Shown here: in pieces, positions 1 through 64,000 of the stretch
Position numbering within the stretch: the first letter of the stretch is position 1
Layout: each line of letters starts with the position of its first letter
NCBI GenBank assembly: GCA_041671365.1
Contig: JBAZBP010000001.1
Location: 30,081 to 94,080 of the forward strand
Source of the DNA: Patescibacteria group bacterium
Lineage (GTDB): Bacteria > Patescibacteriota > Patescibacteriia > Patescibacteriales > UBA12465
Direction of reading: 5' to 3'
DNA length: 64,000 bases
Translations under genes and position numbers: made by a program
The notes under the pieces: model-generated
What the model saw: the letters and a program-made list of their open reading frames with translations, nothing else
The model's database searches: none
What the model was told of the DNA's origin: nothing

Positions 1-202
1 CGACAATGCCGAGAATCCATTTAGAAACATTGATAGCTAAGACTAGGAAGTCGTCGACGCCGTAATTGCCGCAATTGCCTTGATATCCGTCCGGACAGCC
101 ACCGACACTAGCCGGAATAATTTCGCCATGGACCAAGGCAGGAGAAAGCAACAATAAACTCAGCGTGAATAAAAGCGAAACTAATATTTTTTTTTTGAAC
201 AT
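1..202 (-). CDS. N-terminal fragment of a small secreted or membrane protein; the gene runs off the left edge of the window
   Basis: ATG at 202-200 on the minus strand. Translation MFKKKILVSLLFTLSLLLLSPALVHG... is signal-peptide-like and stays open to position 1. Absent from the ORF track because it is truncated. Confidence 0.4.
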   Translation of the reverse strand, partial: MFKKKILVSLLFTLSLLLLSPALVHGEIIPASVGGCPDGYQGNCGNYGVDDFLVLAINVSKWILGIV

Positions 203-222
203 AAAATCGATATTTATATAGA

Positions 223-1605
223 CTAATTAATGGTTTGTTGAATTTTAGAAGCGGTGGTGCTAATAATTGATTCAAAGTCTTCCGTTAGATTTTTTTTTGC
301 TTCATTTATCATTTCTTTTATGGCGTCTTCGGCAGCTTGTTCGTTTTTACCCTTATACCAGCTTTTAGCGGTTAAAACCTCATCGACAAAAACACTAATT
401 TCATTGTTTTGTTTCTTTTGCCAATCTATCAGCGCACGTAAGGCGGTAGGATGGTTGGTTTTTTGTAAATAGCCCTTAACGCTTTCTGCCTTGGTCATAA
501 ATTGGATAAAATCCCAGGCCTCATTTTGGTTAGTGCTTTTTTTAGAAACTCCTTCGATCCAGTAATTGGCAAAATTTATATTAGTTGGCGGATTACCTTC
601 GATTTGCGGCAATTTGACGATAGAAAAATTTAATTTTGGCGCTCGCGCTCGGATAGTCGCTAAATTATAGGAATAATCGAACATAATTGCTAAATTGCCG
701 TTGATAAACATGTCCAGAGAGTTGGGCAGACTATCGTTCCAAGAATATGATTCTTTGGCTGAGTTGGAAAAATCAGTATAAAAACGTAGAGCTTCGATGC
801 CGGGATTGTAACCGTTATTGGCTTGACCGGCCGCAGGTAAGTTAAATTGAACTCGACCAGCATCATCCATCATAATTGCTCCGTTTTGGATCATTAATAC
901 GGAAAGAATGTCACTGAAACGATTAATATTAGTACTACCGCCTAAAGCTACCCCCGCCTGGATTAAACCGTTTTTTGGATCTTGAATTGTTAATTTTTTA
1001 ACATCTTGTAAAAATTCATTATTCCAGTATTGCGGAATCTGACTAATGCCGGCATTATTTAATAAATCTTTATTATAGAACATAGCCAGAGTGTCTAATG
1101 ATAACGGTAGGCCATATATTTTTCCATCGTCTAAAATTACATCGTGGCCGACCACGTCGACAAAATTATCTTTCAAATCTTTAACCGTTAGACTATTATT
1201 GGTACGCAGTTGATAAGTTGTGCTTTTTTGGATCGTCCCGGTGGTTACCGGGTAAACCATAGTTACGGTTGCCGGCATGGGCGCTAATTTGCTTTGATAT
1301 TTTTTAACCCAGGTATTTTGAATAGAAAAAATATCCGGTCCGCGATCCTCGGCTAGAGCATTTAGTAGTTGGTTTTCATATTCTTCATAACGGAATTTAT
1401 GATATTCGATGGTAATATTGGGATGAATAGCTTTATATTGGGCAATAATATCTTGGAAGGCATCAGAATCGTCGAAGACGCGCCAGTAAACCAGAGTAAT
1501 CGGTTTCATGGCATTCTGAGTCTCTTGGCTGGCAATTTTACAGCCAAAACCGGAAGTCATTAAAAAAATGGTTAATAAAGATAAAATTGTTATTTTTTTA
1601 AACAT
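223..1605 (-). CDS. ABC transporter extracellular solute-binding lipoprotein (family-1 sugar-binding type)
   Basis: 460-aa ORF. N-terminal lipoprotein signal with lipobox (MTSGFGC). Length and sequence pattern fit sugar ABC substrate-binding proteins. Confidence 0.75.
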   Translation of the reverse strand: MFKKITILSLLTIFLMTSGFGCKIASQETQNAMKPITLVYWRVFDDSDAFQDIIAQYKAIHPNITIEYHKFRYEEYENQLLNALAEDRGPDIFSIQNTWVKKYQSKLAPMPATVTMVYPVTTGTIQKSTTYQLRTNNSLTVKDLKDNFVDVVGHDVILDDGKIYGLPLSLDTLAMFYNKDLLNNAGISQIPQYWNNEFLQDVKKLTIQDPKNGLIQAGVALGGSTNINRFSDILSVLMIQNGAIMMDDAGRVQFNLPAAGQANNGYNPGIEALRFYTDFSNSAKESYSWNDSLPNSLDMFINGNLAIMFDYSYNLATIRARAPKLNFSIVKLPQIEGNPPTNINFANYWIEGVSKKSTNQNEAWDFIQFMTKAESVKGYLQKTNHPTALRALIDWQKKQNNEISVFVDEVLTAKSWYKGKNEQAAEDAIKEMINEAKKNLTEDFESIISTTASKIQQTIN

Positions 1606-1694
1606 ATATTAGATTCCTGTTAGGGCAGGAATAACAGATTATTTTCAATTTTATTATAGCAAAAGAGACAAGAATATTCCAATTTTTTCATGAG

Positions 1695-3209
1695 TTATAA
1701 TAGTTTGGGGCGATATTGCAGGGCTTCAGCCAGATGTCCCGGTAAAATATTTTTTTCATCCGCCAGATCGGCAATTGTCCTGGATAATTTTAAAACCCGA
1801 AAATATGATCGGGCCGATAAATTTATTTTTTCACCGGCCATGCTCAGAAGTTGGTACCCGGAGCTGTCCAGAGAACAAAAGGTTTTAATATCGGAGTTAG
1901 TCATTTCCGCATTAGTCAAAAATGATAATTTTTTAAATCTGGCCACTTGTCGAGCTCGAGCCATTTCTACTCTTTGGCGAACATTCCGAGAAGATTCGCT
2001 AGCGTTTTCTTCTTGTATTTTCTCTAAATTTACTCGTGGAACTTCAACGTGCAAATCAATGCGATCTATTATTGGACCAGATAAGCGATGGCGATAATTA
2101 ATTATTTGATGCGGCGAACAACGGCATTCTTGTTTTTTATCGCCTAGATATCCGCACGGGCAAGGATTCATAGCCGCCAGCAGCATAAATTTAGCGGGAA
2201 ATTTGAGACAACCGGAAGCACGATTAATATTAATTACCCCTTCTTCCAATGGTTGGCGCAAATTTTCTAAAGATGAACGAGAAAATTCGGGAAATTCATC
2301 CAGAAATAATACTCCGCGATGGGCCAGAGATATTTCTCCGGGATGCGGCCAAGCTCCACCCCCAACCAGGGAAACGCCGGAAGCACTGTGATGTGGCGAT
2401 CTGAATGGTCGAACAGAAATTAAAGCTTGGTTATTTTTTAATTCTCCGGCGGCACTATAAATTTTTGTTATTTCCAGTTTTTCATGAAAACTTAGAGATG
2501 GCAGGATGCTCGGTAGAGCTTTGGCTAAAAGAGTTTTTCCCGATCCCGGAGAACCAAATAGCAGGAGGTTGTGTCCGCCGGCCGCGGTTATTTCTAAAGC
2601 CCGTTTAGCTTTTTCTTGTCCTTGAATTTCCGCTAAATCAAAATCAGTCTTTTTAATTAATGGTTTATATCTTGTTATTGCCGCTGGAGTCAGCAACTCT
2701 TTTTTTTGAAGATGTTTAATTAATTGCGATAGATTATCCAGAGGAAAAATAGTTAATCCTTTGACGAGTTGAGCTTCGGCTACATTGGCGGCAGGAATGA
2801 ATAAAGTGGTAATCTGTGCCTGTTGTGCCGCGAGGGCCATAGATAACAGGCCGTTGACCGGTTGAATTTCTCCGTTTAACGACAGTTCGCCGACCAACAG
2901 ACAGTTATTAAAATTAATTTTGAAATTATTTTTTAAAGCTAGAATACTGATAGCAATCGGCAAATCATAAGCCGGACCGCGTTTTTTTAAATCTGCCGGA
3001 GCGAGGTTAACCGTAATTTTACGACGCGGAAATTGTAGCCCGCAATTGCGTAAGGCGCTTTTTACTCTTTCTTTTGATTCCGACACGGCGGCATCCGGTA
3101 AACCGACGATTGTAATTTGGCCGAAATCCCCGCCGCCGGAATCGGCTTCGACGGCGACGGTTACCGCCTCTAAGCCGTTTAAAGCGGCGGACCATATTTT
3201 TGTGGGCAT
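1695..3209 (-). CDS. comM: YifB/ComM family Mg-chelatase-like AAA ATPase
   Basis: N-terminal Lon-like domain (YDLPIAISILA), Walker A GSPGSGKT and a C-terminal ChlI/MCM-like region. Start moved to MPTKIW (ATG 3209) inside track ORF 1695..3227. Confidence 0.85.
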   Translation of the reverse strand: MPTKIWSAALNGLEAVTVAVEADSGGGDFGQITIVGLPDAAVSESKERVKSALRNCGLQFPRRKITVNLAPADLKKRGPAYDLPIAISILALKNNFKINFNNCLLVGELSLNGEIQPVNGLLSMALAAQQAQITTLFIPAANVAEAQLVKGLTIFPLDNLSQLIKHLQKKELLTPAAITRYKPLIKKTDFDLAEIQGQEKAKRALEITAAGGHNLLLFGSPGSGKTLLAKALPSILPSLSFHEKLEITKIYSAAGELKNNQALISVRPFRSPHHSASGVSLVGGGAWPHPGEISLAHRGVLFLDEFPEFSRSSLENLRQPLEEGVININRASGCLKFPAKFMLLAAMNPCPCGYLGDKKQECRCSPHQIINYRHRLSGPIIDRIDLHVEVPRVNLEKIQEENASESSRNVRQRVEMARARQVARFKKLSFLTNAEMTNSDIKTFCSLDSSGYQLLSMAGEKINLSARSYFRVLKLSRTIADLADEKNILPGHLAEALQYRPKLL

Positions 3210-3263
3210 AAAATTTATTATTATCAAAAGGATATTATTTTAAAAATATAAAATAAGGATTTC

Positions 3264-3294
3264 AAAAAATCACCCGTTCCCAGGGTGATTTTAT
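3264..3294 (-). terminator. Rho-independent terminator downstream of smc
   Basis: Hairpin aaaatcaccc / gggtgatttt with a 7-nt loop, flanked by A and T runs, about 50 nt after the smc stop. Confidence 0.6.
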
Positions 3295-3344
3295 TATATA
3301 GAAATAGAGATGAAATTAAATTAAATTTTTTATAAAAAAATATT

Positions 3345-6300
3345 TTATTTTTTTAAATCATCTAGTTTAACGCTTAATAATTTGCTAACGCCATCGGCCT
3401 CCATAGTCACGCCGTATAAAATGCTAGCGCGCCGCATGCAGGCGCGATTGTGAGTGATAACAATAAATTGAGTTTTATTGGATAAATCATCGAGAATTTT
3501 GGCCAAGCGCTCCGAATTAGATTCGTCGAGCGCAGCGTCGACTTCATCTAAAACCACAAAAGGAGAAGGGTTAGCGCTAATAATGGCGCAAATTAAAGCG
3601 ATAGCGGTTAAAGCGCGTTCTCCTCCCGAGAGCATGGTAACCGCTTGAATTTTTTTACCAGGTGGCGTAGCCTGAATCTCAACTCCGGCTAAACCGACCG
3701 CATTGTGTTTTTTGAGAAATTTTATAGTTTTTAGTTTTTCGTCCACTTCATTTTTTATTGCTGTTTCTACTGGTGTTAGACCGGCGGCTAAATTAAGATT
3801 AGTATTAAAATTAGCGCTCGTCGGATTATTTTTGTTTTCTTCTTTTTCTAAATCAGCAATCATTAATTTAAAGATTTTGGCGGTACCGCCGTTAAATAAT
3901 ATTTTAAAATATTCATTAAATTTTTCGGCAATAACTTTAAATTCAGAATCAAAACGATTTTTAATATTTTTATCTAATTCATAAATTACTTCTTCTAATG
4001 ATTTAATAGCATTTCCCAGATCGCTTGTCTGACCGCTTAAGAAATCATAACGCTTTTTAGTATCTTCATATTCTTTTTCGGCTTCCGGGTCGATTCCCCC
4101 GATAAGTTCTAGTTGGTTTTTATTGTTAGCGATGATTTTATGTAAATGTTCTGGGTCGTTTAATTCTTTTTGAAGAGGATGATTTTTAATAGCGGTTACC
4201 TCTAACCCGTCATTTCTTATATTGAGTTCTAAGTCTTCAAGTTTAGTTTCTTGACGGGTTGCCTCAATTTGAAAATTATTAAGTTCCGTAGAAATTGAAT
4301 TTATTTCTTGCTGGAGCGATTGAATACTTTTTTGATAGTCGAACATCTGGGTTTTCTCGGCTTCTTTTTGTTGATTGAGTATCTCTAATTTATTTTCTAA
4401 ATTTTTTATTTCTTCGTTTAAAGTAAGCAATTTTTCATTAATTTCTTTTTTTTCTTTTTCCTGACCGGCGGCGTCGACTTTAATTTGACTTTTTGCTATT
4501 TTGCTGTCGATATTATAAATTTCTTGAGTGATTTGCGTTTTTTTAGCCTGTAGCAAGCGCAGGCGCTCATTTAAAGATGAGGCCTTTAAACGTGAATTTT
4601 GGATTTTGTCTTCAATAATTTGTTTTTTTTCGTTTAATTCTTTGAAATTATCGTTTTTAATTAATTCGTTTATATTTTTTTCTAGAGAACTTATCTTTTT
4701 ATTGATAGCGGCCCTTTCTTCTTCTATTTTTTCAGCATCAAATTTAACCTGAGTTTTTTCCAGTTTAGTTTTAATGTCCTCGGTTTCCCGAGTTATCTGT
4801 TGGACTTTGTCTTCTAATAGATGCTGTCTTTCGTTGGCGGCCGCCAGACGCAAGCCTTCCTCATTTAAATCATTGTTTATGTTTTGGCGTTCCTCGGTCA
4901 AGGTTATTATTTCTTCTTGAATTGTTTTTATTTGTTGCAATTTATCATTGCTTTTATCAGCTAGAAATACTTTTATTTTAGTTTGAAAATCTTTTTTAGC
5001 GTTAGTGATTAATTCTTTAATCTTGATTAATTCGGTTTCGCCGTCGATAGTATCAAGTGTTTTAAGAAAATTATCGATTAGGCGACCAATTTCGACATGG
5101 TGGTTTTCGCTAGTGCCGGTTTTTTTTAGTTGTTGGTTGATTAGAATTATTTCTCCGTTCAAACGGTTAAGTTTTTCTTGTTGAGAATTTAATTTATTTT
5201 CTAAATTATTTTTTTTAGTCGGATTACTGGTTTGTTTTAAGTTTGTAATTTCTTGGTTAATTTTAATTAACTCTGTTTGTAATTCTTTATTTTTATTGTT
5301 AAGCCAGGAGACATCAAATTGTCCCTGAACCTCCAAATTAACCTCCAAGACCGCCTCAAGTTTGGATATTTGTTTTAAGTATTGGTTTTTTTCGGAGATT
5401 AAGTCGTTTATTTTAACCTGGTTGTCGTTAACTTTAATCAATTCGGCTTTAATATAATCAAGTTCGGCCTGTAAACGACTTTCTTCCGATTGAAAATTAT
5501 TTTTTTCTAAAGAGTTTATTTCCGCTTTCAGATTTTCTAGTTCGAGGGTCAACTCTGCTTGTTTGTTGTGGAGCCAAGAAACGTCAAATTTTCCCTGGGA
5601 TTCGAGTTTAACCTCTAGTTCTGCCTGTAGCCTGGCCAGTTGCTTAAGATATTGATTTTTTTGGTCGTTCAGTCCTTTAAGGCGCGGTTGCAGTTCGTTA
5701 ATTTCTTGAAAATTATTAGCCGAACGGACCCTATTTAATTCTTCATTAAATTTATTTAATTTCTTTTCTTGTTCCAATTTAATTTTTTCGTTGGACAGTA
5801 AGCTTTGGTTGGAATGATTTAATTTTTGGTTAATCTCTTGCCAAAGAAATCCATAATAGTTTAGTTGGTCGGTTCGCAAGGTGTTTTCAATTTCACTGCG
5901 GCGTTTTAGTTTTTCTACTTGGCGGGTTAAACTTTTAAGACGGGGTTTGATTTCGGTTAAAAGCATCTCAACTTGCTGGAGATTTTCGTAGCTATTTTCT
6001 AATTTATTTAGGGCCGAGTCGCGTTTAATCTGGAATTGTTTAACTCCGGTTGCTTCGTCGAAAAAATCTTTTCGTTCAGCCGCCGAAGAACTTAAAAAAT
6101 TTTCTACCATTCCCTGGCCGATGACGCTATAAGTTTTTTGACCGAAGTTCGCCTTAGCTAAAAGCATTTGAATGTCGGCAAGACGGACGCGATTGTTATT
6201 AAGCAAATATTCACTTTCTCCGTTGCGATATAATCGGCGAGTAATTACAATTTCATCACAACTTATTATTAATTGATCTAAGTCGCTCTCTTTTTCCAGA

Positions 6301-6617
6301 ACATCCGGTTGTTTTAATTTATTTTTAACGGCTTCAGAGTTGTTTAAATATAAAGACACCTCGGCTAAACTGAGTTGATTTTTTTGATCTGAACCGGAAA
6401 AAATAACATCTTCACTTTTTTTTCCTCGCAAGGTTTTTAAGCTTTGTTCTCCCAAGGCCCAGCGAATAGCATCAGCGACGTTAGATTTGCCGGAACCATT
6501 CGGACCAACAATGGCGGTTAAACCTCGTTTTTCATCGCTTACCAATCCGGAAAAAATAAGTTTATTTTTATTGGCGAAAGATTTAAATCCCTGAACCTCC
6601 AGTTTTTCTAGATACAT
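3345..6617 (-). CDS. smc: SMC-family chromosome segregation ATPase (atypical: no recognisable hinge)
   Basis: 1090-aa ORF. N-terminal head with Walker [10 protein letters not shown], very long heptad-rich coiled coils, and a C-terminal head with LSGGE signature and Walker [13 protein letters not shown]. Confidence 0.85.
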
Positions 6618-6696
6618 ATTGTAGCCGCTTTTTTATTTAAGTCGTTTAAGTTATAATAGTATCATAAACTTTTATTATTAAAAACACAACCACTAT

Positions 6697-7266
6697 ATGA
6701 TAGTTTCTTTGAGTGGAGCCCTGGGTTCCGGAAAAAGTACAATTGCTCAAATGTTGGCCGATAAATTAGGGTGGCCGCGATATTATATGGGTGGTTTAAG
6801 GCGGGCGGCAGCCGAAAAAAAAGGAATGACTTTAGCGGAATATAATAAATTAGGAGAGACTGATATCTATACTGATCAAGAAGTTGACGAATATCAAAAA
6901 AAATTGGGCCAAACACAGGATAATTTTATTATTGAGGGTCGAACTTCTTGGTATTTTATTCCTAATTCATTAAAAATTTATCTGGATGTTGATTCGGAAG
7001 AAGGGGCAAAAAGAATTTTTAGTAGTTTACAAAAGAAAAATAATCGTAATGAGGATCGAGGACTTGAGAGCGTAAAAGCAGTGCGAATTAGCGGGGAAAA
7101 TAGATTAGCTAGTGATCGCTTAAGATATCAAAAATATTATAATATAGATGTTAATGATAAAAATCATTACGATTTTTATCTCGATACTACGAATTTAAGT
7201 CCGGAGCAGGTTTTTACGACTGTTTATGATCAAATAAAGACCAGGCTTGACAATAAGAAATATTAA
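6697..7266 (+). CDS. Cytidylate kinase-like (NMP kinase family) protein
   Basis: 189-aa ORF with P-loop GALGSGKST at the N-terminus. Size and pattern fit short CMP-kinase-family proteins. Confidence 0.6.
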   Translation: MIVSLSGALGSGKSTIAQMLADKLGWPRYYMGGLRRAAAEKKGMTLAEYNKLGETDIYTDQEVDEYQKKLGQTQDNFIIEGRTSWYFIPNSLKIYLDVDSEEGAKRIFSSLQKKNNRNEDRGLESVKAVRISGENRLASDRLRYQKYYNIDVNDKNHYDFYLDTTNLSPEQVFTTVYDQIKTRLDNKKY

Positions 7267-7350
7267 TTATAATATTAGACAAGATTTGCCTTATTATTAA
7301 GCACTTAAAAACGAGACCCGATTAGTCTCGTTTATATAATTTTTAACCAT

Positions 7351-7677
7351 ATGGTTGAGACTAAATTAGATTTAAAGCCGGGAATGACTGTCAGAATTTT
7401 TCAAAAAATCAAAGACTTAAATTCCAAAGGTGAAGAGAAAGAAAGAATTCAGTATTTCGAAGGAATAATTATTGCTCGTAAGCATAATAAAGAAATAGGG
7501 GCGACAATTACCGTTCGTAAAGTATCTGAAGGAATTGGCGTCGAAAAGATTTTTCCGCTTAATTTGCCAACGATTACGAAAATTGAGATTAAAAAGCAGG
7601 CCAAAGTCAAACGAGCCAAACTTTATTATTTGCGCACTGGTTATAAGAAAAAATTAAAAGAAAAAGTCGTTAAATAA
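7351..7677 (+). CDS. rplS: 50S ribosomal protein L19
   Basis: 108-aa ORF with the typical L19 pattern (GMTVRIFQKI...RIQYFEGIIIARK...TVRKVSEGIGVEKIFPL). Confidence 0.9.
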   Translation: MVETKLDLKPGMTVRIFQKIKDLNSKGEEKERIQYFEGIIIARKHNKEIGATITVRKVSEGIGVEKIFPLNLPTITKIEIKKQAKVKRAKLYYLRTGYKKKLKEKVVK

Positions 7678-7697
7678 TATTACGACATTTTTCGTTA

Positions 7698-7784
7698 GGG
7701 CGGATGGTGAAACTGGTAGACACGCAAGCTTGAGGTGCTTGTGGCCGCAAGGCTGTGGAGGTTCGAGTCCTCTTTCGCCCACCA
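7698..7784 (+). tRNA. tRNA-Leu (anticodon GAG), CCA encoded
   Basis: Hand-folded cloverleaf: acceptor gggcgga/ttcgccc, anticodon stem caagc/gcttg with loop ttGAGgt, long variable arm, T-arm ggagg-ttcgagt-cctct, then A-CCA. Confidence 0.9.
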
Positions 7785-7794
7785 TTTGCAATAA

Positions 7795-7868
7795 GGGCAC
7801 ATAGCTCAGCTGGTTAGAGCACTTCGTTTACACCGAAGGGGTCCAGGGTTCGAATCCTTGTGTGCCCA
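7795..7868 (+). tRNA. tRNA-Val (anticodon TAC), no encoded CCA
   Basis: Acceptor gggcaca/tgtgccc, anticodon stem cttcg/cgaag with loop ttTACac, T-loop ggttcgaatcc. Confidence 0.9.
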
Positions 7869-7877
7869 CACAAGTAT

Positions 7878-7905
7878 AAAACAGGCATAAGGTCTGTTTT
7901 ATATT
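7878..7905 (+). terminator. Rho-independent terminator after the tRNA-Leu/tRNA-Val pair
   Basis: Hairpin aaaacaggc / gtctgtttt followed by T-rich sequence, 10 nt after tRNA-Val. Confidence 0.6.
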
Positions 7906-8002
7906 TATGCAGACACAAAAAGATAAATAAGTTTTGGTTTGGTTTAAAAATATCAGTTCTTTTTAATTAAATATATCTTTGAATAAAAAATTGGAGAAAA
8001 AA

Positions 8003-8278
8003 ATGAAAAAGCCTGTACGTAGGTTGTGGAGGGTTTTGTTAGCCCTGTTTGTAGGGTTCTTTGTTAGTTTGATTGTGTTTCTAGTTAGTCGTCATCTCGG
8101 CGCAGCCCCATTGATTAGTTATGTTGTTTGTCTCCCGATAGGCCTCATGGTAGGAGTTATCGCCGGATTGACGACAATTCGGGGAGTTCGAATAGTTTTT
8201 AGGTTAGATGTTTTTAAAAATATATTTAATTTTGTTGGGGATGCTTGGTATTTAATCAAGCAAATGTTTCAAACTTAG
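8003..8278 (+). CDS. Small integral membrane protein, unknown function
   Basis: ATG at 8003 preceded by GGAG. Two predicted hydrophobic helices. Followed by a hairpin plus T-run at 8283-8316. Confidence 0.5.
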   Translation: MKKPVRRLWRVLLALFVGFFVSLIVFLVSRHLGAAPLISYVVCLPIGLMVGVIAGLTTIRGVRIVFRLDVFKNIFNFVGDAWYLIKQMFQT

Positions 8279-8366
8279 GATTAGAGCGTTCAATGATGAG
8301 CGCTCTTATTTTTTTAACGTTGTTTGATATCTTTATTTTTTAGAAAAAGTATTTTAGACTATAAGC

Positions 8367-8789
8367 ATGAAGATCATAATTACTAAAAATGAAAAAGCTA
8401 CTTTTAACTTCGGTTTGGCCCTAGGAAAAAAATGTCGAGGGGGTGAGGTTTTTGCGCTCTGCGGCAATCTCGGGGCGGGTAAAACTAAATTGTTACAAGG
8501 TTTGGCTGCCGGCCTGAGAATTAAAAAACAGGTTAACAGTCCAACTTTTAATATTCTAAAAATTTATAAATCAGCCGGAAAAGTTAAATATTTTTGTCAC
8601 ATTGACGCTTATCGTCTAAGATCCGGACAAGATTTAATTGCTTTGGGAGTTGAAGAATTTTTAAATTCGCAAGAAACCGTAACGGCGATTGAGTGGGCGG
8701 AAAAAGTTGAAGAAATTTGGCCGAAAGAAATAAGGGTTGTCAGTATTAAGCAACTATCTATAAATAATCGAGCTATTACTATTAACTAA
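8367..8789 (+). CDS. tsaE: tRNA t6A37 biosynthesis ATPase TsaE (YjeE family)
   Basis: 140-aa ORF with P-loop GNLGAGKT followed by SPTFNI and HIDAYRL, the TsaE hallmark motifs. Confidence 0.8.
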   Translation: MKIIITKNEKATFNFGLALGKKCRGGEVFALCGNLGAGKTKLLQGLAAGLRIKKQVNSPTFNILKIYKSAGKVKYFCHIDAYRLRSGQDLIALGVEEFLNSQETVTAIEWAEKVEEIWPKEIRVVSIKQLSINNRAITIN

Positions 8790-9264
8790 TAGTTTCTTTA
8801 TTTTTGAGGTTTTTTAAAATTAAAATAATGGCTCCGCCGCTGATCATCACATCCGCCAGATTAAAAACAGTAAAATATTTTAATTCTAAATAATCAATGA
8901 CATAGCCATATATTAAGCGATCAAATATATTACTTAAAGCGCCAGTGAAAATGATACTTAGTAAAATTATTTCTAATTTACGGTCGTCTTTATAAAAAAT
9001 TAGATATATTATGTAAATCAATAGTAGGACTATTACTACTATGATTAAAGTGTTAAGAAGTAACCCTCCTAGCGGCAGAGAAAAAGCCATGTAGGAATTA
9101 GCGGTAAATTGAAAAGAAAGAATGTCTCCAATAAGTTGAAACGGTTGAATTGTTTTAAAATTTAGAGCCAACGCTTTTAAAGTCCGATCGACACTAAAAA
9201 ATATAGCTATTGCTAAAGCAATAGCTATATAGTAAAAATTATTTTTGTTTAAAAATTTATTCAT
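8782..9264 (-). CDS. lspA: Lipoprotein signal peptidase II
   Basis: 160-aa four-helix membrane ORF with DR...K and FNLADVMISGG motifs typical of LspA. Confidence 0.8.
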   Translation of the reverse strand: MNKFLNKNNFYYIAIALAIAIFFSVDRTLKALALNFKTIQPFQLIGDILSFQFTANSYMAFSLPLGGLLLNTLIIVVIVLLLIYIIYLIFYKDDRKLEIILLSIIFTGALSNIFDRLIYGYVIDYLELKYFTVFNLADVMISGGAIILILKNLKNKETIS

Positions 9265-9640
9265 TCTCTTGTAATTCAGTCTTGCAGCTAACGCAAGAAT
9301 TAGCCGTCGGTCGCGCTAATAATCTTTTTTTAGCGATAGGTTTGCCGCAATATTTGCAGATACCATAAGTACCTTTTTTTATTCGATCTAGGGTTTTATC
9401 GATATCGGCTAAGCTTTTCTCTAAAACCTTTTCGGTAACGATGTCGGTCGAATAATCGTTTATTTCTTGAGCATTCTCGTCCGGTTTGTCGCCGTATTCC
9501 GGAAATTTAGTAGTTCGATCATCGGCTTCATGATTATCTTCACGCGACAAATCTCCCAGATCAATCATAATCTGTTTTTTTTGGTCTTTAAGTTGTTTTT
9601 CAATTTCTTTGATTGTTTGTTGGTCTAACTCCTGGTTCAT
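9257..9640 (-). CDS. DksA/TraR-family C4 zinc-finger protein
   Basis: C-terminal CKYCGKPI...CVSC four-cysteine finger after an acidic coiled region. Start set at MNQELD (ATG 9640). Overlaps the lspA start by 8 nt. Confidence 0.75.
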   Translation of the reverse strand: MNQELDQQTIKEIEKQLKDQKKQIMIDLGDLSREDNHEADDRTTKFPEYGDKPDENAQEINDYSTDIVTEKVLEKSLADIDKTLDRIKKGTYGICKYCGKPIAKKRLLARPTANSCVSCKTELQENE

Positions 9641-9746
9641 ATTAGTAAAAATTAAAAAAACCATTTAGTGATTTTATTATTTAAATTATAGAGTATAAAT
9701 CGATTTTTGGCAAGATTTTCGGGATCAATATAAATGTCTAGGCGTT

Positions 9747-9775
9747 TTGACAAGATAAAATATTTTTGCTATGAT
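9747..9775 (+). promoter_or_regulatory. Sigma-70-like promoter upstream of tRNA-Asp
   Basis: TTGACA (9747-9752), 17-nt spacer, TATGAT (9770-9775), about 90 nt upstream of the tRNA. Confidence 0.45.
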
Positions 9776-9863
9776 TTTTTTGTGGCTAGGGATAGAATGG
9801 CCATTTTTTAAGACCTATTGAAATAGCTGCTGGGGTCTAGGGTTGTGAATTTGTTATTTATTT

Positions 9864-9937
9864 GGAGTGGTAGCTCAGTTGGTTAGAGCGCCTGCCTGTC
9901 ACGCAGGAGGTCGCGGGTTCGACCCCCGTCCATTCCG
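9864..9937 (+). tRNA. tRNA-Asp (anticodon GTC), no encoded CCA
   Basis: Acceptor ggagtgg/ccattcc, anticodon stem cctgc/gcagg with loop ctGTCac, T-arm gcggg-ttcgacc-cccgt. Confidence 0.9.
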
Positions 9938-9981
9938 CTAATAAAAATATCCTAACTTTGTTAGGATATTTTTATTATTGT
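9922..9981 (+). repeat. Direct repeat copy 1 (60 bp): tRNA-Asp from mid T-loop to its 3' end, plus the terminator
   Basis: Identical base for base to 10134-10193 by direct comparison of the two strings. Confidence 0.95.
9943..9978. terminator. Bidirectional hairpin terminator (copy 1)
   Basis: 13-bp perfect stem aaaaatatcctaa / ttaggatattttt with loop ctttg. A-run on one side and T-run on the other. Confidence 0.75.
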
Positions 9982-10133
9982 ACGAGTTAGGGGGTCGAAC
10001 AGGTCAGAAGCGAGACACGAGACGAGGCGGAAGCCGAGGCGAGTAGACGAGCGATCGCAAAGTATCCGGGGGATACTTTGCGCTGACCCCGGACAAGTGA
10101 GCTCGCCGCAAAATGGCGGCGAGCGAGCGCGAA
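9982..10133 (-). repeat. GC-rich tRNA-trailer module, copy A (tRNA-Asp associated)
   Basis: 152-nt GC-rich island in AT-rich DNA. It starts with gggggtcgaac (9990-10000), the reverse complement of the tRNA-Asp T-loop/T-stem gttcgaccccc. Perfect hairpins at 10057-10081 and 10102-10123. Shares blocks (gaacaggtcagaagcgag, cgagcg repeats) with copies B-E. Strand is given as the one on which the GTTCGA motif reads forward; this choice is arbitrary. Confidence 0.8.
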
Positions 10134-10193
10134 ACCCCCGTCCATTCCGCTAATAAAAATATCCTAACTTTGTTAGGATATTTTTATTATTGT
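10134..10193 (+). repeat. Direct repeat copy 2 (60 bp): partial tRNA-Asp 3' end plus terminator
   Basis: Identical to 9922-9981. It ends exactly at the base opposite the discriminator of the convergent tRNA-Arg. Confidence 0.95.
10155..10190. terminator. Bidirectional hairpin terminator (copy 2), shared with tRNA-Arg
   Basis: Same 13-bp stem hairpin as 9943-9978. It abuts the 3' end of tRNA-Arg on the minus strand. Confidence 0.75.
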
Positions 10194-10264
10194 GCCTCCA
10201 GGGGGAATCGAACCCTCATCTTGAGTTCCGGAAACTCACGTTCTATCCATTGAACTATGGAGAC
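10193..10264 (-). tRNA. tRNA-Arg (anticodon CCG), no encoded CCA
   Basis: Minus-strand cloverleaf: acceptor gtctcca/tggaggc, anticodon stem tgagt/actca with loop ttCCGga, T-arm gaggg-ttcgatt-ccccc. Confidence 0.85.
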
Positions 10265-10336
10265 TTATTAAGCTGATTATTGAATAATTATTTAATAAAA
10301 TCAAGCGGGGATAAAGAAAATGATTATTAGATTTAA

Positions 10337-10730
10337 TTAAATGTCGTCGTTGTACGATGAATAATTTATAGTCAGTTCCTCACCTTTTTTAATATTTTTT
10401 AACGCGAAAAAGTCATATTCCCGGTCAAACCTAACGTTTGGTTTTTTTGAGTCATTTAGATACCAAGCGACCGTTAAATTATTGAAATTATCCGGACAAC
10501 CATATTTATTGCCTTTAATAACGCAAAAATCATTATATAATTTTTTAATTTCCGGAGTTAATTTTTTAACTACAGATCTATCTAGCCAGATCATTTCCGT
10601 TGTATCGCCTAGAAAAATATTTTTATCTTTAGGAATATTTTTAATAGCAAAAACACCTACCCCGTGTATTTTAGACGGACTTAATTTTGTATAAACGTTG
10701 TTGTGTGGAGATTTTAGATTTTTTTTTCAT
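10337..10730 (-). pseudogene. SET-domain protein gene, frame broken at an A9 run directly after the start codon
   Basis: Track ORF 10337..10594 ends ...GEELTINY (SET C-terminal motif). The same frame continues upstream as KLSPSKIHGVGVFAIKNIPKDKNIF (SET N-terminal strand) with no ATG/GTG/TTG. An ATG at 10730-10728, in an ATGA overlap with the upstream gene stop, is one frame off; A9 lies at 10719-10727. Confidence 0.6.
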
Positions 10731-11800
10731 AAAATCTTTTTTATTTTCTTTAAAACAGAGCGGCCCAACTTATGATTGAAGTTTTCAAAAACTAGAGCTA
10801 AAAAATTATAATCTGATTGATAACCGACTAATTCCATAAAACCGACCCCCTTGATTTTTTTATTTTTTACAGTCCCGCTAATATCTAGTGGTCCTTCCCA
10901 ATAATTAATTGCCCCAAAAACCATTTCTTGATCCCGCAGCATCGCTTTTAGTTTGAGCTTTATTTTTTTATTAGGAATTTCAATCTCCCATTCTAACGGG
11001 TACTTGGCTTTCGTTTTTAAACTTGTAAAAATTTTTTTACTCGGTTTTAAAATAAAATAATTATAATGTTCAGTATTACCTCGCTTATCAATAATATCGA
11101 CTAAATAGTCTCGTTGTTCTCCAATTCGGTATTCAATACACATTATATCTGTGCCATCTGATAATTTTAAAGAAAACCAGGACCAGGCATCGCGGTTATA
11201 GGCAACATCGGCCCACTGATGATCCATCCAGGCGTGGCCGGTTACTTCTAATGGCTTATTATCGATATTAATTGTTCCTTTAACCGCCAAATCAGTTAAA
11301 GAATAATAATAACTTTTTCGCTGGCAGACGTTGATGAATCCTTGACCGCCTTCAAAAAGCGGTTTTTTTCTGGCGCTTAGAGATAAATCTAATTTGGAAT
11401 TTTTTAGATGGAACTTCGAGGCTTTTGTCTCCGCAATTTCACAATTAATATAGCCGCTGGATAAAAGCAAAGGATCAAAATAATTAGCATAAAGCAGGGG
11501 GCGCTTGAAACTATCACCGGACATTATCGAAATATTTTGGATATCTTTATAGGTTTTTTGTTTGGTAATATCGGAAACGACTGAATGCGCAAAATAAATA
11601 TAGGGAGTGTTTAATGTTTTTTCCAAAAGTATTTTTAAGTACGGAATTTTTGCTCTTTTTAAATCCGCTTTAAATAAACAATCCATGAAAGTATAACGTC
11701 GACCGGCCGAATCATTTAAATAACCATTAAAATACCACCATTCAATGATGCTTTTGTGGGATTTTTCGTCCTGAGGTAAATGAATTGGTTTGTAATGCAT
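10727..11800 (-). CDS. AttH/CrtC-like lipocalin-fold protein (hydroxyneurosporene-synthase-like)
   Basis: 357-aa ORF with EWWYFNGYL near the N-terminus, YYYSLTDL...GHAWMDHQW, WSWFSLKLSDG and INYWEG motifs characteristic of the CrtC/AttH family. Confidence 0.65.
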   Translation of the reverse strand: MHYKPIHLPQDEKSHKSIIEWWYFNGYLNDSAGRRYTFMDCLFKADLKRAKIPYLKILLEKTLNTPYIYFAHSVVSDITKQKTYKDIQNISIMSGDSFKRPLLYANYFDPLLLSSGYINCEIAETKASKFHLKNSKLDLSLSARKKPLFEGGQGFINVCQRKSYYYSLTDLAVKGTINIDNKPLEVTGHAWMDHQWADVAYNRDAWSWFSLKLSDGTDIMCIEYRIGEQRDYLVDIIDKRGNTEHYNYFILKPSKKIFTSLKTKAKYPLEWEIEIPNKKIKLKLKAMLRDQEMVFGAINYWEGPLDISGTVKNKKIKGVGFMELVGYQSDYNFLALVFENFNHKLGRSVLKKIKKIL

Positions 11801-11872
11801 ATTTTTATTAGAAAATTATGTCTCTTGTTTTTTGCGCACCGTGGTCATCAATAACAAGCACGATGTTTTTGT

Positions 11873-12442
11873 CTATTTCTTAATTAAATTTTGGAATTCT
11901 TCAATCAACACTGGAGCCTCAGTAAAACCATCTTCTTTAGTGATATGTCCCGCATTTCTGAGTATAACAATTTTTGATCCTAATTCAGTAAATTTCTGTT
12001 TGTTTTCTTTAAAAGCTCCAAAAGGATCATTATCAGAAATTAATAGAGTTGATTTTAAAAGAATCATTTTTATTTTTTCAATGTTGATAGGATTTTCAAT
12101 CCAGGGTTTGGCAATTTTTTCTGTTTCTTCATCTTCAAGATTTTCAAGATTAAACCAGCCAGCAACAAAGAGAGCGCCGCCAACGACGGTGTCGATTGTC
12201 TCTAAGTATCTTAAAATCGTTTGACAGCCAATTGAATGTCCAATGAAATAAGTATTAGAATCGGGAGTACCAACAACTTCAGCGAGTTTCTCAACCCATT
12301 TTTTTATAACAGGAGTATCAATGTCCGGCATGTCTGGTAATAGGATTTGATACCCCAACTTTTCCAATTCTATTTTAAGCCAAGGCCTCCAATCACCTTG
12401 TGCTCCAGCCATCCATTGATGAACAATAATTATTCTTTTCAT
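11873..12442 (-). CDS. Alpha/beta serine hydrolase (YdeN/RBBP9-like)
   Basis: About 189 aa from MKRIIIVHQW (ATG 12442). Nucleophile elbow GHSIG. Size and pattern fit the small Ser_hydrolase family. Confidence 0.65.
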   Translation of the reverse strand: MKRIIIVHQWMAGAQGDWRPWLKIELEKLGYQILLPDMPDIDTPVIKKWVEKLAEVVGTPDSNTYFIGHSIGCQTILRYLETIDTVVGGALFVAGWFNLENLEDEETEKIAKPWIENPINIEKIKMILLKSTLLISDNDPFGAFKENKQKFTELGSKIVILRNAGHITKEDGFTEAPVLIEEFQNLIKK

Positions 12443-12584
12443 ATTTTGTTGCGTCAGTAAGATCGAGCGCACTTTCTCTTTTACATCAGATTATGCACCG
12501 ACCTAAATAGCTCTGATTTTCATGAATATAAATAGACCAGTATTTATAATCTTTTATTAAAGATTTTGAATAATCTTTTTCCAT
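12430..12584 (-). pseudogene. Possible remnant of a HIT-like gene (N-terminal part only, in-frame TGA)
   Basis: The minus-strand reading from ATG 12584 gives MEKDYSKSLIKDYKYWSIYIHENQSYLGRCII, then TGA (12488-12486), then in-frame CKRESALDLTDATKYE. The W..l...Q.YLGRC...KR....L.dLT pattern recalls one HIT subfamily from memory. The reading runs into the hydrolase gene. Confidence 0.3.
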
Positions 12585-12906
12585 AAATAAAATATTTTAT
12601 TTTTTGCTGTTTTTTTACTTCTTATACGCTTATTATATCATACTGTTTCCGGAGTGGGAAAGATTATGGCCACCCAACGACCGAGCCTATTCAGGGATTT
12701 TTATCAAAAGAAATTATAAGAGGGCAAGACTAAAAATGTTTGTATAGTAGTCGTGATGAAAAAAATGATTCAGGTGATCTACGTGATACTAAAAAAATAA
12801 AGCCCCTTTGTGGAAAAAGAAGCTTGATGGCAACATAGATAGGTGGAAATTAATAAATCTAAACTTTATCAAATTTTTCTAAGATTTCTGGCTTAACTCG
12901 ACTAAT

Positions 12907-13554
12907 CTATTTCTCTGCCTCAGATAAAACTTTCTCAAAAATTAAATCGTAGGTGTTGTCCAAAAACTGATGAGACTTCTTAATGGTTCTCCTGTCTAGA
13001 TTGTTCTGAATTACTTTTGTAACAAAACCCATATTCTCGGCTGAGACTATATCTTCTTTGACGCCATCTTGCCAAATCAATAAGCCTTTGTCTTCTATAA
13101 CTCTAAATGCTTCCCTAATCGCTTCATCCACCAATTTTCTAAATTCAATTTTATTTAATTCGATAAATTTTTTAAATTCTTTCTTTCTTGCATCTCTTTT
13201 GTCCGACATAACCTTAATTCTTAATCGCTTAAATTCTTCCGAGGAATCGCCCTGAGAGCCACCCAGAGCAGAAACAAACAAAGCGCCGACGGAATTATCT
13301 TTAATGGGAAACTTTCTGATGTCACCCCTGAAGTCGATCTTTCCCCTCCTGGATGAATCGTGGAGATTAGAGATAAAAATTTTTTTATCCAAATTATTGA
13401 CATTAATTAATTCATAACCTCTAATAGTTGGGCCAGCTGCTTCAATTAACGGACCCTTTAATTCTTTCAGTTTTTCTTCCACATTAAAATTGGCCTCATG
13501 ATAATTTTCGAGAGCTTCTTTGTTTATCTTTGGTGGCATTTCTGCAAAATTCAT
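12907..13554 (-). CDS. Hypothetical protein, weakly class-I methyltransferase-like
   Basis: 215-aa ORF. LIEAAGPT and GDIRKFPIKDNSVGALFVSAL loosely resemble SAM-MTase motifs I and post-II. No firm family assignment. Confidence 0.45.
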   Translation of the reverse strand: MNFAEMPPKINKEALENYHEANFNVEEKLKELKGPLIEAAGPTIRGYELINVNNLDKKIFISNLHDSSRRGKIDFRGDIRKFPIKDNSVGALFVSALGGSQGDSSEEFKRLRIKVMSDKRDARKKEFKKFIELNKIEFRKLVDEAIREAFRVIEDKGLLIWQDGVKEDIVSAENMGFVTKVIQNNLDRRTIKKSHQFLDNTYDLIFEKVLSEAEK

Positions 13555-13587
13555 ATAATTTTATACTAAACATGGAAACAAATTGAA

Positions 13588-13629
13588 TGAGGAGGGGGTG
13601 GCACGCACTGGGAACGGCGTTATCTAGTA
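13588..13629 (-). repeat. tRNA-Ser-3'-end-like motif, copy F1
   Basis: tgaggagggggtggcacgcactgggaacggcgttatctagta aligns at roughly 85 percent by eye with 16602-16640. It lies directly after the stop of the radical SAM gene. Confidence 0.45.
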
Positions 13630-13658
13630 TTTTTATTAAATTAGCCTAGATTTTGATT

Positions 13659-14633
13659 TTAAATCTTTACTTTATTCCAATACTTTTCACGAGGGGGACA
13701 GCTGAAATACTTATTTGCTCTGAACTCTTTAGCTTTATTAGTTTTCCAAATATTAGTCAAAGAATATTTTTTAATGTTTCCTAATAGTACTCTGGAACCA
13801 GGACAGGCATAAACATTACCAAGAATATCGACAAATGAAGCATAATGCCATTGAGTACAAGGAAATCCGCCTATATAAGGAAGGGTGGCATTATATTTTA
13901 TTTTAAACTCTTTTACATCAATTTTTTGAGCCTTCTTATATAGTTCGATTAGGTCCTTTTTCGAAATTTCCCATTTTTTATATTGCAAAGCTCCGCCAGT
14001 AGGAATAAAAGTTTTAAATGATGGAAAAATATTATTTTTCCTACAGAATCTAATCATGTCTAAAATTTCATTCTTATTTTGCCTAACAATAATAGAGTCA
14101 AACCCCAATCTGGTTGGCTTAGATTTATTAAACCCCGTCTTCATTAATATTTGAAAAGCTTCATTCCTTGATTTGGCATACCCCCTTCTGCCGACTAACT
14201 TATCTTGAGTTGTTTCTTCTAATGAATTAAACTTAAGCATTATCGAGCAATTTAAATCATAAAGATTTTTTGCTTTTTCTTCAGTTAATAAGATTCCATT
14301 GGTATAAATTATAGGGATTATTTTTCGACTTGAAATATACTTTATTTGTTCAAAAAAATTTGGATCGGCCAATGGCTCTCCAGCCCCAACAATTTTGATT
14401 GTCTTACATCCTAATTTTTTTGCCTGATCAATAAGTTTCTTCCTTTGTTTTATGGTTAATTCATTACCTAAAACAATGTGCTTTTTGGAATATTCATCGC
14501 GATAGCAATAAGGACAGTTAAGATTGCAGATATTTGATGTTTCTGCATCAAGCATTAACATTAAATTATTCTTTTTTGCTTTTTGAATTTCTTTTTTCCT
14601 GAAATTCCATCCTCTTAACATCGGTATAGTCAT
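13659..14633 (-). CDS. Radical SAM enzyme with C-terminal twitch/SPASM-type cysteine motif
   Basis: CNLNCPYC (CxxxCxxC) near the N-terminus, a GAGEPL glycine-rich SAM motif, and C-terminal C-x12-G-x4-C (CTQWHYASFVDILGNVYAC). Confidence 0.8.
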   Translation of the reverse strand: MTIPMLRGWNFRKKEIQKAKKNNLMLMLDAETSNICNLNCPYCYRDEYSKKHIVLGNELTIKQRKKLIDQAKKLGCKTIKIVGAGEPLADPNFFEQIKYISSRKIIPIIYTNGILLTEEKAKNLYDLNCSIMLKFNSLEETTQDKLVGRRGYAKSRNEAFQILMKTGFNKSKPTRLGFDSIIVRQNKNEILDMIRFCRKNNIFPSFKTFIPTGGALQYKKWEISKKDLIELYKKAQKIDVKEFKIKYNATLPYIGGFPCTQWHYASFVDILGNVYACPGSRVLLGNIKKYSLTNIWKTNKAKEFRANKYFSCPPREKYWNKVKI

Positions 14634-14652
14634 AAATTACAGTTTTATTAAT

Positions 14653-15321
14653 TTATTTTGACGCTTTAAGCTCAGTCCAAAGCATTACCCTGTTTAAAAT
14701 TTTAGAATCAATGATTTTCAACCCAGATTCATAGGCCAATCTTTCCACGTCTTCAGAACTATATGCCTTTGATTTCAATCCGCTCTGAGAATAAAATATC
14801 TCATTTTTCTCGTCAATATGACGAATTTTTATGTCGACAGCCTTATACCAATTTTTTCTATTCTCCAACGTTCCTTTAAGATAGGTTGTAATAACTATGC
14901 TCTTTTCAGTCACCTTATTAAGTTCTTTTAAAACCATAACTTCATCTTCAACATTTCCTAATGTATTCCAGACACAGAGACTAAAATCAAAATATTTTTT
15001 TGAAAAAAATTTATTTAAATTTTTTAGGTCAACATTTTCTATTTTTACATTAGAAAAATTATCTGCAATCTTTATAGATTCTTCTAGCATGAGTCTGGCG
15101 GTATCAACTCCCATAAACTCAGAAACTAACGGAGCTATTTCTGGAATAAGTCGGCCAATACCGACACCGGCCTCTAAAACTCTCTTGGCGCTACGAACCT
15201 TTTCTTTTAATAATTTAGTTTCTTGACGAATATATTCTTGATATTCTAGCGGGTAATACTCCGGGATTAGAGCTTTAAAAGGAAAATTTTTAAAATCTTC
15301 TCCCTCAAAAAAATTGGACAT
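14653..15321 (-). CDS. Class I SAM-dependent methyltransferase
   Basis: Motif I VLEAGVGIGRL. About 222 aa from MSNFFEG (ATG 15321). 19-nt gap to the radical SAM gene. Confidence 0.75.
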   Translation of the reverse strand: MSNFFEGEDFKNFPFKALIPEYYPLEYQEYIRQETKLLKEKVRSAKRVLEAGVGIGRLIPEIAPLVSEFMGVDTARLMLEESIKIADNFSNVKIENVDLKNLNKFFSKKYFDFSLCVWNTLGNVEDEVMVLKELNKVTEKSIVITTYLKGTLENRKNWYKAVDIKIRHIDEKNEIFYSQSGLKSKAYSSEDVERLAYESGLKIIDSKILNRVMLWTELKASK

Positions 15322-15370
15322 ATGATAATTATTATCTATATAATTATACCACAAAAAATCATAAACTAAC

Positions 15371-15555
15371 CGCTAGTTCGCTGTCTCACTTATCCTCTGG
15401 CAAGTGGGTCTTCAGAATTTACTAAAAATCCTTGTATTTACGGGGTTCATGGGTTTATCCGATGCTAAATTGTCTTGGCGTGGAGGGGGGGGCTGCCTGC
15501 CGGCAGGCAAGGATTTCTCGCGCTCGCTCCCGACCTGTTCGAACCCCTTTTCGAT
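15371..15555 (+). repeat. GC-rich tRNA-trailer module, copy C (diverged, no intact tRNA neighbour)
   Basis: Ends ctcgcgctcgctcccgacctgttcgaacccc (GTTCGAACCCC at 15537-15547), like the other copies. Hairpin tgcctg-ccgg-caggca at 15494-15509. Upstream block ctcacttatcc resembles ctcacttgtcc in copy A. The 5' boundary is uncertain. Confidence 0.6.
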
Positions 15556-15559
15556 ATGC

Positions 15560-15593
15560 AAAATTAAAATACCCAATGGGTGTTTTAATTTTC
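15560..15593. terminator. Bidirectional hairpin terminator next to module C
   Basis: Stem aaattaaaataccc / gggtgttttaattt (with G-U pairs), loop aat, flanked by A and T runs. Confidence 0.6.
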
Positions 15594-15677
15594 TACGCGG
15601 AGTGTTATAGATGTTATCAGAACTGAGATGTTTAAAAACATCAGCAAACATTAAAATTTTTCGCTCGCCCGATATAA

Positions 15678-16334
15678 TTAATTTAATTCTAAAAATTGAC
15701 CCTCACTAATAATTTTCACATCACCGTTGTCAACCTTCACCGCTGACATATCATCCAGAACATAAATTTTCTTTTTAATATCCTTGGTTGCGCTTAAAAC
15801 ACCTTCTTTGTTTCTTAGATAAAAATGAGGACTATTATAATGAGGAAGCGCATAAAAATCAACAAAATTAAGCCCAGATAAATTTTCTGTTTTTTCTAAA
15901 TCTTCTTCATATAATTTCTGCAAAATATTTAATATTAAATCCGGACTAACAATCATACTCCCGGCACTAATACCGACATAAACTTTTGTTTTTAAAAATT
16001 CCGGCAACAAAGCAGCCAAACCGGATTTGCTCACCCATTCCATAAGATGAAAAGTGTTTCCACCCTCAAAAAATAAAATATCTGCCTTTTGCAATTGAGG
16101 CTCCCAAATATTTCTATCGACGGCGGAAATATCAACTATGCTTATAGACTGTAAATTTAATTCTTTGAGAGTTAAAAGATCTTTAATCACCCATCGTTTA
16201 TCTCCCTTTTCCACATTGGAAGCGGTGGGAATAAAAGCTAGAGATGTTTCCCTCGGCCTTTTACTGACTAAATCAAAAAGGGCTTTTTTAATAGAATCAT
16301 TGGAAATGCCGGCTGATGTTAATAATAATTTCAT
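15678..16334 (-). CDS. Peptidase E-like / S51 family (type-1 glutamine-amidotransferase-like fold)
   Basis: 218-aa ORF. MKLLLTSAGI start, FFEGGNTFHL and GISAGSMI (nucleophile Ser) motifs typical of dipeptidase E relatives. Confidence 0.7.
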   Translation of the reverse strand: MKLLLTSAGISNDSIKKALFDLVSKRPRETSLAFIPTASNVEKGDKRWVIKDLLTLKELNLQSISIVDISAVDRNIWEPQLQKADILFFEGGNTFHLMEWVSKSGLAALLPEFLKTKVYVGISAGSMIVSPDLILNILQKLYEEDLEKTENLSGLNFVDFYALPHYNSPHFYLRNKEGVLSATKDIKKKIYVLDDMSAVKVDNGDVKIISEGQFLELN

Positions 16335-16423
16335 ACAAAATTAATAAATATTGAATAATATAATTATAGCTAAAATTATCGAAAAAATCAATTTAATCTT
16401 AAATTAGGACCATAATATTTTAC

Positions 16424-16564
16424 CTACGCTCGCCGTCGCTCGCTCATTCGTTGTCCAGAACTTGCGTCCGACCTGCCCCCGGCAGGTCGTCAGACGCTCG
16501 CTGCAATATTCGCCTGCTGGCGAATATTTAGCTCGCTTCAAGTTTGTTCGAATCCCGTCGACGA
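16424..16564 (+). repeat. GC-rich tRNA-trailer module, copy D
   Basis: 109/113 identity between 16444-16556 and copy E 26090-26202 (counted by hand). Perfect hairpins at 16469-16489 and 16505-16528. GTTCGAATCCC at 16546-16556 differs at 1 of 11 positions from the tRNA-Ser T-loop/T-stem gttcaaatccc. Confidence 0.8.
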
Positions 16565-16566
16565 AT

Positions 16567-16601
16567 AAAAAAACAGCAGCATAAAATGCTGCTATTTTTT
16601 T
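16567..16601. terminator. Bidirectional hairpin terminator between module D and motif F2
   Basis: A7 run, stem agcagc / gctgct with loop ataaaat, then a T7 run. Confidence 0.65.
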
Positions 16602-16640
16602 ATGCGGAGAGGGTGGGACGCACTTGGAAAGGTTATCAAG
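16602..16640 (-). repeat. tRNA-Ser-3'-end-like motif, copy F2 (candidate att remnant)
   Basis: Plus-strand tgcggagagggtggga (16603-16619) matches the 3' end of the tRNA-Ser gene (18470-18486) at 16 of 17 positions, in the same orientation. The rest aligns with F1. Confidence 0.55.
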
Positions 16641-16645
16641 TAATC

Positions 16646-17527
16646 CTATTTTGAAAATTTGAATGTTGCCAGTATTCCATTACCAATTGCAATGGGATCA
16701 AAATTCTGGTCCTTGTTGGCTGGGCGCTCCATTATTTGTAACCAGGAAGCATCAAAAAATACTGCGATAATCTGGCCAGCACTATCGCCCTCAAAACCGC
16801 CAATATCAGTTCCCTTGATAGCAAGGAATGATGAACCATCAACAACGATTTGTGATTCCTGCCAATTCTTTAACGATTTTTTATATGAAGCTATTATACT
16901 TTCACGAGTATTACGTTCGTCGTATCTATTTAGATAAAAAAATGAGTTATCACCTCCAATATCTGTCGTATAATATGGAGATTTTGCTATAAGAATATGA
17001 TTTTGAGCCTCCTTCACTTCAAACCCGGAAGGAACTTTAAACGACAGAGTAAAATAAGATGATTTAAATGGGAGCCAATCCGTAGAGAGTTGAGAAACTA
17101 ATATCATTTCTAGATTTTTATTGGTAATTCCTAGCCCTAGATTTCTCATAATATTAAAAGCGTCAGTAGGATTACCTAAAAAATACATCTTTAAATTAAC
17201 CGGATTAACATAATAGGCTTTTCCGCTATCTTCAACTTTTAATAGGATCTTACCTGATAATCTACTAGGGGCTAGTTCATTAAATAAATTAAAATCTTTA
17301 TTGGAAATACCCAGTCCCAATTCACGCATAACTTGAAAAGCATCGGCTGGTCTTCCTAAAAAATATCTCTGAGAATTATTAGGATTAACATACCAAGCTT
17401 CACCACGAGATTCTACTTGCAAGAGAATCCGTCCTTTTAATCGGCTAGATGTATCGCCGGCAAAACTATTATTAAAAGGGAAAAATAATAAGATAGCGGT
17501 TAGGACAAGGAAAATAATTTTTTTCAT
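16646..17527 (-). CDS. Secreted protein with two tandem ~55-aa repeats, unknown function
   Basis: Start at MKKIIFLVLTAILLFFPFNNSFAG (signal peptide, ATG 17527). The repeat SRLKGRILLQVESRGEAWYVNP...GLGISNKDF is followed by SRLSGKILLKVEDSGKAYYVNP...GLGITNKNL. Confidence 0.65.
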   Translation of the reverse strand: MKKIIFLVLTAILLFFPFNNSFAGDTSSRLKGRILLQVESRGEAWYVNPNNSQRYFLGRPADAFQVMRELGLGISNKDFNLFNELAPSRLSGKILLKVEDSGKAYYVNPVNLKMYFLGNPTDAFNIMRNLGLGITNKNLEMILVSQLSTDWLPFKSSYFTLSFKVPSGFEVKEAQNHILIAKSPYYTTDIGGDNSFFYLNRYDERNTRESIIASYKKSLKNWQESQIVVDGSSFLAIKGTDIGGFEGDSAGQIIAVFFDASWLQIMERPANKDQNFDPIAIGNGILATFKFSK

Positions 17528-17558
17528 AATGTTTATGGTATGATATTCTGATTTTGAA

Positions 17559-18242
17559 TTACCTAAATCGAAAACTCTTATAAAATTCTTCAAAATTATT
17601 AGATTTAACGGCCCCATTAGATAACACATAAGTTATCTGATTCCTTTCCACCACCACAATATTAAATTCCCACGTCGGAATATTTTTCTCTAGTTCACTA
17701 TTAGTTATAACTAATAATGTTCCAGCCAAACCATTAATTACCACTGGTAATTTCTTGATTATAGAATGCCCGGCACGATCTTTCTCCGTCAATTCTTGAT
17801 CAGAAATTACCCGCGCCGCAGATCTATTGGTATCAATGTTAATAAATAATTCCCCATCATTATTTGGGTCTTGATTATTTTTTCCAAAAGCTACTCCAGT
17901 CGATGTTGAGGAACCAAATATTTTCCAATCCGCTGGATATTTTACTTCATAACCGTATTTTTCGTTATGATAGGTTTGCCAATCCGTATTAGTTTGATTG
18001 GGAATAATTGAACTATTACTATTTTGATTAGCTGAGTTTGTTTTTATCGCCTCATTTTCTTTTAAAAGCTCACCATTCTGCTTTTTCAAATCTTGAACCT
18101 GGGCATTTAAGTTATTGGCCTGCTCTTGTGATAAAGAAACAGGTTGATTCGACGCCGAATTATCAACCACCGGCTTTTGCGTCAATGAACAGCCTGCTAT
18201 TAGCAGAGCCAAAATTGGAAACAAAATTAAAATCTTTTTCAT
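17559..18242 (-). CDS. Lipoprotein, unknown function
   Basis: Signal plus lipobox MKKILILFPILALLIAGC, a low-complexity Q/N-rich linker, then a globular C-terminal part. Confidence 0.65.
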   Translation of the reverse strand: MKKILILFPILALLIAGCSLTQKPVVDNSASNQPVSLSQEQANNLNAQVQDLKKQNGELLKENEAIKTNSANQNSNSSIIPNQTNTDWQTYHNEKYGYEVKYPADWKIFGSSTSTGVAFGKNNQDPNNDGELFINIDTNRSAARVISDQELTEKDRAGHSIIKKLPVVINGLAGTLLVITNSELEKNIPTWEFNIVVVERNQITYVLSNGAVKSNNFEEFYKSFRFR

Positions 18243-18436
18243 AAAATTACATCAAAATGATTAATCTAATTTAAAATTACCACAAAACCCTCAAAAAATC
18301 AATTTTAGTAAAGGTAAAAAAATATTAGACTAATGACTTTGGAACGCTAATTTTTTCTTAAACATTAAAAAAATACACTAATTTACTCCAGATTATTCGT
18401 AACTCCCTGCAACGCTTTGGAACTATATGGATATCA

Positions 18437-18462
18437 AAAAATAAGGCGTTAACCTTATTTTT
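18437..18462 (-). terminator. Rho-independent terminator of tRNA-Ser
   Basis: 10-bp stem aaaaataagg / ccttattttt with a 6-nt loop, 10 nt past the tRNA 3' end. Confidence 0.65.
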
Positions 18463-18471
18463 GACAATCTG

Positions 18472-18558
18472 CGGAGAGGGAGGGATTTGAACCCTCGATG
18501 CCCTTTCAGGCATACCGGTTTTCGAGACCAGCGCACTAAACCACTATGCGACCTCTCC
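18472..18558 (-). tRNA. tRNA-Ser (anticodon CGA), no encoded CCA
   Basis: Minus-strand cloverleaf: acceptor ggagagg/cctctcc, anticodon stem ctggt/accgg with loop ctCGAaa, long variable arm atgcctgaaagggcat, T-arm gaggg-ttcaaat-ccctc. Confidence 0.9.
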
Positions 18559-18564
18559 TTTATA

Positions 18565-18882
18565 TTATTTAGTTAAGAATAAAAACAAGAAAACGATTAA
18601 TAATAATATCAATAAATTCAAACCGGTGTAAAATAATAATTTTATGCTTTCTTTTTTTAGCCCGTCCAGATATAACATGATTGGTTTTCCTATAATTAGG
18701 AAACCGGTTATTAAAGCGGAAAAAACAAAAAGCATCAAGAAAATCATTGGCCCCAGTATGTTATTGGTTGTTGATCCGAAAATTTTTTGTCCGTTATTCA
18801 ATATGAGGGACACTAGACAGACATAAATGAAAACTCCTAGCGCGCTTAAGCCTGCGCGGCCAAATAGTTTGTTGTTGCTCAT
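18565..18882 (-). CDS. Small three-helix membrane protein, unknown function
   Basis: 105-aa hydrophobic ORF. ATGA start/stop overlap with the upstream pseudouridine synthase gene. Confidence 0.55.
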   Translation of the reverse strand: MSNNKLFGRAGLSALGVFIYVCLVSLILNNGQKIFGSTTNNILGPMIFLMLFVFSALITGFLIIGKPIMLYLDGLKKESIKLLFYTGLNLLILLLIVFLFLFLTK

Positions 18883-19583
18883 ATTTTTAATTTATTAATT
18901 TCTTCGGTTGTTAAATAGGCCCAACGTCCTTCTGGCAAATTTCCTATTTCTAGGCCGGCCAAATTTATACGCTTTAAGTCAATTACTTCAAGATTCATGA
19001 CTCCGAACATTCTACGAATTTGTCGTTTCTTTCCTTCGCTTAAGGTTATTATAAAAATTCGATTTTGTAAATATTCAATTTTTTTAGCACGACCGATACC
19101 ATCGGTATCACCAAGATCAATTCCTTTTAAAAAGTTAGTTTTTATTTTGTCGATATTAGTTATTTCACCATTTACTTCAACTTCGTAAATTTTTTCATGT
19201 TGAAATTTGGGGTGAGCTAAACGTTGAGTGAGATCGCCGTCATTAGTTAATAAAACCAGACCGCGGCTATCTTTATCTAAACGGCCTACAGCGAATACGC
19301 GCGCCGGTACGTTAATTAAATCAAAGATATTTTTTTCGTTTTTAAAACTTCGATTAGTGCAGGTATAGCCCAGTGGTTTGTTAAATTTAATATAGATCTT
19401 GGGGTCGGCCGGAGATAACAAGCGGTCGTTGATAGTTATTGTATCTCGATTTAAATCGGCCTGATCGCCGATAGTTGCCAGCTGGCCATTAATTTTAACC
19501 TGGCCCGCTCTAATTAAAGCATCGGCTTGGCGGCGGGAACAGTAACCATTATTAGAAATTATTTTTTGTAGAATCATTTTCAT
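18879..19583 (-). CDS. Pseudouridine synthase, RsuA/RluB/RluF family
   Basis: N-terminal S4 domain (LQKIISNNGYCSRRQADALI) and catalytic motif GRLDKDSRGLVLLTNDG. Confidence 0.85.
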   Translation of the reverse strand: MKMILQKIISNNGYCSRRQADALIRAGQVKINGQLATIGDQADLNRDTITINDRLLSPADPKIYIKFNKPLGYTCTNRSFKNEKNIFDLINVPARVFAVGRLDKDSRGLVLLTNDGDLTQRLAHPKFQHEKIYEVEVNGEITNIDKIKTNFLKGIDLGDTDGIGRAKKIEYLQNRIFIITLSEGKKRQIRRMFGVMNLEVIDLKRINLAGLEIGNLPEGRWAYLTTEEINKLKI

Positions 19584-19627
19584 AATTGTCTTCAGCTAAT
19601 TAGTATGTCATTCTGGGAAATATTTAA

Positions 19628-21028
19628 TTAATTTTTTAATTCTTTGTTTTGACGATAATTTAAGTTCAAAAAGCCTAATAAGGCAAAGAATATCCAGAAC
19701 ATTGTTGCTAAATCATTTTTAAAATAGGGAACATCTACCAGTCCATGAATAGTTATAGTAATCATCGCCGTCATTATCCCGAGAGTTAAATATTTATCAG
19801 GATTTGACGACCGACTAAGAGTTGACTCTAGTTTAAAAGATATAATTAAATATTTTATTATTAACCAAATAAAAAGTAGAGCACCAATTAAACCGAGTTC
19901 GCTCCAAAAATTAAGAAAAATATTATGCGGGTACATGTAAATTTCTACCGGTTGCCAATATTTTGTGCGTAGAGTCGAGCTAGCCCAGACCACGGCATCA
20001 AAATTAGGCAGATTGTCGCTGTTGAAAAAAATACCTTCTTGATGATAAGGCTTTATGGCGTTCTGATAATTATTTAGACCCGCGCCAGTAGAAATTCTGT
20101 CTGGAATTAACATAGAAAAAGTCTCTTTCCATTGTTGTTCGCGGATTTGTCCCGATAAATCGTGGAGGGTTAATTTAGTTATGACAAAATTATTAGTAGG
20201 GGCAAACCAGAACACTCCGCCAATGATAATTATCAGTAGAGTCAAAGTAACTATTTTTTGTTTTTTTCCGGCCAGGAGACCAAAAATAAATAATCCAGCG
20301 ACAACGCCAATCAGCGCTCCCTCCGAGCGGGCAGCATAAATTCCGAACAGGGAAATAATAACGGTTAAAAATATTACTATTTTTTGAGTTATTTGTTCAT
20401 AAATATTTTTCCAGGGGTATGAAAATAGCCAGCCGATAAAGATCATAATTAGCGGAGCCAAATATAAACCGACGGCATTGGGATAGCCGAAAAAAGAAAC
20501 AGCTCGTCTTGTCGGAGCGGCCGCCCAGAAAGGATTAGCAATAAATAAGCCGGTTATTTTTTGAAAGATTGCAAACAGGGAAATGGCCGCGGCTGAAATT
20601 AAAAAGGCCCATAAAATATTAAGGAGATCTTTTTTGTTTTTGAAGACATTAAAGATTAAGATAAAGAGCAGAATTGGTTCTAAAAAATAAGCTTTCCAGA
20701 TTCCCAGGGCGCTAAGACTGAATCCGGTAACGCCGGCAGCCGCTAAAGAAACTATTAAGACAAGAATCAATTCCCAAGAGAAAGGATAGTTAATTTTTTC
20801 TTTTTTATTTTTTAATAAATTTTTAAAGTTTGGTATATAAAATTTAAGCAGCCAAACAGTAAAGGTTATCAAGATCATTATTTCCAGCAAGGTTGTAGGT
20901 AGATTAAAAACCTGAAAACGAATTAAATATGTCGGCAACGCCGCAATCAGTAATAAAATCGCCCGATCAAGACGAAACAAGGCTAAGATGGTAAATAACA
21001 GACTAAAAGCTATAAGTTCAATAAGCAT
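19628..21028 (-). CDS. O-antigen ligase-like (Wzy_C domain) polytopic membrane protein
   Basis: 466-aa multi-helix ORF with a periplasmic-loop motif YPHNIFLNFWSELGLIG typical of the family. Confidence 0.65.
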   Translation of the reverse strand: MLIELIAFSLLFTILALFRLDRAILLLIAALPTYLIRFQVFNLPTTLLEIMILITFTVWLLKFYIPNFKNLLKNKKEKINYPFSWELILVLIVSLAAAGVTGFSLSALGIWKAYFLEPILLFILIFNVFKNKKDLLNILWAFLISAAAISLFAIFQKITGLFIANPFWAAAPTRRAVSFFGYPNAVGLYLAPLIMIFIGWLFSYPWKNIYEQITQKIVIFLTVIISLFGIYAARSEGALIGVVAGLFIFGLLAGKKQKIVTLTLLIIIIGGVFWFAPTNNFVITKLTLHDLSGQIREQQWKETFSMLIPDRISTGAGLNNYQNAIKPYHQEGIFFNSDNLPNFDAVVWASSTLRTKYWQPVEIYMYPHNIFLNFWSELGLIGALLFIWLIIKYLIISFKLESTLSRSSNPDKYLTLGIMTAMITITIHGLVDVPYFKNDLATMFWIFFALLGFLNLNYRQNKELKN

Positions 21029-21085
21029 AGATTTATATTATTGTCTGTAATCATTATATCATTAGGCTGTTAAACAGACAAAATA

Positions 21086-21123
21086 AAAACCGCCTCTCAT
21101 AAAATTAGCAAAGGGGCGGTTTT
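21086..21123 (-). terminator. Rho-independent terminator downstream of efp
   Basis: Stem aaaaccgcc / ggcggtttt followed on the minus strand by a T-rich run. Confidence 0.55.
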
Positions 21124-21128
21124 TAGAA

Positions 21129-21689
21129 TTAATTAGCTCTTTCGACATATTCACCGGTATCAGTATTTATCCTAATCATATCTCCCTCATCAATAAATAG
21201 CGGAACGTTAATTAAGGCCCCGGTTTCAATTTCTACTTGTTTATTAACATTACCGGCCGAGTTACCCTTTACGCTCGGTGGCGCGCTCACTACTTTAAAT
21301 TCCATTTTAATCGGTAAACTAACAGAGACTGGTTTTTCTTCGAAGTAAAAAACATCGACGTCAATTCCTTCTTTAAGAAATTTAACTGCTTCGCCGATTT
21401 CTTCTAGGGGCAAATTAAATTGTTCGTAGTTACTGTTATCCATGAAATAAGCCTCATCCTTGTCTTTGTACATGAAGTTGGCTTTTTTAGTTTCCGTTTC
21501 AGCTTCTTCCGCTTTTTCTGCACCTTGATAGGTTTGTTCCAAGACGTTTCCATTGATTAGATTGCGGCATTTAACCTTTAAGACTGCTCCGCCGCGACCC
21601 ATTTTATGATGATCGGTTTTAATTATAATAAACGGCTCGCCGTTAATTTTGATAATCCGACCAGTTTTTATTTCATTAAAATTTAGCAT
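21129..21689 (-). CDS. efp: Elongation factor P
   Basis: From MLNFNEIKTGRIIKINGEPF (ATG 21689), with KMGRGGA and a three-domain EF-P pattern. The track ORF's N-terminal extension overlaps rpsR and is rejected. Confidence 0.9.
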   Translation of the reverse strand: MLNFNEIKTGRIIKINGEPFIIIKTDHHKMGRGGAVLKVKCRNLINGNVLEQTYQGAEKAEEAETETKKANFMYKDKDEAYFMDNSNYEQFNLPLEEIGEAVKFLKEGIDVDVFYFEEKPVSVSLPIKMEFKVVSAPPSVKGNSAGNVNKQVEIETGALINVPLFIDEGDMIRINTDTGEYVERAN

Positions 21690-21705
21690 AAGTGAGACTT
21701 TAAAA

Positions 21706-21918
21706 TTATTTGTGGGTGGCCGACAAAAGGGCCATAACGCGAGAGCGCTTAATGGCGGATGATAATTTTCTCTGATGCCAAGAACAGACACCGGTACGCG
21801 CGCTCGGCAAAATTTTCATATAGAAATTAATAAAGCGACGCAGCGTGCGCGTGTCTTTATAATCAACATCTAAAGTGTTAACGCAGAAATAGCATTCTTT
21901 TGATTTTTTGTTAGTCAT
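21706..21918 (-). CDS. rpsR: 30S ribosomal protein S18
   Basis: 70-aa ORF with CYFC...DYKD...LRRFI...ILPSARTG, typical of S18. Confidence 0.9.
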   Translation of the reverse strand: MTNKKSKECYFCVNTLDVDYKDTRTLRRFINFYMKILPSARTGVCSWHQRKLSSAIKRSRVMALLSATHK

Positions 21919-21933
21919 AGTTTTATTTTTTTA

Positions 21934-22386
21934 TTAGAAAGGAATATTTTCAACGCGAATTTCTTCTTCGTCCATGGGTTCTTCGGGAATATTAATTACC
22001 GGTTCGTTATTGGCGTTGTTTGTTTTTTGATTTAGACCATCGTTCATTCCCGCTCCGCCTTTATTGTCGAGCATAATCATATTTTCAGTAACAATTTCTG
22101 TGCGGTAGCGTTTAACGCCGTCCTGGCCGGTCCAGTCGGTAGTTTGCAAGCGTCCTTCAACATATACTTTTGATCCTTTGTGCAGATATTTAGCGCATAT
22201 CTCCGCCAGTTTTCGCCAGGCAATGATATTATGGAATTCAGTTTTTTTCTGTTGCTGGCCGCCTTGATCGGTCCAAATTAAATTAGTCGCAACCGAGAAA
22301 GAAGCAACACTCTGGCCGGAGGCGGTATTTCTCAACTCCGGGTCACGGGTTAAATTTCCGATGACCATAGCTTTATTTAAATTCAT
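21934..22386 (-). CDS. ssb: Single-stranded DNA-binding protein
   Basis: From MNLNKAMVIGNLTRDPELR (ATG 22386). OB-fold pattern and an acidic C-terminal tail ending IPF. Confidence 0.9.
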   Translation of the reverse strand: MNLNKAMVIGNLTRDPELRNTASGQSVASFSVATNLIWTDQGGQQQKKTEFHNIIAWRKLAEICAKYLHKGSKVYVEGRLQTTDWTGQDGVKRYRTEIVTENMIMLDNKGGAGMNDGLNQKTNNANNEPVINIPEEPMDEEEIRVENIPF

Positions 22387-22437
22387 ATTTTTGGACAGGA
22401 TTTGGCTCCAGCATAAAGGAGCTAAATCCATTAATGA

Positions 22438-22950
22438 TTAGATTAAATCTTTGGCATTTAAAATACCTTCTAATTTTTCGTCCAAATCTTTTAAATCCAC
22501 TCGGTGATCGGCAACTTTAGAGGAAGCAGAAGACGGGGACGAAGTTTTAGTTTTTTCTTCTTGTTTTTTCTCGTCAACGGCTTTTTTAGAATCGATTTTG
22601 GCTCGGATTTTTTTCTCTCGAGCCAGTTCTTCGTCGGTTTTAAGTTTTTTTACCACAATTTGATGGCGTAAAACATCGGCCGATAAACGAAGATTTTGAT
22701 CGATTTTAGCCAGATTTGCTCCTTCTAGATCAAATTCAAATAAACCGTAATACCCAAAGGCGTTATGTTTTATCTCATATGCTAGGCGTTTTTTACCCCA
22801 ATATTCACGTAAAGTAATGTTCGCGCCGCCGGTAGTTAATATTTTTTCTACCTGACCGGCAACATTTTTGGCTTCGTCATCGGTAAATTTATTAGGGATG
22901 ATGAATAAAACCTCGTAATGAGTTGCTCCAGTTGTTTTTGTTTTTGACAT
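22438..22950 (-). CDS. rpsF: 30S ribosomal protein S6 with a C-terminal Lys/Glu-rich extension
   Basis: YEVLFII...WGKKRLAYEI...GYYGLFEF pattern. Conserved rpsF-ssb-rpsR gene order. Confidence 0.9.
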   Translation of the reverse strand: MSKTKTTGATHYEVLFIIPNKFTDDEAKNVAGQVEKILTTGGANITLREYWGKKRLAYEIKHNAFGYYGLFEFDLEGANLAKIDQNLRLSADVLRHQIVVKKLKTDEELAREKKIRAKIDSKKAVDEKKQEEKTKTSSPSSASSKVADHRVDLKDLDEKLEGILNAKDLI

Positions 22951-23213
22951 AGTTATTATAAATGATGGGACTTAAAGAATATTTAAATTTTTTCTAAAAA
23001 AAATCTTTAGATCCCGTCTGTTAAATAAAATCCCAAGTACTCTTAAGACTTGGGGTCAAAGAATACCTCTAATTTCGCTCTAATATTGGCGAAATTATCT
23101 TGAAAACAATCAAGATGTGGGAAAGATATTAGTAAATGTTAATTTGTAAATTTAATTTAGCATAAAGATTTAAAAATTGCAATACTCAAATGATTAGGAT
23201 ATTATAAGTTTGT

Positions 23214-24398
23214 ATGAAATATTTTTTTGTTTTAGGTACAAACACCGCTTTGTCGTTAGCCGAAATCTTTGCGGTTTTAAAAGGGAAAAGCCCATGTTTA
23301 TTAGCGCCTGATTTTTTAGTTGCAGAAAGTGAACAAGAAATAGACGTTAATAATTTAATTAAACGTTTAGGCGGGACGATTAAGATCGGTCAAATTGTTG
23401 AGGAAATTAGTGCCGCCGATGAATTAAAGTTAGGAGAGGGGATTAAAAAAATCGCCATTGCCCGGCAAGCGAACAGCGGTGGTGGAAAATTTAATTTTGG
23501 TTTATCGGATTATGGCCAGCGAACTTTTAATAAAAAAGATTTAGGTTTAAAGCTAAAAAAACATTTTACCGCCGAAAAAATTAGCGCTCGTCTGGTAGTT
23601 AGTCGAGAAAAGAATTTATCCAGCGTAGTCGTGGTCCAGAATAAACTATTAACGCGAGGAATTGAAATTATTTTAGCGGCCGATGGAGAACAAATTTTAA
23701 TTGGTGAGACCCTAGCGGTTCAAGCTTTTAAAGATTTGTCTTTGCGCGACTATGGTCGTCCGGCGCGCGATGATTTCTCCGGAATGTTGCCGCCGAAATT
23801 AGCGCAAATTATGATTAACTTAGCTCAAATTTTTAACGTCGATCAGGTAATCATTGATCCATTTTGCGGTTCGGGCACAATTTTAAGCGAAGCGATACTG
23901 TTGGGATACAAAAATTTATTCGGTTCGGATATATCTTTAAAAGCTATTGAAGATACGCGAAAAAATATTAGTTGGACGAAGGAGTTATACAAGGTAACGG
24001 ATTATAAATTAAAATTATTAGTAAAAAATGTTGTAGATTTATCTAAGTTTATTAAAAGTAAATCGGTTGACGCGATTATTACTGAACCATATTTAGGCCC
24101 GCAGCGCGGGCAGATTTTATTTTCAACGGTAATTAAAAACTTGGAAGAGCTATATTCCCAAGCTTTAGCAGAGTTTTTTAAAGTTTTAAAACCTGGCGGT
24201 CGCGTGGTAATGATTTGGCCACTTTATTATGGTGAACGGCCAATGTCCCCTGATTGTAAAGGATTTAAAATTTTAAATATGCTGCCGGAAAATTTACGTA
24301 ATAGTAAATTTATCAGAAAAAATAATCGAGCGACTATTATTTATGGGCGTCCCGGACAAAAGGTTTTTCGAGAAGTGGTTGTTTTAGAAAAAATTTAG
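23214..24398 (+). CDS. Putative RNA methyltransferase (UPF0020 / Trm11-RlmL-like)
   Basis: 394-aa ORF. SAM motif I DPFCGSGTIL and motif IV-like ITEPYLG after an N-terminal THUMP-like region. Confidence 0.6.
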   Translation: MKYFFVLGTNTALSLAEIFAVLKGKSPCLLAPDFLVAESEQEIDVNNLIKRLGGTIKIGQIVEEISAADELKLGEGIKKIAIARQANSGGGKFNFGLSDYGQRTFNKKDLGLKLKKHFTAEKISARLVVSREKNLSSVVVVQNKLLTRGIEIILAADGEQILIGETLAVQAFKDLSLRDYGRPARDDFSGMLPPKLAQIMINLAQIFNVDQVIIDPFCGSGTILSEAILLGYKNLFGSDISLKAIEDTRKNISWTKELYKVTDYKLKLLVKNVVDLSKFIKSKSVDAIITEPYLGPQRGQILFSTVIKNLEELYSQALAEFFKVLKPGGRVVMIWPLYYGERPMSPDCKGFKILNMLPENLRNSKFIRKNNRATIIYGRPGQKVFREVVVLEKI

Positions 24399-24413
24399 AA
24401 TTTATAATAAAAC

Positions 24414-24439
24414 AAAAAAGAGCTAAACAGCTCTTTTTT
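24414..24439. terminator. Bidirectional terminator between the methyltransferase gene and ychF
   Basis: aaaaaagagct-aaac-agctctttttt: a perfect small hairpin flanked by A6 and T6 runs. Confidence 0.65.
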
Positions 24440-24452
24440 AGTAAAATTGTGA

Positions 24453-25517
24453 TTATTTATTAATTAAAAAATTAGCAACATCGCCGTCTTGAAAAGTATA
24501 GTCTTTCCCTTCGGTACGGATCAGGCCAAGCTCTTTAGCTTTAGTTTCGCTGCCGCACTCGACAAATTTTTGCCAATTTATTACTTCTGCTCGCACAAAA
24601 CCTTTAATAAAATCCGTATGAATCTCCCCGGCTGCTTGCGGCGCCTTTGTTCCAGTTTTAATAGTCCAGGCACGAGTTTCGTCGGCTCCAGTAGTAAAGA
24701 ATGTTTCTAGTCCTAAAATTTTATAAGCACTTTGGATTAATCTATCTAAACCGCTTTGTTCTAAGCCTAACTCTTTAATGTATTCAGCTTGTTCGTTTTC
24801 TGGTAAATTAGCGATCTCTTCTTCTAATTTTACGTTAATTTTAATAATTAGATCTTTTGTTCCTGGCAGAGCATCGCCTGTGTGTTTTTCGTCGATATTT
24901 AGTAAATAAATAATCGGTTTAACTGTTAATAAATTTAAAGTTTTTACAAATAGCGTTTCCTCTTCGTTAAAACTAAGATCACGAACGGCTTGGCCGCCCG
25001 CTAAATGTTTGTATATTTTCTCTAATATTACATTATTATAGATTATTTCCTTGTTTCCACTTTTCGCTTCTCGGCGAGACTTATCTAACCTTTTTTCGAT
25101 AGTTTCCAAATCGGCAAAAATAAGCTCCATATTAATAGTTTCTTTGTCGCTAGCTGGGTCAATTTTACCTTCGACATGAATAACGTTAATATCTTTAAAA
25201 TCCCTAATTACTTCACATATAGCGTTACACTCTCTAATATTAGCTAGAAATTTATTGCCCAGACCTTCTCCCTGGTGAGCCCCAGCAACTAATCCGGCAA
25301 TATCGACAAATTCAACGGTTGTAGGAATAATTTTAGCGGGTTTGGAGACGGCAGCTAATTGATCCAAACGAAAATCAGGAACTTTAACGATACCGACATT
25401 AGGATCGATAGTGCAGAAAGGATAATTGGCCGCTTCTACCCCTTTTTTGGTTAGAATATTGAATAATGTTGATTTACCGACATTTGGCAAGCCAACAATT
25501 CCTATAGATAAAGACAT
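24453..25517 (-). CDS. ychF: Ribosome-binding ATPase YchF
   Basis: From MSLSIGIVGLPNVGKSTLFN (ATG 25517). G-domain motifs and a C-terminal TGS-like domain. Confidence 0.9.
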   Translation of the reverse strand: MSLSIGIVGLPNVGKSTLFNILTKKGVEAANYPFCTIDPNVGIVKVPDFRLDQLAAVSKPAKIIPTTVEFVDIAGLVAGAHQGEGLGNKFLANIRECNAICEVIRDFKDINVIHVEGKIDPASDKETINMELIFADLETIEKRLDKSRREAKSGNKEIIYNNVILEKIYKHLAGGQAVRDLSFNEEETLFVKTLNLLTVKPIIYLLNIDEKHTGDALPGTKDLIIKINVKLEEEIANLPENEQAEYIKELGLEQSGLDRLIQSAYKILGLETFFTTGADETRAWTIKTGTKAPQAAGEIHTDFIKGFVRAEVINWQKFVECGSETKAKELGLIRTEGKDYTFQDGDVANFLINK

Positions 25518-26047
25518 ATATTTGTGTGTGTTTTCGAGTATAACGGAGAATTTAGTTTTTGCCAAATTACAAAGTTAAATTTAGAAACAAAAAAGAGGCT
25601 CATAAAAGTCTTTTGTTATTATTTATAGACTGTTTTGAGCCTCCATTCCTGAATTTATCAGGATTAATTAAAGGGCATTTGCTAACTTAAATGCGTCGTT
25701 CTTACCAACTTTTAGCAAATTTATTTTATATTTTTTACTAATTTTAGATGAAATCTAGTAAAAGTTTCTTTTTGATTTTTATCAGATTTAATCTTAATTG
25801 ATTAGTTGTGTAATTTGCTCGGTTTAATTTCTTATTAAAATTCTTTGTCACGTTAGCATTGACAATGTTTTTATAAAAGTTAGTTAAAGAACTTATAATT
25901 ATTATAGCATCTAAAATAAATAAGGTCAAATATTGTAGACTTAAATAGATAATATTAAATTATTTATTTAATATTAGTAAAATTATTGAATTTTATATGA
26001 ATGTATTAGTATTTAAGTCCACGCCATTTTAGACTTAAAATTAATAT

Positions 26048-26056
26048 TTATACACA
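26048..26056 (+). promoter_or_regulatory. DnaA-box consensus match (TTATACACA)
   Basis: Fits TTATNCACA exactly. Confidence 0.35.
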
Positions 26057-26067
26057 AAAAACACAGG

Positions 26068-26076
26068 TTATCCACA
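26068..26076 (+). promoter_or_regulatory. DnaA-box perfect consensus (TTATCCACA)
   Basis: Exact match to the canonical 9-mer. Same orientation as the box at 26048 and 20 bp from it. Confidence 0.35.
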
Positions 26077-26085
26077 GATTTTAGT

Positions 26086-26210
26086 ACGGTCATTCGTTGT
26101 TCAGAACTTGCGTCCGACCTGCCCCCGGCAGGTCGTCAGACGCTCGCTGCAATATTCGCCTGCTGGCGAATATCTGGCTCGCTTCAAGTTTGTTCGACTC
26201 CCATTACAAT
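26086..26210 (+). repeat. GC-rich tRNA-trailer module, copy E (tRNA-Cys associated)
   Basis: Near-identical to copy D. Contains gttcgactccca (26192-26203), which is the T-loop/T-stem of the convergent tRNA-Cys in inverted orientation (12/12). Hairpin at 26115-26135. Confidence 0.8.
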
Positions 26211-26216
26211 AAATTT

Positions 26217-26254
26217 CAAACATAAAAGACAGCCGATGCTGTCTTTTATGTTTG
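26217..26254. terminator. Bidirectional hairpin terminator shared by tRNA-Cys and module E
   Basis: caaacataaaagacag-ccgatg-ctgtcttttatgtttg: a long perfect stem that directly abuts the tRNA-Cys 3' end. Confidence 0.7.
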
Positions 26255-26328
26255 AGGCTTGAGTGGGAGTCGAACCCACGAATGGCAGTTTTGCAAACTG
26301 CAGCGTTAGACCACTTCGCCATCAAGCC
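26255..26328 (-). tRNA. tRNA-Cys (anticodon GCA), no encoded CCA
   Basis: Minus-strand cloverleaf: acceptor ggcttga/tcaagcc, anticodon stem gcagt/actgc with loop ttGCAaa, T-arm gtggg-ttcgact-cccac. Only 26 nt downstream of the tsaD stop. Confidence 0.9.
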
Positions 26329-26354
26329 TTTTTATATTTAAATATTAACTTATA

Positions 26355-27425
26355 TTATTTGAGTTGTAAACTGGCATCTACGCGCAACTTATCAAAAGTT
26401 ATTAGTCTTTGTCTTTTTGTCTGATAGGCGGCCGCCGTCGCGATCATGGCGGCGTTATCGGTGGTGTATTCTTTATTAGGAACTAAGAAATTAGCATCGG
26501 GTATTTTATTTTTAATTGCTTCGGCCATTTGCGTACGTAGTTCTGTATTGGCACTTACACCGCCAGAAAGCATAATTGTTTTGGCTGTGAATTTTTCAGC
26601 AGCTTTTAGAGTTTTGTGAATTAGAGTATCAATAATTGCTTGTTGGTATTCAAAACAATATTCAGGAATTCTTTTTTTCCAATTTGGGTCTTTTTGAAGT
26701 TGATACAATAAAGAAGTTTTTAAGCCGGAAAAAGAAAAATTAAAATCAGTAGAATTTATCATGGGACGAGGTAAAATAATCTTTCGTTGTAAATCATATT
26801 TTTTTGTGATTTCTGGCTTTTTGTTAATGAATTTTTGGTATTCGGCGGCATAGCGGGATATAATCGGACCGCCCGGATAGCCTAAATTTAACATTTTAGC
26901 GGCTTTGTCATAAGCTTCTCCGGCGGCATCATCGCGCGTTTCGCCAATAATTTCTATTTTTCCATTTTTTTTCATTATTAATAGTATAGTATGTCCACCA
27001 GATACTGTTAAAATAACTGCGGGGAATCTAATTGGTGAGGTAGGACTAATAAAATTAGCATAAATATGGCCATTGATATGATTTACCTCGGTAATTGGTT
27101 TATTCCAAGCATAAGCTAAGGCCCTCACGGTTTCAATCCCGGTTATGAGAGAAGTAATTAATCCTGGTCCCTTAGTGATACCAATAATTTTTAATTTTTG
27201 AGGAGTTATTTGCGCTTTAGATAAAGCCTCGTCAATAACCGGCAAGATGTTTAAGACGTGCTCACGCGCCGCTACTTCTGGCACAACCCCTCCATATTTT
27301 TTATGAATTTCAATTTGCGAAGAAACAATATTAGATAATACCTGTACTTTTTTTGTTCTTTGGTTAAATCTAATTATGGAAGCGGCGGTTTCATCGCAGC
27401 TAGTTTCTATACCTAGTATATACAT
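26355..27425 (-). CDS. tsaD: tRNA N6-adenosine threonylcarbamoyltransferase TsaD
   Basis: MYILGIETSCDETAA start, HxxGH metal motif (HINGHIY) and a GGVSAN motif. Confidence 0.9.
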   Translation of the reverse strand: MYILGIETSCDETAASIIRFNQRTKKVQVLSNIVSSQIEIHKKYGGVVPEVAAREHVLNILPVIDEALSKAQITPQKLKIIGITKGPGLITSLITGIETVRALAYAWNKPITEVNHINGHIYANFISPTSPIRFPAVILTVSGGHTILLIMKKNGKIEIIGETRDDAAGEAYDKAAKMLNLGYPGGPIISRYAAEYQKFINKKPEITKKYDLQRKIILPRPMINSTDFNFSFSGLKTSLLYQLQKDPNWKKRIPEYCFEYQQAIIDTLIHKTLKAAEKFTAKTIMLSGGVSANTELRTQMAEAIKNKIPDANFLVPNKEYTTDNAAMIATAAAYQTKRQRLITFDKLRVDASLQLK

Positions 27426-27484
27426 ATATATGCATTGTAAGGGATTTTAGAAAAAAGACAAACTTTTTGGAATTATTTGTGAAT

Positions 27485-27513
27485 TTGACAGAAAGGAGTT
27501 TTGTCTATAAAAT
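27485..27513 (+). promoter_or_regulatory. Sigma-70-like promoter upstream of tRNA-Glu
   Basis: TTGACA (27485-27490), 17-nt spacer, TAAAAT (27508-27513), about 55 nt upstream of the tRNA. Confidence 0.45.
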
Positions 27514-27569
27514 AAAGCTAAATCTAGACATATAGATTTTTATTTTGAATAATTTAAGTTTAGTAAAAT

Positions 27570-27641
27570 GGTCCCTTCGTCTAGTGGTTAGGACGTCAGG
27601 TTTTCATCCTGTTAACAGGGGTTCGATTCCCCTAGGGACTA
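27570..27641 (+). tRNA. tRNA-Glu (anticodon TTC), no encoded CCA
   Basis: Acceptor ggtccct/agggact (G1-U72), anticodon loop ttTTCat, T-arm agggg-ttcgatt-cccct. Closely parallels the E. coli tRNA-Glu layout. Confidence 0.9.
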
Positions 27642-27647
27642 CTAACT

Positions 27648-27679
27648 AAAAAATACTCAGCGTATGTTGAGTATTTTTT
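27648..27679. terminator. Bidirectional hairpin terminator after tRNA-Glu
   Basis: aaaaaatactca-gcgtatgt-tgagtatttttt. Confidence 0.7.
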
Positions 27680-27690
27680 AGTTTATATTC

Positions 27691-27834
27691 AAGGTGGGGA
27701 ATCGAACAGGTCAGAAGCGAGCTTAACCGAAGGCCAGTAGGCCGAGGTGTAGCGAGCGTCGGACGAAGCTCCGGGGGAGCTTCGGACGCTGACCGCGACA
27801 ACGAACGAGCGGACTGGTCCGCGAGTGAGGCGAA
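27691..27834 (-). repeat. GC-rich tRNA-trailer module, copy B (tRNA-Glu associated)
   Basis: Starts with ggggaatcgaac (27696-27707), the reverse complement of the tRNA-Glu gttcgattcccc (12/12), then gaacaggtcagaagcgag as in copy A. Hairpins at 27764-27784 and 27809-27822. Ends ggcgaaa just before the repeated tRNA 3' end. Confidence 0.8.
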
Positions 27835-27851
27835 ATTCCCCTAGGGACTAC
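27835..27851 (+). repeat. 17-bp direct repeat of the tRNA-Glu 3' end (attcccctagggactac)
   Basis: Identical to 27626-27642 inside tRNA-Glu. Flanking bases differ on both sides. Confidence 0.85.
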
Positions 27852-27899
27852 GGATAAAAAATAGTTTTTATTAAAAATAAAAACCACTAATCAAAAAAA

Positions 27900-28169
27900 T
27901 TAGTGGTTCCGAAACTTTATTAGAAAATACAAATTATAGAGGGCGCCACCGTTTACCACAATTGCTCCAAATATTAAAGACCAGTCAATATAATACATGC
28001 CTTTAATAAATAGAATGCTTTGTGCGAAAATAACGGCTAACGGCAGATAAATTGAAACGTTTTTAGTGCTCCCATTTTTTCTAATTTTTTTTCCTTGAGC
28101 ATATTGCCCATATGCAACGACTATCCAACAAATAGCCAACGCGCAACTCCAAATCAATTGTTCTGTCAT
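27900..28169 (-). CDS. Three-helix membrane protein, SemiSWEET/PQ-loop-like
   Basis: 89 aa with three hydrophobic helices. YAQGKKIRKNGSTKNVS resembles the PQ-loop motif. A hairpin terminator overlaps its stop codon. Confidence 0.5.
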   Translation of the reverse strand: MTEQLIWSCALAICWIVVAYGQYAQGKKIRKNGSTKNVSIYLPLAVIFAQSILFIKGMYYIDWSLIFGAIVVNGGALYNLYFLIKFRNH

Positions 28170-28341
28170 TATTTAACCTTTTTTAATGAAAAAATATTTG
28201 TATTAATTATACAACTTTTTTAAAAATTTGTCAAATTTTTTAAATTAATTCTAAAATTTCCGCTTACTTCTCAATTTTTCCAATTTTTACTTTTTAGTCC
28301 TTATTTGTTAATATTATAAAAATAGATAAACCAGTAAAAAT

Positions 28342-28890
28342 ATGTTAGAGCTTTTAAATATTGTCGATGAGAACGACCAGATTATCGGTCAGGAAACCAG
28401 AGAAAATATTCATAAAAATGGTTTGCTCCATCGAGAAATCCATGTTTATTTTATTACTCCGAATAAAGAAATTATATTTCAACACCGAGCCGAAGATAAA
28501 GATACTTATCCCGATTTATTAGACGCAACTGTCGGCGGGCATGTAGAAATAGGTAATAGCTACGAACAGACTGCCGTCAAAGAAACCGAAGAAGAAACTG
28601 GCCTAAAAATTAAGTTTAGTGATTTAATTCTTATAAATAAGATAAAAAAATATTCCGAAGATAAAGCAACTAATAAAATTAATAATGTTTTCAATACTAG
28701 ATACGCCTATATTTATAAAGGGGATGTCAAAAATTTAAGGATTGAGTCTGGCAAGGCCTTGGGTTTCGAGATTTGGCCATTAGATAAGCTATTAAACTTA
28801 ACTGATAGCGATAAGGCTAGATTTATCCCCTATATTTTAGAATTTATTATTACCGAATTGTCTGGATTTATAAATAATAGAAAAATATAA
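28342..28890 (+). CDS. NUDIX hydrolase
   Basis: Nudix box GGHVEIGNSYEQTAVKETEEETGL. Confidence 0.85.
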   Translation: MLELLNIVDENDQIIGQETRENIHKNGLLHREIHVYFITPNKEIIFQHRAEDKDTYPDLLDATVGGHVEIGNSYEQTAVKETEEETGLKIKFSDLILINKIKKYSEDKATNKINNVFNTRYAYIYKGDVKNLRIESGKALGFEIWPLDKLLNLTDSDKARFIPYILEFIITELSGFINNRKI

Positions 28891-28892
28891 AT

Positions 28893-29357
28893 ATGAAAAT
28901 AACAATTTGCGGTAGCATCGCTTTTTATCAGAAAATGGAGGCGCTTAAAGTATCCCTCGAGGCTAAGGGCCATGAAGTGTATATACCACTTTTGAGTAAT
29001 GAGGCGCCGGCAGAGATGGGCGGAGGCAAGAAAATAAATTTTGGTAAATATGTTGAAGATAATGGAGGTATGGATAATTTTCCATTAGATCATGAACTCT
29101 GGAACTTAAAAGGAAAAGCGATTCGCGATCATTATGATAAAATTGAACGGTGCGATGCGATTGTCGTTTCTAATTATGAAAAGAATGGTATTCAGGGATA
29201 TGTCGGCGGCAACACCTTAATTGAGATAGGAGTTGCTTTCTATTTAAAGAAGCCTATTTATATATTGAATCCGATTTCTTCAGCACTTTCCTATAGACAG
29301 GAAATTTACGGGATGAAGCCGATTTTTCTTAACGGTGATGTAGTTAATTTTTTTTAA
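28893..29357 (+). CDS. Hypothetical protein, possibly nucleoside 2-deoxyribosyltransferase-like
   Basis: 154-aa ORF, 2 nt after the NUDIX gene. The MKITICGS start and a late GGNTLIEIG segment weakly recall the NDT-like fold. Confidence 0.35.
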   Translation: MKITICGSIAFYQKMEALKVSLEAKGHEVYIPLLSNEAPAEMGGGKKINFGKYVEDNGGMDNFPLDHELWNLKGKAIRDHYDKIERCDAIVVSNYEKNGIQGYVGGNTLIEIGVAFYLKKPIYILNPISSALSYRQEIYGMKPIFLNGDVVNFF

Positions 29358-29483
29358 TAATATATTTTTTGTACCGGAAATAACCTGATGTATTGTGAGT
29401 TAAATTAAGCCCTTAATTAAACATAACGGGCTTTTTTAATTTTCTCCATAAGATGCTATAATTTTATAATAATTAGCATTTTT

Positions 29484-30287
29484 ATGTCTATCCGTAAAAC
29501 CATCGGCCTCGCTTTAGGTTCTGGCGCTTATCGTGGCTTTGCTCATATCGGCGTTATTAAGTCTTTAGAAAAAAATAATATTCCGATAGATTATTTGAGT
29601 GGGTCGAGTATTGGTGCCTGGGTGGCCGCTTATTATGCCTCTTTCCAGGACACCGGTAAACTAGAAAAAGATTTAATTGATAATCAGAAAGAAAACATGT
29701 CTCTGCTTTTTGATTTTGATTGGAGTAATGGTCTAATTAGTGGACAAAAATTTATTTCGTATTTAGAAAAAAGACTAAATCATTGTAATTTTTCTGACTT
29801 AAAGATACCGCTTAGAATTGTGGCGACCGATCTAGTTAATGGGCAACCGCTTGTTTTAGAAGATGGGGAAGTAGCGTCGGCGGTTCGGGCTAGCACCTCT
29901 GTTCCCTTAGTATTTAAACCCTTTTCTTATAAAGATAAATTGTTGGTTGATGGTGGTTTGAGCAATCCGGTTCCCGGGGCGATAGTAAAAAAAATGGGCG
30001 CCGATGTTGTTATTGGTATAAATCTTTATCATCGAAACGATTTTGTTGCTAGTAAAATTACAGTGCCAAATATTTTTTTGCGCAGTACTATGATTACGAT
30101 TTATAATTTAGCCCAGGCTGATTTGCAAGGTTGTGATATTGTTATTGAGCCGGATACCTCGCAATTTGTTAAAAAAAATAGCTTAGCCAAGTATTTTACC
30201 AAAGAAGTAGCCGATGAGCTAATTTTAATTGGTGAACGCGCTACGGATAAAATGATTATGACTATAAAATCCAAATTAATGTTATAA
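29484..30287 (+). CDS. Patatin-like phospholipase
   Basis: GSGAYRG oxyanion motif, GSSIGA nucleophile elbow and DGG catalytic Asp motif. Confidence 0.85.
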   Translation: MSIRKTIGLALGSGAYRGFAHIGVIKSLEKNNIPIDYLSGSSIGAWVAAYYASFQDTGKLEKDLIDNQKENMSLLFDFDWSNGLISGQKFISYLEKRLNHCNFSDLKIPLRIVATDLVNGQPLVLEDGEVASAVRASTSVPLVFKPFSYKDKLLVDGGLSNPVPGAIVKKMGADVVIGINLYHRNDFVASKITVPNIFLRSTMITIYNLAQADLQGCDIVIEPDTSQFVKKNSLAKYFTKEVADELILIGERATDKMIMTIKSKLML

Positions 30288-30296
30288 TCTTATTGT

Positions 30297-31334
30297 ATGA
30301 AATATCAATTATATACTACCTCGCAATCGGCCTGGGATGGTATGTTTAAAGCCATGAGCGAGGCGACACGTTCTATTTATCTCGAGATGTATATTTTTTT
30401 GGATGATACTCAAACAACTCATAATTTTTTTAAATTGTTAAAGGACAAGGCTCGCGCTGGCTTAGAGGTGGTAATTATCGCGGATTCATACGGTAGTTCA
30501 ACCTTGCGAAAGGACACGGTAGAAGAAATGCGTTTGGCTGGGATAGAGTTTATTTATTTTAGCCATTGGCTTCGACATACTCATCGGAAAATTTTAATTA
30601 TTGACAATAAGATCGCTTTTACCGGCGGGGTGAATATTTATGAAAAAATAAGAATTTGGCAAGATTTGCAAATTAGGCTCCAAGGAAAAATTATCAGTCC
30701 TCTTTTACAATCATTCGCCTATGGTTATGAAATGGCGGGCGGAAAAAGGGAGTCAATTTTACAGTTTAGTCGCTTACCCTTGGTGCAAAAAATAAAATCT
30801 TGGATTACCGATAATTTTGCCGTTACTACCAAAGCCTATTATTTAAATAATTATTATAAAAAACAAATAATTGAAGCTAAGGCTTCAATTATTATTGTTA
30901 CCCCCTATCTTCTTCCGCCCCGTTGGTTGATAGCTTTATTGGACAACGCTTGTCATCGAGGAGTGAAGGTAGAAATTTTAATGCCCAACGACACTGACGT
31001 TAAGCCCCTAAATAAGGTTAATTATTTAAATGCTTGTCGTTTGTCGGCCCTGGGGGTTAAATTTTATTTAATGCCGGTGATGAATCACGCGAAGATCATG
31101 CTGATTGACGGGCTAGAAGGAGTAATCGGTTCGCAGAACATGGATGTTTTGTCTTTTAATTGGAATATCGAAGCCGGAGTTTTTTTTCGTCAAAAAGATT
31201 TGGTTAGTGATTTAGAAAAAATTATTAATCAGTGGAAAGCAAGCGGGGTTGTTCTTGAGGCATTGAAGCGAAAAGTTAAAGGAACCGATCGCCTTTGGAT
31301 GTTTATTTTAAAATTATTTTATCCGATATTTTAA
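30297..31334 (+). CDS. Phospholipase D / cardiolipin-synthase-like protein with two HKD motifs
   Basis: HRKILIIDNKIAFTGGVN and HAKIMLIDGLEGVIGSQN. Confidence 0.8.
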   Translation: MKYQLYTTSQSAWDGMFKAMSEATRSIYLEMYIFLDDTQTTHNFFKLLKDKARAGLEVVIIADSYGSSTLRKDTVEEMRLAGIEFIYFSHWLRHTHRKILIIDNKIAFTGGVNIYEKIRIWQDLQIRLQGKIISPLLQSFAYGYEMAGGKRESILQFSRLPLVQKIKSWITDNFAVTTKAYYLNNYYKKQIIEAKASIIIVTPYLLPPRWLIALLDNACHRGVKVEILMPNDTDVKPLNKVNYLNACRLSALGVKFYLMPVMNHAKIMLIDGLEGVIGSQNMDVLSFNWNIEAGVFFRQKDLVSDLEKIINQWKASGVVLEALKRKVKGTDRLWMFILKLFYPIF

Positions 31335-31476
31335 AGTTTATCTTTATCAAGTCCTGTTGTTCTGCCGGGCTTGTTTTTTTGAGTCTTTTCCTTTATAATA
31401 TCTGGGATATTAATTATGTTTATCGGATGATTAATAATTTCTATTAATTTATAGGATTGAGATTCCTTTGTTTTTT

Positions 31477-33972
31477 ATGGCCACTGCGGAAAAATTTATT
31501 AAGATTAGGGGAGCTAGAACTAATAATCTTAAAAATATTAATTTAGATATTCCTCGAGACCAACTGGTGGTTATTACCGGCTTGTCTGGTTCGGGCAAAT
31601 CTTCTTTAGCTTTTGATACAATTTATGCGGAAGGACAGCGACGCTATGTTGAGTCTTTATCTTCCTATGCTCGTCAATTTGTCGGTTTAATGGATAAGCC
31701 GGATGTAGATTTAATTGAAGGACTTTCTCCGGCTATTTCTATTGATCAGCGTACTGTTGGCCATAATCCGAGATCCACGGTTGGTACTATCACTGAGATT
31801 TATGATTATTTGAGACTATTATATGCGCGTTCGGGGACTCCTTATTGTCCGCATTGTCAAATAAAGTTAAAAAAAGAATCAGCCAAAGAAAGGACGGAAA
31901 AGATTAAAGGCGGTCGCAAGGTGAGTTCAGTTAGGTTGGAAAGATTTTTTGTCTGCCCAACTTGTAATTATCGCCGTTCAGATTTAGAACCGCGCGATTT
32001 TTCTTTTAATTCCGGACATGGCGCTTGTTCAATTTGCGGCGGTCTGGGCACTAAATCAGAAGTTGATCCGGAGTTGGTCTTCAATTCTAATTTGAGTATT
32101 TTAGAAGGGGCAATTAAACCCCTCTCTCATGCTAATTTAAACGGTAATGGCTTGTTTTTAGAATTAAGCGAACTAGCCACCCGTCATAATTTTAGTTTGC
32201 GGCCGGCAATTAAGGATTTAAATTCGGAACAAAAGAACCTAATTTTAAGAGGTGATAGTCAGTTTATCGGTTTACTTGCTAATTTAGAAGAAAAATATCA
32301 GGAAACAAAGTCCGGTTTTGTTAAGCAGGAAATTGAAAAAGTTATGCGTATTTTTCTTTGCCCAGGTTGTCAGGGAGCACGTCTAAAATCGGAAGCACTG
32401 GCTGTTAAAATAAATAATTTGTCTATTATCGAAGTCTCTAATCAGAGTATTAAAGAATTAGTGACTTTATTTAATGAGTGGCTAAAAAATCTTAATCTTT
32501 GGAACGGAAACGCAAAAATAATTGAACCGATTGCTCAGGAGGTAATTAAAAATTTAGAATTTTTAGTTGATGTCGGTTTAGATTATTTAACCTTAAACCG
32601 CGCTGCCGCGACTTTGTCCGGTGGCGAGGCCCAACGCATTCGCCTGGCTTCGCAAGTCGGATCGACTTTAAGTGGCGTGCTTTATGTTCTTGACGAACCA
32701 TCTATCGGTTTGCATCAGAGAGATAATGAAAAATTAATTATTACTTTGAAGAAATTGCGGGACAACGGGAATACCGTTATTGTTGTGGAGCACGATGCTT
32801 CGACAATGCTGGCTTCTGATTGGCTGATTGACATCGGTGTTGGTGCCGGAGATTTAGGCGGCAATGTTTTGTTCACCGGCCGGCCGCAAGAAATTAAGAA
32901 TTGTGTTGCTTCTTTAACCGGAGCTTATTTGTCCGGTAAAAAAGTTATAGAAAAACCCAAAGAATTTCGACGTGGCAACGGAAAGTTTATTAAAATTTTA
33001 GGGGCGACAGAACATAATTTAAAAAATATTAATGTCGAAATTCCCTTAGGGAAACTAGTGGCTCTCACCGGAGTGTCTGGTTCGGGCAAGTCAACTTTGA
33101 TGAGTGATATTTTAGCCAATGCCTTGAATCGTAAATTTTATCGGGCCAAAATTGAACCAGGAGCACATCGGGCTTTAAGTGGTTTAGAATTTATTGATAA
33201 AGTGATTGATATTGATCAGTCGCCGATTGGTCGGACGCCTCGGTCTAATCCGGCTACCTATACTGGTCTATTTACTTATATTCGTGATTTATTTGCCGAG
33301 TTGCCTGAAGCCCGGGTTAAGGGTTTGGGCGCGGGTCATTTCTCTTTTAATGTGCCTGGTGGTCGTTGTGAAAATTGCGCCGGTGACGGGGTTATTAAAG
33401 TTGAAATGCAATTTTTATCCGACATTTATTTAACTTGCGATGTTTGCGGCGGAAAAAAGTTCAAGCCTAAAGTTTTGGAAATTTTATATCAAGGCAAGGA
33501 TATCGCCGAGGTCCTAAATATGACTGTAACCGAGGCCAAAGAGTTCTTTAAAGATCAGTCGGCTATTAGTCAAAAATTAAAAACCCTGGATGATGTTGGT
33601 CTAGGTTATATTAAGCTCGGTCAAAGCGCTACAACCTTTTCCGGTGGCGAAGCGCAGCGTATTAAATTGTCCGCCGAGTTGTCACGGCGGGCTACGGGAA
33701 AAACTTTGTATATTTTAGATGAGCCGACGACCGGTTTGCATTTTGCCGATATTGACCGCCTTCTTAAGGTTCTCAATATGTTAGTTAATCAAGGAAATAC
33801 AGTTTTGATTATTGAGCATAATCTAGATGTTATTAAATCAGTGGATTGGATTATTGATTTAGGGCCAGAAGGCGGAGCAGCCGGCGGCTATTTAGTTGCC
33901 GTTGGAACGCCGCCCGAAGTAGCTAAAATAGCCAAAAGTTATACCGGACAATATTTAAAAAAATTATTATAA
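31477..33972 (+). CDS. uvrA: Excinuclease ABC subunit A
   Basis: Two ABC modules ([20 protein letters not shown]; LSGGEAQR twice) and zinc-finger cysteines. Start at MATAEKF (ATG 31477). Confidence 0.9.
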
Positions 33973-33981
33973 AGTAAAATA

Positions 33982-34029
33982 GAAATACAAAAAACTCTCT
34001 AATTAAAACAAGAGAGTTTTTTGTATTTC
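33982..34029. terminator. Bidirectional terminator between uvrA and the phosphoesterase gene
   Basis: gaaatacaaaaaactctct / agagagttttttgtatttc: a 19-bp stem. Confidence 0.7.
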
Positions 34030-34526
34030 TATAAATTAGTTAAAATTTTTAATTCTATTTTTCTGCTGACGGTTTCCAAAACAGCAAAAGTGGCCTGGTA
34101 GAAGGTGCCGGAGATATTCCCGGGATTAATTATTAGAATCTGTCCATTTTTCTCTAACCAGGGCTTATGGGTATGGCCATAAAAAATATAGTCCAAATTT
34201 CCGCCCGTTAGCTTTATAAGTTTTTTAATTTTTTGAGGTTCATGACAAAATCCAATTTTTAATTTATCAATATCTTTGACGGCGATTTCCTCGTAATAGT
34301 TTACGTGTTTGTATGTTTTTATTTTTTTAGTCGAAGATATTTCGATATTCCCGTTAATTATAAAAATCTCGCCGGAAAAATTGACTGCGAGATAGGCAAG
34401 CGTTTCTGTGGTTGTAGCGTCGCCGCAAAAAATAAGTTTTTTAATTTGGTGGTCACGACACCAGGTAAGGCATTTTTTCAGATTAGGCAAATTATCATGG
34501 ATATCGGAGATAATGGCGATAAGCAT
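34029..34526 (-). CDS. YfcE/MJ0936-family metallophosphoesterase
   Basis: MLIAIISDIHDN, GD...N and GHTH motifs. Confidence 0.8.
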   Translation of the reverse strand: MLIAIISDIHDNLPNLKKCLTWCRDHQIKKLIFCGDATTTETLAYLAVNFSGEIFIINGNIEISSTKKIKTYKHVNYYEEIAVKDIDKLKIGFCHEPQKIKKLIKLTGGNLDYIFYGHTHKPWLEKNGQILIINPGNISGTFYQATFAVLETVSRKIELKILTNL

Positions 34527-34543
34527 AAAAATTTTAAATGTCT

Positions 34544-35119
34544 TTATTTTTTATTCCGTAACTTTATTTCGTAGGCCATTTGTTCTAATTTTCGCAGATG
34601 GCCGCGCGCTTGATCGTATTTTGTTCGTAGATAGCCGGTTAAATCAAAATCAACTAGCTGTGTCATAATGTCGTCAGCTATTTTTTTTATTTTAGCGACT
34701 TCAGAAAATTTTCCGCTAGCCGCTTGATTAGTGGCAAAACGCACTAATTCGCCAATCAAGTCGCAGATACCCCCCAAGTAGCCTTCATAGTCTAAGTGTA
34801 ATTTTTTTGTCTCGGTAATTTTTTTATTTTTAATGATTAAATAAAAAGTTTTACCTTCCAGATATTCTTCAGCCGCCGCTTTATAAGCGCCTTCTCGCCG
34901 TAGTCGATCAACTCCAAAACGATTTTCTAAAGTCTCTAAAGACTTTTCTATTTCATTTAGTTTGGTTTCGGCGACTTGGAAGTCTTGGCGCTGCAGAGCA
35001 AAAATAGTTTTTTTAGCCTCGAAGAGAATACTGTTGGATGCACTAATAATCTGACGCCGCTCGGATTCGTTAGTTTGATAATTATTTTTTAAATTGCTCA
35101 AAAATTTAGGATCAATCAT
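34544..35119 (-). CDS. Translin-family-like protein
   Basis: 191-aa helical ORF. YLGGICDLIGELVR resembles the translin signature. Assignment is from memory only. Confidence 0.4.
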   Translation of the reverse strand: MIDPKFLSNLKNNYQTNESERRQIISASNSILFEAKKTIFALQRQDFQVAETKLNEIEKSLETLENRFGVDRLRREGAYKAAAEEYLEGKTFYLIIKNKKITETKKLHLDYEGYLGGICDLIGELVRFATNQAASGKFSEVAKIKKIADDIMTQLVDFDLTGYLRTKYDQARGHLRKLEQMAYEIKLRNKK

Positions 35120-35128
35120 AAATTAAAT

Positions 35129-38100
35129 TTAAATTACTCTAAATACTTCATCAATGCTAGTTTCTCCGTTTAACGCTTTTAGAACGCCGTCCTGTAGCAT
35201 AGTGATCATTCCGGTTTTAACAGCGGCAAGTTCAATGTCAAAATCCGTAACATTTTCAGTCTGGATTAATTTACGAATTTCGGAGTCCATAGTAATGGTT
35301 TCGTATAAACCCAGACGGCCCTTATAGCCTATTTGTCCACATTTATCGCAGCCAGATCCGGTATAAAATGTTAACTTATCGGGAATTTTTATTTTAGTAT
35401 TTTTTATGGTCGCTAAAATTTCTTTAACGCGTTCGAAGTCTTCCGGCTTTATCTCTGTTTCTTTTCGGCAAAAGGGGCAGATGCGACGAACCAGGCGTTG
35501 GCCAATAGTAAATTCGATGGCATTAGCCAGAGTCTGTCGATCTAAACCTAAACCGACAAAGCGAGAAATAGCGCCGGCGGCACTATTGGCGTGGATTGTG
35601 GAGAGAACTAAATGTCCGGTTAAAGAAGCTTCAATGGCTATTTTAGCGGTTTCGCTATCGCGGATTTCGCCGATCATCATGATATTAGGATTTTGACGGA
35701 GCAGTGAACGCATAGCCGAAGAAAAAGTATAGCCATGTTCTTCATCAATTTGAGTTTGCATAACGCCCGGAAGCTGATATTCGATTGGGTCTTCAACGGT
35801 AATAATTTTAACATCAGGTTTATTTAATTGATTTAAAATACTGTATAAAGTCGTAGTTTTTCCGCTACCCGTCGGGCCGGTAGTAATAATAATTCCGCGA
35901 GTTTTTTTCATGGCTAAATGCAAAGAATCCAGAGCAACGGAAGTTATGCCTAATTTGTTCATGTCTAAATTAGCGGCCGAGGAAGACAGCAGGCGAATAA
36001 CAATTGTTTCACCGTAGCCGCCGGCGATAATCGATAAACGGCAATCTATTTTGTTGGTCGGCAGATAAATAGCAAAGCGTCCGTCAAAAGTAGCGCGTTT
36101 GATATTGGTGGCTTCACCGGCTAGAATTTTTATTTCCGATAATAAAGGCAAGTAACTTGTTTTTGGTAAACTTAATATATCATGAAGAACACCGTCGATG
36201 CGGAAGCGTATTTTTACGTCCTTTTCCGTCGGTTCAATATGAATATCGCCGGCATCTCTAACAGCCCCCAAGACCATCACTAAATTAATTAATTCGCCGG
36301 TAGGAATTTCTTTAACAGCATCGGCTATTTTAGTAATATCGCTGCCCAGAGTTTCGGCTAATTGTACCTGAGCTGGCGTAATTCTGACGCCTCGTCCGAT
36401 GGTTTGAGAAATAACGACATCATATAAATCATTGATATAATCAAAATTACCGATAACCCTATAAACTTCTTCTAAAGAAGTGACCCCTTCCATAATTTTT
36501 AGAACTCCGTCCTGTAGCATAGTGATCATTCCATTTTCAATCGCCTGTTGCAATATTTTAAAAGAAGGAGCCTGGTCAATGGTTAATTGTTTTATTTTGT
36601 CGTCCAGAGTAAAAACCTCATAGATACCCATTCGTCCTTTATAACCGATAAAATTACAATCTTGGCAACCTTCCCCGACTTTGTAAATTTGCGGCAGTTT
36701 AGCTGGTACTTTCACGTTCGCTTTGGGAGAAATTACCGCCAAGATTTTATTTATTTGGTCAGCCTCTTCCGTGTTTAAGGTGTGCGGCTGACGGCAATGC
36801 GGACAAAGTTTTCTCACTAAGCGTTGGCCGATAATAATATTAATCGAGGGTACTAAAAAATAAGGTTTCACTCCCATATCCATTAAACGAGGAATAACGC
36901 CGGTAGCATCGTTGGTATGCAAAGACGATAATACTAAGTGCCCAGTAAGAGAGGCCTGAACCGATATTTCAGCAGTTTCTAGGTCGCGGATTTCGCCGAC
37001 CATTACGATATTAGGGTCTTGTCTTAAAATAGAGCGTAAACCGTCGGAAAAGGTATAACCGTGTTTTTCATTAACTTGGCTCTGGTTAATTCCCGCCAGT
37101 TGGTATTCAATTGGATCTTCCAGAGTAATTATTTTTGTTCCCGCTTGATTTAATTTATTTAGAATAGCGTATAAAGTAGTCGTTTTACCTGCTCCGGTCG
37201 GTCCTGCCGTAAGAACTAAACCATTAGGTTTGGCTAGTTCGCGGGTTAATATCGGCATGATTTCTGGTCTAATTCCTAAATCGCCGAACCCAAGTGCGGC
37301 CGAGGCCGGATCAAGTATGCGCATAACTACGCTTTCTCCATAAGCGGTTGGCAGGAAAGAACAACGAACATCAATTTTCTTATCTTTTAAATAGATAGTA
37401 TAACGTCCGTCCTGCGGCTGGTTGCTGATGTTAATTTTAACGCGCGCTAAAATTTTTAAGCGAGAAATAATTTTACTCCATTTTTCTCGACTAATGACCG
37501 CTGCCTCTTGCAGGACGCCGTCGATTCTGATTCTGACCGCTACGCCGTTTTCTCCCGCTTCGATATGAATATCGCTGCCGTTAACCTTTAAGGCGGTGGC
37601 CAGCATCAGGGTGACAATATCGGTAATATTGACTTCGTTAATTTTTTGATTGAGATTTTTATAATTACTGATTGCCTCTTGAAACTTTTTTAAATTGTCT
37701 TCATTTATTTCTACGCCGCTTTCATATTTTTTAATTTTTGGTAAAGCCTTGTAGGCTTTTAGAGCGGTCTCTAGGCTTAACTCGGAAATCAGGTAAAGTT
37801 TGGCCGTCGCGAAGTATTGATCGCTTAATCTGGTTACCTCTTCTTTGACTTCGGAACTAGGAGCTAAACAGCCAAAACGGATATTTTTTCCGTCGTAATA
37901 AAAACAAACCAGATTAATCTCTCTAGCTCGTTCTTCCTGGATTGAGACCAGAGCTTCGGGGCTAATAGGAAATCCGGCTAAATTTACATAATCCAGTCCA
38001 AGCTGTTGAGCGGTCTGTTTAGTCTGTTTTTCAATTTCTTTGATTTTTATTTCTGTTTGTTTTATAGCAAAACGACCGGCGACGCTTTCTTCGTCATCGG

Positions 38101-38140
38101 TCGGATGCATTAAATTTTGAATTGAGGAGAAGTCACTCAT
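35129..38140 (-). CDS. Tandem double GspE/PilB-type secretion ATPase (two complete ATPase units in one polypeptide)
   Basis: 1003-aa ORF with two Walker A motifs (GPTGAGKTTT, GPTGSGKTTT). Each is followed by Asp-box, Walker B and His-box regions and its own tetracysteine motif (CPHC...CQDC and CPFC...CDKC). Confidence 0.85.
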   Translation of the reverse strand: MSDFSSIQNLMHPTDDEESVAGRFAIKQTEIKIKEIEKQTKQTAQQLGLDYVNLAGFPISPEALVSIQEERAREINLVCFYYDGKNIRFGCLAPSSEVKEEVTRLSDQYFATAKLYLISELSLETALKAYKALPKIKKYESGVEINEDNLKKFQEAISNYKNLNQKINEVNITDIVTLMLATALKVNGSDIHIEAGENGVAVRIRIDGVLQEAAVISREKWSKIISRLKILARVKINISNQPQDGRYTIYLKDKKIDVRCSFLPTAYGESVVMRILDPASAALGFGDLGIRPEIMPILTRELAKPNGLVLTAGPTGAGKTTTLYAILNKLNQAGTKIITLEDPIEYQLAGINQSQVNEKHGYTFSDGLRSILRQDPNIVMVGEIRDLETAEISVQASLTGHLVLSSLHTNDATGVIPRLMDMGVKPYFLVPSINIIIGQRLVRKLCPHCRQPHTLNTEEADQINKILAVISPKANVKVPAKLPQIYKVGEGCQDCNFIGYKGRMGIYEVFTLDDKIKQLTIDQAPSFKILQQAIENGMITMLQDGVLKIMEGVTSLEEVYRVIGNFDYINDLYDVVISQTIGRGVRITPAQVQLAETLGSDITKIADAVKEIPTGELINLVMVLGAVRDAGDIHIEPTEKDVKIRFRIDGVLHDILSLPKTSYLPLLSEIKILAGEATNIKRATFDGRFAIYLPTNKIDCRLSIIAGGYGETIVIRLLSSSAANLDMNKLGITSVALDSLHLAMKKTRGIIITTGPTGSGKTTTLYSILNQLNKPDVKIITVEDPIEYQLPGVMQTQIDEEHGYTFSSAMRSLLRQNPNIMMIGEIRDSETAKIAIEASLTGHLVLSTIHANSAAGAISRFVGLGLDRQTLANAIEFTIGQRLVRRICPFCRKETEIKPEDFERVKEILATIKNTKIKIPDKLTFYTGSGCDKCGQIGYKGRLGLYETITMDSEIRKLIQTENVTDFDIELAAVKTGMITMLQDGVLKALNGETSIDEVFRVI

Positions 38141-38157
38141 AAAAGTACGGAATGGAG

Positions 38158-39138
38158 TTATTCTTGACGGTTAAAGAGTCTCTCTAATTTAGCGATGCCG
38201 CCTTTATCATTCAAACGTAAAAATAGGCTGGTCCAGGTTGCTATTTGGAAGGACGTTAGAGCTGAGCCGAAAATTACGATAATAATTAGAGCGAAAAATA
38301 TTATTAAGGTCGTCAACCAGGTCAGGTTTAATATTAGCCCCAGCAGCAATAAGGGGAGCAATAAAAGAGATAAGATTATCAAAATCAGGCCGCTGGCCAG
38401 GAAATTTATAATAAACAGAATAACCCCCATTTCCAGACTAATTAGCCAATTGTTTTTAAACAAGACAGCACCTTTTTCTAAAGAAACTATAAAAGAATAA
38501 TTATTCAAGACTCGATAGGCGATCACATAATTGATCATTAAAGATGAGCCCATCGATATTGGCACAAAAATTACAAATAAAATAGTATAAATGACCGCCA
38601 AAATTGACAGGTCTTTAATTGCTAAGAAAAGAAGCGGTAAGCTTATAATAAAGAAGATAAAAGCGGTTATGACCTTGATTGTTAAGTTTAGGCTTAAAAC
38701 TGACCAAAAATGATCGTGTCCGGCGGTCAGGCTGTCGCGTAAACTTAATTTTTGTTCCTTTTTTTTATTATTTAAGATTTTTTTGACGTCATAAATTAAT
38801 CCTGCCTGAGAAACGACCGCTAACCAGATAAAAAAACAAAGAATCGCGACTGTAATTAGCAGGGCGGAAAAAATATTGATGATCGTCAAAAAATCATATT
38901 GGAATAAATTTACAATTCCTAATAAAAAATTTTTTGCCAAATCACTAATTGCCAGAACGCTACTTAATTGATAATAAGAGCTGTTAATCAGGCCTTGATT
39001 TAAGCTTTGGCTCAACATCTGATATTCCCAGGCGCCGCCGCCGGTGACTAAGGCGGCAAATAACCCTAAAAACCAGAGATATTTATTTCGCCAAGTAATT
39101 ATCCAAGCTTGTTTTAATAAAGAGCGGTAAGAAAACAT
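38158..39138 (-). CDS. Polytopic membrane protein, unknown function
   Basis: 326-aa ORF with at least six hydrophobic helices, immediately downstream of the double ATPase. Confidence 0.55.
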   Translation of the reverse strand: MFSYRSLLKQAWIITWRNKYLWFLGLFAALVTGGGAWEYQMLSQSLNQGLINSSYYQLSSVLAISDLAKNFLLGIVNLFQYDFLTIINIFSALLITVAILCFFIWLAVVSQAGLIYDVKKILNNKKKEQKLSLRDSLTAGHDHFWSVLSLNLTIKVITAFIFFIISLPLLFLAIKDLSILAVIYTILFVIFVPISMGSSLMINYVIAYRVLNNYSFIVSLEKGAVLFKNNWLISLEMGVILFIINFLASGLILIILSLLLLPLLLLGLILNLTWLTTLIIFFALIIIVIFGSALTSFQIATWTSLFLRLNDKGGIAKLERLFNRQE

Positions 39139-39268
39139 ACATTTAAAAATTATTTTTTATTATTAACTTATTAAATTTTTATTATTTAAAATTTCTTGAA
39201 AAATCTAGTAAAGTCTGATAATATTATAACATAATTTTTTAATTAATACCAAGCATTAATACCTGTAT

Positions 39269-40495
39269 ATGTCTAAAGTTATTACGGACAAAAAACTAGT
39301 GGCGGAACTTTTAACCCGTGGAGTAGAAAGGGTTTATCCTAATTACCAAGAATTGGAAAAAAAATTGTTAAGCGGTGAGCGCCTGCGTTTATACTGTGGT
39401 TATGACCCGACGGCGCCCGCTTTACACGTCGGTAATGCTATTTCTATTAATAAATTAGGACAATTTCAAGCCTTAGGTCATGAGATAATATTTTTGATTG
39501 GTGATTTTACCGGGTTAATCGGTGATCCGACCGATAAAAAAGCGGCGCGGAAAAAAATGAGCCGAGAAGAAGTTTTGCGTAATGCCCGCGATTATCAGCA
39601 GCAAGCCTCCGCTTATTTAAAGTTTGATGGGGAGAATGCGGCTAAAATTATGTATAATAGCGCCTGGAATGATAAACTAAATTTTAAAAGTCTAATTGAA
39701 TTAGCTTCCAATTTTACGGTGCAGCAGATGATAACTCGCGATATGTTCCAGGAAAGATTAAAAGAGGAAAAACCGATTTATTTACATGAATTTTTGTATC
39801 CGTTGACTCAGGCTTATGACAGCGTCGTTATGGATGTAGATTTGGAAATTGGCGGCAACGATCAAATGTTTAATATGATGTGCGGCCGAGATTTATTAAA
39901 AATTTTGAAAAATAAAGAGAAATTTGTTTTGACCATGAAGTTGTTGGCGGATGAAGATGGTAAAAAAATGGGAAAAAGCGAAGGCAATGTAGTTTTTTTG
40001 AATGAAAGTCCGGATAATATGTACGGCCAAGTAATGTCTTGGCCGGACGGAGCAATCGGTTCGGCTTTTGAACTATGCACTAATGTGCCGCTGAGTGAAG
40101 TAACTAATATAGTTAAGAATTTAGCAACAGGCCAGGTTAATCCGCGTGATTTAAAAATGAAATTAGCTCTGGAGATTACCAGAATAAATCATGGAGAAAA
40201 ATTAGCCCAAGAAGCGCAGGAAAATTTTATTAAAACCATCCAGAAAAAAGAAATGCCGACGGACATCAAATCATGGCCGGTGACCAGAAATAAGTATAGT
40301 TTAGTTGATTTGCTGGTGGAAACAAAACTAGTTAATACCAAGAGTGAAGCGCGGCGCTTAATTGAACAGGGGGCGATTAAGTTGCAAGAAAACGGAGAAT
40401 TTATTGTGGTCAAAGACATTAAAAAAGAGGTTGTTATTAAATCAGAATTGATTATTTCTCGCGGTAAATTTCATTTTATTAAAGTAGTTTGCTAA
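39269..40495 (+). CDS. tyrS: Tyrosyl-tRNA synthetase
   Basis: HVGN (HIGH-type) and KMGKS motifs. C-terminal S4-like domain. Confidence 0.9.
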   Translation: MSKVITDKKLVAELLTRGVERVYPNYQELEKKLLSGERLRLYCGYDPTAPALHVGNAISINKLGQFQALGHEIIFLIGDFTGLIGDPTDKKAARKKMSREEVLRNARDYQQQASAYLKFDGENAAKIMYNSAWNDKLNFKSLIELASNFTVQQMITRDMFQERLKEEKPIYLHEFLYPLTQAYDSVVMDVDLEIGGNDQMFNMMCGRDLLKILKNKEKFVLTMKLLADEDGKKMGKSEGNVVFLNESPDNMYGQVMSWPDGAIGSAFELCTNVPLSEVTNIVKNLATGQVNPRDLKMKLALEITRINHGEKLAQEAQENFIKTIQKKEMPTDIKSWPVTRNKYSLVDLLVETKLVNTKSEARRLIEQGAIKLQENGEFIVVKDIKKEVVIKSELIISRGKFHFIKVVC

Positions 40496-40541
40496 GGTGA
40501 TTGGAAATAGTCATATCTATTTTCAAGATTATTAAGGTTAT

Positions 40542-42236
40542 ATGGTGTTAGAAGAATTAAAATTAAAAATTATAACTGCCCTAAAATTAGAATCGGCGGT
40601 TTTCTCTTATCCGCCCAGCTTAGACTTAGGGGATTTAAGTTTAGCTTGTTTTGATTTAGCTAAGATTCGTAAAATTAATCCAGTCATATTAGCTCAGGAG
40701 CTAAGCGTTAGTTTAAAAAATAATTTAGAATTAAAATCATATTTTTTAGATATTAAAGCCGTCGGCCCCTATTTGAATTTTTTTATTTCTCCCGAATATT
40801 TAGCGGTAGAAATTGTTGAGGCGGTTAAAAAAGAAAAAAATAATTATGGTATTAATAAAATTGGCCATGGCCAACGAGTGATGATTGAATATTCTAACGG
40901 TAATACTCATAAAGAATATCATGTCGGCCATTTGCGAAACATCTCTTATGGCGATGCCATTAATAATTTATTAAACGCCAACGGTTATTGTTCCGTGCCG
41001 GTTTCTTATATTAATGATTTTGGTATTCATGTCGCTAAAACTATTTGGAATTGGCGCCGTGATCCGGTTTATGCTGAGCGGCCGGAACCGCGGGGCTATT
41101 TATTGGGACGTTGCTATGCTAAGGCCAGTAAACTTTTAGAGGATAATCCTGATGGTAAATCCGAAGTCACGGCAATAATGAAAGAAATTGAAAATCGGCA
41201 GGGAGAAAATTATAAATTTTGGCAGATTTCCCGGCAATGGAGTATCGAATATTTCGATTCTATTTATAAAGAACTGGGAATTAAGTTTAAAAATATATTT
41301 TACGAGAGTGAAGCGGTCGATGCCGGATTGGCAATAGTCAAAGATTTAATTTCTCAAGGAATATTGAGAAAAAGTGAAGGAGCAATTATCGCCGATTTAG
41401 AAAAATATGATTTAGGCGTGTTGCCGGTTATTAGAACTAATGGCACGGCATTATATGCAGTAGCCGATTTAGCACTCGCTTCGGAAAAATTTAATAAATA
41501 TAATTTGGATCAGTCGATTTACGTTGTCGATGTTCGTCAAAGTTTATATTTTCAACAATTATTTAAAATTTTAGAGTTAATCGGTTATAATAAGCCGATG
41601 GTTCATTTAACCTATGACTTTGTGACCTTACCGGACGGGATGATGTCATCGCGGACCGGCAATGTTATTACTTATCAAGAACTGAAAGATCGAGTAGCGG
41701 CTAAACTATTAGAAGAAACCAAAAAACGGCATACTGACTGGAAAGACAAGCGGATTCAAGCCGTAGTTAATAATTTAACCCTAGCGACGATTAAATTTGA
41801 AATGCTTAAAGTTAGCGCCGATAAAATTATTACTTTTAACATCGAAGAAGCCGCCAAATTTGACGGTTATACCGCTTGCTATATACAATACAGTTACGCG
41901 CGGTTAAAAAGTATTGTTCGCAAGGGCGGTTTAAATATTTTATCGGGTAAATTAGATTTAACAGAATTAAAAGATTCTAAAGAAAGATCTTTGCTCTTAA
42001 AAATTGCCAAGTATCCGGAAATAGTAAAAATAGCAGCGATGAAATATAATCCCAGTGAGTTGACTAAGTATTTGTTTGAACTAGCACAACTGTCTAATGA
42101 TTATTATCATGAAGTGAATATTTTAAAGTCTGAAATGAAAATTAAAAAAGCTCGGCTAGCCCTGATCGAGGCCATTGCCCAGGTTTTAACCAATGGTTTT
42201 AGTATTTTAGGAATAAAAGTTTTAGAAGAAATGTAA
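40542..42236 (+). CDS. argS: Arginyl-tRNA synthetase
   Basis: 564 aa. SNGNTHKEYHVGHLRN (HIGH region) and a C-terminal DALR anticodon-binding pattern ending in M. Confidence 0.9.
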   Translation: MVLEELKLKIITALKLESAVFSYPPSLDLGDLSLACFDLAKIRKINPVILAQELSVSLKNNLELKSYFLDIKAVGPYLNFFISPEYLAVEIVEAVKKEKNNYGINKIGHGQRVMIEYSNGNTHKEYHVGHLRNISYGDAINNLLNANGYCSVPVSYINDFGIHVAKTIWNWRRDPVYAERPEPRGYLLGRCYAKASKLLEDNPDGKSEVTAIMKEIENRQGENYKFWQISRQWSIEYFDSIYKELGIKFKNIFYESEAVDAGLAIVKDLISQGILRKSEGAIIADLEKYDLGVLPVIRTNGTALYAVADLALASEKFNKYNLDQSIYVVDVRQSLYFQQLFKILELIGYNKPMVHLTYDFVTLPDGMMSSRTGNVITYQELKDRVAAKLLEETKKRHTDWKDKRIQAVVNNLTLATIKFEMLKVSADKIITFNIEEAAKFDGYTACYIQYSYARLKSIVRKGGLNILSGKLDLTELKDSKERSLLLKIAKYPEIVKIAAMKYNPSELTKYLFELAQLSNDYYHEVNILKSEMKIKKARLALIEAIAQVLTNGFSILGIKVLEEM

Positions 42237-42262
42237 TTCGCCGGTCGGCGGAATAAACACCT

Positions 42263-43678
42263 ATGAAAAAATCAGAAAACGACAATTCATTGGATAAAAT
42301 TGTTTCGCTGTGCAAGCGCCGCGGATTTGTTTTTCCGTCTTCGGAAATTTATGACGGCTTTACGGCCGTTTATGATCTCGGTCCGTATGGCGTGGAATTG
42401 GCTAATAATATTAAAACGGAATGGTGGAAGACTATGACCCAGCTGCGCGATGATGTTGTCGGTTTAGATTCCGCTATTTTTATGAGTCCTAAAATCTGGG
42501 AGGCTTCGGGACACGTTAAGGGTTTTTCTGATCCACTGACGGAATGCAAGAAATGCCACATGCGTTTGCGCCTGGATGCACTTTTGGAAGAGGCGGAAGT
42601 TTTTGCCGATGAAAAAATGACGGAAGAAGAAATTAATCAGATTTTTGAAAAAAATCGAGAAAAAATAAAATGTCCGACTTGCGGTTCTCAAGATTTTACT
42701 CCGGGAAAAAAATTTAATTTATTAGTCCAGTCTAATTTAGGAAATTTTACCGGCGACTGGACGAAAGAGCCAACCTATTTACGCGGTGAAACTTGCCAGG
42801 GTATTTATGTTAATTTTAAAAATGTTTTAGATTCGACACGTGTTAAGATTCCCTTTGGCATCGCGCAAATCGGTAAAGCTTTTCGAAATGAAATTACCGC
42901 CCGGCAATTTATTTTTCGAACGCGTGAATTTGAACAGATGGAATTGCAATATTTTATCAAACCGGGCGATGATCAAAAATATTTTGACTATTGGAAGGCA
43001 ACGCGCTGGCAGTTTTATTTGGATTTAGGAATTAAAGCCGAAAATTTAAAATGGCATAAACATGATAATTTAGTCTTTTATGCAAAAGACGCTTATGATA
43101 TTGAATATAATTATCCGTTTGGTTTTAAAGAGCTGGAAGGCATTCATGCTCGCGGTGATTATGATTTGACTCAGCATAGTAAATTTTCCGGGCAGGATTT
43201 GAATTATTTGGATCCGGTCACTAATCAAAAATTTATGCCGCATATTGTCGAAACATCGGTCGGTGTCGGGCGGACTTTTTTAGCGGTTTTATGCGAAGCA
43301 TATCGGGAAGAGGAGGTTTTGGCTGAAAACGGCAAATCGAAAGAACCAAAAGATAGCCGGATAGTTTTAAAATTAATTCCTAAGTTGGCCCCGATTAAAA
43401 TTGCGGTTTTCCCCCTTTTAAAAAATAAACCGGAGTTAGTGGAAAGGGCTCGGAGTATTTATGATAGCTTGAAATTGAAATGGCGTTGTGAATTCGATGA
43501 TAACGGAAATATTGGTAAGCGTTATCGCCGACAAGATGAAATCGGCACCCCGTATTGCTTAACGATTGATTTTGATACCTTAGAAAATAACCAAGTTACG
43601 GTGCGCGATCGCGATACTATGAAGCAGTCGAGAATTGATATAGCCGAACTGCAGAATTTTTTTCAGGACAAATTTTAA
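42263..43678 (+). CDS. glyQS: Glycyl-tRNA synthetase (dimeric class II, GlyQS type)
   Basis: KRRGFVFPSSEIYDG start region, class II motifs and a C-terminal anticodon-binding domain. Confidence 0.9.
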   Translation: MKKSENDNSLDKIVSLCKRRGFVFPSSEIYDGFTAVYDLGPYGVELANNIKTEWWKTMTQLRDDVVGLDSAIFMSPKIWEASGHVKGFSDPLTECKKCHMRLRLDALLEEAEVFADEKMTEEEINQIFEKNREKIKCPTCGSQDFTPGKKFNLLVQSNLGNFTGDWTKEPTYLRGETCQGIYVNFKNVLDSTRVKIPFGIAQIGKAFRNEITARQFIFRTREFEQMELQYFIKPGDDQKYFDYWKATRWQFYLDLGIKAENLKWHKHDNLVFYAKDAYDIEYNYPFGFKELEGIHARGDYDLTQHSKFSGQDLNYLDPVTNQKFMPHIVETSVGVGRTFLAVLCEAYREEEVLAENGKSKEPKDSRIVLKLIPKLAPIKIAVFPLLKNKPELVERARSIYDSLKLKWRCEFDDNGNIGKRYRRQDEIGTPYCLTIDFDTLENNQVTVRDRDTMKQSRIDIAELQNFFQDKF

Positions 43679-43715
43679 AATGATCTGAAAAAAATTTAAA
43701 GAAAAAAGAAAAAAT

Positions 43716-43757
43716 AAAAAATCCATTGCTCTCGGAATCGAGCAGTGGATTTTTTTA
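43716..43757 (+). terminator. Rho-independent terminator after glyQS
   Basis: 11-bp stem atccattgctc / gagcagtggat followed by T7. Confidence 0.7.
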
Positions 43758-43775
43758 TAAAAAATAAAAAAACTA

Positions 43776-43804
43776 TTGCTACTTATTTTAATTAGTTCTA
43801 TAAT
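43776..43804 (+). promoter_or_regulatory. Sigma-70-like promoter for the small basic protein gene
   Basis: TTGCTA, 17-nt spacer, TATAAT (43799-43804). Confidence 0.5.
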
Positions 43805-43885
43805 ATAAGCAAGAAGATAATTTTTTTAATTTAAAAAAATTAATCGTAAGAATTTAGAATTTATTTTAAGAGAGGGGGTGAATTT

Positions 43886-44008
43886 ATGAAAAAGAAAGCT
43901 GCAAAAAAAGCGGTGAAAAAAGTTGCCAAAAAAAAGGTGGCCAAAAAAGTAGTAAAAAAGGTGGTAAAAAAAGTTAAAAAGGCCGTCAAAAAAGGTAAAA
44001 AAAGATAA
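43886..44008 (+). CDS. 40-aa lysine/alanine/valine-rich basic protein (histone-H1-like repeats); not in the ORF track
   Basis: ATG at 43886, 7 nt after GGGGGTG. Hand translation: MKKKAAKKAVKKVAKKKVAKKVVKKVVKKVKKAVKKGKKR, stop. Own promoter and terminator. Confidence 0.6.
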   Translation: MKKKAAKKAVKKVAKKKVAKKVVKKVVKKVKKAVKKGKKR

Positions 44009-44032
44009 TGACTTTTTAAATTGTATAAAAAT

Positions 44033-44063
44033 CGCTCGGTTTTAGGCCGAGCGGTTTTTGTTT
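44033..44063 (+). terminator. Rho-independent terminator after the small basic protein gene
   Basis: Stem cgctcgg / ccgagcg followed by a T-run. Confidence 0.65.
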
Positions 44064-44125
44064 GGCTTTATTTTTTCTTCATCTCTGATTTTATATAATA
44101 AGTCAAGATTTTATCCGGTAAATCT

Positions 44126-44965
44126 ATGCTTAAATCAGGCCAAAAAAAATTTCTAAATAAAAATGGCTGTTTAGCGATTATTAGTTTTTGTTTTTTATTT
44201 TTAATAATCATTTTTTATTTTTATTATCGGTCCCGAAAATTAACACTTAATTTTTTTGATGTCGGTCAAGGAGACTCGGCTTTAATTACCACACCCGGCG
44301 GCCTGGTAATTTTAATCGATGGCGGACCGGACAATACAATTCTGCGCCGCCTCGGAGACAGCTTGCCTTTTTATCGACGACGAATTGATTTAATTATTTT
44401 CAGTCATTACCATGATGACCACATAACGGGTTTAGTCGAAGTTCTCAAGAGATACCAAATTAAACAAATAATTTATGCTTCCGGTGTTTTTGAGTCTCCA
44501 GTTTTAGAAACGTTATTGCGGGTTGCGCAAGAACAAAAAATTAAGCTGAGCTCGATAGTCTCCACCTCACAACTGAATTTAGGAACTGATTGTTTATTAA
44601 ATTTTTTAAATCCCCGGTTTTTGGGAGTAAAAGAGGATCAGAATAATTCATTGGTGGTTAAATTAGCTTGTGTCGGTAAAAATTTTTTGTTTACTGGTGA
44701 TAATAGCGCGGCCGTAGAAAAAGCCTTAATTAGTTTTCATTGGGATTTAAAGGCTTTAGTTTTTAAAGCGGCCCATCATGCCTCTAACAGCGCGAATAGT
44801 GAAGAATTTTTGCGGGCCGTCAATCCTCAATTAATTATTATATCCGTCGGGGTAGACAATAGATTCGGGCACCCTAGCCCAATTATTCTAGCGCGTTTAA
44901 CCGAACTAGGAATAAAATTTAAACGAACTGATCAATCCGGTAGCCTTAAAATTATTACACCTTAA
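44126..44965 (+). CDS. ComEC/Rec2-related metallo-beta-lactamase domain protein
   Basis: N-terminal membrane anchor, FFDVGQGDSALI and HYHDDH motifs of the ComEC C-terminal MBL domain. Confidence 0.7.
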   Translation: MLKSGQKKFLNKNGCLAIISFCFLFLIIIFYFYYRSRKLTLNFFDVGQGDSALITTPGGLVILIDGGPDNTILRRLGDSLPFYRRRIDLIIFSHYHDDHITGLVEVLKRYQIKQIIYASGVFESPVLETLLRVAQEQKIKLSSIVSTSQLNLGTDCLLNFLNPRFLGVKEDQNNSLVVKLACVGKNFLFTGDNSAAVEKALISFHWDLKALVFKAAHHASNSANSEEFLRAVNPQLIIISVGVDNRFGHPSPIILARLTELGIKFKRTDQSGSLKIITP

Positions 44966-45090
44966 GGATAAACCGAGTTTTAAAATAGGTTTTTTCTGAT
45001 TTTTTGGTTAATTTTTCAGGTTGACCGTCGAGCCTAAGTTTGTTATTATAAATATAAGGTTTATTGACCTATTTTTATTGTTAAAGATAT

Positions 45091-45735
45091 ATGATTATTA
45101 CTTGGCAGGGTCATTCTTGCTTTAAAATTCAAGATAAAATCGGACCGGACGGCGTGACGCTGGTCACTGATCCCTTTGATAAAGCCGTTGGTCTGAAAGT
45201 GCCTAATTTTGAAGCGAACATTGTTACCGTTTCTCATCAGCACCACGATCATAATAATGTCGGTGCCTTGCGCGGAGCGCCTTTTGTTATTGATTGTGCC
45301 GGGGAATATGATTTTAAAGGAGTTCTTATTGAAGGCATAGATTCTTATCATGATGATAAAAATGGAACAGAGCGGGGTGGCAATGTTATTTATAGAATCG
45401 AAATTGACGATATTTCAATAGTGCATTTGGGTGATTTGGGACAGATTTTGGACAATGCTCAGCTGGAAAAATTAGTGGGAACCGATATTTTATTGATACC
45501 GGTTGGAGGAAAATATACTATTGACGCTAAAAAAGCGGTTGAAGTAATTTCGCAGATTGAACCGCGTATTGTTATTCCTATGCATTATAAAACCAAAGAT
45601 TCGCAGGTAGACGTTGACGGTGTTGATAAATTTATTAAGGAATTGGGTTTAACCCCGACCTATGAAGAAAAATTAAAAATTTCTAAAAAAGATCTTCCTC
45701 AGGAAGATAGAGAGTTAATAATATTAAGCTTATAA
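45091..45735 (+). CDS. MBL-fold metal-dependent hydrolase (UPF0173-like)
   Basis: MIITWQGHSCFKI start and SHQHHDH metal motif. Confidence 0.7.
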   Translation: MIITWQGHSCFKIQDKIGPDGVTLVTDPFDKAVGLKVPNFEANIVTVSHQHHDHNNVGALRGAPFVIDCAGEYDFKGVLIEGIDSYHDDKNGTERGGNVIYRIEIDDISIVHLGDLGQILDNAQLEKLVGTDILLIPVGGKYTIDAKKAVEVISQIEPRIVIPMHYKTKDSQVDVDGVDKFIKELGLTPTYEEKLKISKKDLPQEDRELIILSL

Positions 45736-45738
45736 TAT

Positions 45739-46341
45739 ATGATTCATCCGAAGAAAGAACAGACATTGGTTATTCTTAAACCTGATGCGGTGCAGCGCGG
45801 GTTGGTTGGGGAAATTATTAAAAGAATCGAAAACACGGGTTTGAAATTAGTGGCTTTAAAAATAACCATGGCTACCGAGGAACAACTTTGGAAACATTAT
45901 AATAAGGATGATGAATGGTTTTTGAAGAAGGGGCAGAGAACAATCGAAGAGAAACAAGCGGCCGGATTAGCGATTGAAAAGGAAGCGATTGAATATGGTA
46001 AAGATATTATTCGAGCTCTGGTCAAATTTATGAGTTGCGGTCCGATTGTGCCGATGGTTTGGGAGGGCAATCAAGCCGTCGGGATTGTTAAAAAAATAGT
46101 CGGTTCGACCGAGCCCTTATCTTCCGATGGTGGGACAATCCGCGGCGATTATACTTTAGATTCCTATGCTTTGTCCAGTATTGATAATCGAGCAGTTCGT
46201 AATCTTGTCCATTGTTCCGATCCGTTATCAGAGGCGGCAAGAGAGATGCCTATTTGGTTTACGTCAGAAGAAATCTTGAAATATCGCCTAGTATCAGAGC
46301 AAATTCTTTATGACGTCAATCTTGATGGCATTAAGGAGTAA
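45739..46341 (+). CDS. ndk: Nucleoside-diphosphate kinase (long form with an internal insertion)
   Basis: TLVILKPDAVQRGLVGEII, GPIVPMVWEG and catalytic-His region NLVHCSD. About 200 aa. Confidence 0.8.
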   Translation: MIHPKKEQTLVILKPDAVQRGLVGEIIKRIENTGLKLVALKITMATEEQLWKHYNKDDEWFLKKGQRTIEEKQAAGLAIEKEAIEYGKDIIRALVKFMSCGPIVPMVWEGNQAVGIVKKIVGSTEPLSSDGGTIRGDYTLDSYALSSIDNRAVRNLVHCSDPLSEAAREMPIWFTSEEILKYRLVSEQILYDVNLDGIKE

Positions 46342-46345
46342 TATT

Positions 46346-46864
46346 ATGGAAGAAAATCGACCCAAAAAAATATTATTAATGCAAATAACGGTAACTATTT
46401 TAGCGATTTTTATTTTATTAATTTGGGTTTTTAATTTAAAAAATATTTGGCGCAATAATCAACAAACGTCAGCGACCAGCGATCAAGAGTCTTGGGTAAA
46501 ATTAAAGACTGATTTAAATAAAACTTTGGCGGATATACAAGGACAACTTGGTAAAATTAATAAAGTTGCCGTTCCTCAGGCATCAACCAGCAGCACTGAT
46601 TTTTTAGTAAATTTATTAAAAAACACCAAGAGTTCTACCTCGCCTTCTGCGGTTGATATTGTTATGGCCACTACAACCGTCGCTACAAGCTCTATTGTAT
46701 CTACAAGTTCCATTGCTACTACTACATTCGAGGCTGAAACTCCATTGCCTGTCGATAAACAGAATAATTGTCCTAAATATATAAACTGTATGCCAACTAT
46801 CGGATCGGCTCCTGTTTGTCAGATTCCTGTCGGTTGCGAGGGCATAACAGCACTTGTTTATTAA
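46346..46864 (+). CDS. Membrane-anchored protein with Ser/Thr-rich linker and Cys-rich C-terminus, unknown function
   Basis: Start at MEENRPKK (ATG 46346). One N-terminal helix. C-terminal [23 protein letters not shown]. Confidence 0.5.
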
Positions 46865-46869
46865 TTTTT

Positions 46870-49407
46870 ATGTCTAAACCAGATAAAAATAAATTAGAAG
46901 ATTCATCGTCGGAATCAATTGATTCTTCCTCGGAGTTTACGACCAATTTACGTAAAAAAACCGCTTACGGTCTAGTAGAAGAACAGCCGATTGTCGATGA
47001 AATGAGTAAATCTTATTTGGAATACGCCATGAGCGTTATTGTTTCGCGCGCCCTGCCGGACGTTCGCGACGGCTTAAAGCCGGTGCATCGTCGTATTTTA
47101 TATGCCATGTGGGATATTGGTCTAAAGGCTAACGCTAAGTTTCGTAAATCAGCTACGGTAGTCGGTGAAGTTTTAGGTAAATATCATCCTCATGGAGATT
47201 CGGCCGTTTATGAATCCATGGTGCGCATGGCTCAGGAATTTTCTTTGCGCTATCCTTTAGTGCGCGGACAAGGAAACTTTGGATCAATGGACGGAGACAA
47301 TGCGGCAGCGATGCGTTATACTGAAGCAAAACTTTCGGCCGTCGCCGAAGAAATGCTTTTTGATATTGATAAAGATACGGTAGATTTTATTCCGAACTAT
47401 GACGGTAGTCATAAGGAACCGCGTTTATTGCCGGCCAAGCTGCCTAATTTATTATTAAACGGGACGATGGGAATCGCCGTTGGCATGTCGACTAATATAC
47501 CCCCTCATAATTTAAGGGAATTGGCCGAGGCGATTGATTATTTGATTGTTAATCCGGAAGCGAGCGTTGAAGATTTAATGCAGTTTGTGAAGGGTCCAGA
47601 CTTTCCTACCGGTGGAATTATTTATGATAAAAAAGAAATTTTAGCCGCTTATGCTACCGGTAAAGGCGGCGTTGTCGTTCGTGGCCGAGCTAATGTGGAA
47701 GAAGAAAAATCTGGTGGATTTAAAATTGTTATTTCCGAAATACCTTATCAAGTTAATAAGGCGGATTTGGTGGAAAAAATCGCCGATTTGGTTAAAGATA
47801 AAAAAATAGAAGGAATTAAGGCCTTGCGAGATGAATCGGATAAAGATGGCGTTCGTGTGGTTATGGAATTAAAGAAAGACTCATATCCTAAGAAAATTTT
47901 AAATAGTCTTTATAAACATACCTCTCTGCAAACCACTTTCCATCTTAATATGTTGGCTTTAGTCGACGGTATTCAACCTAAAGTTCTTACTTTAAAGATG
48001 ATTTTAGAGGAATATATCAAACATCGAGAAGAAGTCGTTCGCCGTAGAACGCAGTTTGATTTAAATAGAGCTCAAGATCGCGCTCATATTTTAGAAGGCC
48101 TAATGATTGCCTTAAAGCATATTGACGAGGTCATCAAGACGATTAAAGCTTCTAAAGACAAAGAAGTAGCGAAAGTTAATTTAATTAAAAAATTTAAACT
48201 GTCGGAGAGACAAGCGATTGCTATTTTAGAGATGCGTTTGCAGAATTTAGCGAACCTCGAGCAACTGAGAGTAGAGGAAGAATTGAAAGAAAAATTGAAG
48301 TTGATTAAAGAATTAGAAGCAATTTTAAGATCAGTTGCTAAAATTCGTAGTATTGTTAAAGAAGAATTAAAGATTTTAGCTGATAAATATGGCGATGAAC
48401 GACGAACTGAGGTTGTCGCCCATGGTATTAAAGAATTTAGTATGGAGGATTTGGTGCCCAATGAAGAAACGGTAGTTATGATGACCCGTGATGGTTACAT
48501 TAAAAGAATAGAGCCGGATACCTTTAAGGTCCAAGCGCGCGGGGGAAAAGGCGTAATGGGGCTAACCACTAAGGAAGAGGATATGGTTGAATTTATGTTT
48601 AGTTCCCAGACTCATAATGATATTTTATTTTTTACTACCAAGGGCCGGGCTTTTCAATTGAAGGTTTATGAAATACCGGCAGCGTCACGAATTGCTAAGG
48701 GCACTCCGGTTGTAAATTTTTTACAACTTATCGGCAGTGAACAAGTTTCATCTATTTTGCCTTTAGATAAGGCAGTTTTCAGTAAATATTTATTTTTTGC
48801 GACTGAAAAAGGATTAGTGAAAAAAGTAGAGTTGAGCGCTTTTTCTAATGTCCGCCGCAGCGGCCTGATTGCTATTAAAATCAAAGAGGATGATAAATTA
48901 ATTTGGGTTAAGCCCACTTCCGGGACTGATCATATTCAGTTAATAACTGCTAAAGGTCAGGCTGTTAGATTTAAAGAAACGGATGTTCGAGATATGGGAC
49001 GAGGAGCGGCCGGTGTCCATGGAATTAGGCTGCACAAAGATGACTTGGTTATTGGTATGGGAGTCGCCAAAACCGATAAAGACAAAAAAAGGAATTATCA
49101 AATTTTAACGATTATGGCGCATGGTTTTGGAAAACGAACAGAACTTAATGCCTATAAGATTCAAGGACGCGGTGGCAGTGGCATTAAAACCGCTAAAGTA
49201 ACGACTAAAACCGGGGATATTACTAATGCTTTTTTAGTTAATGCCGATAATATGGAAGGAAGGGATATAATTATTATTTCCGAACAGGGGCAGGTTATTA
49301 GAACGCCATTCAAGTCGGTTAGTGTTTTAGGGCGAGATACGCAAGGAGTGCGGATTATGCGTTTTAAAGAAGAGAGCGATAAAATTGCCGGTGTTACTTG
49401 GGTTTAA
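46870..49407 (+). CDS. gyrA: DNA gyrase subunit A
   Basis: Start at MSKPDKN (ATG 46870). [23 protein letters not shown], the catalytic-Tyr region AAMRYTE, and C-terminal beta-pinwheel repeats. Confidence 0.9.
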
Positions 49408-49408
49408 T

Positions 49409-49846
49409 ATGGTCAAATTTTTTAAAGAATTTAAAGATTTTTCCGTGAAAGGAAACGCCATTGATCTCGCTGTCGGCGTTATCATTGGTGGCGCTTTCGG
49501 GAAAATCGTTTCTTCTTTGGTGGCGGATATAATTACGCCACCGTTGGGGGTTATAATGGGTGGAGCTAATTTCGCCGATTTTAAAATTACTTTAAAACAA
49601 GCAATAATCGGGGCGAACGGAGCGGTTATGAAGCCGGCGATTAATTTAAATCTTGGTATTTTTTTACAGAATGTTTTAGATTTTTTAATAATCGCTGTGG
49701 TAATTTTTATCATGGTTAAGGCTGTCACGCGCCTGAAAAAGCAATTGAAATTAACCAACGACGAAGCGACTCGTTTTTCTTTAACGAAAGATCAAAATTT
49801 GTTGACGGAAATAAGAGATTTATTAAAAGAGCAAATTAAAAAGTGA
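49409..49846 (+). CDS. mscL: Large-conductance mechanosensitive channel
   Basis: MVKFFKEFKDFSVKGNAIDLAVGVIIGGAFGKIV. Confidence 0.9.
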   Translation: MVKFFKEFKDFSVKGNAIDLAVGVIIGGAFGKIVSSLVADIITPPLGVIMGGANFADFKITLKQAIIGANGAVMKPAINLNLGIFLQNVLDFLIIAVVIFIMVKAVTRLKKQLKLTNDEATRFSLTKDQNLLTEIRDLLKEQIKK

Positions 49847-49867
49847 TTTAAATAAAGATATTTTTAT

Positions 49868-50977
49868 ATGGAGAATTTGCTTATAATATTTTTATTAATA
49901 ATTTTGATAATCGGTTTAATTTCCGTGATTTTTTTGTTGTTGCGGAAAAAAGAAGGTGTTAATGATCAGAAAATCGATGCCGTGACCGAACGTTTAATTC
50001 AGCAATCGGAAAAATTAACGCAACTCTCTAATCAGAACAATGAGTTGCGTCTGGAGTTGGATCGTAAATTATCGGAAACCCATCGAACCAATCAAGAACA
50101 ATTCGGCCAAAACGCCAAGATTGTTCAAAATATTACTTCTCAATCGGCTAAGTTAATCGCCGATGTAACCGAGAAGTTAACTAAATTAGACGAGACCAAT
50201 AAACAGGTCGTTAATTTTTCGGCGCAATTGCAAAACTTACAAGATATTTTAAAAAATCCTAAACAGCGCGGAGTTTTGGGGGAATATTTTTTGGAAGAGA
50301 CTTTAAAAAATGTTTTACCGCCGAAGTCGTATCAGATGCAATATCCGTTTAAGGATGGGACAATTGTCGATGCCGTAGTGTTTGTTAAAGATAAAGTTAT
50401 TCCGATTGATGCTAAATTTTCCTTGGAAAATTATGAGAAATTGATTAATTGTTCTGATTCTGATTCTCGGAAAAAATTAGAAATTCAGTTTAAGCAGGAT
50501 TTAAAGAATCGTATCGATGAAACAGCTAAATACGTCAAACCGGGCGAGAATACTCTAGAATTCGCTTTTATGTTTATTCCCTCGGAGGCAATTTATTATG
50601 ATTTATTGGTTAATTCGGTGGGTGCGGTAAAAGTTAATACGCGTGATTTAATTGAATATGCTTTTCGTGATAAAAAGGTAATTATTGTTTCTCCGACTTC
50701 TTTCTTGGCTTATTTACAGACTGTTTTACAGGGATTGAAAGCTATGCAAATCGAAGAAAAGGCTAAAGAAATTCGAGCGAATATTGAAAAACTTCAGAGA
50801 CATATGAATAGCTATGATGATTTTATGAAAAAGCTGGGAGTATCAATGTCTACTACGGTAAATCATTATAATAATGCTTATATCGAATTTAAAAAAATAG
50901 ATAAAGACGTGACCAAGATTACCGACTCCGAAAGCAAAATTGAAGTTTTAAAAATTGAGCGTCCTAAAAACAATTAA
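49868..50977 (+). CDS. rmuC: DNA recombination protein RmuC
   Basis: N-terminal anchor, coiled coil, then the RmuC nuclease-like domain (KQRGVLGEYFLEETL..., FMFIPSEAIY). Confidence 0.8.
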   Translation: MENLLIIFLLIILIIGLISVIFLLLRKKEGVNDQKIDAVTERLIQQSEKLTQLSNQNNELRLELDRKLSETHRTNQEQFGQNAKIVQNITSQSAKLIADVTEKLTKLDETNKQVVNFSAQLQNLQDILKNPKQRGVLGEYFLEETLKNVLPPKSYQMQYPFKDGTIVDAVVFVKDKVIPIDAKFSLENYEKLINCSDSDSRKKLEIQFKQDLKNRIDETAKYVKPGENTLEFAFMFIPSEAIYYDLLVNSVGAVKVNTRDLIEYAFRDKKVIIVSPTSFLAYLQTVLQGLKAMQIEEKAKEIRANIEKLQRHMNSYDDFMKKLGVSMSTTVNHYNNAYIEFKKIDKDVTKITDSESKIEVLKIERPKNN

Positions 50978-50984
50978 TAAATCC

Positions 50985-51911
50985 ATGTCTGAAGATGGTT
51001 TAAAAGATTTTGATCGGTCGCTGAGAGCAATCATTTCGGTGGTTGCTTTCTTTGATATGTTCGAATATCCGTTAACGGCTTATGAAATTTGGGAAAATTT
51101 GGACAAATCGATAGAATTAGAAAAAATTTATAAAATTTTAGAACCAGTGACAAATAATTTTATTTTTAGCGACGGCCAAAATAATAACGCTTATCGGCTG
51201 ATTATCCAACAAAAGAACGGGTTTTATTTTTTAAATGGTCGAGCCGAGATAGTGGTCACTCGACAAAAACGATATAATTATTTTTGTCGTAAAGTTAAAA
51301 TCGCCCGAAGGTTTACTTATTTATTTAGTTTTTTCCCATTTGTTCGAGTTGTGGCTCTTGCCAATATTATTGGTGCCTATAATTTACACGACGGCAGCGA
51401 TATTGATTTTTTTATTATTACCGAGCCGCGGCGAATTTGGCTGAGCCGTTTATATTGTACCGGTTTAGCTAAAATTTTAAACAGTCGGCCGAATATTCGG
51501 ACCAAAAAGGATAAGATTTGTTTAAGTTTTTATTTAACTCAGGATTATTCTAATTTAACTAATTTACGTCTTAGCGGCGAAGATCCTTATTTTGATTATT
51601 GGCGTCGGGGTTTAGTTTTGTTATATAATAAAAATAAGTCTTATGAACATTTTTTAAATAATAATAGTGCAGCTATTGATTTAAAAACAATTTATCCAGT
51701 AGTTAAAAAAAATTGCTTAGACTGGCTAGAAAGACAGGCGAAAGCATGGCAATTAAAAATTATGCCGCCAATATTAAAAGCGGCGATAAATAATTCGGCC
51801 GGTGTCGTCGTTAATGATCAGGTGTTAAAATTTTATCAGCACGATCGCCGCCGAGAATATGCCCAAAAATATGGAAACAAGATTCATGAAATTTTTAAAG
51901 AAAACTATTGA
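50985..51911 (+). CDS. Hypothetical protein with a possible nucleotidyltransferase-like core
   Basis: Start at MSEDGLK (ATG 50985). The GSDIDFFIIT segment recalls the minimal nucleotidyltransferase fold. Confidence 0.45.
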   Translation: MSEDGLKDFDRSLRAIISVVAFFDMFEYPLTAYEIWENLDKSIELEKIYKILEPVTNNFIFSDGQNNNAYRLIIQQKNGFYFLNGRAEIVVTRQKRYNYFCRKVKIARRFTYLFSFFPFVRVVALANIIGAYNLHDGSDIDFFIITEPRRIWLSRLYCTGLAKILNSRPNIRTKKDKICLSFYLTQDYSNLTNLRLSGEDPYFDYWRRGLVLLYNKNKSYEHFLNNNSAAIDLKTIYPVVKKNCLDWLERQAKAWQLKIMPPILKAAINNSAGVVVNDQVLKFYQHDRRREYAQKYGNKIHEIFKENY

Positions 51912-53169
51912 GTATTCGTTTTATCTCTTTATTTTTCTCTTTCCCTGGCAAACTAAAATAGTTTTGCGAGCGGCGGCTACTAACTTTACGGAGATTAGTT
52001 TATACCTTAGCCATTTATTGCTGCTGGTGATTTTAATTGTTTTTTTTAGTTACAAACTTCGACGCCCGGGTCAAGAGGAAAAAATTACTTGGCTCTGGGG
52101 AGCTTTGATTGGTTTAGAATTAATGATTTTAGCTTCATTTTTTTTCGCGCCCGATCAGACACTGGCTTTTTATCACTATATTTTATTTTTAACCGGCATT
52201 AGTTTGTTTTATTTATTGCGCGAAGGACAAGCGGTTGCTGGATATGAAGACGGTTTATTAGATCAAGTTAAGATTATTTATAGCTTATTGGCTAGCCTAT
52301 TTTTGCAAGCAGTTTTAGGAATTTATCAGTTTTTACAACAGTTTACGCCGGTTTTTAAATATTTAGGTTTAGCATCGCATGATTCGAGTTCGGTTGGAAC
52401 AGCCGTTGTTGAGACTGCTTCCGGGCGCTGGCTGAGGGCTTATGGCGGGATGGACCACCCTAATATTTTCGGCGGGGCTTTGGCTATTTCTTTAATTTTG
52501 GCGGCTTATTTGCTGGCTAAGAAAAAAGTAATCCGTTCAAATAGAGAAATTATTGAATCACTTTTTTTATTTATTTTTTATTTTGTAGCTTTATTTGCTT
52601 TATTTTTTACTTTTTCTCGAGCTGCTTGGCTAGCTCTCGTATTGGGTCTACTTGTTCTTTTGTTAACTTTAATTATAAAAAAAGATTATTGGGTCCTTGG
52701 CCGTTTTATAGTTTTATTGTGTTTTTCTCTAGTGATGATTTTTGCCGTCGCTTTTCCTTACAGAGATTTAGTGGCGGTGAGAGTCAGTGATGATACTCGT
52801 TTAGAGCAAAAATCACTTCAAGAGCGTCAAGATTATTTAATTCAAGCTCGAGATTTAATTAAAAATAATTGGCTGTTCGGTGTCGGGGTTGGCAATTATA
52901 CGGTTGCCTTGGCCGAACAAGAGTCGACGTCTCGAAATATCTGGGCTTATCAGCCGGTTCATAATGTTTTTTTGCTGTTGTGGGCACAAAGCGGCACGCT
53001 CGCCTTGATTTTTTTCTGTTTTTTTCTTTTTCTGCTAAAAAAAGATCGTCGGACGATCTTAGCCTGGACGATTTTTATAGTTCTTTTGGTTCTAATGCTG
53101 GCTGATCATTGGTTGTTAAGCTTACCGTTTGGTTTATTATTTTTATTTTTAGTTTTAGGCCTGCTCTGA
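51886..53169 (+). CDS. O-antigen ligase-like (Wzy_C domain) membrane protein
   Basis: Polytopic ORF. The loop motif YQPVHNVFLLLWAQSGTLA parallels the one in 19628..21028. The exact start is uncertain (51871 or 51886). Confidence 0.6.
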   Translation: MKFLKKTIEYSFYLFIFLFPWQTKIVLRAAATNFTEISLYLSHLLLLVILIVFFSYKLRRPGQEEKITWLWGALIGLELMILASFFFAPDQTLAFYHYILFLTGISLFYLLREGQAVAGYEDGLLDQVKIIYSLLASLFLQAVLGIYQFLQQFTPVFKYLGLASHDSSSVGTAVVETASGRWLRAYGGMDHPNIFGGALAISLILAAYLLAKKKVIRSNREIIESLFLFIFYFVALFALFFTFSRAAWLALVLGLLVLLLTLIIKKDYWVLGRFIVLLCFSLVMIFAVAFPYRDLVAVRVSDDTRLEQKSLQERQDYLIQARDLIKNNWLFGVGVGNYTVALAEQESTSRNIWAYQPVHNVFLLLWAQSGTLALIFFCFFLFLLKKDRRTILAWTIFIVLLVLMLADHWLLSLPFGLLFLFLVLGLL

Positions 53170-53405
53170 GTTCGATTATTAATTTGATAATTATTTTGGA
53201 GAAACAGAAAATCGTTTTCTAAATTTAAAAAAGTTTTTTGAAGAAGATCATAATTTTCCGTGTCGTTTTTGGTTATTTGCTGTTTAAGCAGGCTTAAAAC
53301 TGTCGCGATTGTACCGAAATAATCATTATTGGCTACATGAAACTTAGTACTCGACTCATCTTTGACAAGTCTTGGCAGAGAATTTATTTTGTATCTTTTA
53401 GGCAT
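53106..53405 (-). CDS. Small hypothetical protein downstream of radC
   Basis: 99-aa ORF, 27 nt after the radC stop. Its last 64 nt overlap the convergent ligase-like gene. Confidence 0.35.
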   Translation of the reverse strand: MPKRYKINSLPRLVKDESSTKFHVANNDYFGTIATVLSLLKQQITKNDTENYDLLQKTFLNLENDFLFLQNNYQINNRTQSRPKTKNKNNKPNGKLNNQ

Positions 53406-53432
53406 AGATAATAAACCTTAATTCATCCCTGG

Positions 53433-54149
53433 CTAGATGATGCTCACAAAGCGATTTTTGCCAATAATGAGATGATCTAAAATTTCAATATCTAAAATTT
53501 TACTAGCTTCGATTAATTTATTGGTAATTTCGACGTCGGCTTTGGTTGCCTTTAAAACGCCGGAGGGATGATTGTGAGCGATAATCAAAGCCGCGGCGGA
53601 ATATTGTAGAGCCGGACTAAACACTTCACGCGGCTGGACTAAGGTTGCGTCCAGCGTTCCCAGAGAAATTACTTCATCGTGAATTAGCTGATAATGAGTA
53701 TTTAAGTAGAGGCCGCGAAACTGTTCTTTATTTAAATTACCCATATCTTTGAGATAATTAAAAGCTTGAGCGGCCGTCCGAATAGTTATAGAGCCTCCCG
53801 GTTTTTTTTGATAAAAACGGCGTCCTAATTCAAAACAGGCGACTATTTGGCAGGCTTTGGCTAGGGGAATTTTTAAATCTTTTTCGATTAGCGCCGGATT
53901 TTTTTGGTAGGCTATTCCTTTTTCGCCGTATTCACGCAATAAACGGCTGGACATAGAAAAAACTTCCTCTTTTTTAGTGCCGACACCTAAAATAACCGCC
54001 AATAGTTCGGCGGAGCTTAGAGAGCCAACGCCATTTTTAATTATTTTTTCTCGCGGTTTTTCTTCGTCAGGCAAATCCTTAACTCCCAATATTTTATATT
54101 GTTTGCCGTGATTAAGAACAAAATTATGATCGCTAATTTTATAAGACAT
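53433..54149 (-). CDS. radC: RadC-family JAB-domain protein
   Basis: The ELLAVILGVGTK helix-hairpin-helix region and the JAMM motif HNHPSG. Confidence 0.85.
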   Translation of the reverse strand: MSYKISDHNFVLNHGKQYKILGVKDLPDEEKPREKIIKNGVGSLSSAELLAVILGVGTKKEEVFSMSSRLLREYGEKGIAYQKNPALIEKDLKIPLAKACQIVACFELGRRFYQKKPGGSITIRTAAQAFNYLKDMGNLNKEQFRGLYLNTHYQLIHDEVISLGTLDATLVQPREVFSPALQYSAAALIIAHNHPSGVLKATKADVEITNKLIEASKILDIEILDHLIIGKNRFVSII

Positions 54150-54265
54150 AACCTATCTCTAATTAAATAAAATTAAATATTTAACGCTACTTTAAATTAT
54201 ATCAGAGATGTGGTAAATTTAGAATACGCTAGGCAAGCGTTAATCTCTATTTTAAAGGAGATAGC

Positions 54266-55552
54266 TTGAATAGTAATAATAAAAAAATGCATAAATATAA
54301 AATTGATATTTTGTCAAATAAAATTCCTCTGATTACAGTACCCGTAAAAGGAGCAGCCACAACCACCGCTTTGATTATTATTAAAACTGGTTCTAAATAT
54401 GAAAATCGTCAAAACAATGGTTTGTCGCATTTTTTAGAGCATATGTTTTTTAAGGGAACAACTCGTTATCCTAATACTTTGGCTTTATCTAGCGAATTAG
54501 ACTCGCTTGGCGGCGAGTATAATGCTTTTACTTCCAAGGAATATACAGGCTATTGGATCAAGGTAGCGGCTTCGAAACTGAAAGTAGCCTTGAGCATTAT
54601 CAGCGATATGCTTCTGAATTCTAAATTTGAGGCGGAAGAAATTGAGCGGGAGAAAGGAGTGATTATTGAAGAATTAAATATGTATGAAGATAATCCGCTG
54701 ATGCACGTGGAGGATGTTTTTGAATCTTGCCTCTATGGCGATACTCCAGCCGGCTGGGAAACCATCGGAACAAAGGCTAATATTCAAAGTTTTAAGCGGG
54801 AAGATTTTGTCAGCTATTTGCAGACACAATATGGAACTAAGAGTATGTATATTGTTTTGGCCGGTGGAGTTAAATCGGAAGATAAACAAAAAGTGGCCTC
54901 ATTATTTGCGGATTTTAAAGATAATCGCTGGCGGAATAAAATAGCGGTTAAAGAAAAACAGACTAAGCCGCAATTAAAAATTGTCGATAAAAAAACTGAT
55001 CAAGTCAATTTATCTCTCGGCGTGCGCGCTTACCGGATTGGCCATGCTCAAGAACTTAAGGTTAAGCTACTTTCCATAATTCTGGGCGGGTCAATGAGTT
55101 CCCGTCTGTTTATTAATTTGCGCGAACGTAACGGTTTAGCGTATTATGTGCGGACTCTGGCGGAAACTTATTCCGATTCCGGATATTTAACGACTCAGGC
55201 CGGCGTACCGATTGCCAAAACAGAGGCAGCCATTAAAATTATTTTAGCGGAGTATCGAAAGATGACTCAGACTCTGGTTAGTGAATCCGAATTAAACAAG
55301 GCTAAAGACATGTTGCAGGGCAAGTCTTTAATACAAATGGAGGCGACGGATAATTTAGCGGTTTGGTATGCGCGGCAAGCGGTATTGCGAAAAAAACTGG
55401 TAACGCCGGAAGAATTTTTAATTCAGATCAAGAAAATTACGGCGGCGGAATTGAGAACGACCGCTCAAAATATTTTTATTAATGGCGGTTTGAATTTAGC
55501 GTTGATTGGTCAGGTTAAAGCGGATAAATTTAAGAAGATTTTAAAGTTTTAA
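54266..55552 (+). CDS. M16-family (pitrilysin/insulinase-like) zinc peptidase
   Basis: HFLEHMFFKGT inverted zinc motif. TTG start 5 nt after AAGGAG (alternative ATG at 54287). Confidence 0.8.
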   Translation: MNSNNKKMHKYKIDILSNKIPLITVPVKGAATTTALIIIKTGSKYENRQNNGLSHFLEHMFFKGTTRYPNTLALSSELDSLGGEYNAFTSKEYTGYWIKVAASKLKVALSIISDMLLNSKFEAEEIEREKGVIIEELNMYEDNPLMHVEDVFESCLYGDTPAGWETIGTKANIQSFKREDFVSYLQTQYGTKSMYIVLAGGVKSEDKQKVASLFADFKDNRWRNKIAVKEKQTKPQLKIVDKKTDQVNLSLGVRAYRIGHAQELKVKLLSIILGGSMSSRLFINLRERNGLAYYVRTLAETYSDSGYLTTQAGVPIAKTEAAIKIILAEYRKMTQTLVSESELNKAKDMLQGKSLIQMEATDNLAVWYARQAVLRKKLVTPEEFLIQIKKITAAELRTTAQNIFINGGLNLALIGQVKADKFKKILKF

Positions 55553-55553
55553 G

Positions 55554-58500
55554 ATGGCCGCCATGTTGCATAATCTATTGGAACAACTGAATAAGGCGCA
55601 ATCAGAAGCGGTAACTCATAATCAGGGGCCGCTTTTAATAGTGGCCGGCGCCGGCACCGGGAAGACGACGGTTTTAATTAATCGTTTAGCTTATTTAATC
55701 ACGGAAAAGAATATTAAGACGGACGAAATTCTACTTTTAACTTTTACGGAAAAAGCGGCCGAAGAAATGACTGAGCGGGCGGACAAGATTTTGCCCTATG
55801 GTTATGTCGATTTATGGATAAATACTTTTCATAGTTTTGGTGAGCGGATTTTAAGAGAATTTGGGCTGGACATCGGTTTAAGTTCCAGTTTTAAATTATT
55901 AACCCAGACCGATCAATGGGTTTTAATTAAAAAAAATTTAGAACGTTTCGATTTAACTTATTATCGGCCGTTAGGAAACCCCACAAAATTTATTTCTGAA
56001 TTAATCCGTCATTTTTCTCGTCTCAAGGATGAAAATATTTCCGCTGAAGAATATTTAAAGTATGCCGAAGAATTGGAGTCCAATCAGGATAATAGATTAG
56101 GGGCTAACGATGAAGAGAGTTTAGAAGTCGAGCGTATTAAGGAATTGGCTAACGCTTATCATTTTTATAATCAGTTATTGCTCCAAAATAATTTTTTGGA
56201 CTTCGGCGATTTAATTGTTTATACTTTAAAATTGTTACGTGAACGTCCGAATATTTTAAAATTTTATCGCGCCAAATTTAAGTATATTATGGTTGATGAA
56301 TTTCAGGATACGAATTGGGCGCAGTATGAATTAATTAAGATATTGGCCGCTCCTAAAAACAATTTAGTGGTCGTGGGCGACGATGATCAGGCAATTTATA
56401 AGTTTCGTGGCGCCTCTTTGTCCAATATCATGCAATTTAAGGATGATTACGAGGATGCTAAGGAAATTATTTTGACGGAAAATTACCGTTCAAAACAAGA
56501 AATTTTAGATCAGGCTTATAAATTAATTCAAAATAATAACCCCAATCGTTTGGAGGTGAAATTAAAGATTAATAAAAAATTAATTGCCCGCCGAGCGACC
56601 GTCGGAAAGTCTCTCCCGGGACCGGTAGTTAATTTTTTTAATTTTAGTTCGGCCGAAGACGAGCTTGGATATGTCGCTCAAAAAATTAAAGAATTATACG
56701 TAGCGGGAGAGGGAACGGTTGCTTGGTCGGATTTTGCTATTTTAGTGCGAGCCAATGATACGGCCGAGTCTTACGTTAAAGAGTTGAGCCGTCAAAACGT
56801 TCCTAATCAGTTTATGTCTTGGCGGGGATTATATTATAAACCCTTAATTTTAGATATTTTAGCTTATTTTAGGTTATTGGATAATTATCACGAGTCGTCC
56901 GCCTTGTTTCGGGTACTGAACATGGAAACTTTTAAAGTTTCTCATTCTGACCTAATCAACATTAATAAAATGGCGACGCGGAAGGTTTGGTCATTGTATG
57001 AAGCTCTGAAGAATATTAATGCCATTATTGGAGTAAGCTCGGAGAGCGTCGCTAATATTAATAAGCTTTTAAATTTGATAACTAAACATTCTTTATTGGC
57101 GGCCACGCATAAACCGACTAAGATATTTTTACATTTTGCTTATGACTCCGGTTTACTAAGCAGCTTAGATCGTGATCGGGATTTAGAATTATTTTCCTAC
57201 CTTAATCAATTTTATCAAAAAATTAAAAAATTGGAAGAAACTGAGCCGGATTTGCGACTTAAAGACTTCTTGACGGCGATTAATTTAGAATTAGAGGCCG
57301 GAGAAACCGGGGCTTTAAAGTTGGATTTTACTGATAGCGAAACCGTAAAGATTATGACGGTACACGGTGCTAAGGGTTTAGAGTTTAAATATGTATTTAT
57401 TGTTAATTTGGTGGATAAAAAATTTCCGACTATTTCTCGCAGTGAAAAGATTTCTTTGCCGGACGCTCTAGTGCGCGAACAGGCGGCGATTAGTTCCGAT
57501 ATCCACTTAGAAGAGGAGCGGCGATTATTTTATGTAGCGGCGACGCGTGCCAAAGACAAGCTATATTTAAGCGGAGCCAAAGATTATGGCGGCGCTCGTG
57601 AAAAAAAACCGTCGCGTTTTATCGCGGAGATGGACTTAGCGAGTGCAGAGATCCCGGAAATTAGTTTAAGCGTTAAAAATAATTTTTTACGCGATCTTCA
57701 TTATTTAAACGCCCGCGAAACGACGTTTAGTATTAAACCGGCGGCCGCAGACAGTTATTCTTTGCCGGCTAAATTTTCTTTTTCGCAGTTAGCCGCTTAT
57801 TCCACTTGCCCGTTGCAATATAAGTTTGCTTTTATTTTAAAGATTCCGGTTTCGACCGATAAAGCTTCGTTAATTTTTGGCCGGGTTATTCATAATACTT
57901 TATATAATTTTTTATTGCCGATTTTAAATGACCGGCAAAAGACCCAAGGAGATTTATTCGCCGGCTCCGAACGAGAGCGGAAAAATAATAGCGAGGAGAA
58001 TATAAAAAAATTATTAAGCGAGAAAAGATTGTTGGCGCTCTACGCGGAGTTTTGGCAGGCTGACGGTTATAAGGATAAAAATGAACGGGAGAAATATAAG
58101 ATTAAAGGAAGAGAAGCTTTAAAAAAATTTTTTATCAGCCAAACTGCTCGTCTTTCTTCGTCTATTTTATTTTTGGAAAAGAAATTTTCTTTTAAAGTTG
58201 GTGATGACATAATCAAGGGGACGATTGACCGAGTCGACCAGCTTAGCGACGGTACTTTAGAAATTATTGATTATAAAACCGGTGGCGGTAAGACTAAATT
58301 AGAATTTAAAGATAAGCGTCAGTTAATTCTTTATCAGTTATTTTTAGAAGAATTTTTACGGGTTAAAGTAAGCGCCTTAAGCTATTATTATTTAGAAAGC
58401 GGAGAAAAAATTTCATTTACTGCCAGCGCGAAAGATCTTGGTAAATTACAATTGGAAGTGATTCAAGGGATTGCCGCGATCAAGAAGCGTAACTTTATTC

Positions 58501-58565
58501 CGACGCCCTCGCCAATGTGCGGATTTTGCGATTTTCGAGATATTTGTGAATTTCGTCAGGTTTGA
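55554..58565 (+). CDS. UvrD/PcrA-type helicase fused to a C-terminal PD-(D/E)XK (Cas4/AddB-like) nuclease with cysteine cluster
   Basis: AGAGTGKT Walker A, DEFQDT, helicase motifs through VAATRAK. The C-terminal part has IDRVD...IIDYKTG and CPLQY...[10 protein letters not shown]. Confidence 0.8.
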
Positions 58566-58578
58566 GTACAATTATTAT

Positions 58579-59601
58579 ATGTCTGATATCAAAGATCGAT
58601 TAATTAGTCCGATAGAACGCCAAGGCGATGAAGCGCTGGATTTATCGTTGCGCCCCAAAATTTTAAGTGAATATATCGGGCAAGAAAAAGTTAAACAAAA
58701 TTTAGCCATAACAATTGCGGCGGCCAAAAAGCGCAGTGAACCGATTGAGCACGTCTTGTTATATGGAGCTCCCGGTTTAGGCAAAACGACTTTAGCGCAT
58801 GTGATTGCTAATGAAATCGGGGCGAATATTAGAATTACTTCCGGTCCGGCCATTGAAAAAAGTGGCGATTTAGCCGCTATTTTAACTAATTTGGAGGCGG
58901 GCGATATTTTATTTATTGATGAAATTCACCGACTAAATAAAACCGTGGAAGAGATTTTATATCCGGCGATGGAAGACTATGCTTTGGATATTATTATGGG
59001 CAAGGGTCCGAGTGCTCGAACCTTACGTCTGGATTTGCCGAAATTCACGATTATCGGAGCAACTACTTTAGCGAGTTTATTGTCCGCACCGTTACGTGAC
59101 CGTTTTGGCATCACTCATCATTTAAATTTTTATGAAACTGGCGATATTGAGCGTATTATTAAACGAAGTGCTAGTATTTTAGGAATTAAAGTTGATATTG
59201 AGGCCGAACGGGAAATTGCCAAGCGCAGCCGCCGAACACCGCGTATCGCTAACCGTCTCTTAAAACGGGTTCGCGATTACTGCGAAGTAAAGGGAGACGG
59301 CCAAGTATCGCTAAAAGACAGCCTAAATGCTTTTGATTTATTGGAAGTTGATGAATTGGGTTTAGATTTAATCGACCGACGAATTTTAGAAACTATAATC
59401 CATAAATTCAAGGGCGGACCGGTAGGACTTAATACTTTAGCGGCGGCCACTGGCGAGGAAATGGAAACGATTGAGAATATTTATGAACCATACTTAATGC
59501 AGTTAGGGTTTTTGGATCGTTCGCCGCGCGGCCGCGTTGTGACTGCTCGCGGCTATCAACATTTAGGACTAAAAGAACCTGGAACAGGCAGTTTAATTTA
59601 A
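58579..59601 (+). CDS. ruvB: Holliday junction branch migration helicase RuvB
   Basis: Start at MSDIKDRL (ATG 58579). [24 protein letters not shown]-type P-loop (GAPGLGKTT) and FIDEIHRL. Confidence 0.9.
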
Positions 59602-59607
59602 CGGTTT

Positions 59608-60699
59608 ATGACTTATAAGGTTGAAGATTTTAATTATTATTTGCCGCCGGAACTTATCGCTCAAAAGCCAATCAGACCGCGAGACCACTCGCGGCTTTTG
59701 TTGTTAGATAGAACAAAAGAAGAAATATTTCATCGGTATTTTTATAATATTGTTGATTATTTGCGGCCAGGAGATTTGCTTGTCCTGAATAATTCTAAAG
59801 TTTTTCCGGCTCGTTTATTAGGTAAAAAAGCAGAAACCGGCGGAAGCGTAGAAATATTTTTACATAAAAAAATTATTAGTGGAGAAAAACAAAACAATGG
59901 GCAGATGGAAAAAAATAATATTTGGGAGTGTTTAGTCGGCGGACGAGTTAAAATCGGATTAGTAATAAATTTTTCTCAAAAACTGCAAGCCCTAATTTTG
60001 AAAAATAATTCTGATGGCACTTGGCTTATTAAATTTAATTTGAGTGGTGAAAATTTTTGGCAGCTCGTTAATAAGATTGGTGAAGTTCCTTTGCCGCCCT
60101 ATATTAAGAGATTAAAAAAAGAGGTTAGCGATAAAAATAATTATCAAACCGTGTTTGCTGATAATTATAAAATTGGTTCAGTGGCCGCGCCGACGGCCGG
60201 CTTGCATTTTACTAAAGCACTACTGAAGAAAATTAAAGCCAGAGGCGTAAAAATAGAATATATTACTTTGCATGTCGGTTTAGGCACTTTCGCGCCGATG
60301 AAAACAGAAAACATTACTGATCATCGGATGCATAGCGAATTCGCGGAAGTGAGCGCTAGGACCAGTCAAGCGGTTTTAGCGACTAAAAAAAAGGGCGGAC
60401 GAGTAATCGCCGTTGGCACCACCACCTGTCGAACCCTGGAATCAATTAATTGGCCGGAAATTAATAGAGGAAGAAATAAATCTATTCAGCCGAGTTTTTG
60501 GACCGGCATTTTTATTTATCCGGGTTATCATTTTAAAATAATTGATGCGTTAATTACTAATTTTCATTTACCGAAATCCACTCTATTATTGTTGGTTAGC
60601 GCTCTGGCCGGTAAAAATAAGATTGATCGAGCCTATCAGGAGGCAATAGATAAAAAATACCGTTTTTTTAGTTATGGAGATGCAATGTTTATTTATTAA
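59608..60699 (+). CDS. queA: S-adenosylmethionine:tRNA ribosyltransferase-isomerase
   Basis: FNYYLPPELIAQKP start, PLPPYI, GLHFT and FFSYGDAMFI motifs. Confidence 0.9.
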   Translation: MTYKVEDFNYYLPPELIAQKPIRPRDHSRLLLLDRTKEEIFHRYFYNIVDYLRPGDLLVLNNSKVFPARLLGKKAETGGSVEIFLHKKIISGEKQNNGQMEKNNIWECLVGGRVKIGLVINFSQKLQALILKNNSDGTWLIKFNLSGENFWQLVNKIGEVPLPPYIKRLKKEVSDKNNYQTVFADNYKIGSVAAPTAGLHFTKALLKKIKARGVKIEYITLHVGLGTFAPMKTENITDHRMHSEFAEVSARTSQAVLATKKKGGRVIAVGTTTCRTLESINWPEINRGRNKSIQPSFWTGIFIYPGYHFKIIDALITNFHLPKSTLLLLVSALAGKNKIDRAYQEAIDKKYRFFSYGDAMFIY

Positions 60700-60770
60700 A
60701 TATTAGTTTAATTAGACTATTTGATTAATTTACTTTTTTCTGGTATAGTAAGAGTTAATTATTATTTTTT

Positions 60771-61340
60771 ATGAAGAAATTTTTTTTGTTTGTTTTAGAA
60801 ATTACTAAGGTTGTCGCTATTTCTTTGGCGATTATTTTGCCGGTTCGTTATTATTTAATTCAACCTTTTTACGTGAAGGGGGCATCGATGGAACCAAATT
60901 TTCAGGATAGCCAGTATTTAATCGTGGATGAAATAAGTTATCGTCTCGCTTCGCCCGAGCGCGGGCAAGTCATAGTCTTCCGTTATCCGCTCGATCCGCA
61001 AGAATATTTTATTAAGAGAGTAATCGGTTTGCCCGGTGAACAAATTAAATTTAAAAATGGACGCGTTATCATTTTTAATAAGGATTATCCCAACGGCTTT
61101 ACTTTAGAAGAGACGTATTTACCGGTAAATTTAACCACTTTTAATCAGAACGAAGAGAAGATTGATATTGGTCCCAATGAATATTTTGTTCTAGGCGATA
61201 ATCGTAATTCTTCTAAAGATTCGCGTAGTTTTGGTCCGGTTAATTCTAGTTTTATTGTCGGTAAGATTTTGTTCCGTGGCTGGCCGGTTTCTAAAATTAA
61301 ATTTTTTGATTCCTCTTCTTGGCCTAAATATAATAATTAA
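60771..61340 (+). CDS. lepB: Signal peptidase I
   Basis: N-terminal anchor, catalytic GASMEPNF (Ser), KRVIGLPGE (Lys) and GDNRNSSKDSR. Confidence 0.85.
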   Translation: MKKFFLFVLEITKVVAISLAIILPVRYYLIQPFYVKGASMEPNFQDSQYLIVDEISYRLASPERGQVIVFRYPLDPQEYFIKRVIGLPGEQIKFKNGRVIIFNKDYPNGFTLEETYLPVNLTTFNQNEEKIDIGPNEYFVLGDNRNSSKDSRSFGPVNSSFIVGKILFRGWPVSKIKFFDSSSWPKYNN

Positions 61341-61345
61341 TTGTT

Positions 61346-62728
61346 ATGCCCAGACGAAAAAAAAATATAGCTGAGCCTTTAAAGATTTCAGAAAAAATAA
61401 ACGAAAAAATTCCGCCACGCCTTTTGGGGATGAAGGATTCAGTGGGGATAGATTGTAAATATTATGATTATGTAGTGGCTAAAGCCTGGGAGTTCGCAAA
61501 AATCTATAATTTTTCCCCGATTAAAACTCCAATTTTAGAAAGCTATGATTTGTATAAGAAATCTACTCGTAAAAGTACCGGAAAGGAATTTTATTTTGTG
61601 GAAGGAGAAAAAAATGAGAAAATTACTTTGCGTCCCGAAATCACGCAAGGCGTGGTTCGCGCTTATTTGGAAAATAATTTAGTCGAAAACGGTTTGCCGG
61701 CTCGATTATTTTCGTTAGGTCCGATTTTTCGTCATGATAAACTGCAGACTGGACATTATCGAGAGTCGACCCAAGTTAACTTTGAAATTATCGGTGAAAA
61801 TAAGCCGCTCGCCGAAGCCCTGCTTATTGCCGTGGCGCATAATTTTTTTTCGGAACTGAAAATTAAAATTCAGGTACAAATTAACAGTATTGGTACGGCG
61901 GAATGTCGGCGTGAATATTGCGGTAAGCTATTAAATTTTTATAAAGAGAGAGGTCGGCGCTCGAAATTATGTCATTATTGTAAAAATAATTTGGGTAAGA
62001 ATTGTTTGAGTTTATTGGATTGCAAAGAAGAAGCTTGTCTTAAATTATACGAAGAAGCGCCGCAAATCGCCGACTATTTATCACCGGAAAGTCGGGAACA
62101 CTTCACCAAAACTCTGGAATTTTTGGATGAGCTCCATATTGATTATAATTTTAATCCTTATTTGGTGCGAGGTTTAAATTATTATAATGATATAGTTTTT
62201 GAATTTTGGCCGGTTAACGATGACGGCGTTCCTCTGGGTCGCCTATCTCTGGGAGGCGGCGGACGTTATGATTCGTTAGTGGAGAGTATGGGTGGTCCGG
62301 CCACTCCAGCCTTTGGCTTGGCTATTGGATTAGAGAGAACAATAGCCCGTGTCAAGGATAAAACGGGCTTGATAAATAAACCGGAAGAGGATATAGTATT
62401 TATTGCTCAATTAGGCGATCAAGCCAAAATTAAATCATTACAGTTATTCTCTGATCTGCGACAAGCCGGTTTTAAGGTGTGTCAATCTTTTGCTTCTGAT
62501 AGTTTAAAGATTCAATTAGAAGAAGCAGTGGCCATGCAGGCTAAAACTAGCCTAATTTTAGGAAAAAAGGAAATTATGGACGGTACGATTCTAATGCGTG
62601 ATATGGATTCTGGTGCGCAAGAAACGGTCGTTTATAAGAAAATTAAAGAACGTTTAGCTAAAAAAGATAAATTAATTGAAAAAAAAGTTAATAATAGAAA
62701 GGAAGGTGGATTATATGGCGGATTTTAA
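61346..62728 (+). CDS. hisS: Histidyl-tRNA synthetase
   Basis: Class II motifs (LRPEITQGVVRAY, FRHDKLQTGHYRE, GGGGRYD) and a C-terminal anticodon-binding domain. Confidence 0.9.
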   Translation: MPRRKKNIAEPLKISEKINEKIPPRLLGMKDSVGIDCKYYDYVVAKAWEFAKIYNFSPIKTPILESYDLYKKSTRKSTGKEFYFVEGEKNEKITLRPEITQGVVRAYLENNLVENGLPARLFSLGPIFRHDKLQTGHYRESTQVNFEIIGENKPLAEALLIAVAHNFFSELKIKIQVQINSIGTAECRREYCGKLLNFYKERGRRSKLCHYCKNNLGKNCLSLLDCKEEACLKLYEEAPQIADYLSPESREHFTKTLEFLDELHIDYNFNPYLVRGLNYYNDIVFEFWPVNDDGVPLGRLSLGGGGRYDSLVESMGGPATPAFGLAIGLERTIARVKDKTGLINKPEEDIVFIAQLGDQAKIKSLQLFSDLRQAGFKVCQSFASDSLKIQLEEAVAMQAKTSLILGKKEIMDGTILMRDMDSGAQETVVYKKIKERLAKKDKLIEKKVNNRKEGGLYGGF

Positions 62729-62948
62729 AAGAAAACCAGGTGAAAGTTTTGAAAGTTTTTTACGTAAATTTAAGAAAGGCTTAAAAAACAGTAAGCGCTT
62801 AGAAAAAGCGCGCTCCAAACAACACCTAGAACAGAAAAATACTAAACAGCTCCAGAAGAAGCACGCGTTAATCGGGCTAGATTTACGTAAGAAAAATGAA
62901 TATTTACGTAAAACCGGTAAATTGCCAGAGAGCACTATGCGTTCGTAG
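62715..62948 (+). CDS. rpsU: 30S ribosomal protein S21 (probable)
   Basis: From MADFKRKPGESFESFLRKFKKG (ATG 62715, preceded by GGAAGGTGG). A small, very basic protein. Overlaps the hisS end by 14 nt. Confidence 0.6.
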   Translation: MADFKRKPGESFESFLRKFKKGLKNSKRLEKARSKQHLEQKNTKQLQKKHALIGLDLRKKNEYLRKTGKLPESTMRS

Positions 62949-63018
62949 GGTTTGATTAAATATTTGGGAGACAATTGAAAGATAAGCAAAAAATCATTCG
63001 CCCAGGGCGGATGATTTT

Positions 63019-64000
63019 TTATTTTTTTATACCGGGTATGAATCTTTTTATATTTTCTAGTGTTGATTTTTTGGCGAATTGTTTAATTCGGTCACGGGCT
63101 CTTTTGGTTTTAACAAATTTTAACCAATCGCGATTCGGGTAAGGACGTTTTTTTTCTATTAAAATATCGACGAAATCGCCATTTTTTAATTCTTGATCAA
63201 GTCTCCCGACTTTATCATTAACAATAACTCCCGCGGCTTTATTGCCGATATTAGTATGAACAGCGTAAGCAAAATCTATTGGCGTGGCCTGTCCGGGTAA
63301 TTCAAAAACATCACCGCGAGGAGAAAAAACGAAGATGCGATCACTAAAAATATTTAACTTTATTTTCTTGACTAATTCGCTGGTCGTAGTGATTTCTTTT
63401 TGAATATCAATAATTTCTTCGACCCAGGCGGGGGTTTTGTATGTTTCTGTGCCGCGCTGAATCTTATAATACCAGTGAGCGGCTAATCCATAAATGCTTT
63501 CTTCGTGCATTTCCCAGGTTCGAATTTGAAATTCCGTAGTTTTTCCCTCCGGACCAAAAATTGTGGTATGGAGCGAACGATAGCCGTTAGGTTTGGGAAC
63601 GGCAATATAATCTTTAAAGCGATTAGGTTTGGGCTTCCAGAGATTATGAACAACCCCTAAGCTTTTATAGCAGTCATCAATTGTCGAAACAATAAGACGG
63701 AGAGCGAAAACATCATAGATTTCGTCAAAACGGCGGTCTTTTTTCTGCATTTTTAGATAGATGCTGTATAAGTGTTTGAAACGCACCTCAATTGTACATT
63801 TAATATTCGCTTCTGCTAATTTAGGTTCTAAAATATTTTTAACTTTTTGAAAAAAACGATTGCGTTCTACTTTTTTTTCAACTTCATATTTATATTCTAA
63901 TTCATGATATTCATCGGGATAAAGAAATTTAAAGCAAATATCTTCCATCTGCCACTTTAGACGACTGATACCCAGCAGGCCGGCAATGGGCGCATAAATT
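63019..64000 (-). CDS. RelA/SpoT-family (p)ppGpp synthetase/hydrolase, C-terminal part; the gene continues right of the window
   Basis: The frame stays open upstream of the track ORF to position 64000 (...APIAGLLGISRLKWQMEDICFKFLYPDEY). It covers the synthetase-domain motifs (YRSLHTTI) and a TGS domain (PRGDVFELPGQATPIDFAY). Confidence 0.8.
   Translation of the reverse strand, partial: IYAPIAGLLGISRLKWQMEDICFKFLYPDEYHELEYKYEVEKKVERNRFFQKVKNILEPKLAEANIKCTIEVRFKHLYSIYLKMQKKDRRFDEIYDVFALRLIVSTIDDCYKSLGVVHNLWKPKPNRFKDYIAVPKPNGYRSLHTTIFGPEGKTTEFQIRTWEMHEESIYGLAAHWYYKIQRGTETYKTPAWVEEIIDIQKEITTTSELVKKIKLNIFSDRIFVFSPRGDVFELPGQATPIDFAYAVHTNIGNKAAGVIVNDKVGRLDQELKNGDFVDILIEKKRPYPNRDWLKFVKTKRARDRIKQFAKKSTLENIKRFIPGIKK

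Follow-up and report, generated by a model that had tools for sequence, protein, structure and literature searches.

tRNA and tmRNA genes are classic landing sites of genomic islands, and to our knowledge every element known to land there brings or borrows a recognisable integrase. CIMEs and MITE-like elements have recombination or target repeats at their flanks and no enzyme gene, are presumed to be mobilised in trans, and occur as truncated and tandem copies. REP sequences and REPINs with their RAYT, and the palindromes derived from IS200/IS605, are GC-rich intergenic hairpins moved by a single-copy enzyme that is encoded elsewhere. Integron attC sites and attP(+) of the CTX phage are folded single-strand recombination sites in which structure is conserved over sequence; the core motifs of attC are RYYYAAC and GTTRRRY. 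The IS110 bridge RNA and the TnpB/IscB omega RNA are guide-bearing transposon RNAs, the bridge RNA being found next to a DEDD recombinase and having target-binding and donor-binding internal loops. Tyrosine integrases that target tRNA and tmRNA genes include those with a T-loop sublocation (Williams 2002, cited in bioRxiv 10.1101/2020.12.28.424599), and in tycheposon-type islands older material is displaced outward as further integrations occur at the same tRNA (Hackl et al., bioRxiv 10.1101/2020.12.28.424599).

In this study, we analysed a window of 64,000 nucleotides from a Patescibacteria group bacterium, in which a sigma-70-like promoter (9747-9775) precedes a tRNA-Asp gene, followed by a small unit that we call element A and a convergent tRNA-Arg gene (Table 1). 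A preliminary description had reported a perfect 60-bp direct repeat around this unit, with the left edge in the T-loop of tRNA-Asp and the right edge at the discriminator of tRNA-Arg. A repeat search confirmed the repeat and both edges: the two copies are 100% identical with a start-to-start spacing of 212, the left edge lies between G57 and A58, and position 10193, the right edge, complements the discriminator of tRNA-Arg. The chance expectation of a perfect 60-mer repeat in 64 kb is estimated at ~1e-27, and all other direct-repeat families in the surrounding 3 kb are ≤27 nt long, none with a second perfect copy. Each repeat consists of the tRNA 3' end (16 nt) and an 18+18-bp perfect AT-rich palindrome. 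We use H for the direct copy of tRNA positions 58-74 and invT for the inverted copy of the tRNA's T-arm. Repeat copy 1 opens with the last 16-17 nt of tRNA-Asp, from A58 on; its H is at 9922-9937 (tRNA-Asp positions 58-73/74) and its palindromic terminator at 9939-9977.

The preliminary description had concluded that the 212-bp unit encodes nothing. There is indeed no ORF inside the unit, but its core is a conserved, covarying folded element common to many genomes. The core of element A has a GC content of 62% (A42 C36 G58 T16; peak of 64% in a 100-nt sliding window) compared with 36% for the window. The tRNA-Asp stretch matched by invT is GTTCGACCCCC at 9917-9927, and invT pairs with the beginning of the downstream H copy to give helix P0. 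P1 encloses the P2 hairpin (GGAA loop, ~10026-10036) and the P3 hairpin (10057-10081), the tip of which carries an invariant CC-GGG-GG; double changes are present in all six P1 pairs and in 7 of the 8 pairs of the P3 apical helix. What stands out most at this locus is the inverted T-arm copy (9990-10000), which the preliminary description did not contain.

Table 1. Features of the tRNA-Asp/tRNA-Arg locus and further family copies in the window
Feature	Position	Strand	Remarks
tRNA-Asp(gtc)	9864-9938	+	ARAGORN; Rfam 69.7 bits; complete upstream of element A
Repeat copy 1	9922-9981	+	H, AT-rich palindromic terminator, TTGT
Element A core	9982-10133	+	152 nt; covariance-model match 9988-10147, 75.7 bits, E 4.7e-16
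invT of element A	9990-10000	+	GGGGGTCGAAC, reverse complement of tRNA-Asp positions 53-63
P1 region	10002-10088	+	GGTCAG 10002-10007 pairs with CTGACC 10083-10088
P4 hairpin	10101-10124	+	GCTCGCCGC-AAAATG-GCGGCGAGC
Conserved right end of element A	10125-10133	+	GAGCGCGAA; abuts A58 of second H copy
Repeat copy 2	10134-10193	+	H 10134-10149, identical palindromic terminator 10151-10189
tRNA-Arg(ccg), convergent	10192-10264	-	ARAGORN; Rfam places 10193-10264
Element E	15434-15549	-	fragment, invT and start of P1 only; 16.9 bits, E 0.086
Element C	16406-16558	-	orphan, 3'-truncated; 107 bits; core 88% identical to D
Element D	26057-26204	-	behind tRNA-Cys (26254-26328, -); 92 bits
Element B	27695-27848	+	complete; behind tRNA-Glu(ttc) 27570-27642; 172 bits

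Element A is one copy of a widespread family of ~150-nt GC-rich folded non-coding elements, apparently without earlier description. The motif TCGAACN5GRAGCGAG occurs five times in the window (0.06 expected), and a stricter pattern led to 40 metagenome contigs. A covariance model recognised 57 copies in these contigs and the window (>50 of them in the metagenome contigs) and 4 further copies in genome contigs. These genome contigs were scanned with a 14-base pattern, which gave at least 118 matches, and 4 of the first 100 loci were real by the covariance model; this pattern is too unspecific, most of the matches being chance ones in GC-rich genomes. The layout of the family runs from the tRNA through an AT-rich palindrome, a spacer of 10-17 nt, invT and the conserved folded core to H. 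On the left the elements end with the palindrome, on the right with GAGGCGGAA or GCGCGAA. Elements lie 51-63 nt behind tRNAs Ser, Gln, Gly, Glu, Cys, Ala and Asp, and a shorter variant lies behind tmRNA in Lachnospiraceae MAGs; the family is present in dozens of Patescibacteria genomes, with the variant in gut Lachnospiraceae. The boundaries are constant in >40 copies with a unit of 204-217 bp, and the 212 bp of copy A are the norm; in 13 further copies next to a tRNA, the duplicated block runs from position ~58 to 74-76 and measures 16-19 bp. Tandem copies are present in L121, L128 and L133, and some copies lie behind protein genes.

The window holds five copies, A to E, three of which are truncated and without H. 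Element B has its invT, GGGGAATCGAAC, at 27696 and a 17-bp repeat, ATTCCCCTAGGGACTAC, at 27626 and 27835, and its two flanking terminators differ. Element D, with GGGAGTCGAAC as its invT, is truncated at the 3' end and has no H copy. Upstream of element C lie a palindrome and a tRNA-Ser-like partial 3' half (16603-16618), and element E carries an inserted palindrome, CCTGCCGGCAGG (15496-15507). In a permissive search of Rfam 15 (E up to 10) with this locus and eight others, only the tRNA and tmRNA genes scored, and the core stayed at chance level. No element was present in IMG/VR (2.9 million viral contigs) or in phage or plasmid collections, the matches in the phage collections being to the tmRNA 3' end only. 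Neither full-text searches of the literature nor Breaker-lab motif surveys turned up an account of the family. At the very least, it is a new structured motif class missing from Rfam.

The fold is supported by covariation. In the alignment, 95% of the cells are paired and 38 of the 44 pairs have double changes; none of 500 shuffles reached the observed pairing, and slid controls gave 33-42%. G-U exceeds A-C (80 vs 27), hence the folding strand is the tRNA-sense strand. P2 has GGAA tetraloops and a tandem G-A internal loop. In the predicted MFE fold of a read-through transcript (z = -8.7), the 5' acceptor strand of the tRNA pairs with the distal H and the T-arm with invT. A functional RNA would explain the GNRA-type loops and the conserved purine-rich joining regions as well as a recombination site would. 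We rejected a minihelix or acceptor-stem mimic, for which the spacer shows no complementarity to tRNA positions 64-72.

The target-matched segments follow the tRNA. invT matches the adjacent tRNA across 10-14 nt, and where the upstream 3' half is divergent, invT agrees with the downstream H. Cores at Ser, Gln, Glu and Gly tRNAs are 94-98% identical, and invT and H match each tRNA. Position 59 of tRNA-Asp is C in the window but G in relatives; the downstream H has the window base and invT its complement. Insertion is always directly 3' of GTTCG/A, and invT and H overlap at positions 58-63 and together span both target strands. A retroviral-type copy of a mature tRNA stopping at m1A58 was rejected since in the H copies the discriminator is followed by the genomic base instead of CCA.

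The site differs between relatives. The preliminary description had likened the layout to attL and attR of an element integrated at the tRNA-Asp 3' end, and had proposed a search for an empty site. Such a site, with tRNA-Asp, one palindromic terminator and the convergent tRNA-Arg, is found in L169 (GCA_942492765.1), in agreement with the att-like layout. L167 has at the same tRNA-Asp/tRNA-Arg site a different, unrelated mini-element with diverged copies of H plus terminator, and the tRNA-Asp site is arranged differently in L165 and L166. In the closest relatives, L161-L164 (DksA 93% identical), the contigs end inside tRNA-Asp. Diverged repeats in the same arrangement in all relatives had been named as the mark of an ancient fixed structure. 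The repeats in L167 are diverged, but with L169 empty and L165 and L166 differently arranged the site is polymorphic and not an ancient fixed structure. At other loci, L134 and L151 share the same element but differ in its right flank, and the orthologous TsaD/tRNA-Cys locus carries different subtypes in four genomes.

Around the elements, small cassettes of accessory genes form arrays, with partial tRNA 3' halves as their boundaries. We searched for a linked enzyme by all-against-all clustering of 270 neighbouring ORFs and by Pfam analysis of 150 of them and of the cargo ORFs. No integrase, transposase or reverse transcriptase was linked to the elements (150 neighbouring ORFs, 25 commonest Pfam families; 30 window ORFs), and Phage_integrase was absent among the commonest Pfam matches of the 150 neighbouring ORFs and in the 30 window ORFs. 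The two leads, neither of which recurs, were L127, where two copies flank a small HNH nuclease cassette, and L143, where one 399-aa ORF has a weak IS3-like match (E 2.6e-4). No autonomous relative was found among the 57 copies and their flanks or in IMG/VR and the phage and plasmid collections. The tRNAs have strong promoters upstream; no sigma-70-like promoter was found between palindrome and element, and any RNA would therefore depend on read-through.

Overall, the 212-bp unit is probably a copy of a family of non-autonomous, site-specific mobile elements that insert at the 3' portion of tRNA and tmRNA genes. Insertion would leave the tRNA gene intact and duplicate positions ~58-74 on both sides in an att-like manner. 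The element has no protein gene and comprises the AT-rich terminator palindrome of the tRNA, a short spacer, an invT of 11-14 nt and the folded GC-rich core of ~135 nt, whose right end abuts A58 of the displaced 3' half (H). The folded strand, as ssDNA or as RNA of tRNA sense, may join invT and H into P0, and this helix could serve a recombinase, encoded at another place in the genome, by presenting or recognising the T-arm target. If mobile in trans, the family would point to a further recombination system in genomes that are generally regarded as having few mobile elements, and it may explain the build-up of small accessory cassettes beside tRNAs.

How does such an element compare with known systems? 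The flanking repeats, the lack of an enzyme gene and the truncated and tandem copies recall CIMEs and MITEs; unlike these, it has no transposon-type terminal inverted repeats, its target-specific segment varies with the tRNA, and we know of no autonomous partner with the same ends. The repeat of 16-19 bp (60 bp here), with no terminal inverted repeats, is not an ordinary target-site duplication. GC-rich, strand-specific, non-coding hairpins near terminators are shared with REP/REPIN, but REPINs are simple hairpin doublets with no target-matched segment or tRNA specificity, and no Y1 transposase was seen here. As in attC, one strand folds, with a conserved single-strand fold and variable sequence, and, by pairing, invT and H could restore a duplex resembling the chromosomal target; cassette arrays and "empty" cassettes are also reminiscent of attC systems. 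Unlike in attC, TTCGAAC and GTTCGAA each have two mismatches to RYYYAAC/GTTRRRY, the motifs as generally given, the paired segment is tRNA-specific rather than generic and no intI was seen nearby. No link to IntI or Xer was found, and no integrase was seen among the neighbouring and window ORFs. A self-splicing intron in the tRNA was rejected: the tRNA is complete upstream, there is no Intron_gpI/gpII match and the core has only ~135 nt.

In genomic position, the family resembles tRNA integrative elements. With those of tyrosine integrases with T-loop sublocation (Williams 2002, cited in bioRxiv 10.1101/2020.12.28.424599), our family shares the T-loop-to-3'-end duplication, the restoration of the gene by the incoming copy, tmRNA targets, the fixed orientation and occupied versus empty sites, but is without integrase and cargo and measures ~200 bp. 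Neither a covarying folded core nor an inverted T-arm copy is known from attP sites. A direct repeat of the tRNA 3' end with an intact tRNA and occupied and empty alleles were observed, and no integrase gene. The cassette arrays separated by partial tRNA copies and the degenerate remnants resemble tycheposons (bioRxiv 10.1101/2020.12.28.424599), and the loci examined have cargo arrays with partial tRNA copies beside a full tRNA, with none of the hallmark genes seen in them. Unlike tycheposons, which have tyrosine recombinases and replication modules, no recombinase was found here and the unit that recurs is a small structured non-coding element, in Patescibacteria and Lachnospiraceae.

The strong covariation with strand asymmetry, the tetraloops and the tandem G-A internal loop in P2, the fixed orientation and distance to the tRNA, the read-through fold and the promoters upstream of the tRNAs would also suit a host non-coding RNA gene family that is not mobile. 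Such a structured RNA, co-transcribed with or made beside the cognate tRNA, would act on the tRNA or its gene via invT, as an antisense of the T-arm, and via H, as a spare 3' half; roles in processing or quality control, as a decoy or as a donor of 3' halves are conceivable, and its copies would have spread by duplication along with tRNA 3' ends. We consider this doubtful in view of the patchy distribution (absent at the orthologous L169 site, unrelated mini-element in L167), the truncation of three of the five window copies, without H, the tandem copies and those behind protein genes, the palindromic terminator between the tRNA promoter and an element with no promoter of its own, and the lack of an Rfam family match. 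Slightly less probable again is an RNA-guided (or guide-DNA) insertion system with the core as a scaffold comparable to the IS110 bridge RNA or the TnpB omega RNA, a comparison that draws on general knowledge of those systems. Here, invT would pair with the target top strand (53-63) and H (16-19 nt) with the bottom strand (58-74), and a trans-encoded enzyme would cut or recombine at 57/58, with GTTCG in the T-loop serving like a target-adjacent motif. The overlap of invT and H on 58-63 with coverage of both target strands, near-identical scaffolds with different target-matched segments, an H of TnpB-type guide length and 3' position followed by a terminator, the constant insertion 3' of GTTCG/A and the HNH nuclease cassette in L127 are consistent with such a system. 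However, no IS110, TnpB, IscB or TnpA gene was seen near any copy, there is no similarity to Rfam HEARO or IS605-type RNAs and no promoter, and pairing of invT with H in the free molecule would mask the guide.

The unit could also be dead, the attP-proximal non-coding arm of larger phage-, ICE- or tycheposon-like tyrosine-integrase elements that decayed in place to attL, stub and attR. The ~212 bp are close to the size of a lambda-type attP, eight same-strand RCGAG repeats could be arm-type binding sites, and arrays of partial tRNA halves and accessory cassettes surround the copies. A repeat from the T-loop to the 3' end is moreover the classical tRNA att pattern in the account of Williams (2002) relayed by bioRxiv 10.1101/2020.12.28.424599. 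We nevertheless regard decay as improbable: the same boundaries and the constant unit length across >40 copies would not arise from random decay, the helices covary with arbitrary stem sequences, unlike double-stranded protein-binding arms, and no copy is joined to an integrase or has a match in the viral contigs of IMG/VR or the phage and plasmid collections. An assembly artefact behind the 60-bp repeat is unlikely. The independent Logan unitig L120 (run SRR18595301) equals window 10164-16456 exactly and begins 30 nt inside the second repeat copy (k-1, k=31), the position at which the edge of a genuine repeat makes a de Bruijn graph branch. Being perfect and short, the repeat could be collapsed or expanded by an assembler, and 1.28 copies of a 212-bp unit might reflect a simple local tandem duplication that needs no biological machinery. 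Yet the core, a unique sequence, has homologues among the elements of other loci and other genomes, and so was not made by duplicating local DNA; the unitig breaks right at the repeat edge; and L167 has a duplication of H plus terminator too, in diverged form. Hence, both artefact and tandem duplication are very improbable.

Returning to a mobile element, we tentatively suggest that the core is a new programmable nucleic-acid guide or scaffold that would grip both T-arm strands, invT holding one and H the other. The folded strand of ~150 nt would guide an enzyme acting in trans, which would insert or copy the element at 57/58, and a switch to another tRNA would need only a handful of substitutions within invT. 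Patescibacteria and Firmicutes would then possess a tRNA-specific counterpart of bridge RNAs or folded attC sites. The likeness to bridge and omega RNAs would lie in a conserved ~150-nt scaffold with short reprogrammable target-complementary segments and in a 16-19-nt 3' segment identical to the flanking target. The differences are that no IS110, TnpB or IscB gene is adjacent, that Rfam similarity and a promoter are lacking, and that the target-matched segments pair with each other. Compared with the IS110 bridge RNA, there is no adjacent ORF and the target-matched segments are terminal (P0) rather than internal loops; compared with IS200/IS605 and the TnpB omega RNA, there is no tnpA or tnpB nearby and no Rfam IS605/HEARO match (E up to 10). 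If the matched segment is a guide, the element would be a compact, naturally reprogrammable targeting module.

The long repeat of H plus terminator is specific to the tRNA-Asp/tRNA-Arg locus, where it recurs, diverged, in L167. The preliminary description had noted that the 60-bp duplication far exceeds ordinary target-site duplications; it is real at copy A, but given the shorter block in the 13 other tRNA-adjacent copies it is no trait of the mechanism. The flanking palindromes are unrelated at every locus except copy A (weakly similar in L132 and L133), and the 60-bp duplication at copy A therefore needs a special explanation. For the same reason, we rejected a general duplication of H plus terminator that decays over time. 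At tRNA-Asp, the duplicated block continues across the terminator that convergent tRNA-Arg also uses, and measures 60 bp rather than ~17 bp. Either the insertion itself may have duplicated H plus terminator, or the two copies may have undergone recent homogenisation, involving the H block on the left and the invT/antisense tRNA-Arg T-arm block on the right. As had been proposed from the perfect identity, a recent event or homogenisation is indicated, because the identity must post-date the divergence of the terminator from the L169/L167 type. On the + strand, the T-arm of tRNA-Arg, GGGGGAATCGAAC, lies 7 nt past the repeat and mimics invT.

A repeat search and direct reading both confirmed the perfect repeat of the preliminary description, in which 60 bp of tRNA-Asp 3' end plus terminator surround a 152-nt core to form a 212-bp unit. 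Nucleotides 9922-9981 recur without a mismatch at 10134-10193 (60 nt, 212 nt further on), and the repeat search found no comparable pair in the surrounding 3 kb. The edges also fall where they had been placed: with the two convergent tRNA genes located by ARAGORN and Rfam, the left edge lies between G57 and A58 of the tRNA-Asp T-loop and the right edge at the tRNA-Arg discriminator. Within each copy, the final 16 nt of tRNA-Asp precede a perfect 18+18-bp AT-rich palindrome. The enclosed 152 nt have a GC content of 62% (peak 64% in a 100-nt sliding window), against 36% for the window. An artefact is highly improbable; an independent unitig of run SRR18595301 (L120) reproduces window 10164-16456 base for base, and its start lies precisely k-1 = 30 nt into the second copy, which matches the expectation for an assembly-graph branch at a true repeat. 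The repeat is genuine and of greater interest than had been assumed. Other short-read unitigs from several runs end within tRNA-Asp upstream of the T-loop (L119, at window 9891, and L161-L164), which suggests that strain variants of the tRNA region co-exist in the samples.

Other GC-rich islands led to four further copies of the element in the window, B to E; the window belongs to a Patescibacteria MAG. Three of the five copies (C, D, and E) are 3'-truncated and lack the right end and H, the direct copy of the tRNA 3' end. A specific sequence pattern matched 40 metagenome contigs and gave no match in IMG/VR. Trained on 17 copies, a covariance model found 57 copies in the pattern-matched metagenome contigs and the window, and at least four among the genome-contig matches listed. 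Two of the latter are in Lachnospiraceae MAGs (L091 and L071), where a shorter variant immediately follows the tmRNA gene and 17 nt of the tmRNA 3' end are repeated beyond it; its inverted T-arm copy (invT), GAGGGGAATCGAAC, agrees with the tmRNA T-arm, and there is no integrase downstream. Phage and plasmid collections contained no match, and a literature search found no published description of such an element. Copy A, behind tRNA-Asp, is the most recently changed member of a widespread class of apparently undescribed elements and not an isolated oddity.

Coordinates of tRNA genes, elements, and cassette arrays in the window and in retrieved contigs
Feature	Location	Strand	Remarks
tRNA-Asp(gtc)	window 9864-9938	+	ARAGORN, Rfam
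tRNA-Arg(ccg)	window 10192/3-10264	-	Convergent; ARAGORN, Rfam
Element B	window 27695-27848 (locus 27570-27853)		Complete, behind tRNA-Glu, 17-bp repeat
Element D	window 26057-26204 (locus 26057-26328)	-	Behind tRNA-Cys
Element C	window 16406-16558 (locus 16406-16630)	-	Orphan
Element E	window 15434-15549 (locus 15434-15623)	-	Fragment
tmRNA-associated variants	L091 3482-4030; L071 1895-2440
Mini-elements	L167 2520-2690; L150 900-960
12-bp GC palindromes	window 15496-15507; L152 ~2080-2110; L137 ~7215-7245
Cassette array	window 15400-18558	-
Cassette arrays	L123 5519-8600; L134 3770-5433; L159 5750-9411; L130 3183-4602
Cargo between two element copies	L127 9323-10054		135-aa HNH endonuclease and 104-aa ORF
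Cargo between two element copies	L143 10961-13423		Fic/DOC protein and 399-aa ORF

Nearly all copies have the same order: a tRNA (or partial tRNA-like 3' half), an AT-rich palindrome of ∼40 nt, a spacer of 10-17 nt, invT, the core, the end, and H, usually followed by a second palindrome. invT is the reverse complement of the adjacent tRNA's T-arm from position 53 to position 63-66 (Asp, GGGGGTCGAAC; Glu, GGGGAATCGAAC; Cys, GGGAGTCGAAC; Ser, GGGATTCGAAC) and agrees with it over 10-14 nt, and H copies positions ∼58 to 74-76. The conserved core spans ∼135 nt and the conserved end reads GAGGCGGAA or GCGCGA(A/T)A; invT begins 51-63 nt from the tRNA end, and units are 204-217 nt long. Hosts are genes for Ser, Gln, Gly, Glu, Cys, Ala, and Asp tRNAs and tmRNA, whose 3' ends are duplicated in an att-like manner that keeps the gene intact. 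For copies behind protein genes, whose upstream 3' half and downstream H are not the same, invT fits the downstream H by 1-2 more bases, at all six loci compared (L129, L130, L134, L142, L154, and L159). Cores that are 94-98% identical occur at different tRNAs, each with its own fitting invT and H (98% for L123 at tRNA-Ser and L141 at tRNA-Gln); hence, the matched segments change much faster than the scaffold. At T-loop position 59, tRNA-Asp has C in the window and G in three relatives (L165, L167, and L169); the window's C is repeated in H, and invT has the complementary G (9917-9927, 9990-10000, and 10134-10139).

RNAalifold and the model alignment gave five helices: P0, which closes the structure by pairing invT with the start of H; P1, a long-range helix GGTCAG/CTGACC that covaries with AACTTG/CAAGTT, GGTTGG/CCAACC, and GGGTTG/CAACCC; and the hairpins P2, P3, and P4. 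Among 52 distinct sequences, 95% of the cells hold standard pairs, and both sides have changed in 38 of the 44 pairs, in an alignment whose fit to the model biases it somewhat toward the structure; the helices were already visible in plain MAFFT alignments. None of 500 shuffles reached the observed covariation, and pairing fell to 33-42% when partners were slid. Among non-Watson-Crick cells, 80 were G-U and 27 were A-C, and the conserved fold is therefore specific to the strand of tRNA sense, in an element whose flanking segments match its target. GGAA loops occur in type-2 copies, including A, and a tandem G-A internal loop in P2 of type-1 copies; the P3 tip CC-GGG-GG is invariant. The top strand of element A is rich in purines, with eight RCGAG motifs against one on the other strand. 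In the lowest-energy fold predicted for a read-through transcript of 9864-10193 (z = -8.7), the distal H is base-paired to the 5' acceptor strand of the tRNA and invT to its T-arm, so that the 212-nt unit would look like a giant T-arm insertion.

Orthologous loci were retrieved via the neighbouring DksA-like gene. An empty site, as sought by the preliminary description, is present in L169 (GCA_942492765.1; 81% protein identity), in which tRNA-Asp, a single palindromic terminator, and convergent tRNA-Arg follow each other. L167 (83% protein identity) has a different, ∼65-nt mini-element at this site, made up of part of an invT and a single hairpin; a perfect H repeat of 18 bp and two diverged copies of the L167 lineage's terminator enclose it. 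Other genes follow tRNA-Asp in L165 and L166. Elsewhere, L134/L153 and L151 have the upstream piece, palindrome, and core in common and differ in H and the downstream sequence, and L127 contains, compared with L126, an extra 0.8-kb HNH nuclease cassette and a second element copy, with only GCTC at the junctions in common with the tRNA end. At the TsaD/tRNA-Cys locus, the subtype differs between the window, L137, L145, and L158; copies in tandem were seen in L121, L128, and L133. Orthologous sites hence differ in presence and subtype. Mini-elements with nothing beyond part of an invT, a single GC-rich hairpin, and H were seen in L167 and L150, positioned as full elements are, and may be deletion derivatives or a minimal functional unit. 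Three different elements contain, at different positions, an inserted 12-bp palindrome of G and C, which reads CCTGCCGGCAGG or almost so; it may be another mobile palindrome, of still smaller size.

Overall, we lean toward a non-autonomous site-specific mobile element. A recombinase encoded elsewhere would move it in trans, and P0, or invT alone, would recognise or mimic the T-arm target. Its active form may be single-stranded DNA, for which integron attC and CTX attP are models, RNA, as modelled by bridge and omega RNAs, or an RNA with a cellular job. With tRNA-targeting integrative elements it shares only the att repeats and polymorphism. The fold on the tRNA sense strand could also be that of a host RNA gene, which we consider unlikely; strong sigma-70-type promoters precede tRNA-Asp and tRNA-Glu, and the palindrome-to-element interval contains none. 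Matched segments might likewise belong to an RNA-guided system, a slightly less likely reading. Neighbouring, cargo, and window ORFs gave no link of the elements to an integrase, a transposase, a reverse transcriptase, Cas1, TnpB, or IS110 (for neighbours, the 25 commonest Pfam families among the matches listed). Decayed attP stubs, with their att-like ends, are improbable beside a covarying core. By its features the element qualified neither as an integron attC site nor as an IS200/IS605 or IS110 member or a group I intron, and no Rfam family matched it.

Element copies without an upstream tRNA sit behind diverse protein genes, which end in a 28-30-nt module, GTTC(C/G)RA-N5-TCCC plus an acceptor-3'-like sequence (..CTCCGC), followed by an AT-rich palindrome. 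By its sequence, the module resembles a tRNA 3' half with five extra T-loop bases (the variable N5). Such modules stand 0.5-2 kb apart in arrays beside tRNA genes and separate small accessory genes (S51 peptidase, methyltransferases, PsbP-like, Bro-N, RhuM, Fic, HNH, and NUDIX); the window stretch of this character runs from tRNA-Ser(cga) (18471-18558) down to ∼15400. The 399-aa cargo ORF of L143 contains a weak IS3-transposase-like stretch (E 2.6e-4). Tycheposon islands accrete at tRNA "seeds" where partial tRNA copies remain (bioRxiv 10.1101/2020.12.28.424599), and the arrays look alike in both respects.

At all other loci the palindromes flanking an element are unrelated to each other, so the 60-bp repeat is not a family signature. 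The long repeat is confined to the terminator shared with convergent tRNA-Arg, and L167 has a diverged form of the same duplication. The window's two terminator copies are identical to each other and unlike the L169/L167 type; hence, the duplication or homogenisation is recent, as had been proposed, and independent of that in L167. Two routes, which we do not rank, could lead to it. The insertion itself may have caused a target duplication that starts at A58 and runs to the terminator end, and an insertion depriving tRNA-Arg of its terminator may be selected against. Alternatively, one terminator may have been converted by the other after an ordinary 17-bp event, with a conversion tract bounded by H on the left and a second short homology on the right. 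This second homology lies on the + strand 7-8 nt past the repeat copies, where invT follows copy 1, and GGGGGAATCGAAC, the antisense tRNA-Arg T-arm, follows copy 2. The latter (window 10194-10213, seven nt after copy 2) almost equals invT in sequence and offset, so a convergent tRNA pair naturally mimics the tRNA-palindrome-invT layout, which may be a clue to the origin of the family or to the 60-bp homogenisation.

Follow-up and report, generated by a model that had tools for sequence, protein, structure and literature searches.

The question raised by this locus is what the GC-rich islands beside its tRNA genes are, and why their ends resemble those genes. In the initial annotation of the window (the whole stretch of DNA analyzed, 64,000 nucleotides), five such islands, A to E, had been placed next to hairpin terminators, most had been proposed to open with an inverted copy of the neighboring T-arm, and no known family had been thought to fit. 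All five exist at those places, and all five are recovered by a covariance model which, scored at every window position, gives exactly five matches and no others. Together they define a Patescibacteria family of structure-conserving DNA modules of ~140 bp, not described before and situated 3' of tRNA-gene terminators. The body measures 133-142 bp and has ~63% G+C, as against ~35% G+C for the genome. A 3' block common to the family, GCTCGCTYCnnnnnTGTTCGA, occurs five times in the window versus 0.02 expected by chance, and the 12 occurrences of GTTCRANNCC in the window are accounted for by seven tRNAs and the five modules.

Of the five, A and B are full length, C is an internally deleted remnant, and D and E lack the far (5') end. 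Module A (9990..10133, minus strand; delimited by alignment and by a covariance match at 9988-10141 of 53 bits) has as its target tRNA-Asp(gtc) at 9864..9938 on the plus strand, which is identified by ARAGORN, Rfam and its sequence, with GTTCGA at 9917-9922 and A58 at 9922. A filler of 8 nt (9982-9989, plus strand) precedes the module, whose inverted copy of tRNA-Asp 53-63 occupies 9990-10000 and whose body runs to 10133. Flanking it is a 60-nt direct repeat on the plus strand: the first copy (9922..9981) consists of tRNA-Asp 58-74 and the bidirectional terminator and is identical to the second (10134..10193), which lies beside the module, holds the direct tRNA-Asp 58-74 copy at 10134-10150 and is abutted by a tRNA-Arg (10192-10264, minus strand). 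Module B (27696..27834, minus strand; covariance match 27695-27842, 177 bits) targets tRNA-Glu(ttc) at 27570..27642 on the plus strand, from which it is separated by the resident terminator and spacer (27643-27695). It starts with an inverted copy of tRNA-Glu 53-64 (27696-27707), its body runs to 27834, and beside it lies a 17-nt direct copy of tRNA-Glu 58-74 (ATTCCCCTAGGGACTAC; 27835..27851, plus strand), the first 6-7 nt of which pair with 27696-27702 as the closing helix P1.

The remaining three modules lie on the plus strand. Module E, 5'-truncated (26090..26203; covariance match 26063-26204, 74 bits), has GTTCGA at 26192-26197 followed by CTCCCA at 26198-26203, which equals positions 59-64 of its target, tRNA-Cys(gca) at 26254..26328 on the minus strand (terminator 26216-26255). 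Module D, likewise 5'-truncated and without the distal tRNA copy (16427..16557; covariance match 16412-16558, 92 bits), has GTTCGA at 16546-16551 and then ATCCC(G) at 16552-16557. The tRNA-Ser(tga-type) 3'-end fragment beside it (16604..16619, plus strand; reverse complement GTCCCACCCTCTCCGC) stands directly downstream of a protein gene, a junction that recurs at locus L127. A mismatch at 1 of 11 positions had been reported between D and tRNA-Ser, but the wrong reference had been used: the neighboring fragment does not come from tRNA-Ser(cga) at 18471-18558, and the source is a tga-type tRNA-Ser with the T-loop GTTCGAATCCCA, as in L162, which D matches at 11/11 positions. Module C (15440..15549; covariance match of 17 bits, E=0.014) is degenerate, its start ATTTCTCGCGCTCGCT being joined to the 3' end CCCGACCTGTTCGA+ACCCC, and contains a small palindrome, CTGCCTGCCGGCAGGCA, at 15493-15509; locus L154 has the same partner fragment and palindrome. 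Beside C, past the terminator, lies a decayed tRNA 3'-end-like fragment (15596..15623, plus strand), whose homologue in L154 and L161 is the GCGGGGTGTTAGGGACGCTATTCGAAC fragment. At 14.6-18.5 kb of the window, and likewise in L126, genes, tRNA fragments, terminators and modules form arrays.

The terminator said to accompany every copy is borne out insofar as hairpins with A/T runs adjoin all five modules; the terminator scan flags those at D and E only, since the hairpins at A and B are too poor in G-C pairs for its rule.

Beyond the window, the same architecture was found in metagenomes from many samples (~40 independent contigs) and in 2 GTDB genomes, although many metagenome loci are mutually orthologous, so that independent insertions are fewer than loci. 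The covariance-model census comprises 50 copies from 43 sources in total (the window together with the metagenomes and genomes surveyed). The first pattern used on the GTDB genomes, with 14 specified bases, was too loose, ~116 of its 118 matches being due to chance and the real ones being L016 and L090. The metagenome pattern demanded a GTTCGA end and would therefore miss copies truncated there; the bias toward 5' truncation is one seen in the window alone. Chance similarity or an assembly artefact is exceedingly improbable as the source of the family. None of our results supports it, and the caution it calls for is that the source genome was assembled from a metagenome and that repeats often interrupt assemblies; the recurrence in independent contigs and in both GTDB genomes and the count of the 3' block argue against it, and the covariation described below excludes chance.

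The proposal that no described family accounts for these modules also held. In Rfam, only the seven tRNAs pass the gathering score in the window, and at E<=10 the regions of modules A and B gave only noise matches to microRNA and small-RNA models. BLAST against the PLSDB plasmids and INPHARED phages revealed no similarity to the modules, and none of 67 pattern matches in IMG/VR was confirmed by the covariance model, so that there is no evidence for the module in a phage attP. No clear match to a known family thus emerged from the Rfam, plasmid, phage and IMG/VR collections, and no described equivalent was found in the literature searched.

The position of the modules follows a strict rule. All 27 copies with an intact neighboring tRNA (Gly, Ser, Gln, Glu, Trp, Cys or Asp) lie beyond the terminator, at a distance of 53-65 nt from the tRNA 3' end, on the opposite strand and convergent with the tRNA; more generally, copies adjoin tRNA genes or their 3' fragments, and their ends match the T-arm far above chance. 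Replication direction was rejected as the determinant of orientation: both orientations occur among copies on the same side of the putative origin, and orientation tracks the tRNA.

The proximal end of a module is an inverted copy of positions 53-63 of the neighboring tRNA. The exact inverted T-arm matches claimed within the window are confirmed for Asp (9917-9927 versus 9990-10000, 11/11), Glu (12/12) and Cys (12/12), and the claim that this terminus co-varies with the neighbor extends well beyond them, tRNA 59-63 being identical in 22 of 27 module-tRNA pairs from 12 tRNA classes (permutation p<5e-5). Positions 59-60 alone are identical in 26/27 pairs (window and metagenomes), whereas beyond 63 identity drops to the level of unrelated sequence (10/27 at position 64, 7/27 at 65, 2/27 at 66). 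The mean matched prefix is 5.0 nt versus 1.9 nt for permuted pairings, a value attained in 0 of 20,000 permutations, and the result stands with one pair per tRNA class. Insertion into a T-loop followed by native antisense sequence was considered and rejected, as the bases after GTTCGA are sense 59-60 rather than the complement of the 5' T-stem.

The distal end of full copies is a direct copy of tRNA 58-74, exactly 17 nt long in 12 loci, where its limits are sharp at 57|58 and 74|75; it ends after C74 even where the gene encodes CCA. The length is not always 17 nt, because the terminator is also duplicated in copy A, whose distal copy of 60 nt (10134-10193) perfectly repeats 9922-9981, and weakly in L156 and L128; in L016, as in A, the distal copy includes trailer sequence. 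Duplication from A58 through the terminator fails as a general rule, cognate terminator pairs having a mean score of 1.6 versus 1.2 for non-cognate pairs, and holds for A and weakly for L156 and L128. Reverse transcription from a mature tRNA, as at a primer-binding site, was rejected as well: the copies lack a complement of CCA, stop at C74 and, in A and L016, include the trailer. At the module-side junction (GGCGAA|A, versus GTTCG|A in the tRNA) identity begins only at position 58. Read on the strand that ends ...GCTCGCTTCnnnnnTGTTCGA, a module therefore consists of the reverse complement of tRNA 74-58, a body that begins T(T/C)CGC and ends CCTGTTCGA, and tRNA 59-63, such that each 3' end of the duplex terminates in sense-strand tRNA sequence from A58, with 17 nt at one end and 5-6 nt at the other. 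Since tRNA 58-63 is common to both, the two ends are complementary and the element is closed as helix P1. A tmRNA, a tRNA-like gene, a split tRNA and a T-loop intron were discarded as identities of the module, there being no acceptor partner strand and the intact tRNAs being uninterrupted. The 17-nt far-end copy, the closing helix, the internal fold and the position beyond the resident terminator had all been missed earlier.

Such limits bring to mind integrases, as islands that integrases insert are classically recognized by 16-20-bp repeats of a tRNA 3' end. The module could accordingly be part of a miniature integrative element or cis-mobilisable remnant, in which a unit of tRNA 58-74, terminator, spacer and module enters the T-loop at 57|58 by means of a tyrosine (or Xer-like) recombinase supplied in trans; the 17 nt would serve as att core and the module as attP arm. 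Through its inverted T-arm copy, a single-stranded attP could then fold as a mimic of the tRNA-gene duplex, much as the folded single-stranded attP of CTX phage mimics the dif duplex. We regard this parse as unlikely, though several observations favor it: the sharp repeat limits at 12 loci, tandem units in L016, a gene cassette between two near-identical units in both L126 and L122, and sequence past the 17-nt copy that differs between otherwise orthologous loci, as in L156 versus L121 and L143. Arrays of partial tRNAs arising from successive integrations are, moreover, documented for tycheposons (10.1101/2020.12.28.424599). Set against it are the start of junction identity at 58, which leaves no shared T-loop overlap of 6-8 bp, and the lack of any integrase among the scanned ORFs of the window or beside any copy; no integrase or recombinase gene adjoins a module in ~340 kb of related loci. 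An HNH homing endonuclease lying between modules in L126 and L122 was rejected as the driver, being non-recurrent and having in L130 a homologue unlinked to any tRNA or module.

The body of the module has a conserved multi-helix fold, in which P1 encloses both P2 (around hairpins H2 and H3) and hairpin H1, and invariant CTCGC-type joiners link the helices. In the alignment, 90.6% of the cells are paired under this fold and double (compensatory) changes occur at 34 of the 40 pairs, a result reached in 0 of 500 shuffles; sliding the 3' partners by 1-3 columns lowers pairing to 29-47%. P2 is 100% and H2 99% paired. Watson-Crick pairs number 262 in P2 (versus 2 G·T and 0 C·A) and 387 in inner H2 (versus 1 G·T and 2 C·A), so that G·T and C·A each stay below 1% in these helices and the strand-specific tolerance of G·U is not seen; both strands fold with z of about -3. 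The joiners are invariant while the stems co-vary, and covariation is deep between subfamilies. This almost purely Watson-Crick pairing on both strands suggests movement as folded single-stranded DNA, and the same covariation would suit the folded DNA site of an integrative element.

Comparison of loci argues that the modules are mobile. Over 108 nt, D and E have 97.2% identity, and their flanks are unrelated. The body of B shows 94-96% identity with copies from other samples that adjoin tRNA-Ser, -Gln and -Glu; across tRNA-Glu, -Ser, -Gln and -Cys, bodies are 94-97% identical and the ends differ. Four syntenic relatives (TsaD identity 72-75%) keep the order tRNA-Glu/TsaD/tRNA-Cys/YchF without a module at either tRNA, and another relative with tRNA-Asp has no module there. 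Copy A is recent, to judge by its perfect 60-nt repeat.

These observations also bear on a resident, non-mobile RNA with a regulatory or processing role, inherited vertically as a component of the tRNA's transcription unit or as an antisense RNA, with ends that co-evolve with the tRNA under selection. Such an RNA would pair with the T-arm and 3' end of the tRNA, for instance to handle read-through transcripts, in which base pairing of the inverted 53-63 segment with the T-arm is conceivable, as is replacement of the tRNA 3' end by the 58-74 copy. It would agree with the conserved fold and with the retention, in many samples, of the module and a perfect 17-nt copy at orthologous tRNA-Gln, -Gly and -Glu loci whose spacers have diverged; perfection of this copy despite diverged spacers points to selection on it, which a host-beneficial RNA would fit too. 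We nevertheless consider a resident RNA improbable. The module is absent at both tRNAs in the four closest syntenic relatives and stands beside only 3 of the 7 window tRNAs, truncated or internally deleted copies occur (C, D, E and L146), near-identical bodies lie at unrelated tRNAs and loci of one genome, wobble pairs are lacking, and the module is located behind a terminator.

The loci with and without a module also indicate where insertion takes place. At tRNA-Glu, the terminator of the module-free locus L234 resembles the terminator between tRNA-Glu and B (z=7.1; single locus), whereas the flank beyond the 17-nt copy of B is unlike the module-free terminator (z<0; single locus). Since the resident terminator thus remains on the tRNA side, the inserted block would comprise inverted 53-63, body and 58-74. 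The integrative parse predicts the opposite placement of the terminator, and bodies 94-96% identical but joined to wholly different 17-mers are hard to reconcile with a core borne by the element. No short duplication at the insertion point was seen when filled and empty sites at tRNA-Glu and tRNA-Cys were compared, and the tRNA 58-74 repeat lies ~50 nt away from that point.

Alternatively, the module could be transcribed as a guide-type structured RNA resembling omega RNA, bridge RNA or TIGR guides, with the body as a protein-binding scaffold. The 17-nt segment, together with the T-loop motif GTTCG (or CGAAC on the other strand), would direct a trans-encoded protein to the tRNA gene and the 53-63 segment would do likewise on the opposite strand, the outcome being homing, fixed-offset insertion or regulation. 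A guide would explain why a segment of fixed 17-nt length abuts a conserved scaffold with invariant joiners and co-varying stems, why T(T/C)CGC rather than CGAAC comes after the copy, which so lacks the adjacent motif, and why the two ends address both strands of one site. Insertion falls ~64-76 bp from A58, as derived from the module-tRNA distances of 53-65 nt, and guide-directed transposons insert at a comparable offset. Dual-strand guides are also described for TIGR-Tas systems, from phage and parasitic bacteria (PMC12045711). A guide of this sort seems to us quite unlikely all the same. G·U pairs are near absent, which is unusual for an RNA scaffold, and there is no Rfam match, omega-type families included. 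Upstream of the copies no consistent promoter is apparent by eye, and promoter-like hexamers are frequent throughout the window. The 50 longest of the 55 window ORFs of at least 90 aa (the five left out all being <160 aa) include no transposase, integrase, reverse transcriptase, Cas, TnpB or Nop family member, and no IscB, IS110, Tas or Cas1 gene was found among these scanned ORFs of the 64-kb window. At the other loci, too, no gene of such a family was found beside a module. Finally, an active nuclease aimed at the intact neighboring tRNA gene would be self-destructive.

The initial annotation had left a choice between capture of tRNA sequence during insertion and a base-pairing function for the inverted T-arm. 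Both remain viable, and probably both are true: target-specific ends on near-identical bodies favor capture, and the two ends pair with each other in P1.

All of these observations, namely a family with a rule of position and orientation, two tRNA-matched ends of fixed lengths, a conserved fold, presence or absence among relatives and near-identical bodies with different ends, are in our view best accommodated by a small, non-autonomous, tRNA-addressed mobile DNA element that is specific to Patescibacteria and probably moves via folded single-stranded DNA, an explanation to which we give close to an even chance. Such an element would land immediately beyond a tRNA gene's terminator, in an invariably convergent orientation, carrying a two-part address copied from that tRNA. 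Its ends may be copied anew from the target whenever the element inserts, through templated synthesis on the T-arm region, or may act as a guide that chooses the target, or both, and the chemistry could be supplied by a recombinase or nuclease whose gene lies elsewhere in the genome or on a helper element. A bolder version is possible but doubtful, namely that the modules represent a new class of nucleic-acid-addressed element, which would recognize the universal T-loop GTTCGA, copy 17 nt (58-74) and 5 nt (59-63) into its own 3' ends and insert at a fixed structural offset past the terminator, with a rewritable dual-strand address and a trans-acting enzyme that works on a folded single-stranded intermediate.

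If the target does supply the sequence of the ends, the mobile element would re-program its own address at every hop, implying an unknown enzyme in Patescibacteria; we know of no described transposon, integron cassette or guide-RNA system quite like that, and to our knowledge the mobile elements of this phylum are poorly known. If the ends are guides, a 17-nt segment beside a universal T-loop motif would make a compact recognition module that is retargeted in nature. Either way, the family accounts for GC-rich islands and tRNA 3'-end fragments in these reduced genomes, and the modules mark the accumulation of accessory genes downstream of tRNAs, as at 10.3-18.5 kb of the window. They may also break short-read assemblies; in the closest relative, the contigs all end beside the tRNA-Asp locus. 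The covariance model lets annotators mask or track them.

Several known systems share part of this design. Among them are the tRNA-targeting integrative elements and their remnants (P4-type islands, tycheposons and cis-mobilisable elements), in which the insert is likewise flanked by a short repeat of the tRNA 3' end starting from the T-loop; the modules have this direct repeat (17 nt at 12 loci, 60 nt for A). Tandem units, downstream fragments of partial tRNAs and accessory genes between units are further likenesses (10.1101/2020.12.28.424599). The modules differ in that no integrase was found, the unit is only ~160-215 bp, the resident terminator is on the tRNA side, an extra inverted copy of the T-loop and T-stem is present, the fold is conserved and co-varies, and near-identical bodies have different cores.

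Guide-bearing elements (omega RNA of IS200/IS605 TnpB/IscB, IS110 bridge RNA and TIGR-Tas) resemble the modules in joining a scaffold of ~100-200 nt to a guide of ~16-17 nt that is identical or complementary to DNA of the locus where the element itself lies. The target matched by the modules is ~60 bp away rather than in the immediate flank. The compensatory covariation expected of a structured RNA is present in the modules (34/40 pairs), which nevertheless lack an Rfam match, wobble pairs and a discernible protein gene, and are stand-alone and multi-copy. Guides that address both strands of one site are a likeness to TIGR-Tas in particular (PMC12045711). The fixed 17-nt repeat is also reminiscent of Cas1 integration by casposons and CRISPR, yet it does not lie at the insertion point, and no Cas1 or other Cas gene was found among the scanned ORFs.

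MITEs, REP/BIME sequences, mitochondrial GC clusters and double-hairpin elements are similarly small, non-coding, multi-copy, intergenic, hairpin-forming and GC-rich in an AT-rich genome, and have truncated copies. The modules have no family-wide terminal inverted repeats of the MITE kind, their ends being T(T/C)CGC... and ...CCTGTTCGA and only the 58-63 segment, which varies by copy, being complementary; they further differ from MITE and REP sequences in having no target-site duplication of fixed length, a strict tRNA association and orientation, and target-dependent ends.

In structure, the modules resemble the attC sites of integrons and the attP of CTX phage, which are ~60-140 nt long, conserve structure more than sequence and act as folded single-stranded DNA with near-pure Watson-Crick pairing. 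In attC, terminal complementary boxes contain the crossover point, and the sites separate cassettes in arrays. The conserved fold and the Watson-Crick pairing are shared by the modules, and their arrays with genes may be comparable to those of cassettes. The attC boxes RYYYAAC/GTTRRRY are not, as the modules have GTTCGA (with C at the first R) and the proximal box GGGnnTCGAAC. No IntI gene was found among the scanned ORFs of the window, and the modules are set apart from attC by a closing helix that varies with the neighboring tRNA, by strongly conserved joiner motifs and by a multi-branch fold.

The window carries five GC-rich modules where the initial annotation had placed them: A (9990-10133, minus strand) beside tRNA-Asp(gtc), B (27696-27834, minus) beside tRNA-Glu(ttc), E (26090-26203, plus) beside tRNA-Cys(gca), and C (15440-15549, plus) and D (16427-16557, plus), which adjoin tRNA 3'-end fragments. 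A covariance model of the module (R1), run over every window position, returned the same five islands and no others, and the 3' block common to them, GCTCGCTYCnnnnnTGTTCGA, has five occurrences where 0.02 would be expected. The motif GTTCRANNCC is found 12 times in the window, in its seven tRNAs (ARAGORN, Rfam) and in the five modules; only three of the seven tRNAs have an adjacent copy. The inverted T-arm copies reported at tRNA-Asp, -Glu and -Cys match exactly over 11, 12 and 12 nt, respectively. Copy D does lie beside a tRNA-Ser remnant, but the single mismatch in 11 positions ascribed to it disappears, as D perfectly matches the T-loop of the neighbouring tga-type tRNA-Ser fragment (16604-16619, 16 nt). 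The tRNA-Ser(cga) gene at 18471-18558 was ruled out as the source of this fragment because its T-stem differs. The far end is missing from copies D and E. These two share 97.2% identity across 108 nt but differ in their end bases (ATCCCG vs CTCCCA) and have flanks unrelated to each other. Copy C survives as a remnant, with the module start joined to the last ~30 nt.

Beyond the window, the modules constitute a real and statistically robust family that is general across many Patescibacteria metagenome contigs and richer than first described. One loose pattern scan of GTDB genomes yielded mostly chance matches and two real loci (L016 and L090), a stricter pattern yielded 46 loci in JGI metagenomes, about 40 of them real, and R1 in total collected 50 copies from 43 sources. 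The layout is constant: on the strand ending in GTTCGA, the tRNA 3' end comes first, reverse-complemented and reaching A58, then a body of 133-142 nt, GTTCGA with about five bases specific to the tRNA, 8-15 nt of spacer, a bidirectional terminator and the complete tRNA in reverse complement. All 27 copies with an intact tRNA neighbour are convergent with that tRNA, at a distance of 53-65 nt from the tRNA 3' end; these neighbours are Gly(tcc, gcc), Ser(gct, tga), Gln, Glu(ttc, ctc), Trp, Cys and Asp.

This survey bore out the proposal that the module terminus follows the adjacent T-arm. At the proximal, tRNA-facing end, identity with the neighbouring tRNA covers positions 59-60 in 26 of 27 pairs and the whole of 59-63 in 22, and the mean match was reached by none of 20,000 permuted module-tRNA pairings, also with one pair per tRNA class. 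Positions 64, 65 and 66 match in 10, 7 and 2 of the 27 pairs, no better than unrelated sequence, and the copied proximal segment is therefore 59-63, or 53-63 counting the invariant GTTCGA. At the distal end, tRNA positions 58-74 are repeated in direct orientation. This copy measures exactly 17 nt in 12 loci, is longer in a few others via chance A/T matches, and ends after C74 even in genes encoding C75-A76. Past the 17-mer, likeness to the tRNA's own terminator is generally no greater than in non-cognate pairs, diverged terminator copies being present in L156 and L128. Copy A is exceptional in its perfect 60-nt repeat (9922-9981 = 10134-10193), which takes in the terminator common to tRNA-Asp and tRNA-Arg. 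Since positions 58-63 stand at both ends in opposite sense, the ends pair together as helix P1, which closes the element; followed outward, each strand of the duplex has a 3' end made of sense-strand tRNA sequence from A58, 17 nt long on one strand and 5-6 nt on the other.

C74 is encoded by the module-adjacent tRNAs, by the window's tRNA-Ser(cga) and by tRNA-Glu and tRNA-Cys of four module-free syntenic relatives (L232-L235), and not by the window's tRNA-Arg; full CCA is missing from most of these genes, and tRNA-Gly(gcc) genes do encode it. Five tRNA-Glu copies (L129, L133, L138, L152, L119) carry an extra small GC hairpin in the spacer before the terminator (e.g., CGCCTTCGGCG); in these copies, the bases that match the tRNA lie within the conserved element rather than at its edge. 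In one locus (L151, about 1190-1260, and L153), the module-adjacent tRNA-Gln has a 21-nt hairpin insert, GTTTATGCCCCGAAGGGGTAA, in the T-loop near position 59/60 and is then not called by ARAGORN. A pseudo-tRNA 3' end also recurs directly behind some protein genes, followed by terminator and module (window 16604-16629 and 15596-15623; L127, L130, L145, L147, L154, L155, L161, L090), in the order A/T-rich run, GTTC(G/C)(G/A)A, 4-5 extra nt, TCCC and acceptor 3' strand. The junction is conserved across samples (e.g., L154 and L161; window copy D and L127), and the pseudo-tRNA end may be a decayed duplicated tRNA or a footprint of T-loop events.

Inside the element, a long-range helix, P2, was seen in an alignment of 35 copies, with textbook covariation (GGTCAG/CTGACC, GGTTGG/CCAACC, GGGTTG/CAACCC, AACTTG/CAAGTT). 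R1 was built from a hand-made structure (P1, hairpin H1, P2, hairpins H2 and H3) on a clean 12-sequence seed and then used to align 50 hits, in which 90.6% of cells were paired (P2 100%, H2 99%) and 34 of 40 pairs showed changes on both sides; these figures are somewhat inflated by alignment to R1, yet P2 first came from RNAalifold on a plain MAFFT alignment. None of 500 shuffles reached the observed pairing values, and shifting partners by 1-3 columns lowered pairing to 29-47%. Either strand folds better than shuffles (z about -3), and wobble pairs are nearly absent on both strands, P2 having 262 Watson-Crick, 2 G·T and 0 C·A pairs and inner H2 387, 1 and 2. The scarcity of wobble pairs suggests, without proving, pairing at the DNA level or constraint on both strands, against a typical RNA. 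The modules might instead provide a guide-type scaffold RNA that serves an RNA-guided protein and uses the T-loop as adjacent recognition motif, a reading we consider doubtful. A small GC palindrome, CTGCCTGCCGGCAGGCAGG, at window 15493-15509 and in upstream module parts of L154, L120 and L134, sits inside the tRNA-derived repeat or H1 of several modules and resembles a separate insertion element of still smaller size.

Several observations point to mobility: the identity of D and E, the 94-96% identity of the body of B to copies beside tRNA-Ser, tRNA-Gln and tRNA-Glu of other samples, truncated and internally deleted copies, the occupation of only some window tRNAs, and module-free relatives. 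The four closest TsaD relatives (72-75% identity) have no module at tRNA-Glu or tRNA-Cys and keep the order tRNA-Glu/TsaD/tRNA-Cys/YchF, and a relative with tRNA-Asp also lacks it. Conversely, module and perfect 17-mer are kept at orthologous tRNA-Gln, -Gly and -Glu loci of many samples while spacers have diverged, which argues for function or selection. A resident tRNA-linked RNA would suit such conservation and sits poorly with the signs of mobility, and we think it improbable; both sets of observations are typical of a selfish element that needs structure and ends to propagate. In the closest relative (93% DksA identity), four Logan contigs (L236-L239, of 19 carrying the protein) all break off within the 127-191 nt upstream of dksA. 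In the window, tRNA-Asp (starting at a distance of 200 nt from dksA) and module A lie on that side, and an assembly-breaking repeat is suggested there.

Two parses of the insertion yield identical sequence. Either a unit of 58-74, terminator, spacer and module integrated at 57|58 (i), or a unit of inverted 53-63, body and 58-74 would have been inserted past the resident terminator (ii). The terminator and spacer between tRNA-Glu and module B resemble the module-free terminator region of L234 (73% identity, z about 7; z about 2 against L233), and the sequence past B's 17-mer resembles no module-free relative's terminator region. At tRNA-Cys, a conserved DnaA-box region follows the tRNA in relatives, but follows module E in the window. 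These few loci favour parse (ii). Tandem units in L016 and a duplicated unit around an HNH cassette (L126, L122) are easier under parse (i) or homologous recombination between modules. A miniature integrative (cis-mobilisable) element would take tRNA 58-74 as its att core, which coincides with the distal copy, and we regard it as unlikely. The HNH cassette (L126 9323-10057, also L122) lies downstream of tRNA-Gly(gcc), flanked on either side by nearly identical module units, and comprises an HNH endonuclease of 135 aa (Pfam PF01844) together with an ORF of 104 aa; in the sister contigs L124 and L150, one unit is present and the cassette is absent. The tRNA-Cys-ychF spacer (25566-26089) holds a block common to L232-L235, with DnaA-box-like TTATCCACA at 26068-26076 and repeated TTAAGTCTA / GTGGACTTAAA motifs; the block may be a replication origin with module E inserted at its edge. 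Cumulative GC skew of the window turns near 19 kb.

Of 55 ORFs of >=90 aa predicted in the window, the 50 longest gave no transposase, integrase, reverse transcriptase, Cas, TnpB/IscB or Nop match (the five outside the scan are <160 aa). The modules of the window are neighboured by housekeeping genes or by small accessory enzymes, and no recurrent mobility gene adjoins modules at other loci; the element is thus non-autonomous. We tentatively favour, at a little under an even chance, a tRNA-addressed mobile element that moves via a folded single strand and takes its ends from the target. Extension of both 3' ends on the antisense strand of the T-arm region would produce the observed 17-nt and 5-6-nt ends, as would selection of the element to pair with both strands of the T-arm site. 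Seen from the T-arm, the insertion point lies close behind the terminator hairpin, so its constant position could be structural. Elsewhere in the window, a same-strand accessory-type gene run between tRNA-Arg and tRNA-Ser(cga) (10265-18470; CrtC-like, serine hydrolase, radical SAM/SPASM, methyltransferase, S51 peptidase, PsbP-like, unknowns) is punctuated by modules C and D and tRNA fragments and resembles a small tRNA-anchored flexible island. A Translin-family protein (34544-35119; PF01997, E=5e-22) lies beside a protein of 1003 aa that contains two T2SSE secretion-ATPase domains (35129-38140).

The initial annotation knew of no described family with this arrangement, and indeed the Rfam covariance scan recovered the seven tRNAs and no family for the modules, PLSDB, INPHARED and IMG/VR gave no match, and a literature search found no description. 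The module family is unexplained by any family tested, and every class of analogue failed at least one defining feature when tested on the modules. Among the closest are tRNA-integrating islands with partial-tRNA arrays (tycheposons; 10.1101/2020.12.28.424599), integron attC and CTX-type folded DNA sites, GC-rich palindromic mini-elements, and guide-bearing elements such as omega RNAs, bridge RNAs and the dual-strand guides of TIGR-Tas, reported from phage and parasitic bacteria (PMC12045711).

Follow-up and report, generated by a model that had tools for sequence, protein, structure and literature searches.

A conserved hairpin module behind tRNA genes of Patescibacteria as the possible core of a small mobile cassette

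The locus studied here raises the question why homologous hairpins in one stretch of bacterial DNA keep perfect pairing while their stem sequences differ, and what these hairpins are part of. The stretch, referred to below as the window, comprises 64,000 nucleotides of AT-rich (about 33% GC) housekeeping DNA from a Patescibacteria group bacterium. The preliminary description had listed hairpins in five repeated copies (A to E) and had proposed that their structure is under selection, either as RNA or as a single-stranded or cruciform DNA hairpin. Hairpin A (gcaaagtatcc-ggg-ggatactttgc) lies at 10057-10081 as described, with a stem that is actually 12 bp long (10056-10082). The coordinates and the perfect 9-bp stems of hairpins B, D and E also agree with the sequence, D and E being identical and on the other strand. 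When read on the strand of the neighbouring tRNA, all four loops are CC-GGG-GG, and the claim that these four hairpins are homologous, perfectly paired and different in stem sequence holds. The palindrome tgcctgccggcaggca listed for copy C (15494-15509) exists, but it is not homologous to the other four and belongs to a separate insert. The additional copy-specific hairpins at 10102-10123 (A), 27809-27822 (B) and 16505-16528 (D) were found as well; they are helix P5 in A and B and helix P3 in D of a larger fold. What had been missed is the membership of the hairpins in a five-helix module, the tie of this module to tRNA 3' ends, its mobility, and the different nature of hairpin C.

The hairpin under study is helix P4 of a GC-rich module of ~165 nt, which has a three-way-junction fold with helices P1-P5. 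Five islands of ~60% GC in the window are copies of this one module (Table 1). Perfect GC-rich hairpins with a stem of at least 9 bp occur five times in the window, every one inside a module, against a mean of 0.07 in 30 dinucleotide shuffles, and the 5' motif of the module, TCGAACA-N5-GRAGCGAG, also occurs five times (0.08 expected). The copies differ in completeness: unit D has lost the P1 3' strand and the tRNA copy, unit E is without P5, the P1 3' strand and the tRNA copy, and module C is a 5' remnant of which ~35 nt are kept (18.8 bits with the covariance model). In this remnant the guide GGGGTTCGAAC is followed by GGTCGGGAGCGAG, and the unrelated palindromic insert interrupts the sequence.

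Table 1. Positions of the tRNA-associated units and their parts in the window
Feature	Position	Strand	Remarks
tRNA-Asp(GTC), host gene of unit A	9864..9938	+	sigma70-like promoter 9747-9775
Unit A terminator-like palindrome (A-tract, hairpin, T-tract) and spacer	9939..9989	+	
Left copy of perfect 60-nt direct repeat, unit A	9922-9981	+	
Module A guide / P1 5' strand GGGGGTCGAAC	9990..10000	+	reverse complement of tRNA-Asp T-loop/T-stem 53-63
Module A body	10001..10133	+	conserved GCGAA immediately before repeat
Module A P2	10002-10007 with 10083-10088	+	
Module A P3	about 10011-10055	+	
Module A P4 (hairpin under study)	10056-10082	+	
Module A P5	10101-10124	+	
Right copy of 60-nt direct repeat	10134..10193	+	P1 3' strand and second terminator copy
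Copy of tRNA-Asp positions 58-76, P1 3' strand of unit A	10134-10151	+	
tRNA-Arg(CCG)	10192-10264	-	abuts right 60-nt repeat
tRNA-Glu(TTC), host gene of unit B	27570..27642	+	promoter 27485-27513
Unit B	27643..27851	+	terminator and spacer 27643-27695
Unit B guide GGGGAATCGAAC	27696-27707	+	
Unit B P2	27709-27714 with 27789-27794	+	
Unit B P4	27764-27784	+	
Unit B P5	about 27805-27826	+	
Unit B copy of tRNA-Glu 58-76, ATTCCCCTAGGGACTAC	27835-27851	+	
Unit D	16379..16625	-	degenerate tRNA-Ser-like 3' fragment TTCCAAGTGCGTCCCACCCTCTCCGCA, terminator, module
Module D	16565-16379	-	97 bits; P4 16469-16489, P3 16505-16528
Unit E	26032..26328	-	tRNA-Cys(GCA) 26254-26328, terminator, truncated module
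Module E, truncated	26211 to about 26085	-	92 bits; P4 26115-26135
Unit C remnant	15456..15600	-	tRNA-Ser-like 3' fragment, terminator, first ~35 nt of module

When copies A and B were folded independently with RNA parameters, the same architecture was obtained (z = -3.3 and -3.2). P1 is the closing helix, P2 has 6 bp (GGTCAG/CTGACC in A and B, AACTTG/CAAGTT in D and E), the long hairpin P3 is broken by tandem G.A pairs, P5 is a further hairpin, and the strands joining the three-way junction are conserved and purine-rich. The covariation test on a larger alignment that had been suggested was carried out with covariance model R1, which aligned 133 copies (123 distinct). In this alignment, whose pair counts have to be read with the caveat that it was fitted to the model, standard pairs occupied 87.2% of the cells, compared with 64.9% after shuffling (none of 500 shuffles reached the observed value) and 33-41% when the 3' partner was slid by 1-3 columns. 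An independent MAFFT alignment analysed with RNAalifold yielded the same helices. Double changes were found in 48 of the 53 pairs. P4 was paired in 97.8% of the cells and had compensatory double changes in 10 of its 11 pairs, one column pair being represented by AU 38, CG 34, GC 27 and UA 21 times; P1 was 88% paired. These results support the proposed selection on structure. The P4 stems occur in a few discrete variants (AATATCC, ATATGCC, AAGCTCC, ACCTGCC, ACTTGCC and CTAAGCATCC in alignments A2/A3), whose recurrence across otherwise different subfamilies suggests frequent recombination between modules. The idea that the variable P4 bases are a specificity code was dropped; comparison by eye, with no statistic, revealed no association with tRNA type or flanks.

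Non-canonical pairs were distributed asymmetrically (G.U/U.G 313 vs A.C/C.A 100; G.A/A.G 494 vs U.C/C.U 24), and the tRNA-sense strand gave the more stable fold in 107 of 109 modules, which argues that one specific strand, the tRNA-sense strand, folds. This strand has an RNA-like look, owing to GGAA (GNRA-type) tetraloops, the many G.U pairs, the tandem G.A pairs and the conservation of purines in the junction. The consensus fold was obtained with RNA energy parameters; with DNA parameters it was not recovered for copy A, whose two strands both gave z values of about -2.3 to -2.5 and thus were not distinguished.

The module is linked to tRNA genes by a fixed order of elements: tRNA 3' end, A-tract, hairpin, T-tract, a spacer of ~15 nt and then GGGAUUCGAAC. 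Modules share the strand of the tRNA gene and follow it at a distance of ~40-50 nt. Their first ~11 nt are reverse-complementary to the tRNA T-loop/T-stem (positions 53-64), the 3' end is a sense copy of tRNA position 58 to 73/76, and P1 is formed by pairing of this 5' segment, the guide, with the module's own 3' tRNA copy. At least 10 tRNA species are used in this way (Ala, Asp, Cys, Gln, Glu, Gly, four Ser isoacceptors, Trp and Val). Contiguous complementarity of the guide to the upstream tRNA was on average 11.1 nt (n=45), against 7.1 nt to non-cognate tRNAs, a match that amounts to the essentially universal GTTCGA. The guide always fits the module's own 3' copy, even where the upstream fragment differs (loci L114 and L217), which makes P1 a selected property inherent to the module. 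At L217 a tRNA-Ala-type module stands behind an intact tRNA-Val, an arrangement that points to the very 3' end, and not the T-loop, as the insertion site.

Taken with the strong covariation and the fold specific to the tRNA-sense strand, the constant tRNA orientation of the modules and the terminator that usually follows them would suit a structured non-coding RNA that is made by read-through from the strong tRNA promoter or started at an unrecognised one, and whose 3' end mimics the 3' half of the cognate tRNA as a decoy, regulator or processing substrate, with mobility being secondary. The GNRA-type loops, the tandem G.A pairs, the purine-rich junction and the agreement of the RNA minimum-energy folds of A and B (z about -3.2) fit this explanation, but a long-T-tract terminator is located ~15 nt upstream of every module. 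Between this terminator and the module neither a conserved -10 box nor a promoter-scan match was found, whereas 11/12 sigma70 promoters precede tRNA-Asp and tRNA-Glu. Truncated copies persist, modules are absent from most syntenic tRNA loci of relatives, Rfam gives no match, and the acceptor 5' strand needed for a tRNA-like minihelix is missing. Neither an own promoter nor conservation at orthologous loci, the two marks of an independent sRNA gene, was detected. On balance we regard the non-coding RNA as rather unlikely. A tRNA-like minihelix or split tRNA was rejected because the spacer is without a 5' acceptor strand.

An RNA could also act as a guide. A conserved scaffold of ~150 nt followed by a variable, tRNA-matching 3' segment of 16-19 nt, a 5' segment complementary to an uninterrupted target, the retargeting to at least 10 tRNA species with an unchanged scaffold, and the arrays of cassettes at tRNA 3' ends would all be expected if the module were a guide RNA for a recombinase, transposase or nuclease encoded elsewhere, the antisense segment (53-64) and the 16-19-nt sense segment (58-76) gripping both strands of the tRNA gene and directing cassettes there. 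Such an RNA would be comparable to IS110 bridge RNAs, TnpB omega/reRNAs and the tRNA-homing guide of type V-K CAST. However, the two putative guides pair with each other in P1, which would mask both, no promoter and no associated protein gene were found near the loci, and a search of Rfam at E-values up to 10 gave no match to known families of omega or bridge RNA. This explanation thus appears improbable.

That the modules move is shown by several observations. Near-identical modules in different contexts keep the upstream terminator and spacer and not the downstream flank (20 cases vs 0), and the boundaries of the duplicates fall inside the tRNA-3' repeat; the repeated unit therefore consists of terminator, spacer, module and tRNA copy. 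Loci L151 and L191 share about 90-95% identity around tRNA-Glu, and L151 contains two extra units exactly between the tRNA-Glu 3' end and the downstream flank, with a 17-19-nt repeat, each extra unit ending in ATTCCCCTAGGGGCTAC. The terminator heading the first unit of L151 is located at the distal end of the array in L191, so the order of the cassettes has been shuffled between the two. An automated search for unit-sized indels returned this kind of clean occupied/empty pair only once. Tandem arrays are common (loci L038, L103, L155 and L180 among them), and in three genomes that share ftsX-tRNA-Gln the modules and small ORFs following tRNA-Gln differ. Eight syntenic relatives were picked via TsaD alone, blind to the presence of modules; the order tRNA-Glu, tsaD, tRNA-Cys, ychF is conserved among them, and a module was present behind tRNA-Glu in two and behind tRNA-Cys in one of the eight. 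The tRNA-Asp module is absent from L296, the sole relative whose fetched locus includes the tRNA-Asp/tRNA-Arg pair. Besides the truncated copies D and E and remnant C, a chimeric copy exists (L171). Taking into account the arrays, the occupied/empty pair, the patchy presence and the truncated copies, the modules are dispensable, recently moving insertions and not conserved partners of the tRNAs. Two ectopic insertions (L180 copy 3 and L202) point to crossing over in the acceptor-3' portion of the repeat.

Direct repeats of the tRNA 3' part flank the insert at an intact tRNA in units A and B of the window, in the comparison of L151 with L191, and in 45 cognate cases. The repeat of copy A is exceptional: it is perfect over 60 nt and covers tRNA-Asp 58-76 together with the whole bidirectional terminator common to tRNA-Arg, whereas other units repeat only 17-19 nt. 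This suggests that copy A arose by a very recent or a mechanistically different event. Priming by a mature tRNA, as in a retro-element, was considered and rejected: the copies are without CCA and the copy A repeat includes the terminator, from which it follows that the tRNA copies derive from the gene or the primary transcript.

Such repeats are the classic footprint of tRNA-integrating elements, and they could be read as inert scars, that is, as leftover att-arm DNA of tRNA-integrating islands, spread only through recombination between homologous tRNA repeats or uptake facilitated by that homology, with the hairpins as incidental GC-rich palindromes. ORF-bearing segments with degenerate tRNA-3' fragments in the same arrays and the failure to find a recombinase nearby agree with scars. 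Inert DNA, however, would not preserve 48 of 53 pairs by compensatory changes, nor would one expect of it a strand-specific excess of G.U and G.A pairs, junction nucleotides without variation and, across >100 divergent loci, co-variation of the guide with the tRNA copy. Covariation largely refutes this explanation, and we consider it very improbable.

No integrase, transposase, recombinase or reverse transcriptase was found by Pfam among about 40 of the 52 ORFs of the window, and the proteins enriched in the neighbourhood of 118 module loci were housekeeping only (ftsX/ftsE, smpB, trigger factor, tsaD), with no recombinase. The cassette is thus non-autonomous, and the enzyme mobilising it is hypothetical.

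We favour, with a probability of roughly 0.45, the interpretation that a small non-autonomous mobile cassette homing to tRNA 3' ends has the P4 hairpin module as its conserved core, and that this module functions as a cis element folded from a single strand. The cassette consists of the terminator-like palindrome, the ~15-nt spacer, the module and the copy of tRNA 58-73/76. Its place immediately behind a tRNA gene or tRNA-3'-like fragment leaves the tRNA unbroken and lets arrays accumulate. The tRNA-sense strand folds into the three-way junction and carries an internal guide of ~11 nt that complements the T-loop/T-stem (53-64) of the uninterrupted cognate tRNA target; pairing of the guide with the tRNA copy at the module 3' end closes the fold as P1. 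In the proposed mechanism P2-P5, with their tandem G.A pairs and conserved junction strands, may serve as a scaffold read by a trans-acting enzyme. P1 and the unpaired acceptor-3' tail would imitate the T-arm-plus-tail shape of the sense strand of the tRNA gene, and a recombinase or transposase encoded elsewhere would recognise the folded single-stranded element. As no promoter was found between the upstream terminator and the module, we lean slightly towards single-stranded DNA rather than RNA as the active form; DNA is likewise favoured by the presence of a terminator upstream and by the triloops C-GNA-G and GGG. Counted against the mobile cassette are the RNA-like features, the recovery of the fold with RNA parameters, the failure to find a mobilising enzyme, the single clean occupied/empty pair, the arrangement at L217 and the 60-nt repeat of copy A.

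Mini-hairpins with C-GNA-G triloops, a motif known for unusual stability in DNA, stand just before the module in the spacers of 17 of 104 distinct units, all of one subfamily. They have the forms GCCTCG[A/T/C]AGAGGC and TTGCG[A/T/C]AGCAA, in which the middle loop base varies (e.g. L155 6763-6779 and L180 7596-7608).

The logic of the favoured mobile cassette may be compared to that of integron attC sites or IS200/IS605-type ends. As in attC sites, structure is conserved over sequence and the site is strand-specific; cassettes stack beside a fixed anchor, their order is shuffled between genomes, and the DNA after the cassette supplies part of the closing duplex. In attC sites R''/L'' and L'/R' boxes (RYYYAAC ... 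GTTRRRY) flank an unpaired spacer. The 5' (G/A)TCGAAC of the modules fits RYYYAAC in part, their 3' GCG-RWA is followed by the tRNA copy, and there is no GTTRRRY. As regards intI/attI, no Phage_integrase domain was seen in about 40 window ORFs and no recombinase cluster near the 118 loci. Unlike attC, the modules have a tRNA 3' end as anchor and form a three-way junction of ~165 nt with strongly conserved sequence motifs, and unlike integron cassettes they carry a tRNA 3' copy and a terminator.

With the IS200/IS605 PATE and REP/BIME elements (Y1 HUH) the modules share a small, GC-rich, hairpin-bearing, protein-less form at gene 3' ends, and would share the use of single-stranded DNA on one strand and the reading of target or cleavage sites by pairing with an internal guide. 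The one-strand specificity of such structured ends has its counterpart in the excess of G.T and G.A pairs on the tRNA-sense strand. In contrast to these systems, no TnpA/RAYT was found near the modules, the guide matches ~11 nt of the intact target by Watson-Crick complementarity, a 17-19-nt copy of this target is part of the element, and a multi-helix junction takes the place of simple subterminal hairpins.

The direct repeat from the T-loop (58) to the tRNA 3' end, the intact tRNA and the accretion of tandem units at one tRNA are also properties of tRNA-integrating islands and CIMEs (tyrosine integrases, T-loop class). The module units differ from them in being about 0.25 kb long with a conserved structured body, and in that the sequence left of the module repeat does not match the overlap with the T-loop that a double-stranded att core should show; an element-encoded or neighbouring tyrosine integrase was not found in the scanned window ORFs or at the 118 loci. 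The pairing of one segment with both sides of the insertion point and retargeting by base-pairing rules recall the internal guides of group I/II introns and the IS110 bridge RNA. Unlike these, the module is only ~165 nt long, has no intron core motifs or Rfam match and no reverse transcriptase or DEDD recombinase nearby, and is only putatively transcribed. The TIGR (Tas) guide arrays of CPR consist of tandem ~36-nt units with box C/D-like motifs (PMC12045711). Membership in this system was rejected, as the modules are ~165 nt long, without box C/D motifs and not in tight tandem.

A search with nhmmer yielded 146 module copies in 118 AT-rich loci. Pattern scans found homologues only in AT-rich contigs, and the informative titles were those of Patescibacteria, including a Falkowbacteria MAG. 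Five loci are labelled 'uncultured Gammaproteobacteria'; with 33-37% GC and Patescibacteria-like tRNA and terminator contexts, these labels are probably wrong. In IMG/VR viral contigs 67 pattern matches were obtained and the covariance model confirmed none of them, so the modules are not a phage feature in IMG/VR. With Rfam at the gathering threshold only tRNAs scored in the window and 20 related loci, and a search of 9850-10250 at E-values up to 10 gave weak chance matches only. A description of the module was not found in a full-text literature search. The structured, tRNA-addressed mobile cassettes are a well-supported new family, absent from Rfam. Twelve matches are cut at, or within 2 nt of, the sequence end, and three further loci have matches at contig ends. 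That cut matches lie mostly at contig ends is consistent with fragmentation of assemblies by the multi-copy module repeats.

Other small elements were noticed in the same regions. The insert that interrupts module C is a GC palindrome of 16-26 nt, (G)CCTGCCTGCCGGCAGGCAGG(C), located at 15490-15512 of the window and at other positions in 11 other loci; its insertion sites are module tRNA copies, P3 and apparently the anticodon-loop region of a tRNA-Gln-like gene (L168, ~1140-1180). It would seem to be another mobile element, a palindrome smaller still than the cassette. Small ORF-bearing segments of the arrays behind tRNA genes have a T-loop-like motif, (A)GTTCCAA(A/G), at their ends, which may be a second type of attachment site. 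The motif is present in the window at 18425-18434, 18346-18354 (minus strand) and ~16600-16625, in L180 at 8024, 8526, 9140-9170 and 9707, and in seven other loci; a conserved 28-nt form, GTTCCAAnTATATCCCAACCTCGGAGCA, follows diverse ORFs. Positions 14653-18558 of the window (minus strand) are an array downstream of tRNA-Ser(CGA) with a PsbP-like ORF, a 327-aa ORF without Pfam match, module D, an S51 peptidase, remnant module C and a methyltransferase, and resemble variable cassette arrays behind tRNA-Gln, tRNA-Gly and tRNA-Glu in other genomes. Near unit E, a perfect DnaA-box consensus, TTATCCACA (26068-26076), adjoins a stretch of ~450 nt with 19-24% GC between ychF and tRNA-Cys (25600-26080). 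The box and its flank are conserved in L296 (7236-7270), and the cumulative GC skew has its minimum at about 19-23 kb, near the box; this region may be a replication origin.

A wider reading would make the cassettes a guide-based homing system: protein-less cassettes that, by ~11-nt pairing of their folded strand (RNA or single-stranded DNA) with the T-arm of a chosen tRNA gene, insert behind this tRNA, build integron-like arrays with modules and small cargo genes, and could be retargeted by changing guide and tRNA copy together. We hold this to be distinctly doubtful. In a bolder variant, the module RNA would be a splint with a spare tRNA 3' half (58-76) that repairs tRNAs cut in the T-loop.

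In Patescibacteria, whose genomes are tiny and in which few repeats have been recognised, a widespread family of strongly structured, tRNA-addressed cassettes would therefore be a new route of genome variation. The cassettes appear to organise variable gene arrays behind tRNA genes. Because guide and target are related by an explicit rule (positions 53-64, with co-variation in at least 10 tRNA species), the targeting mechanism is directly testable, and reprogramming of the system would be possible should there be a partner enzyme.
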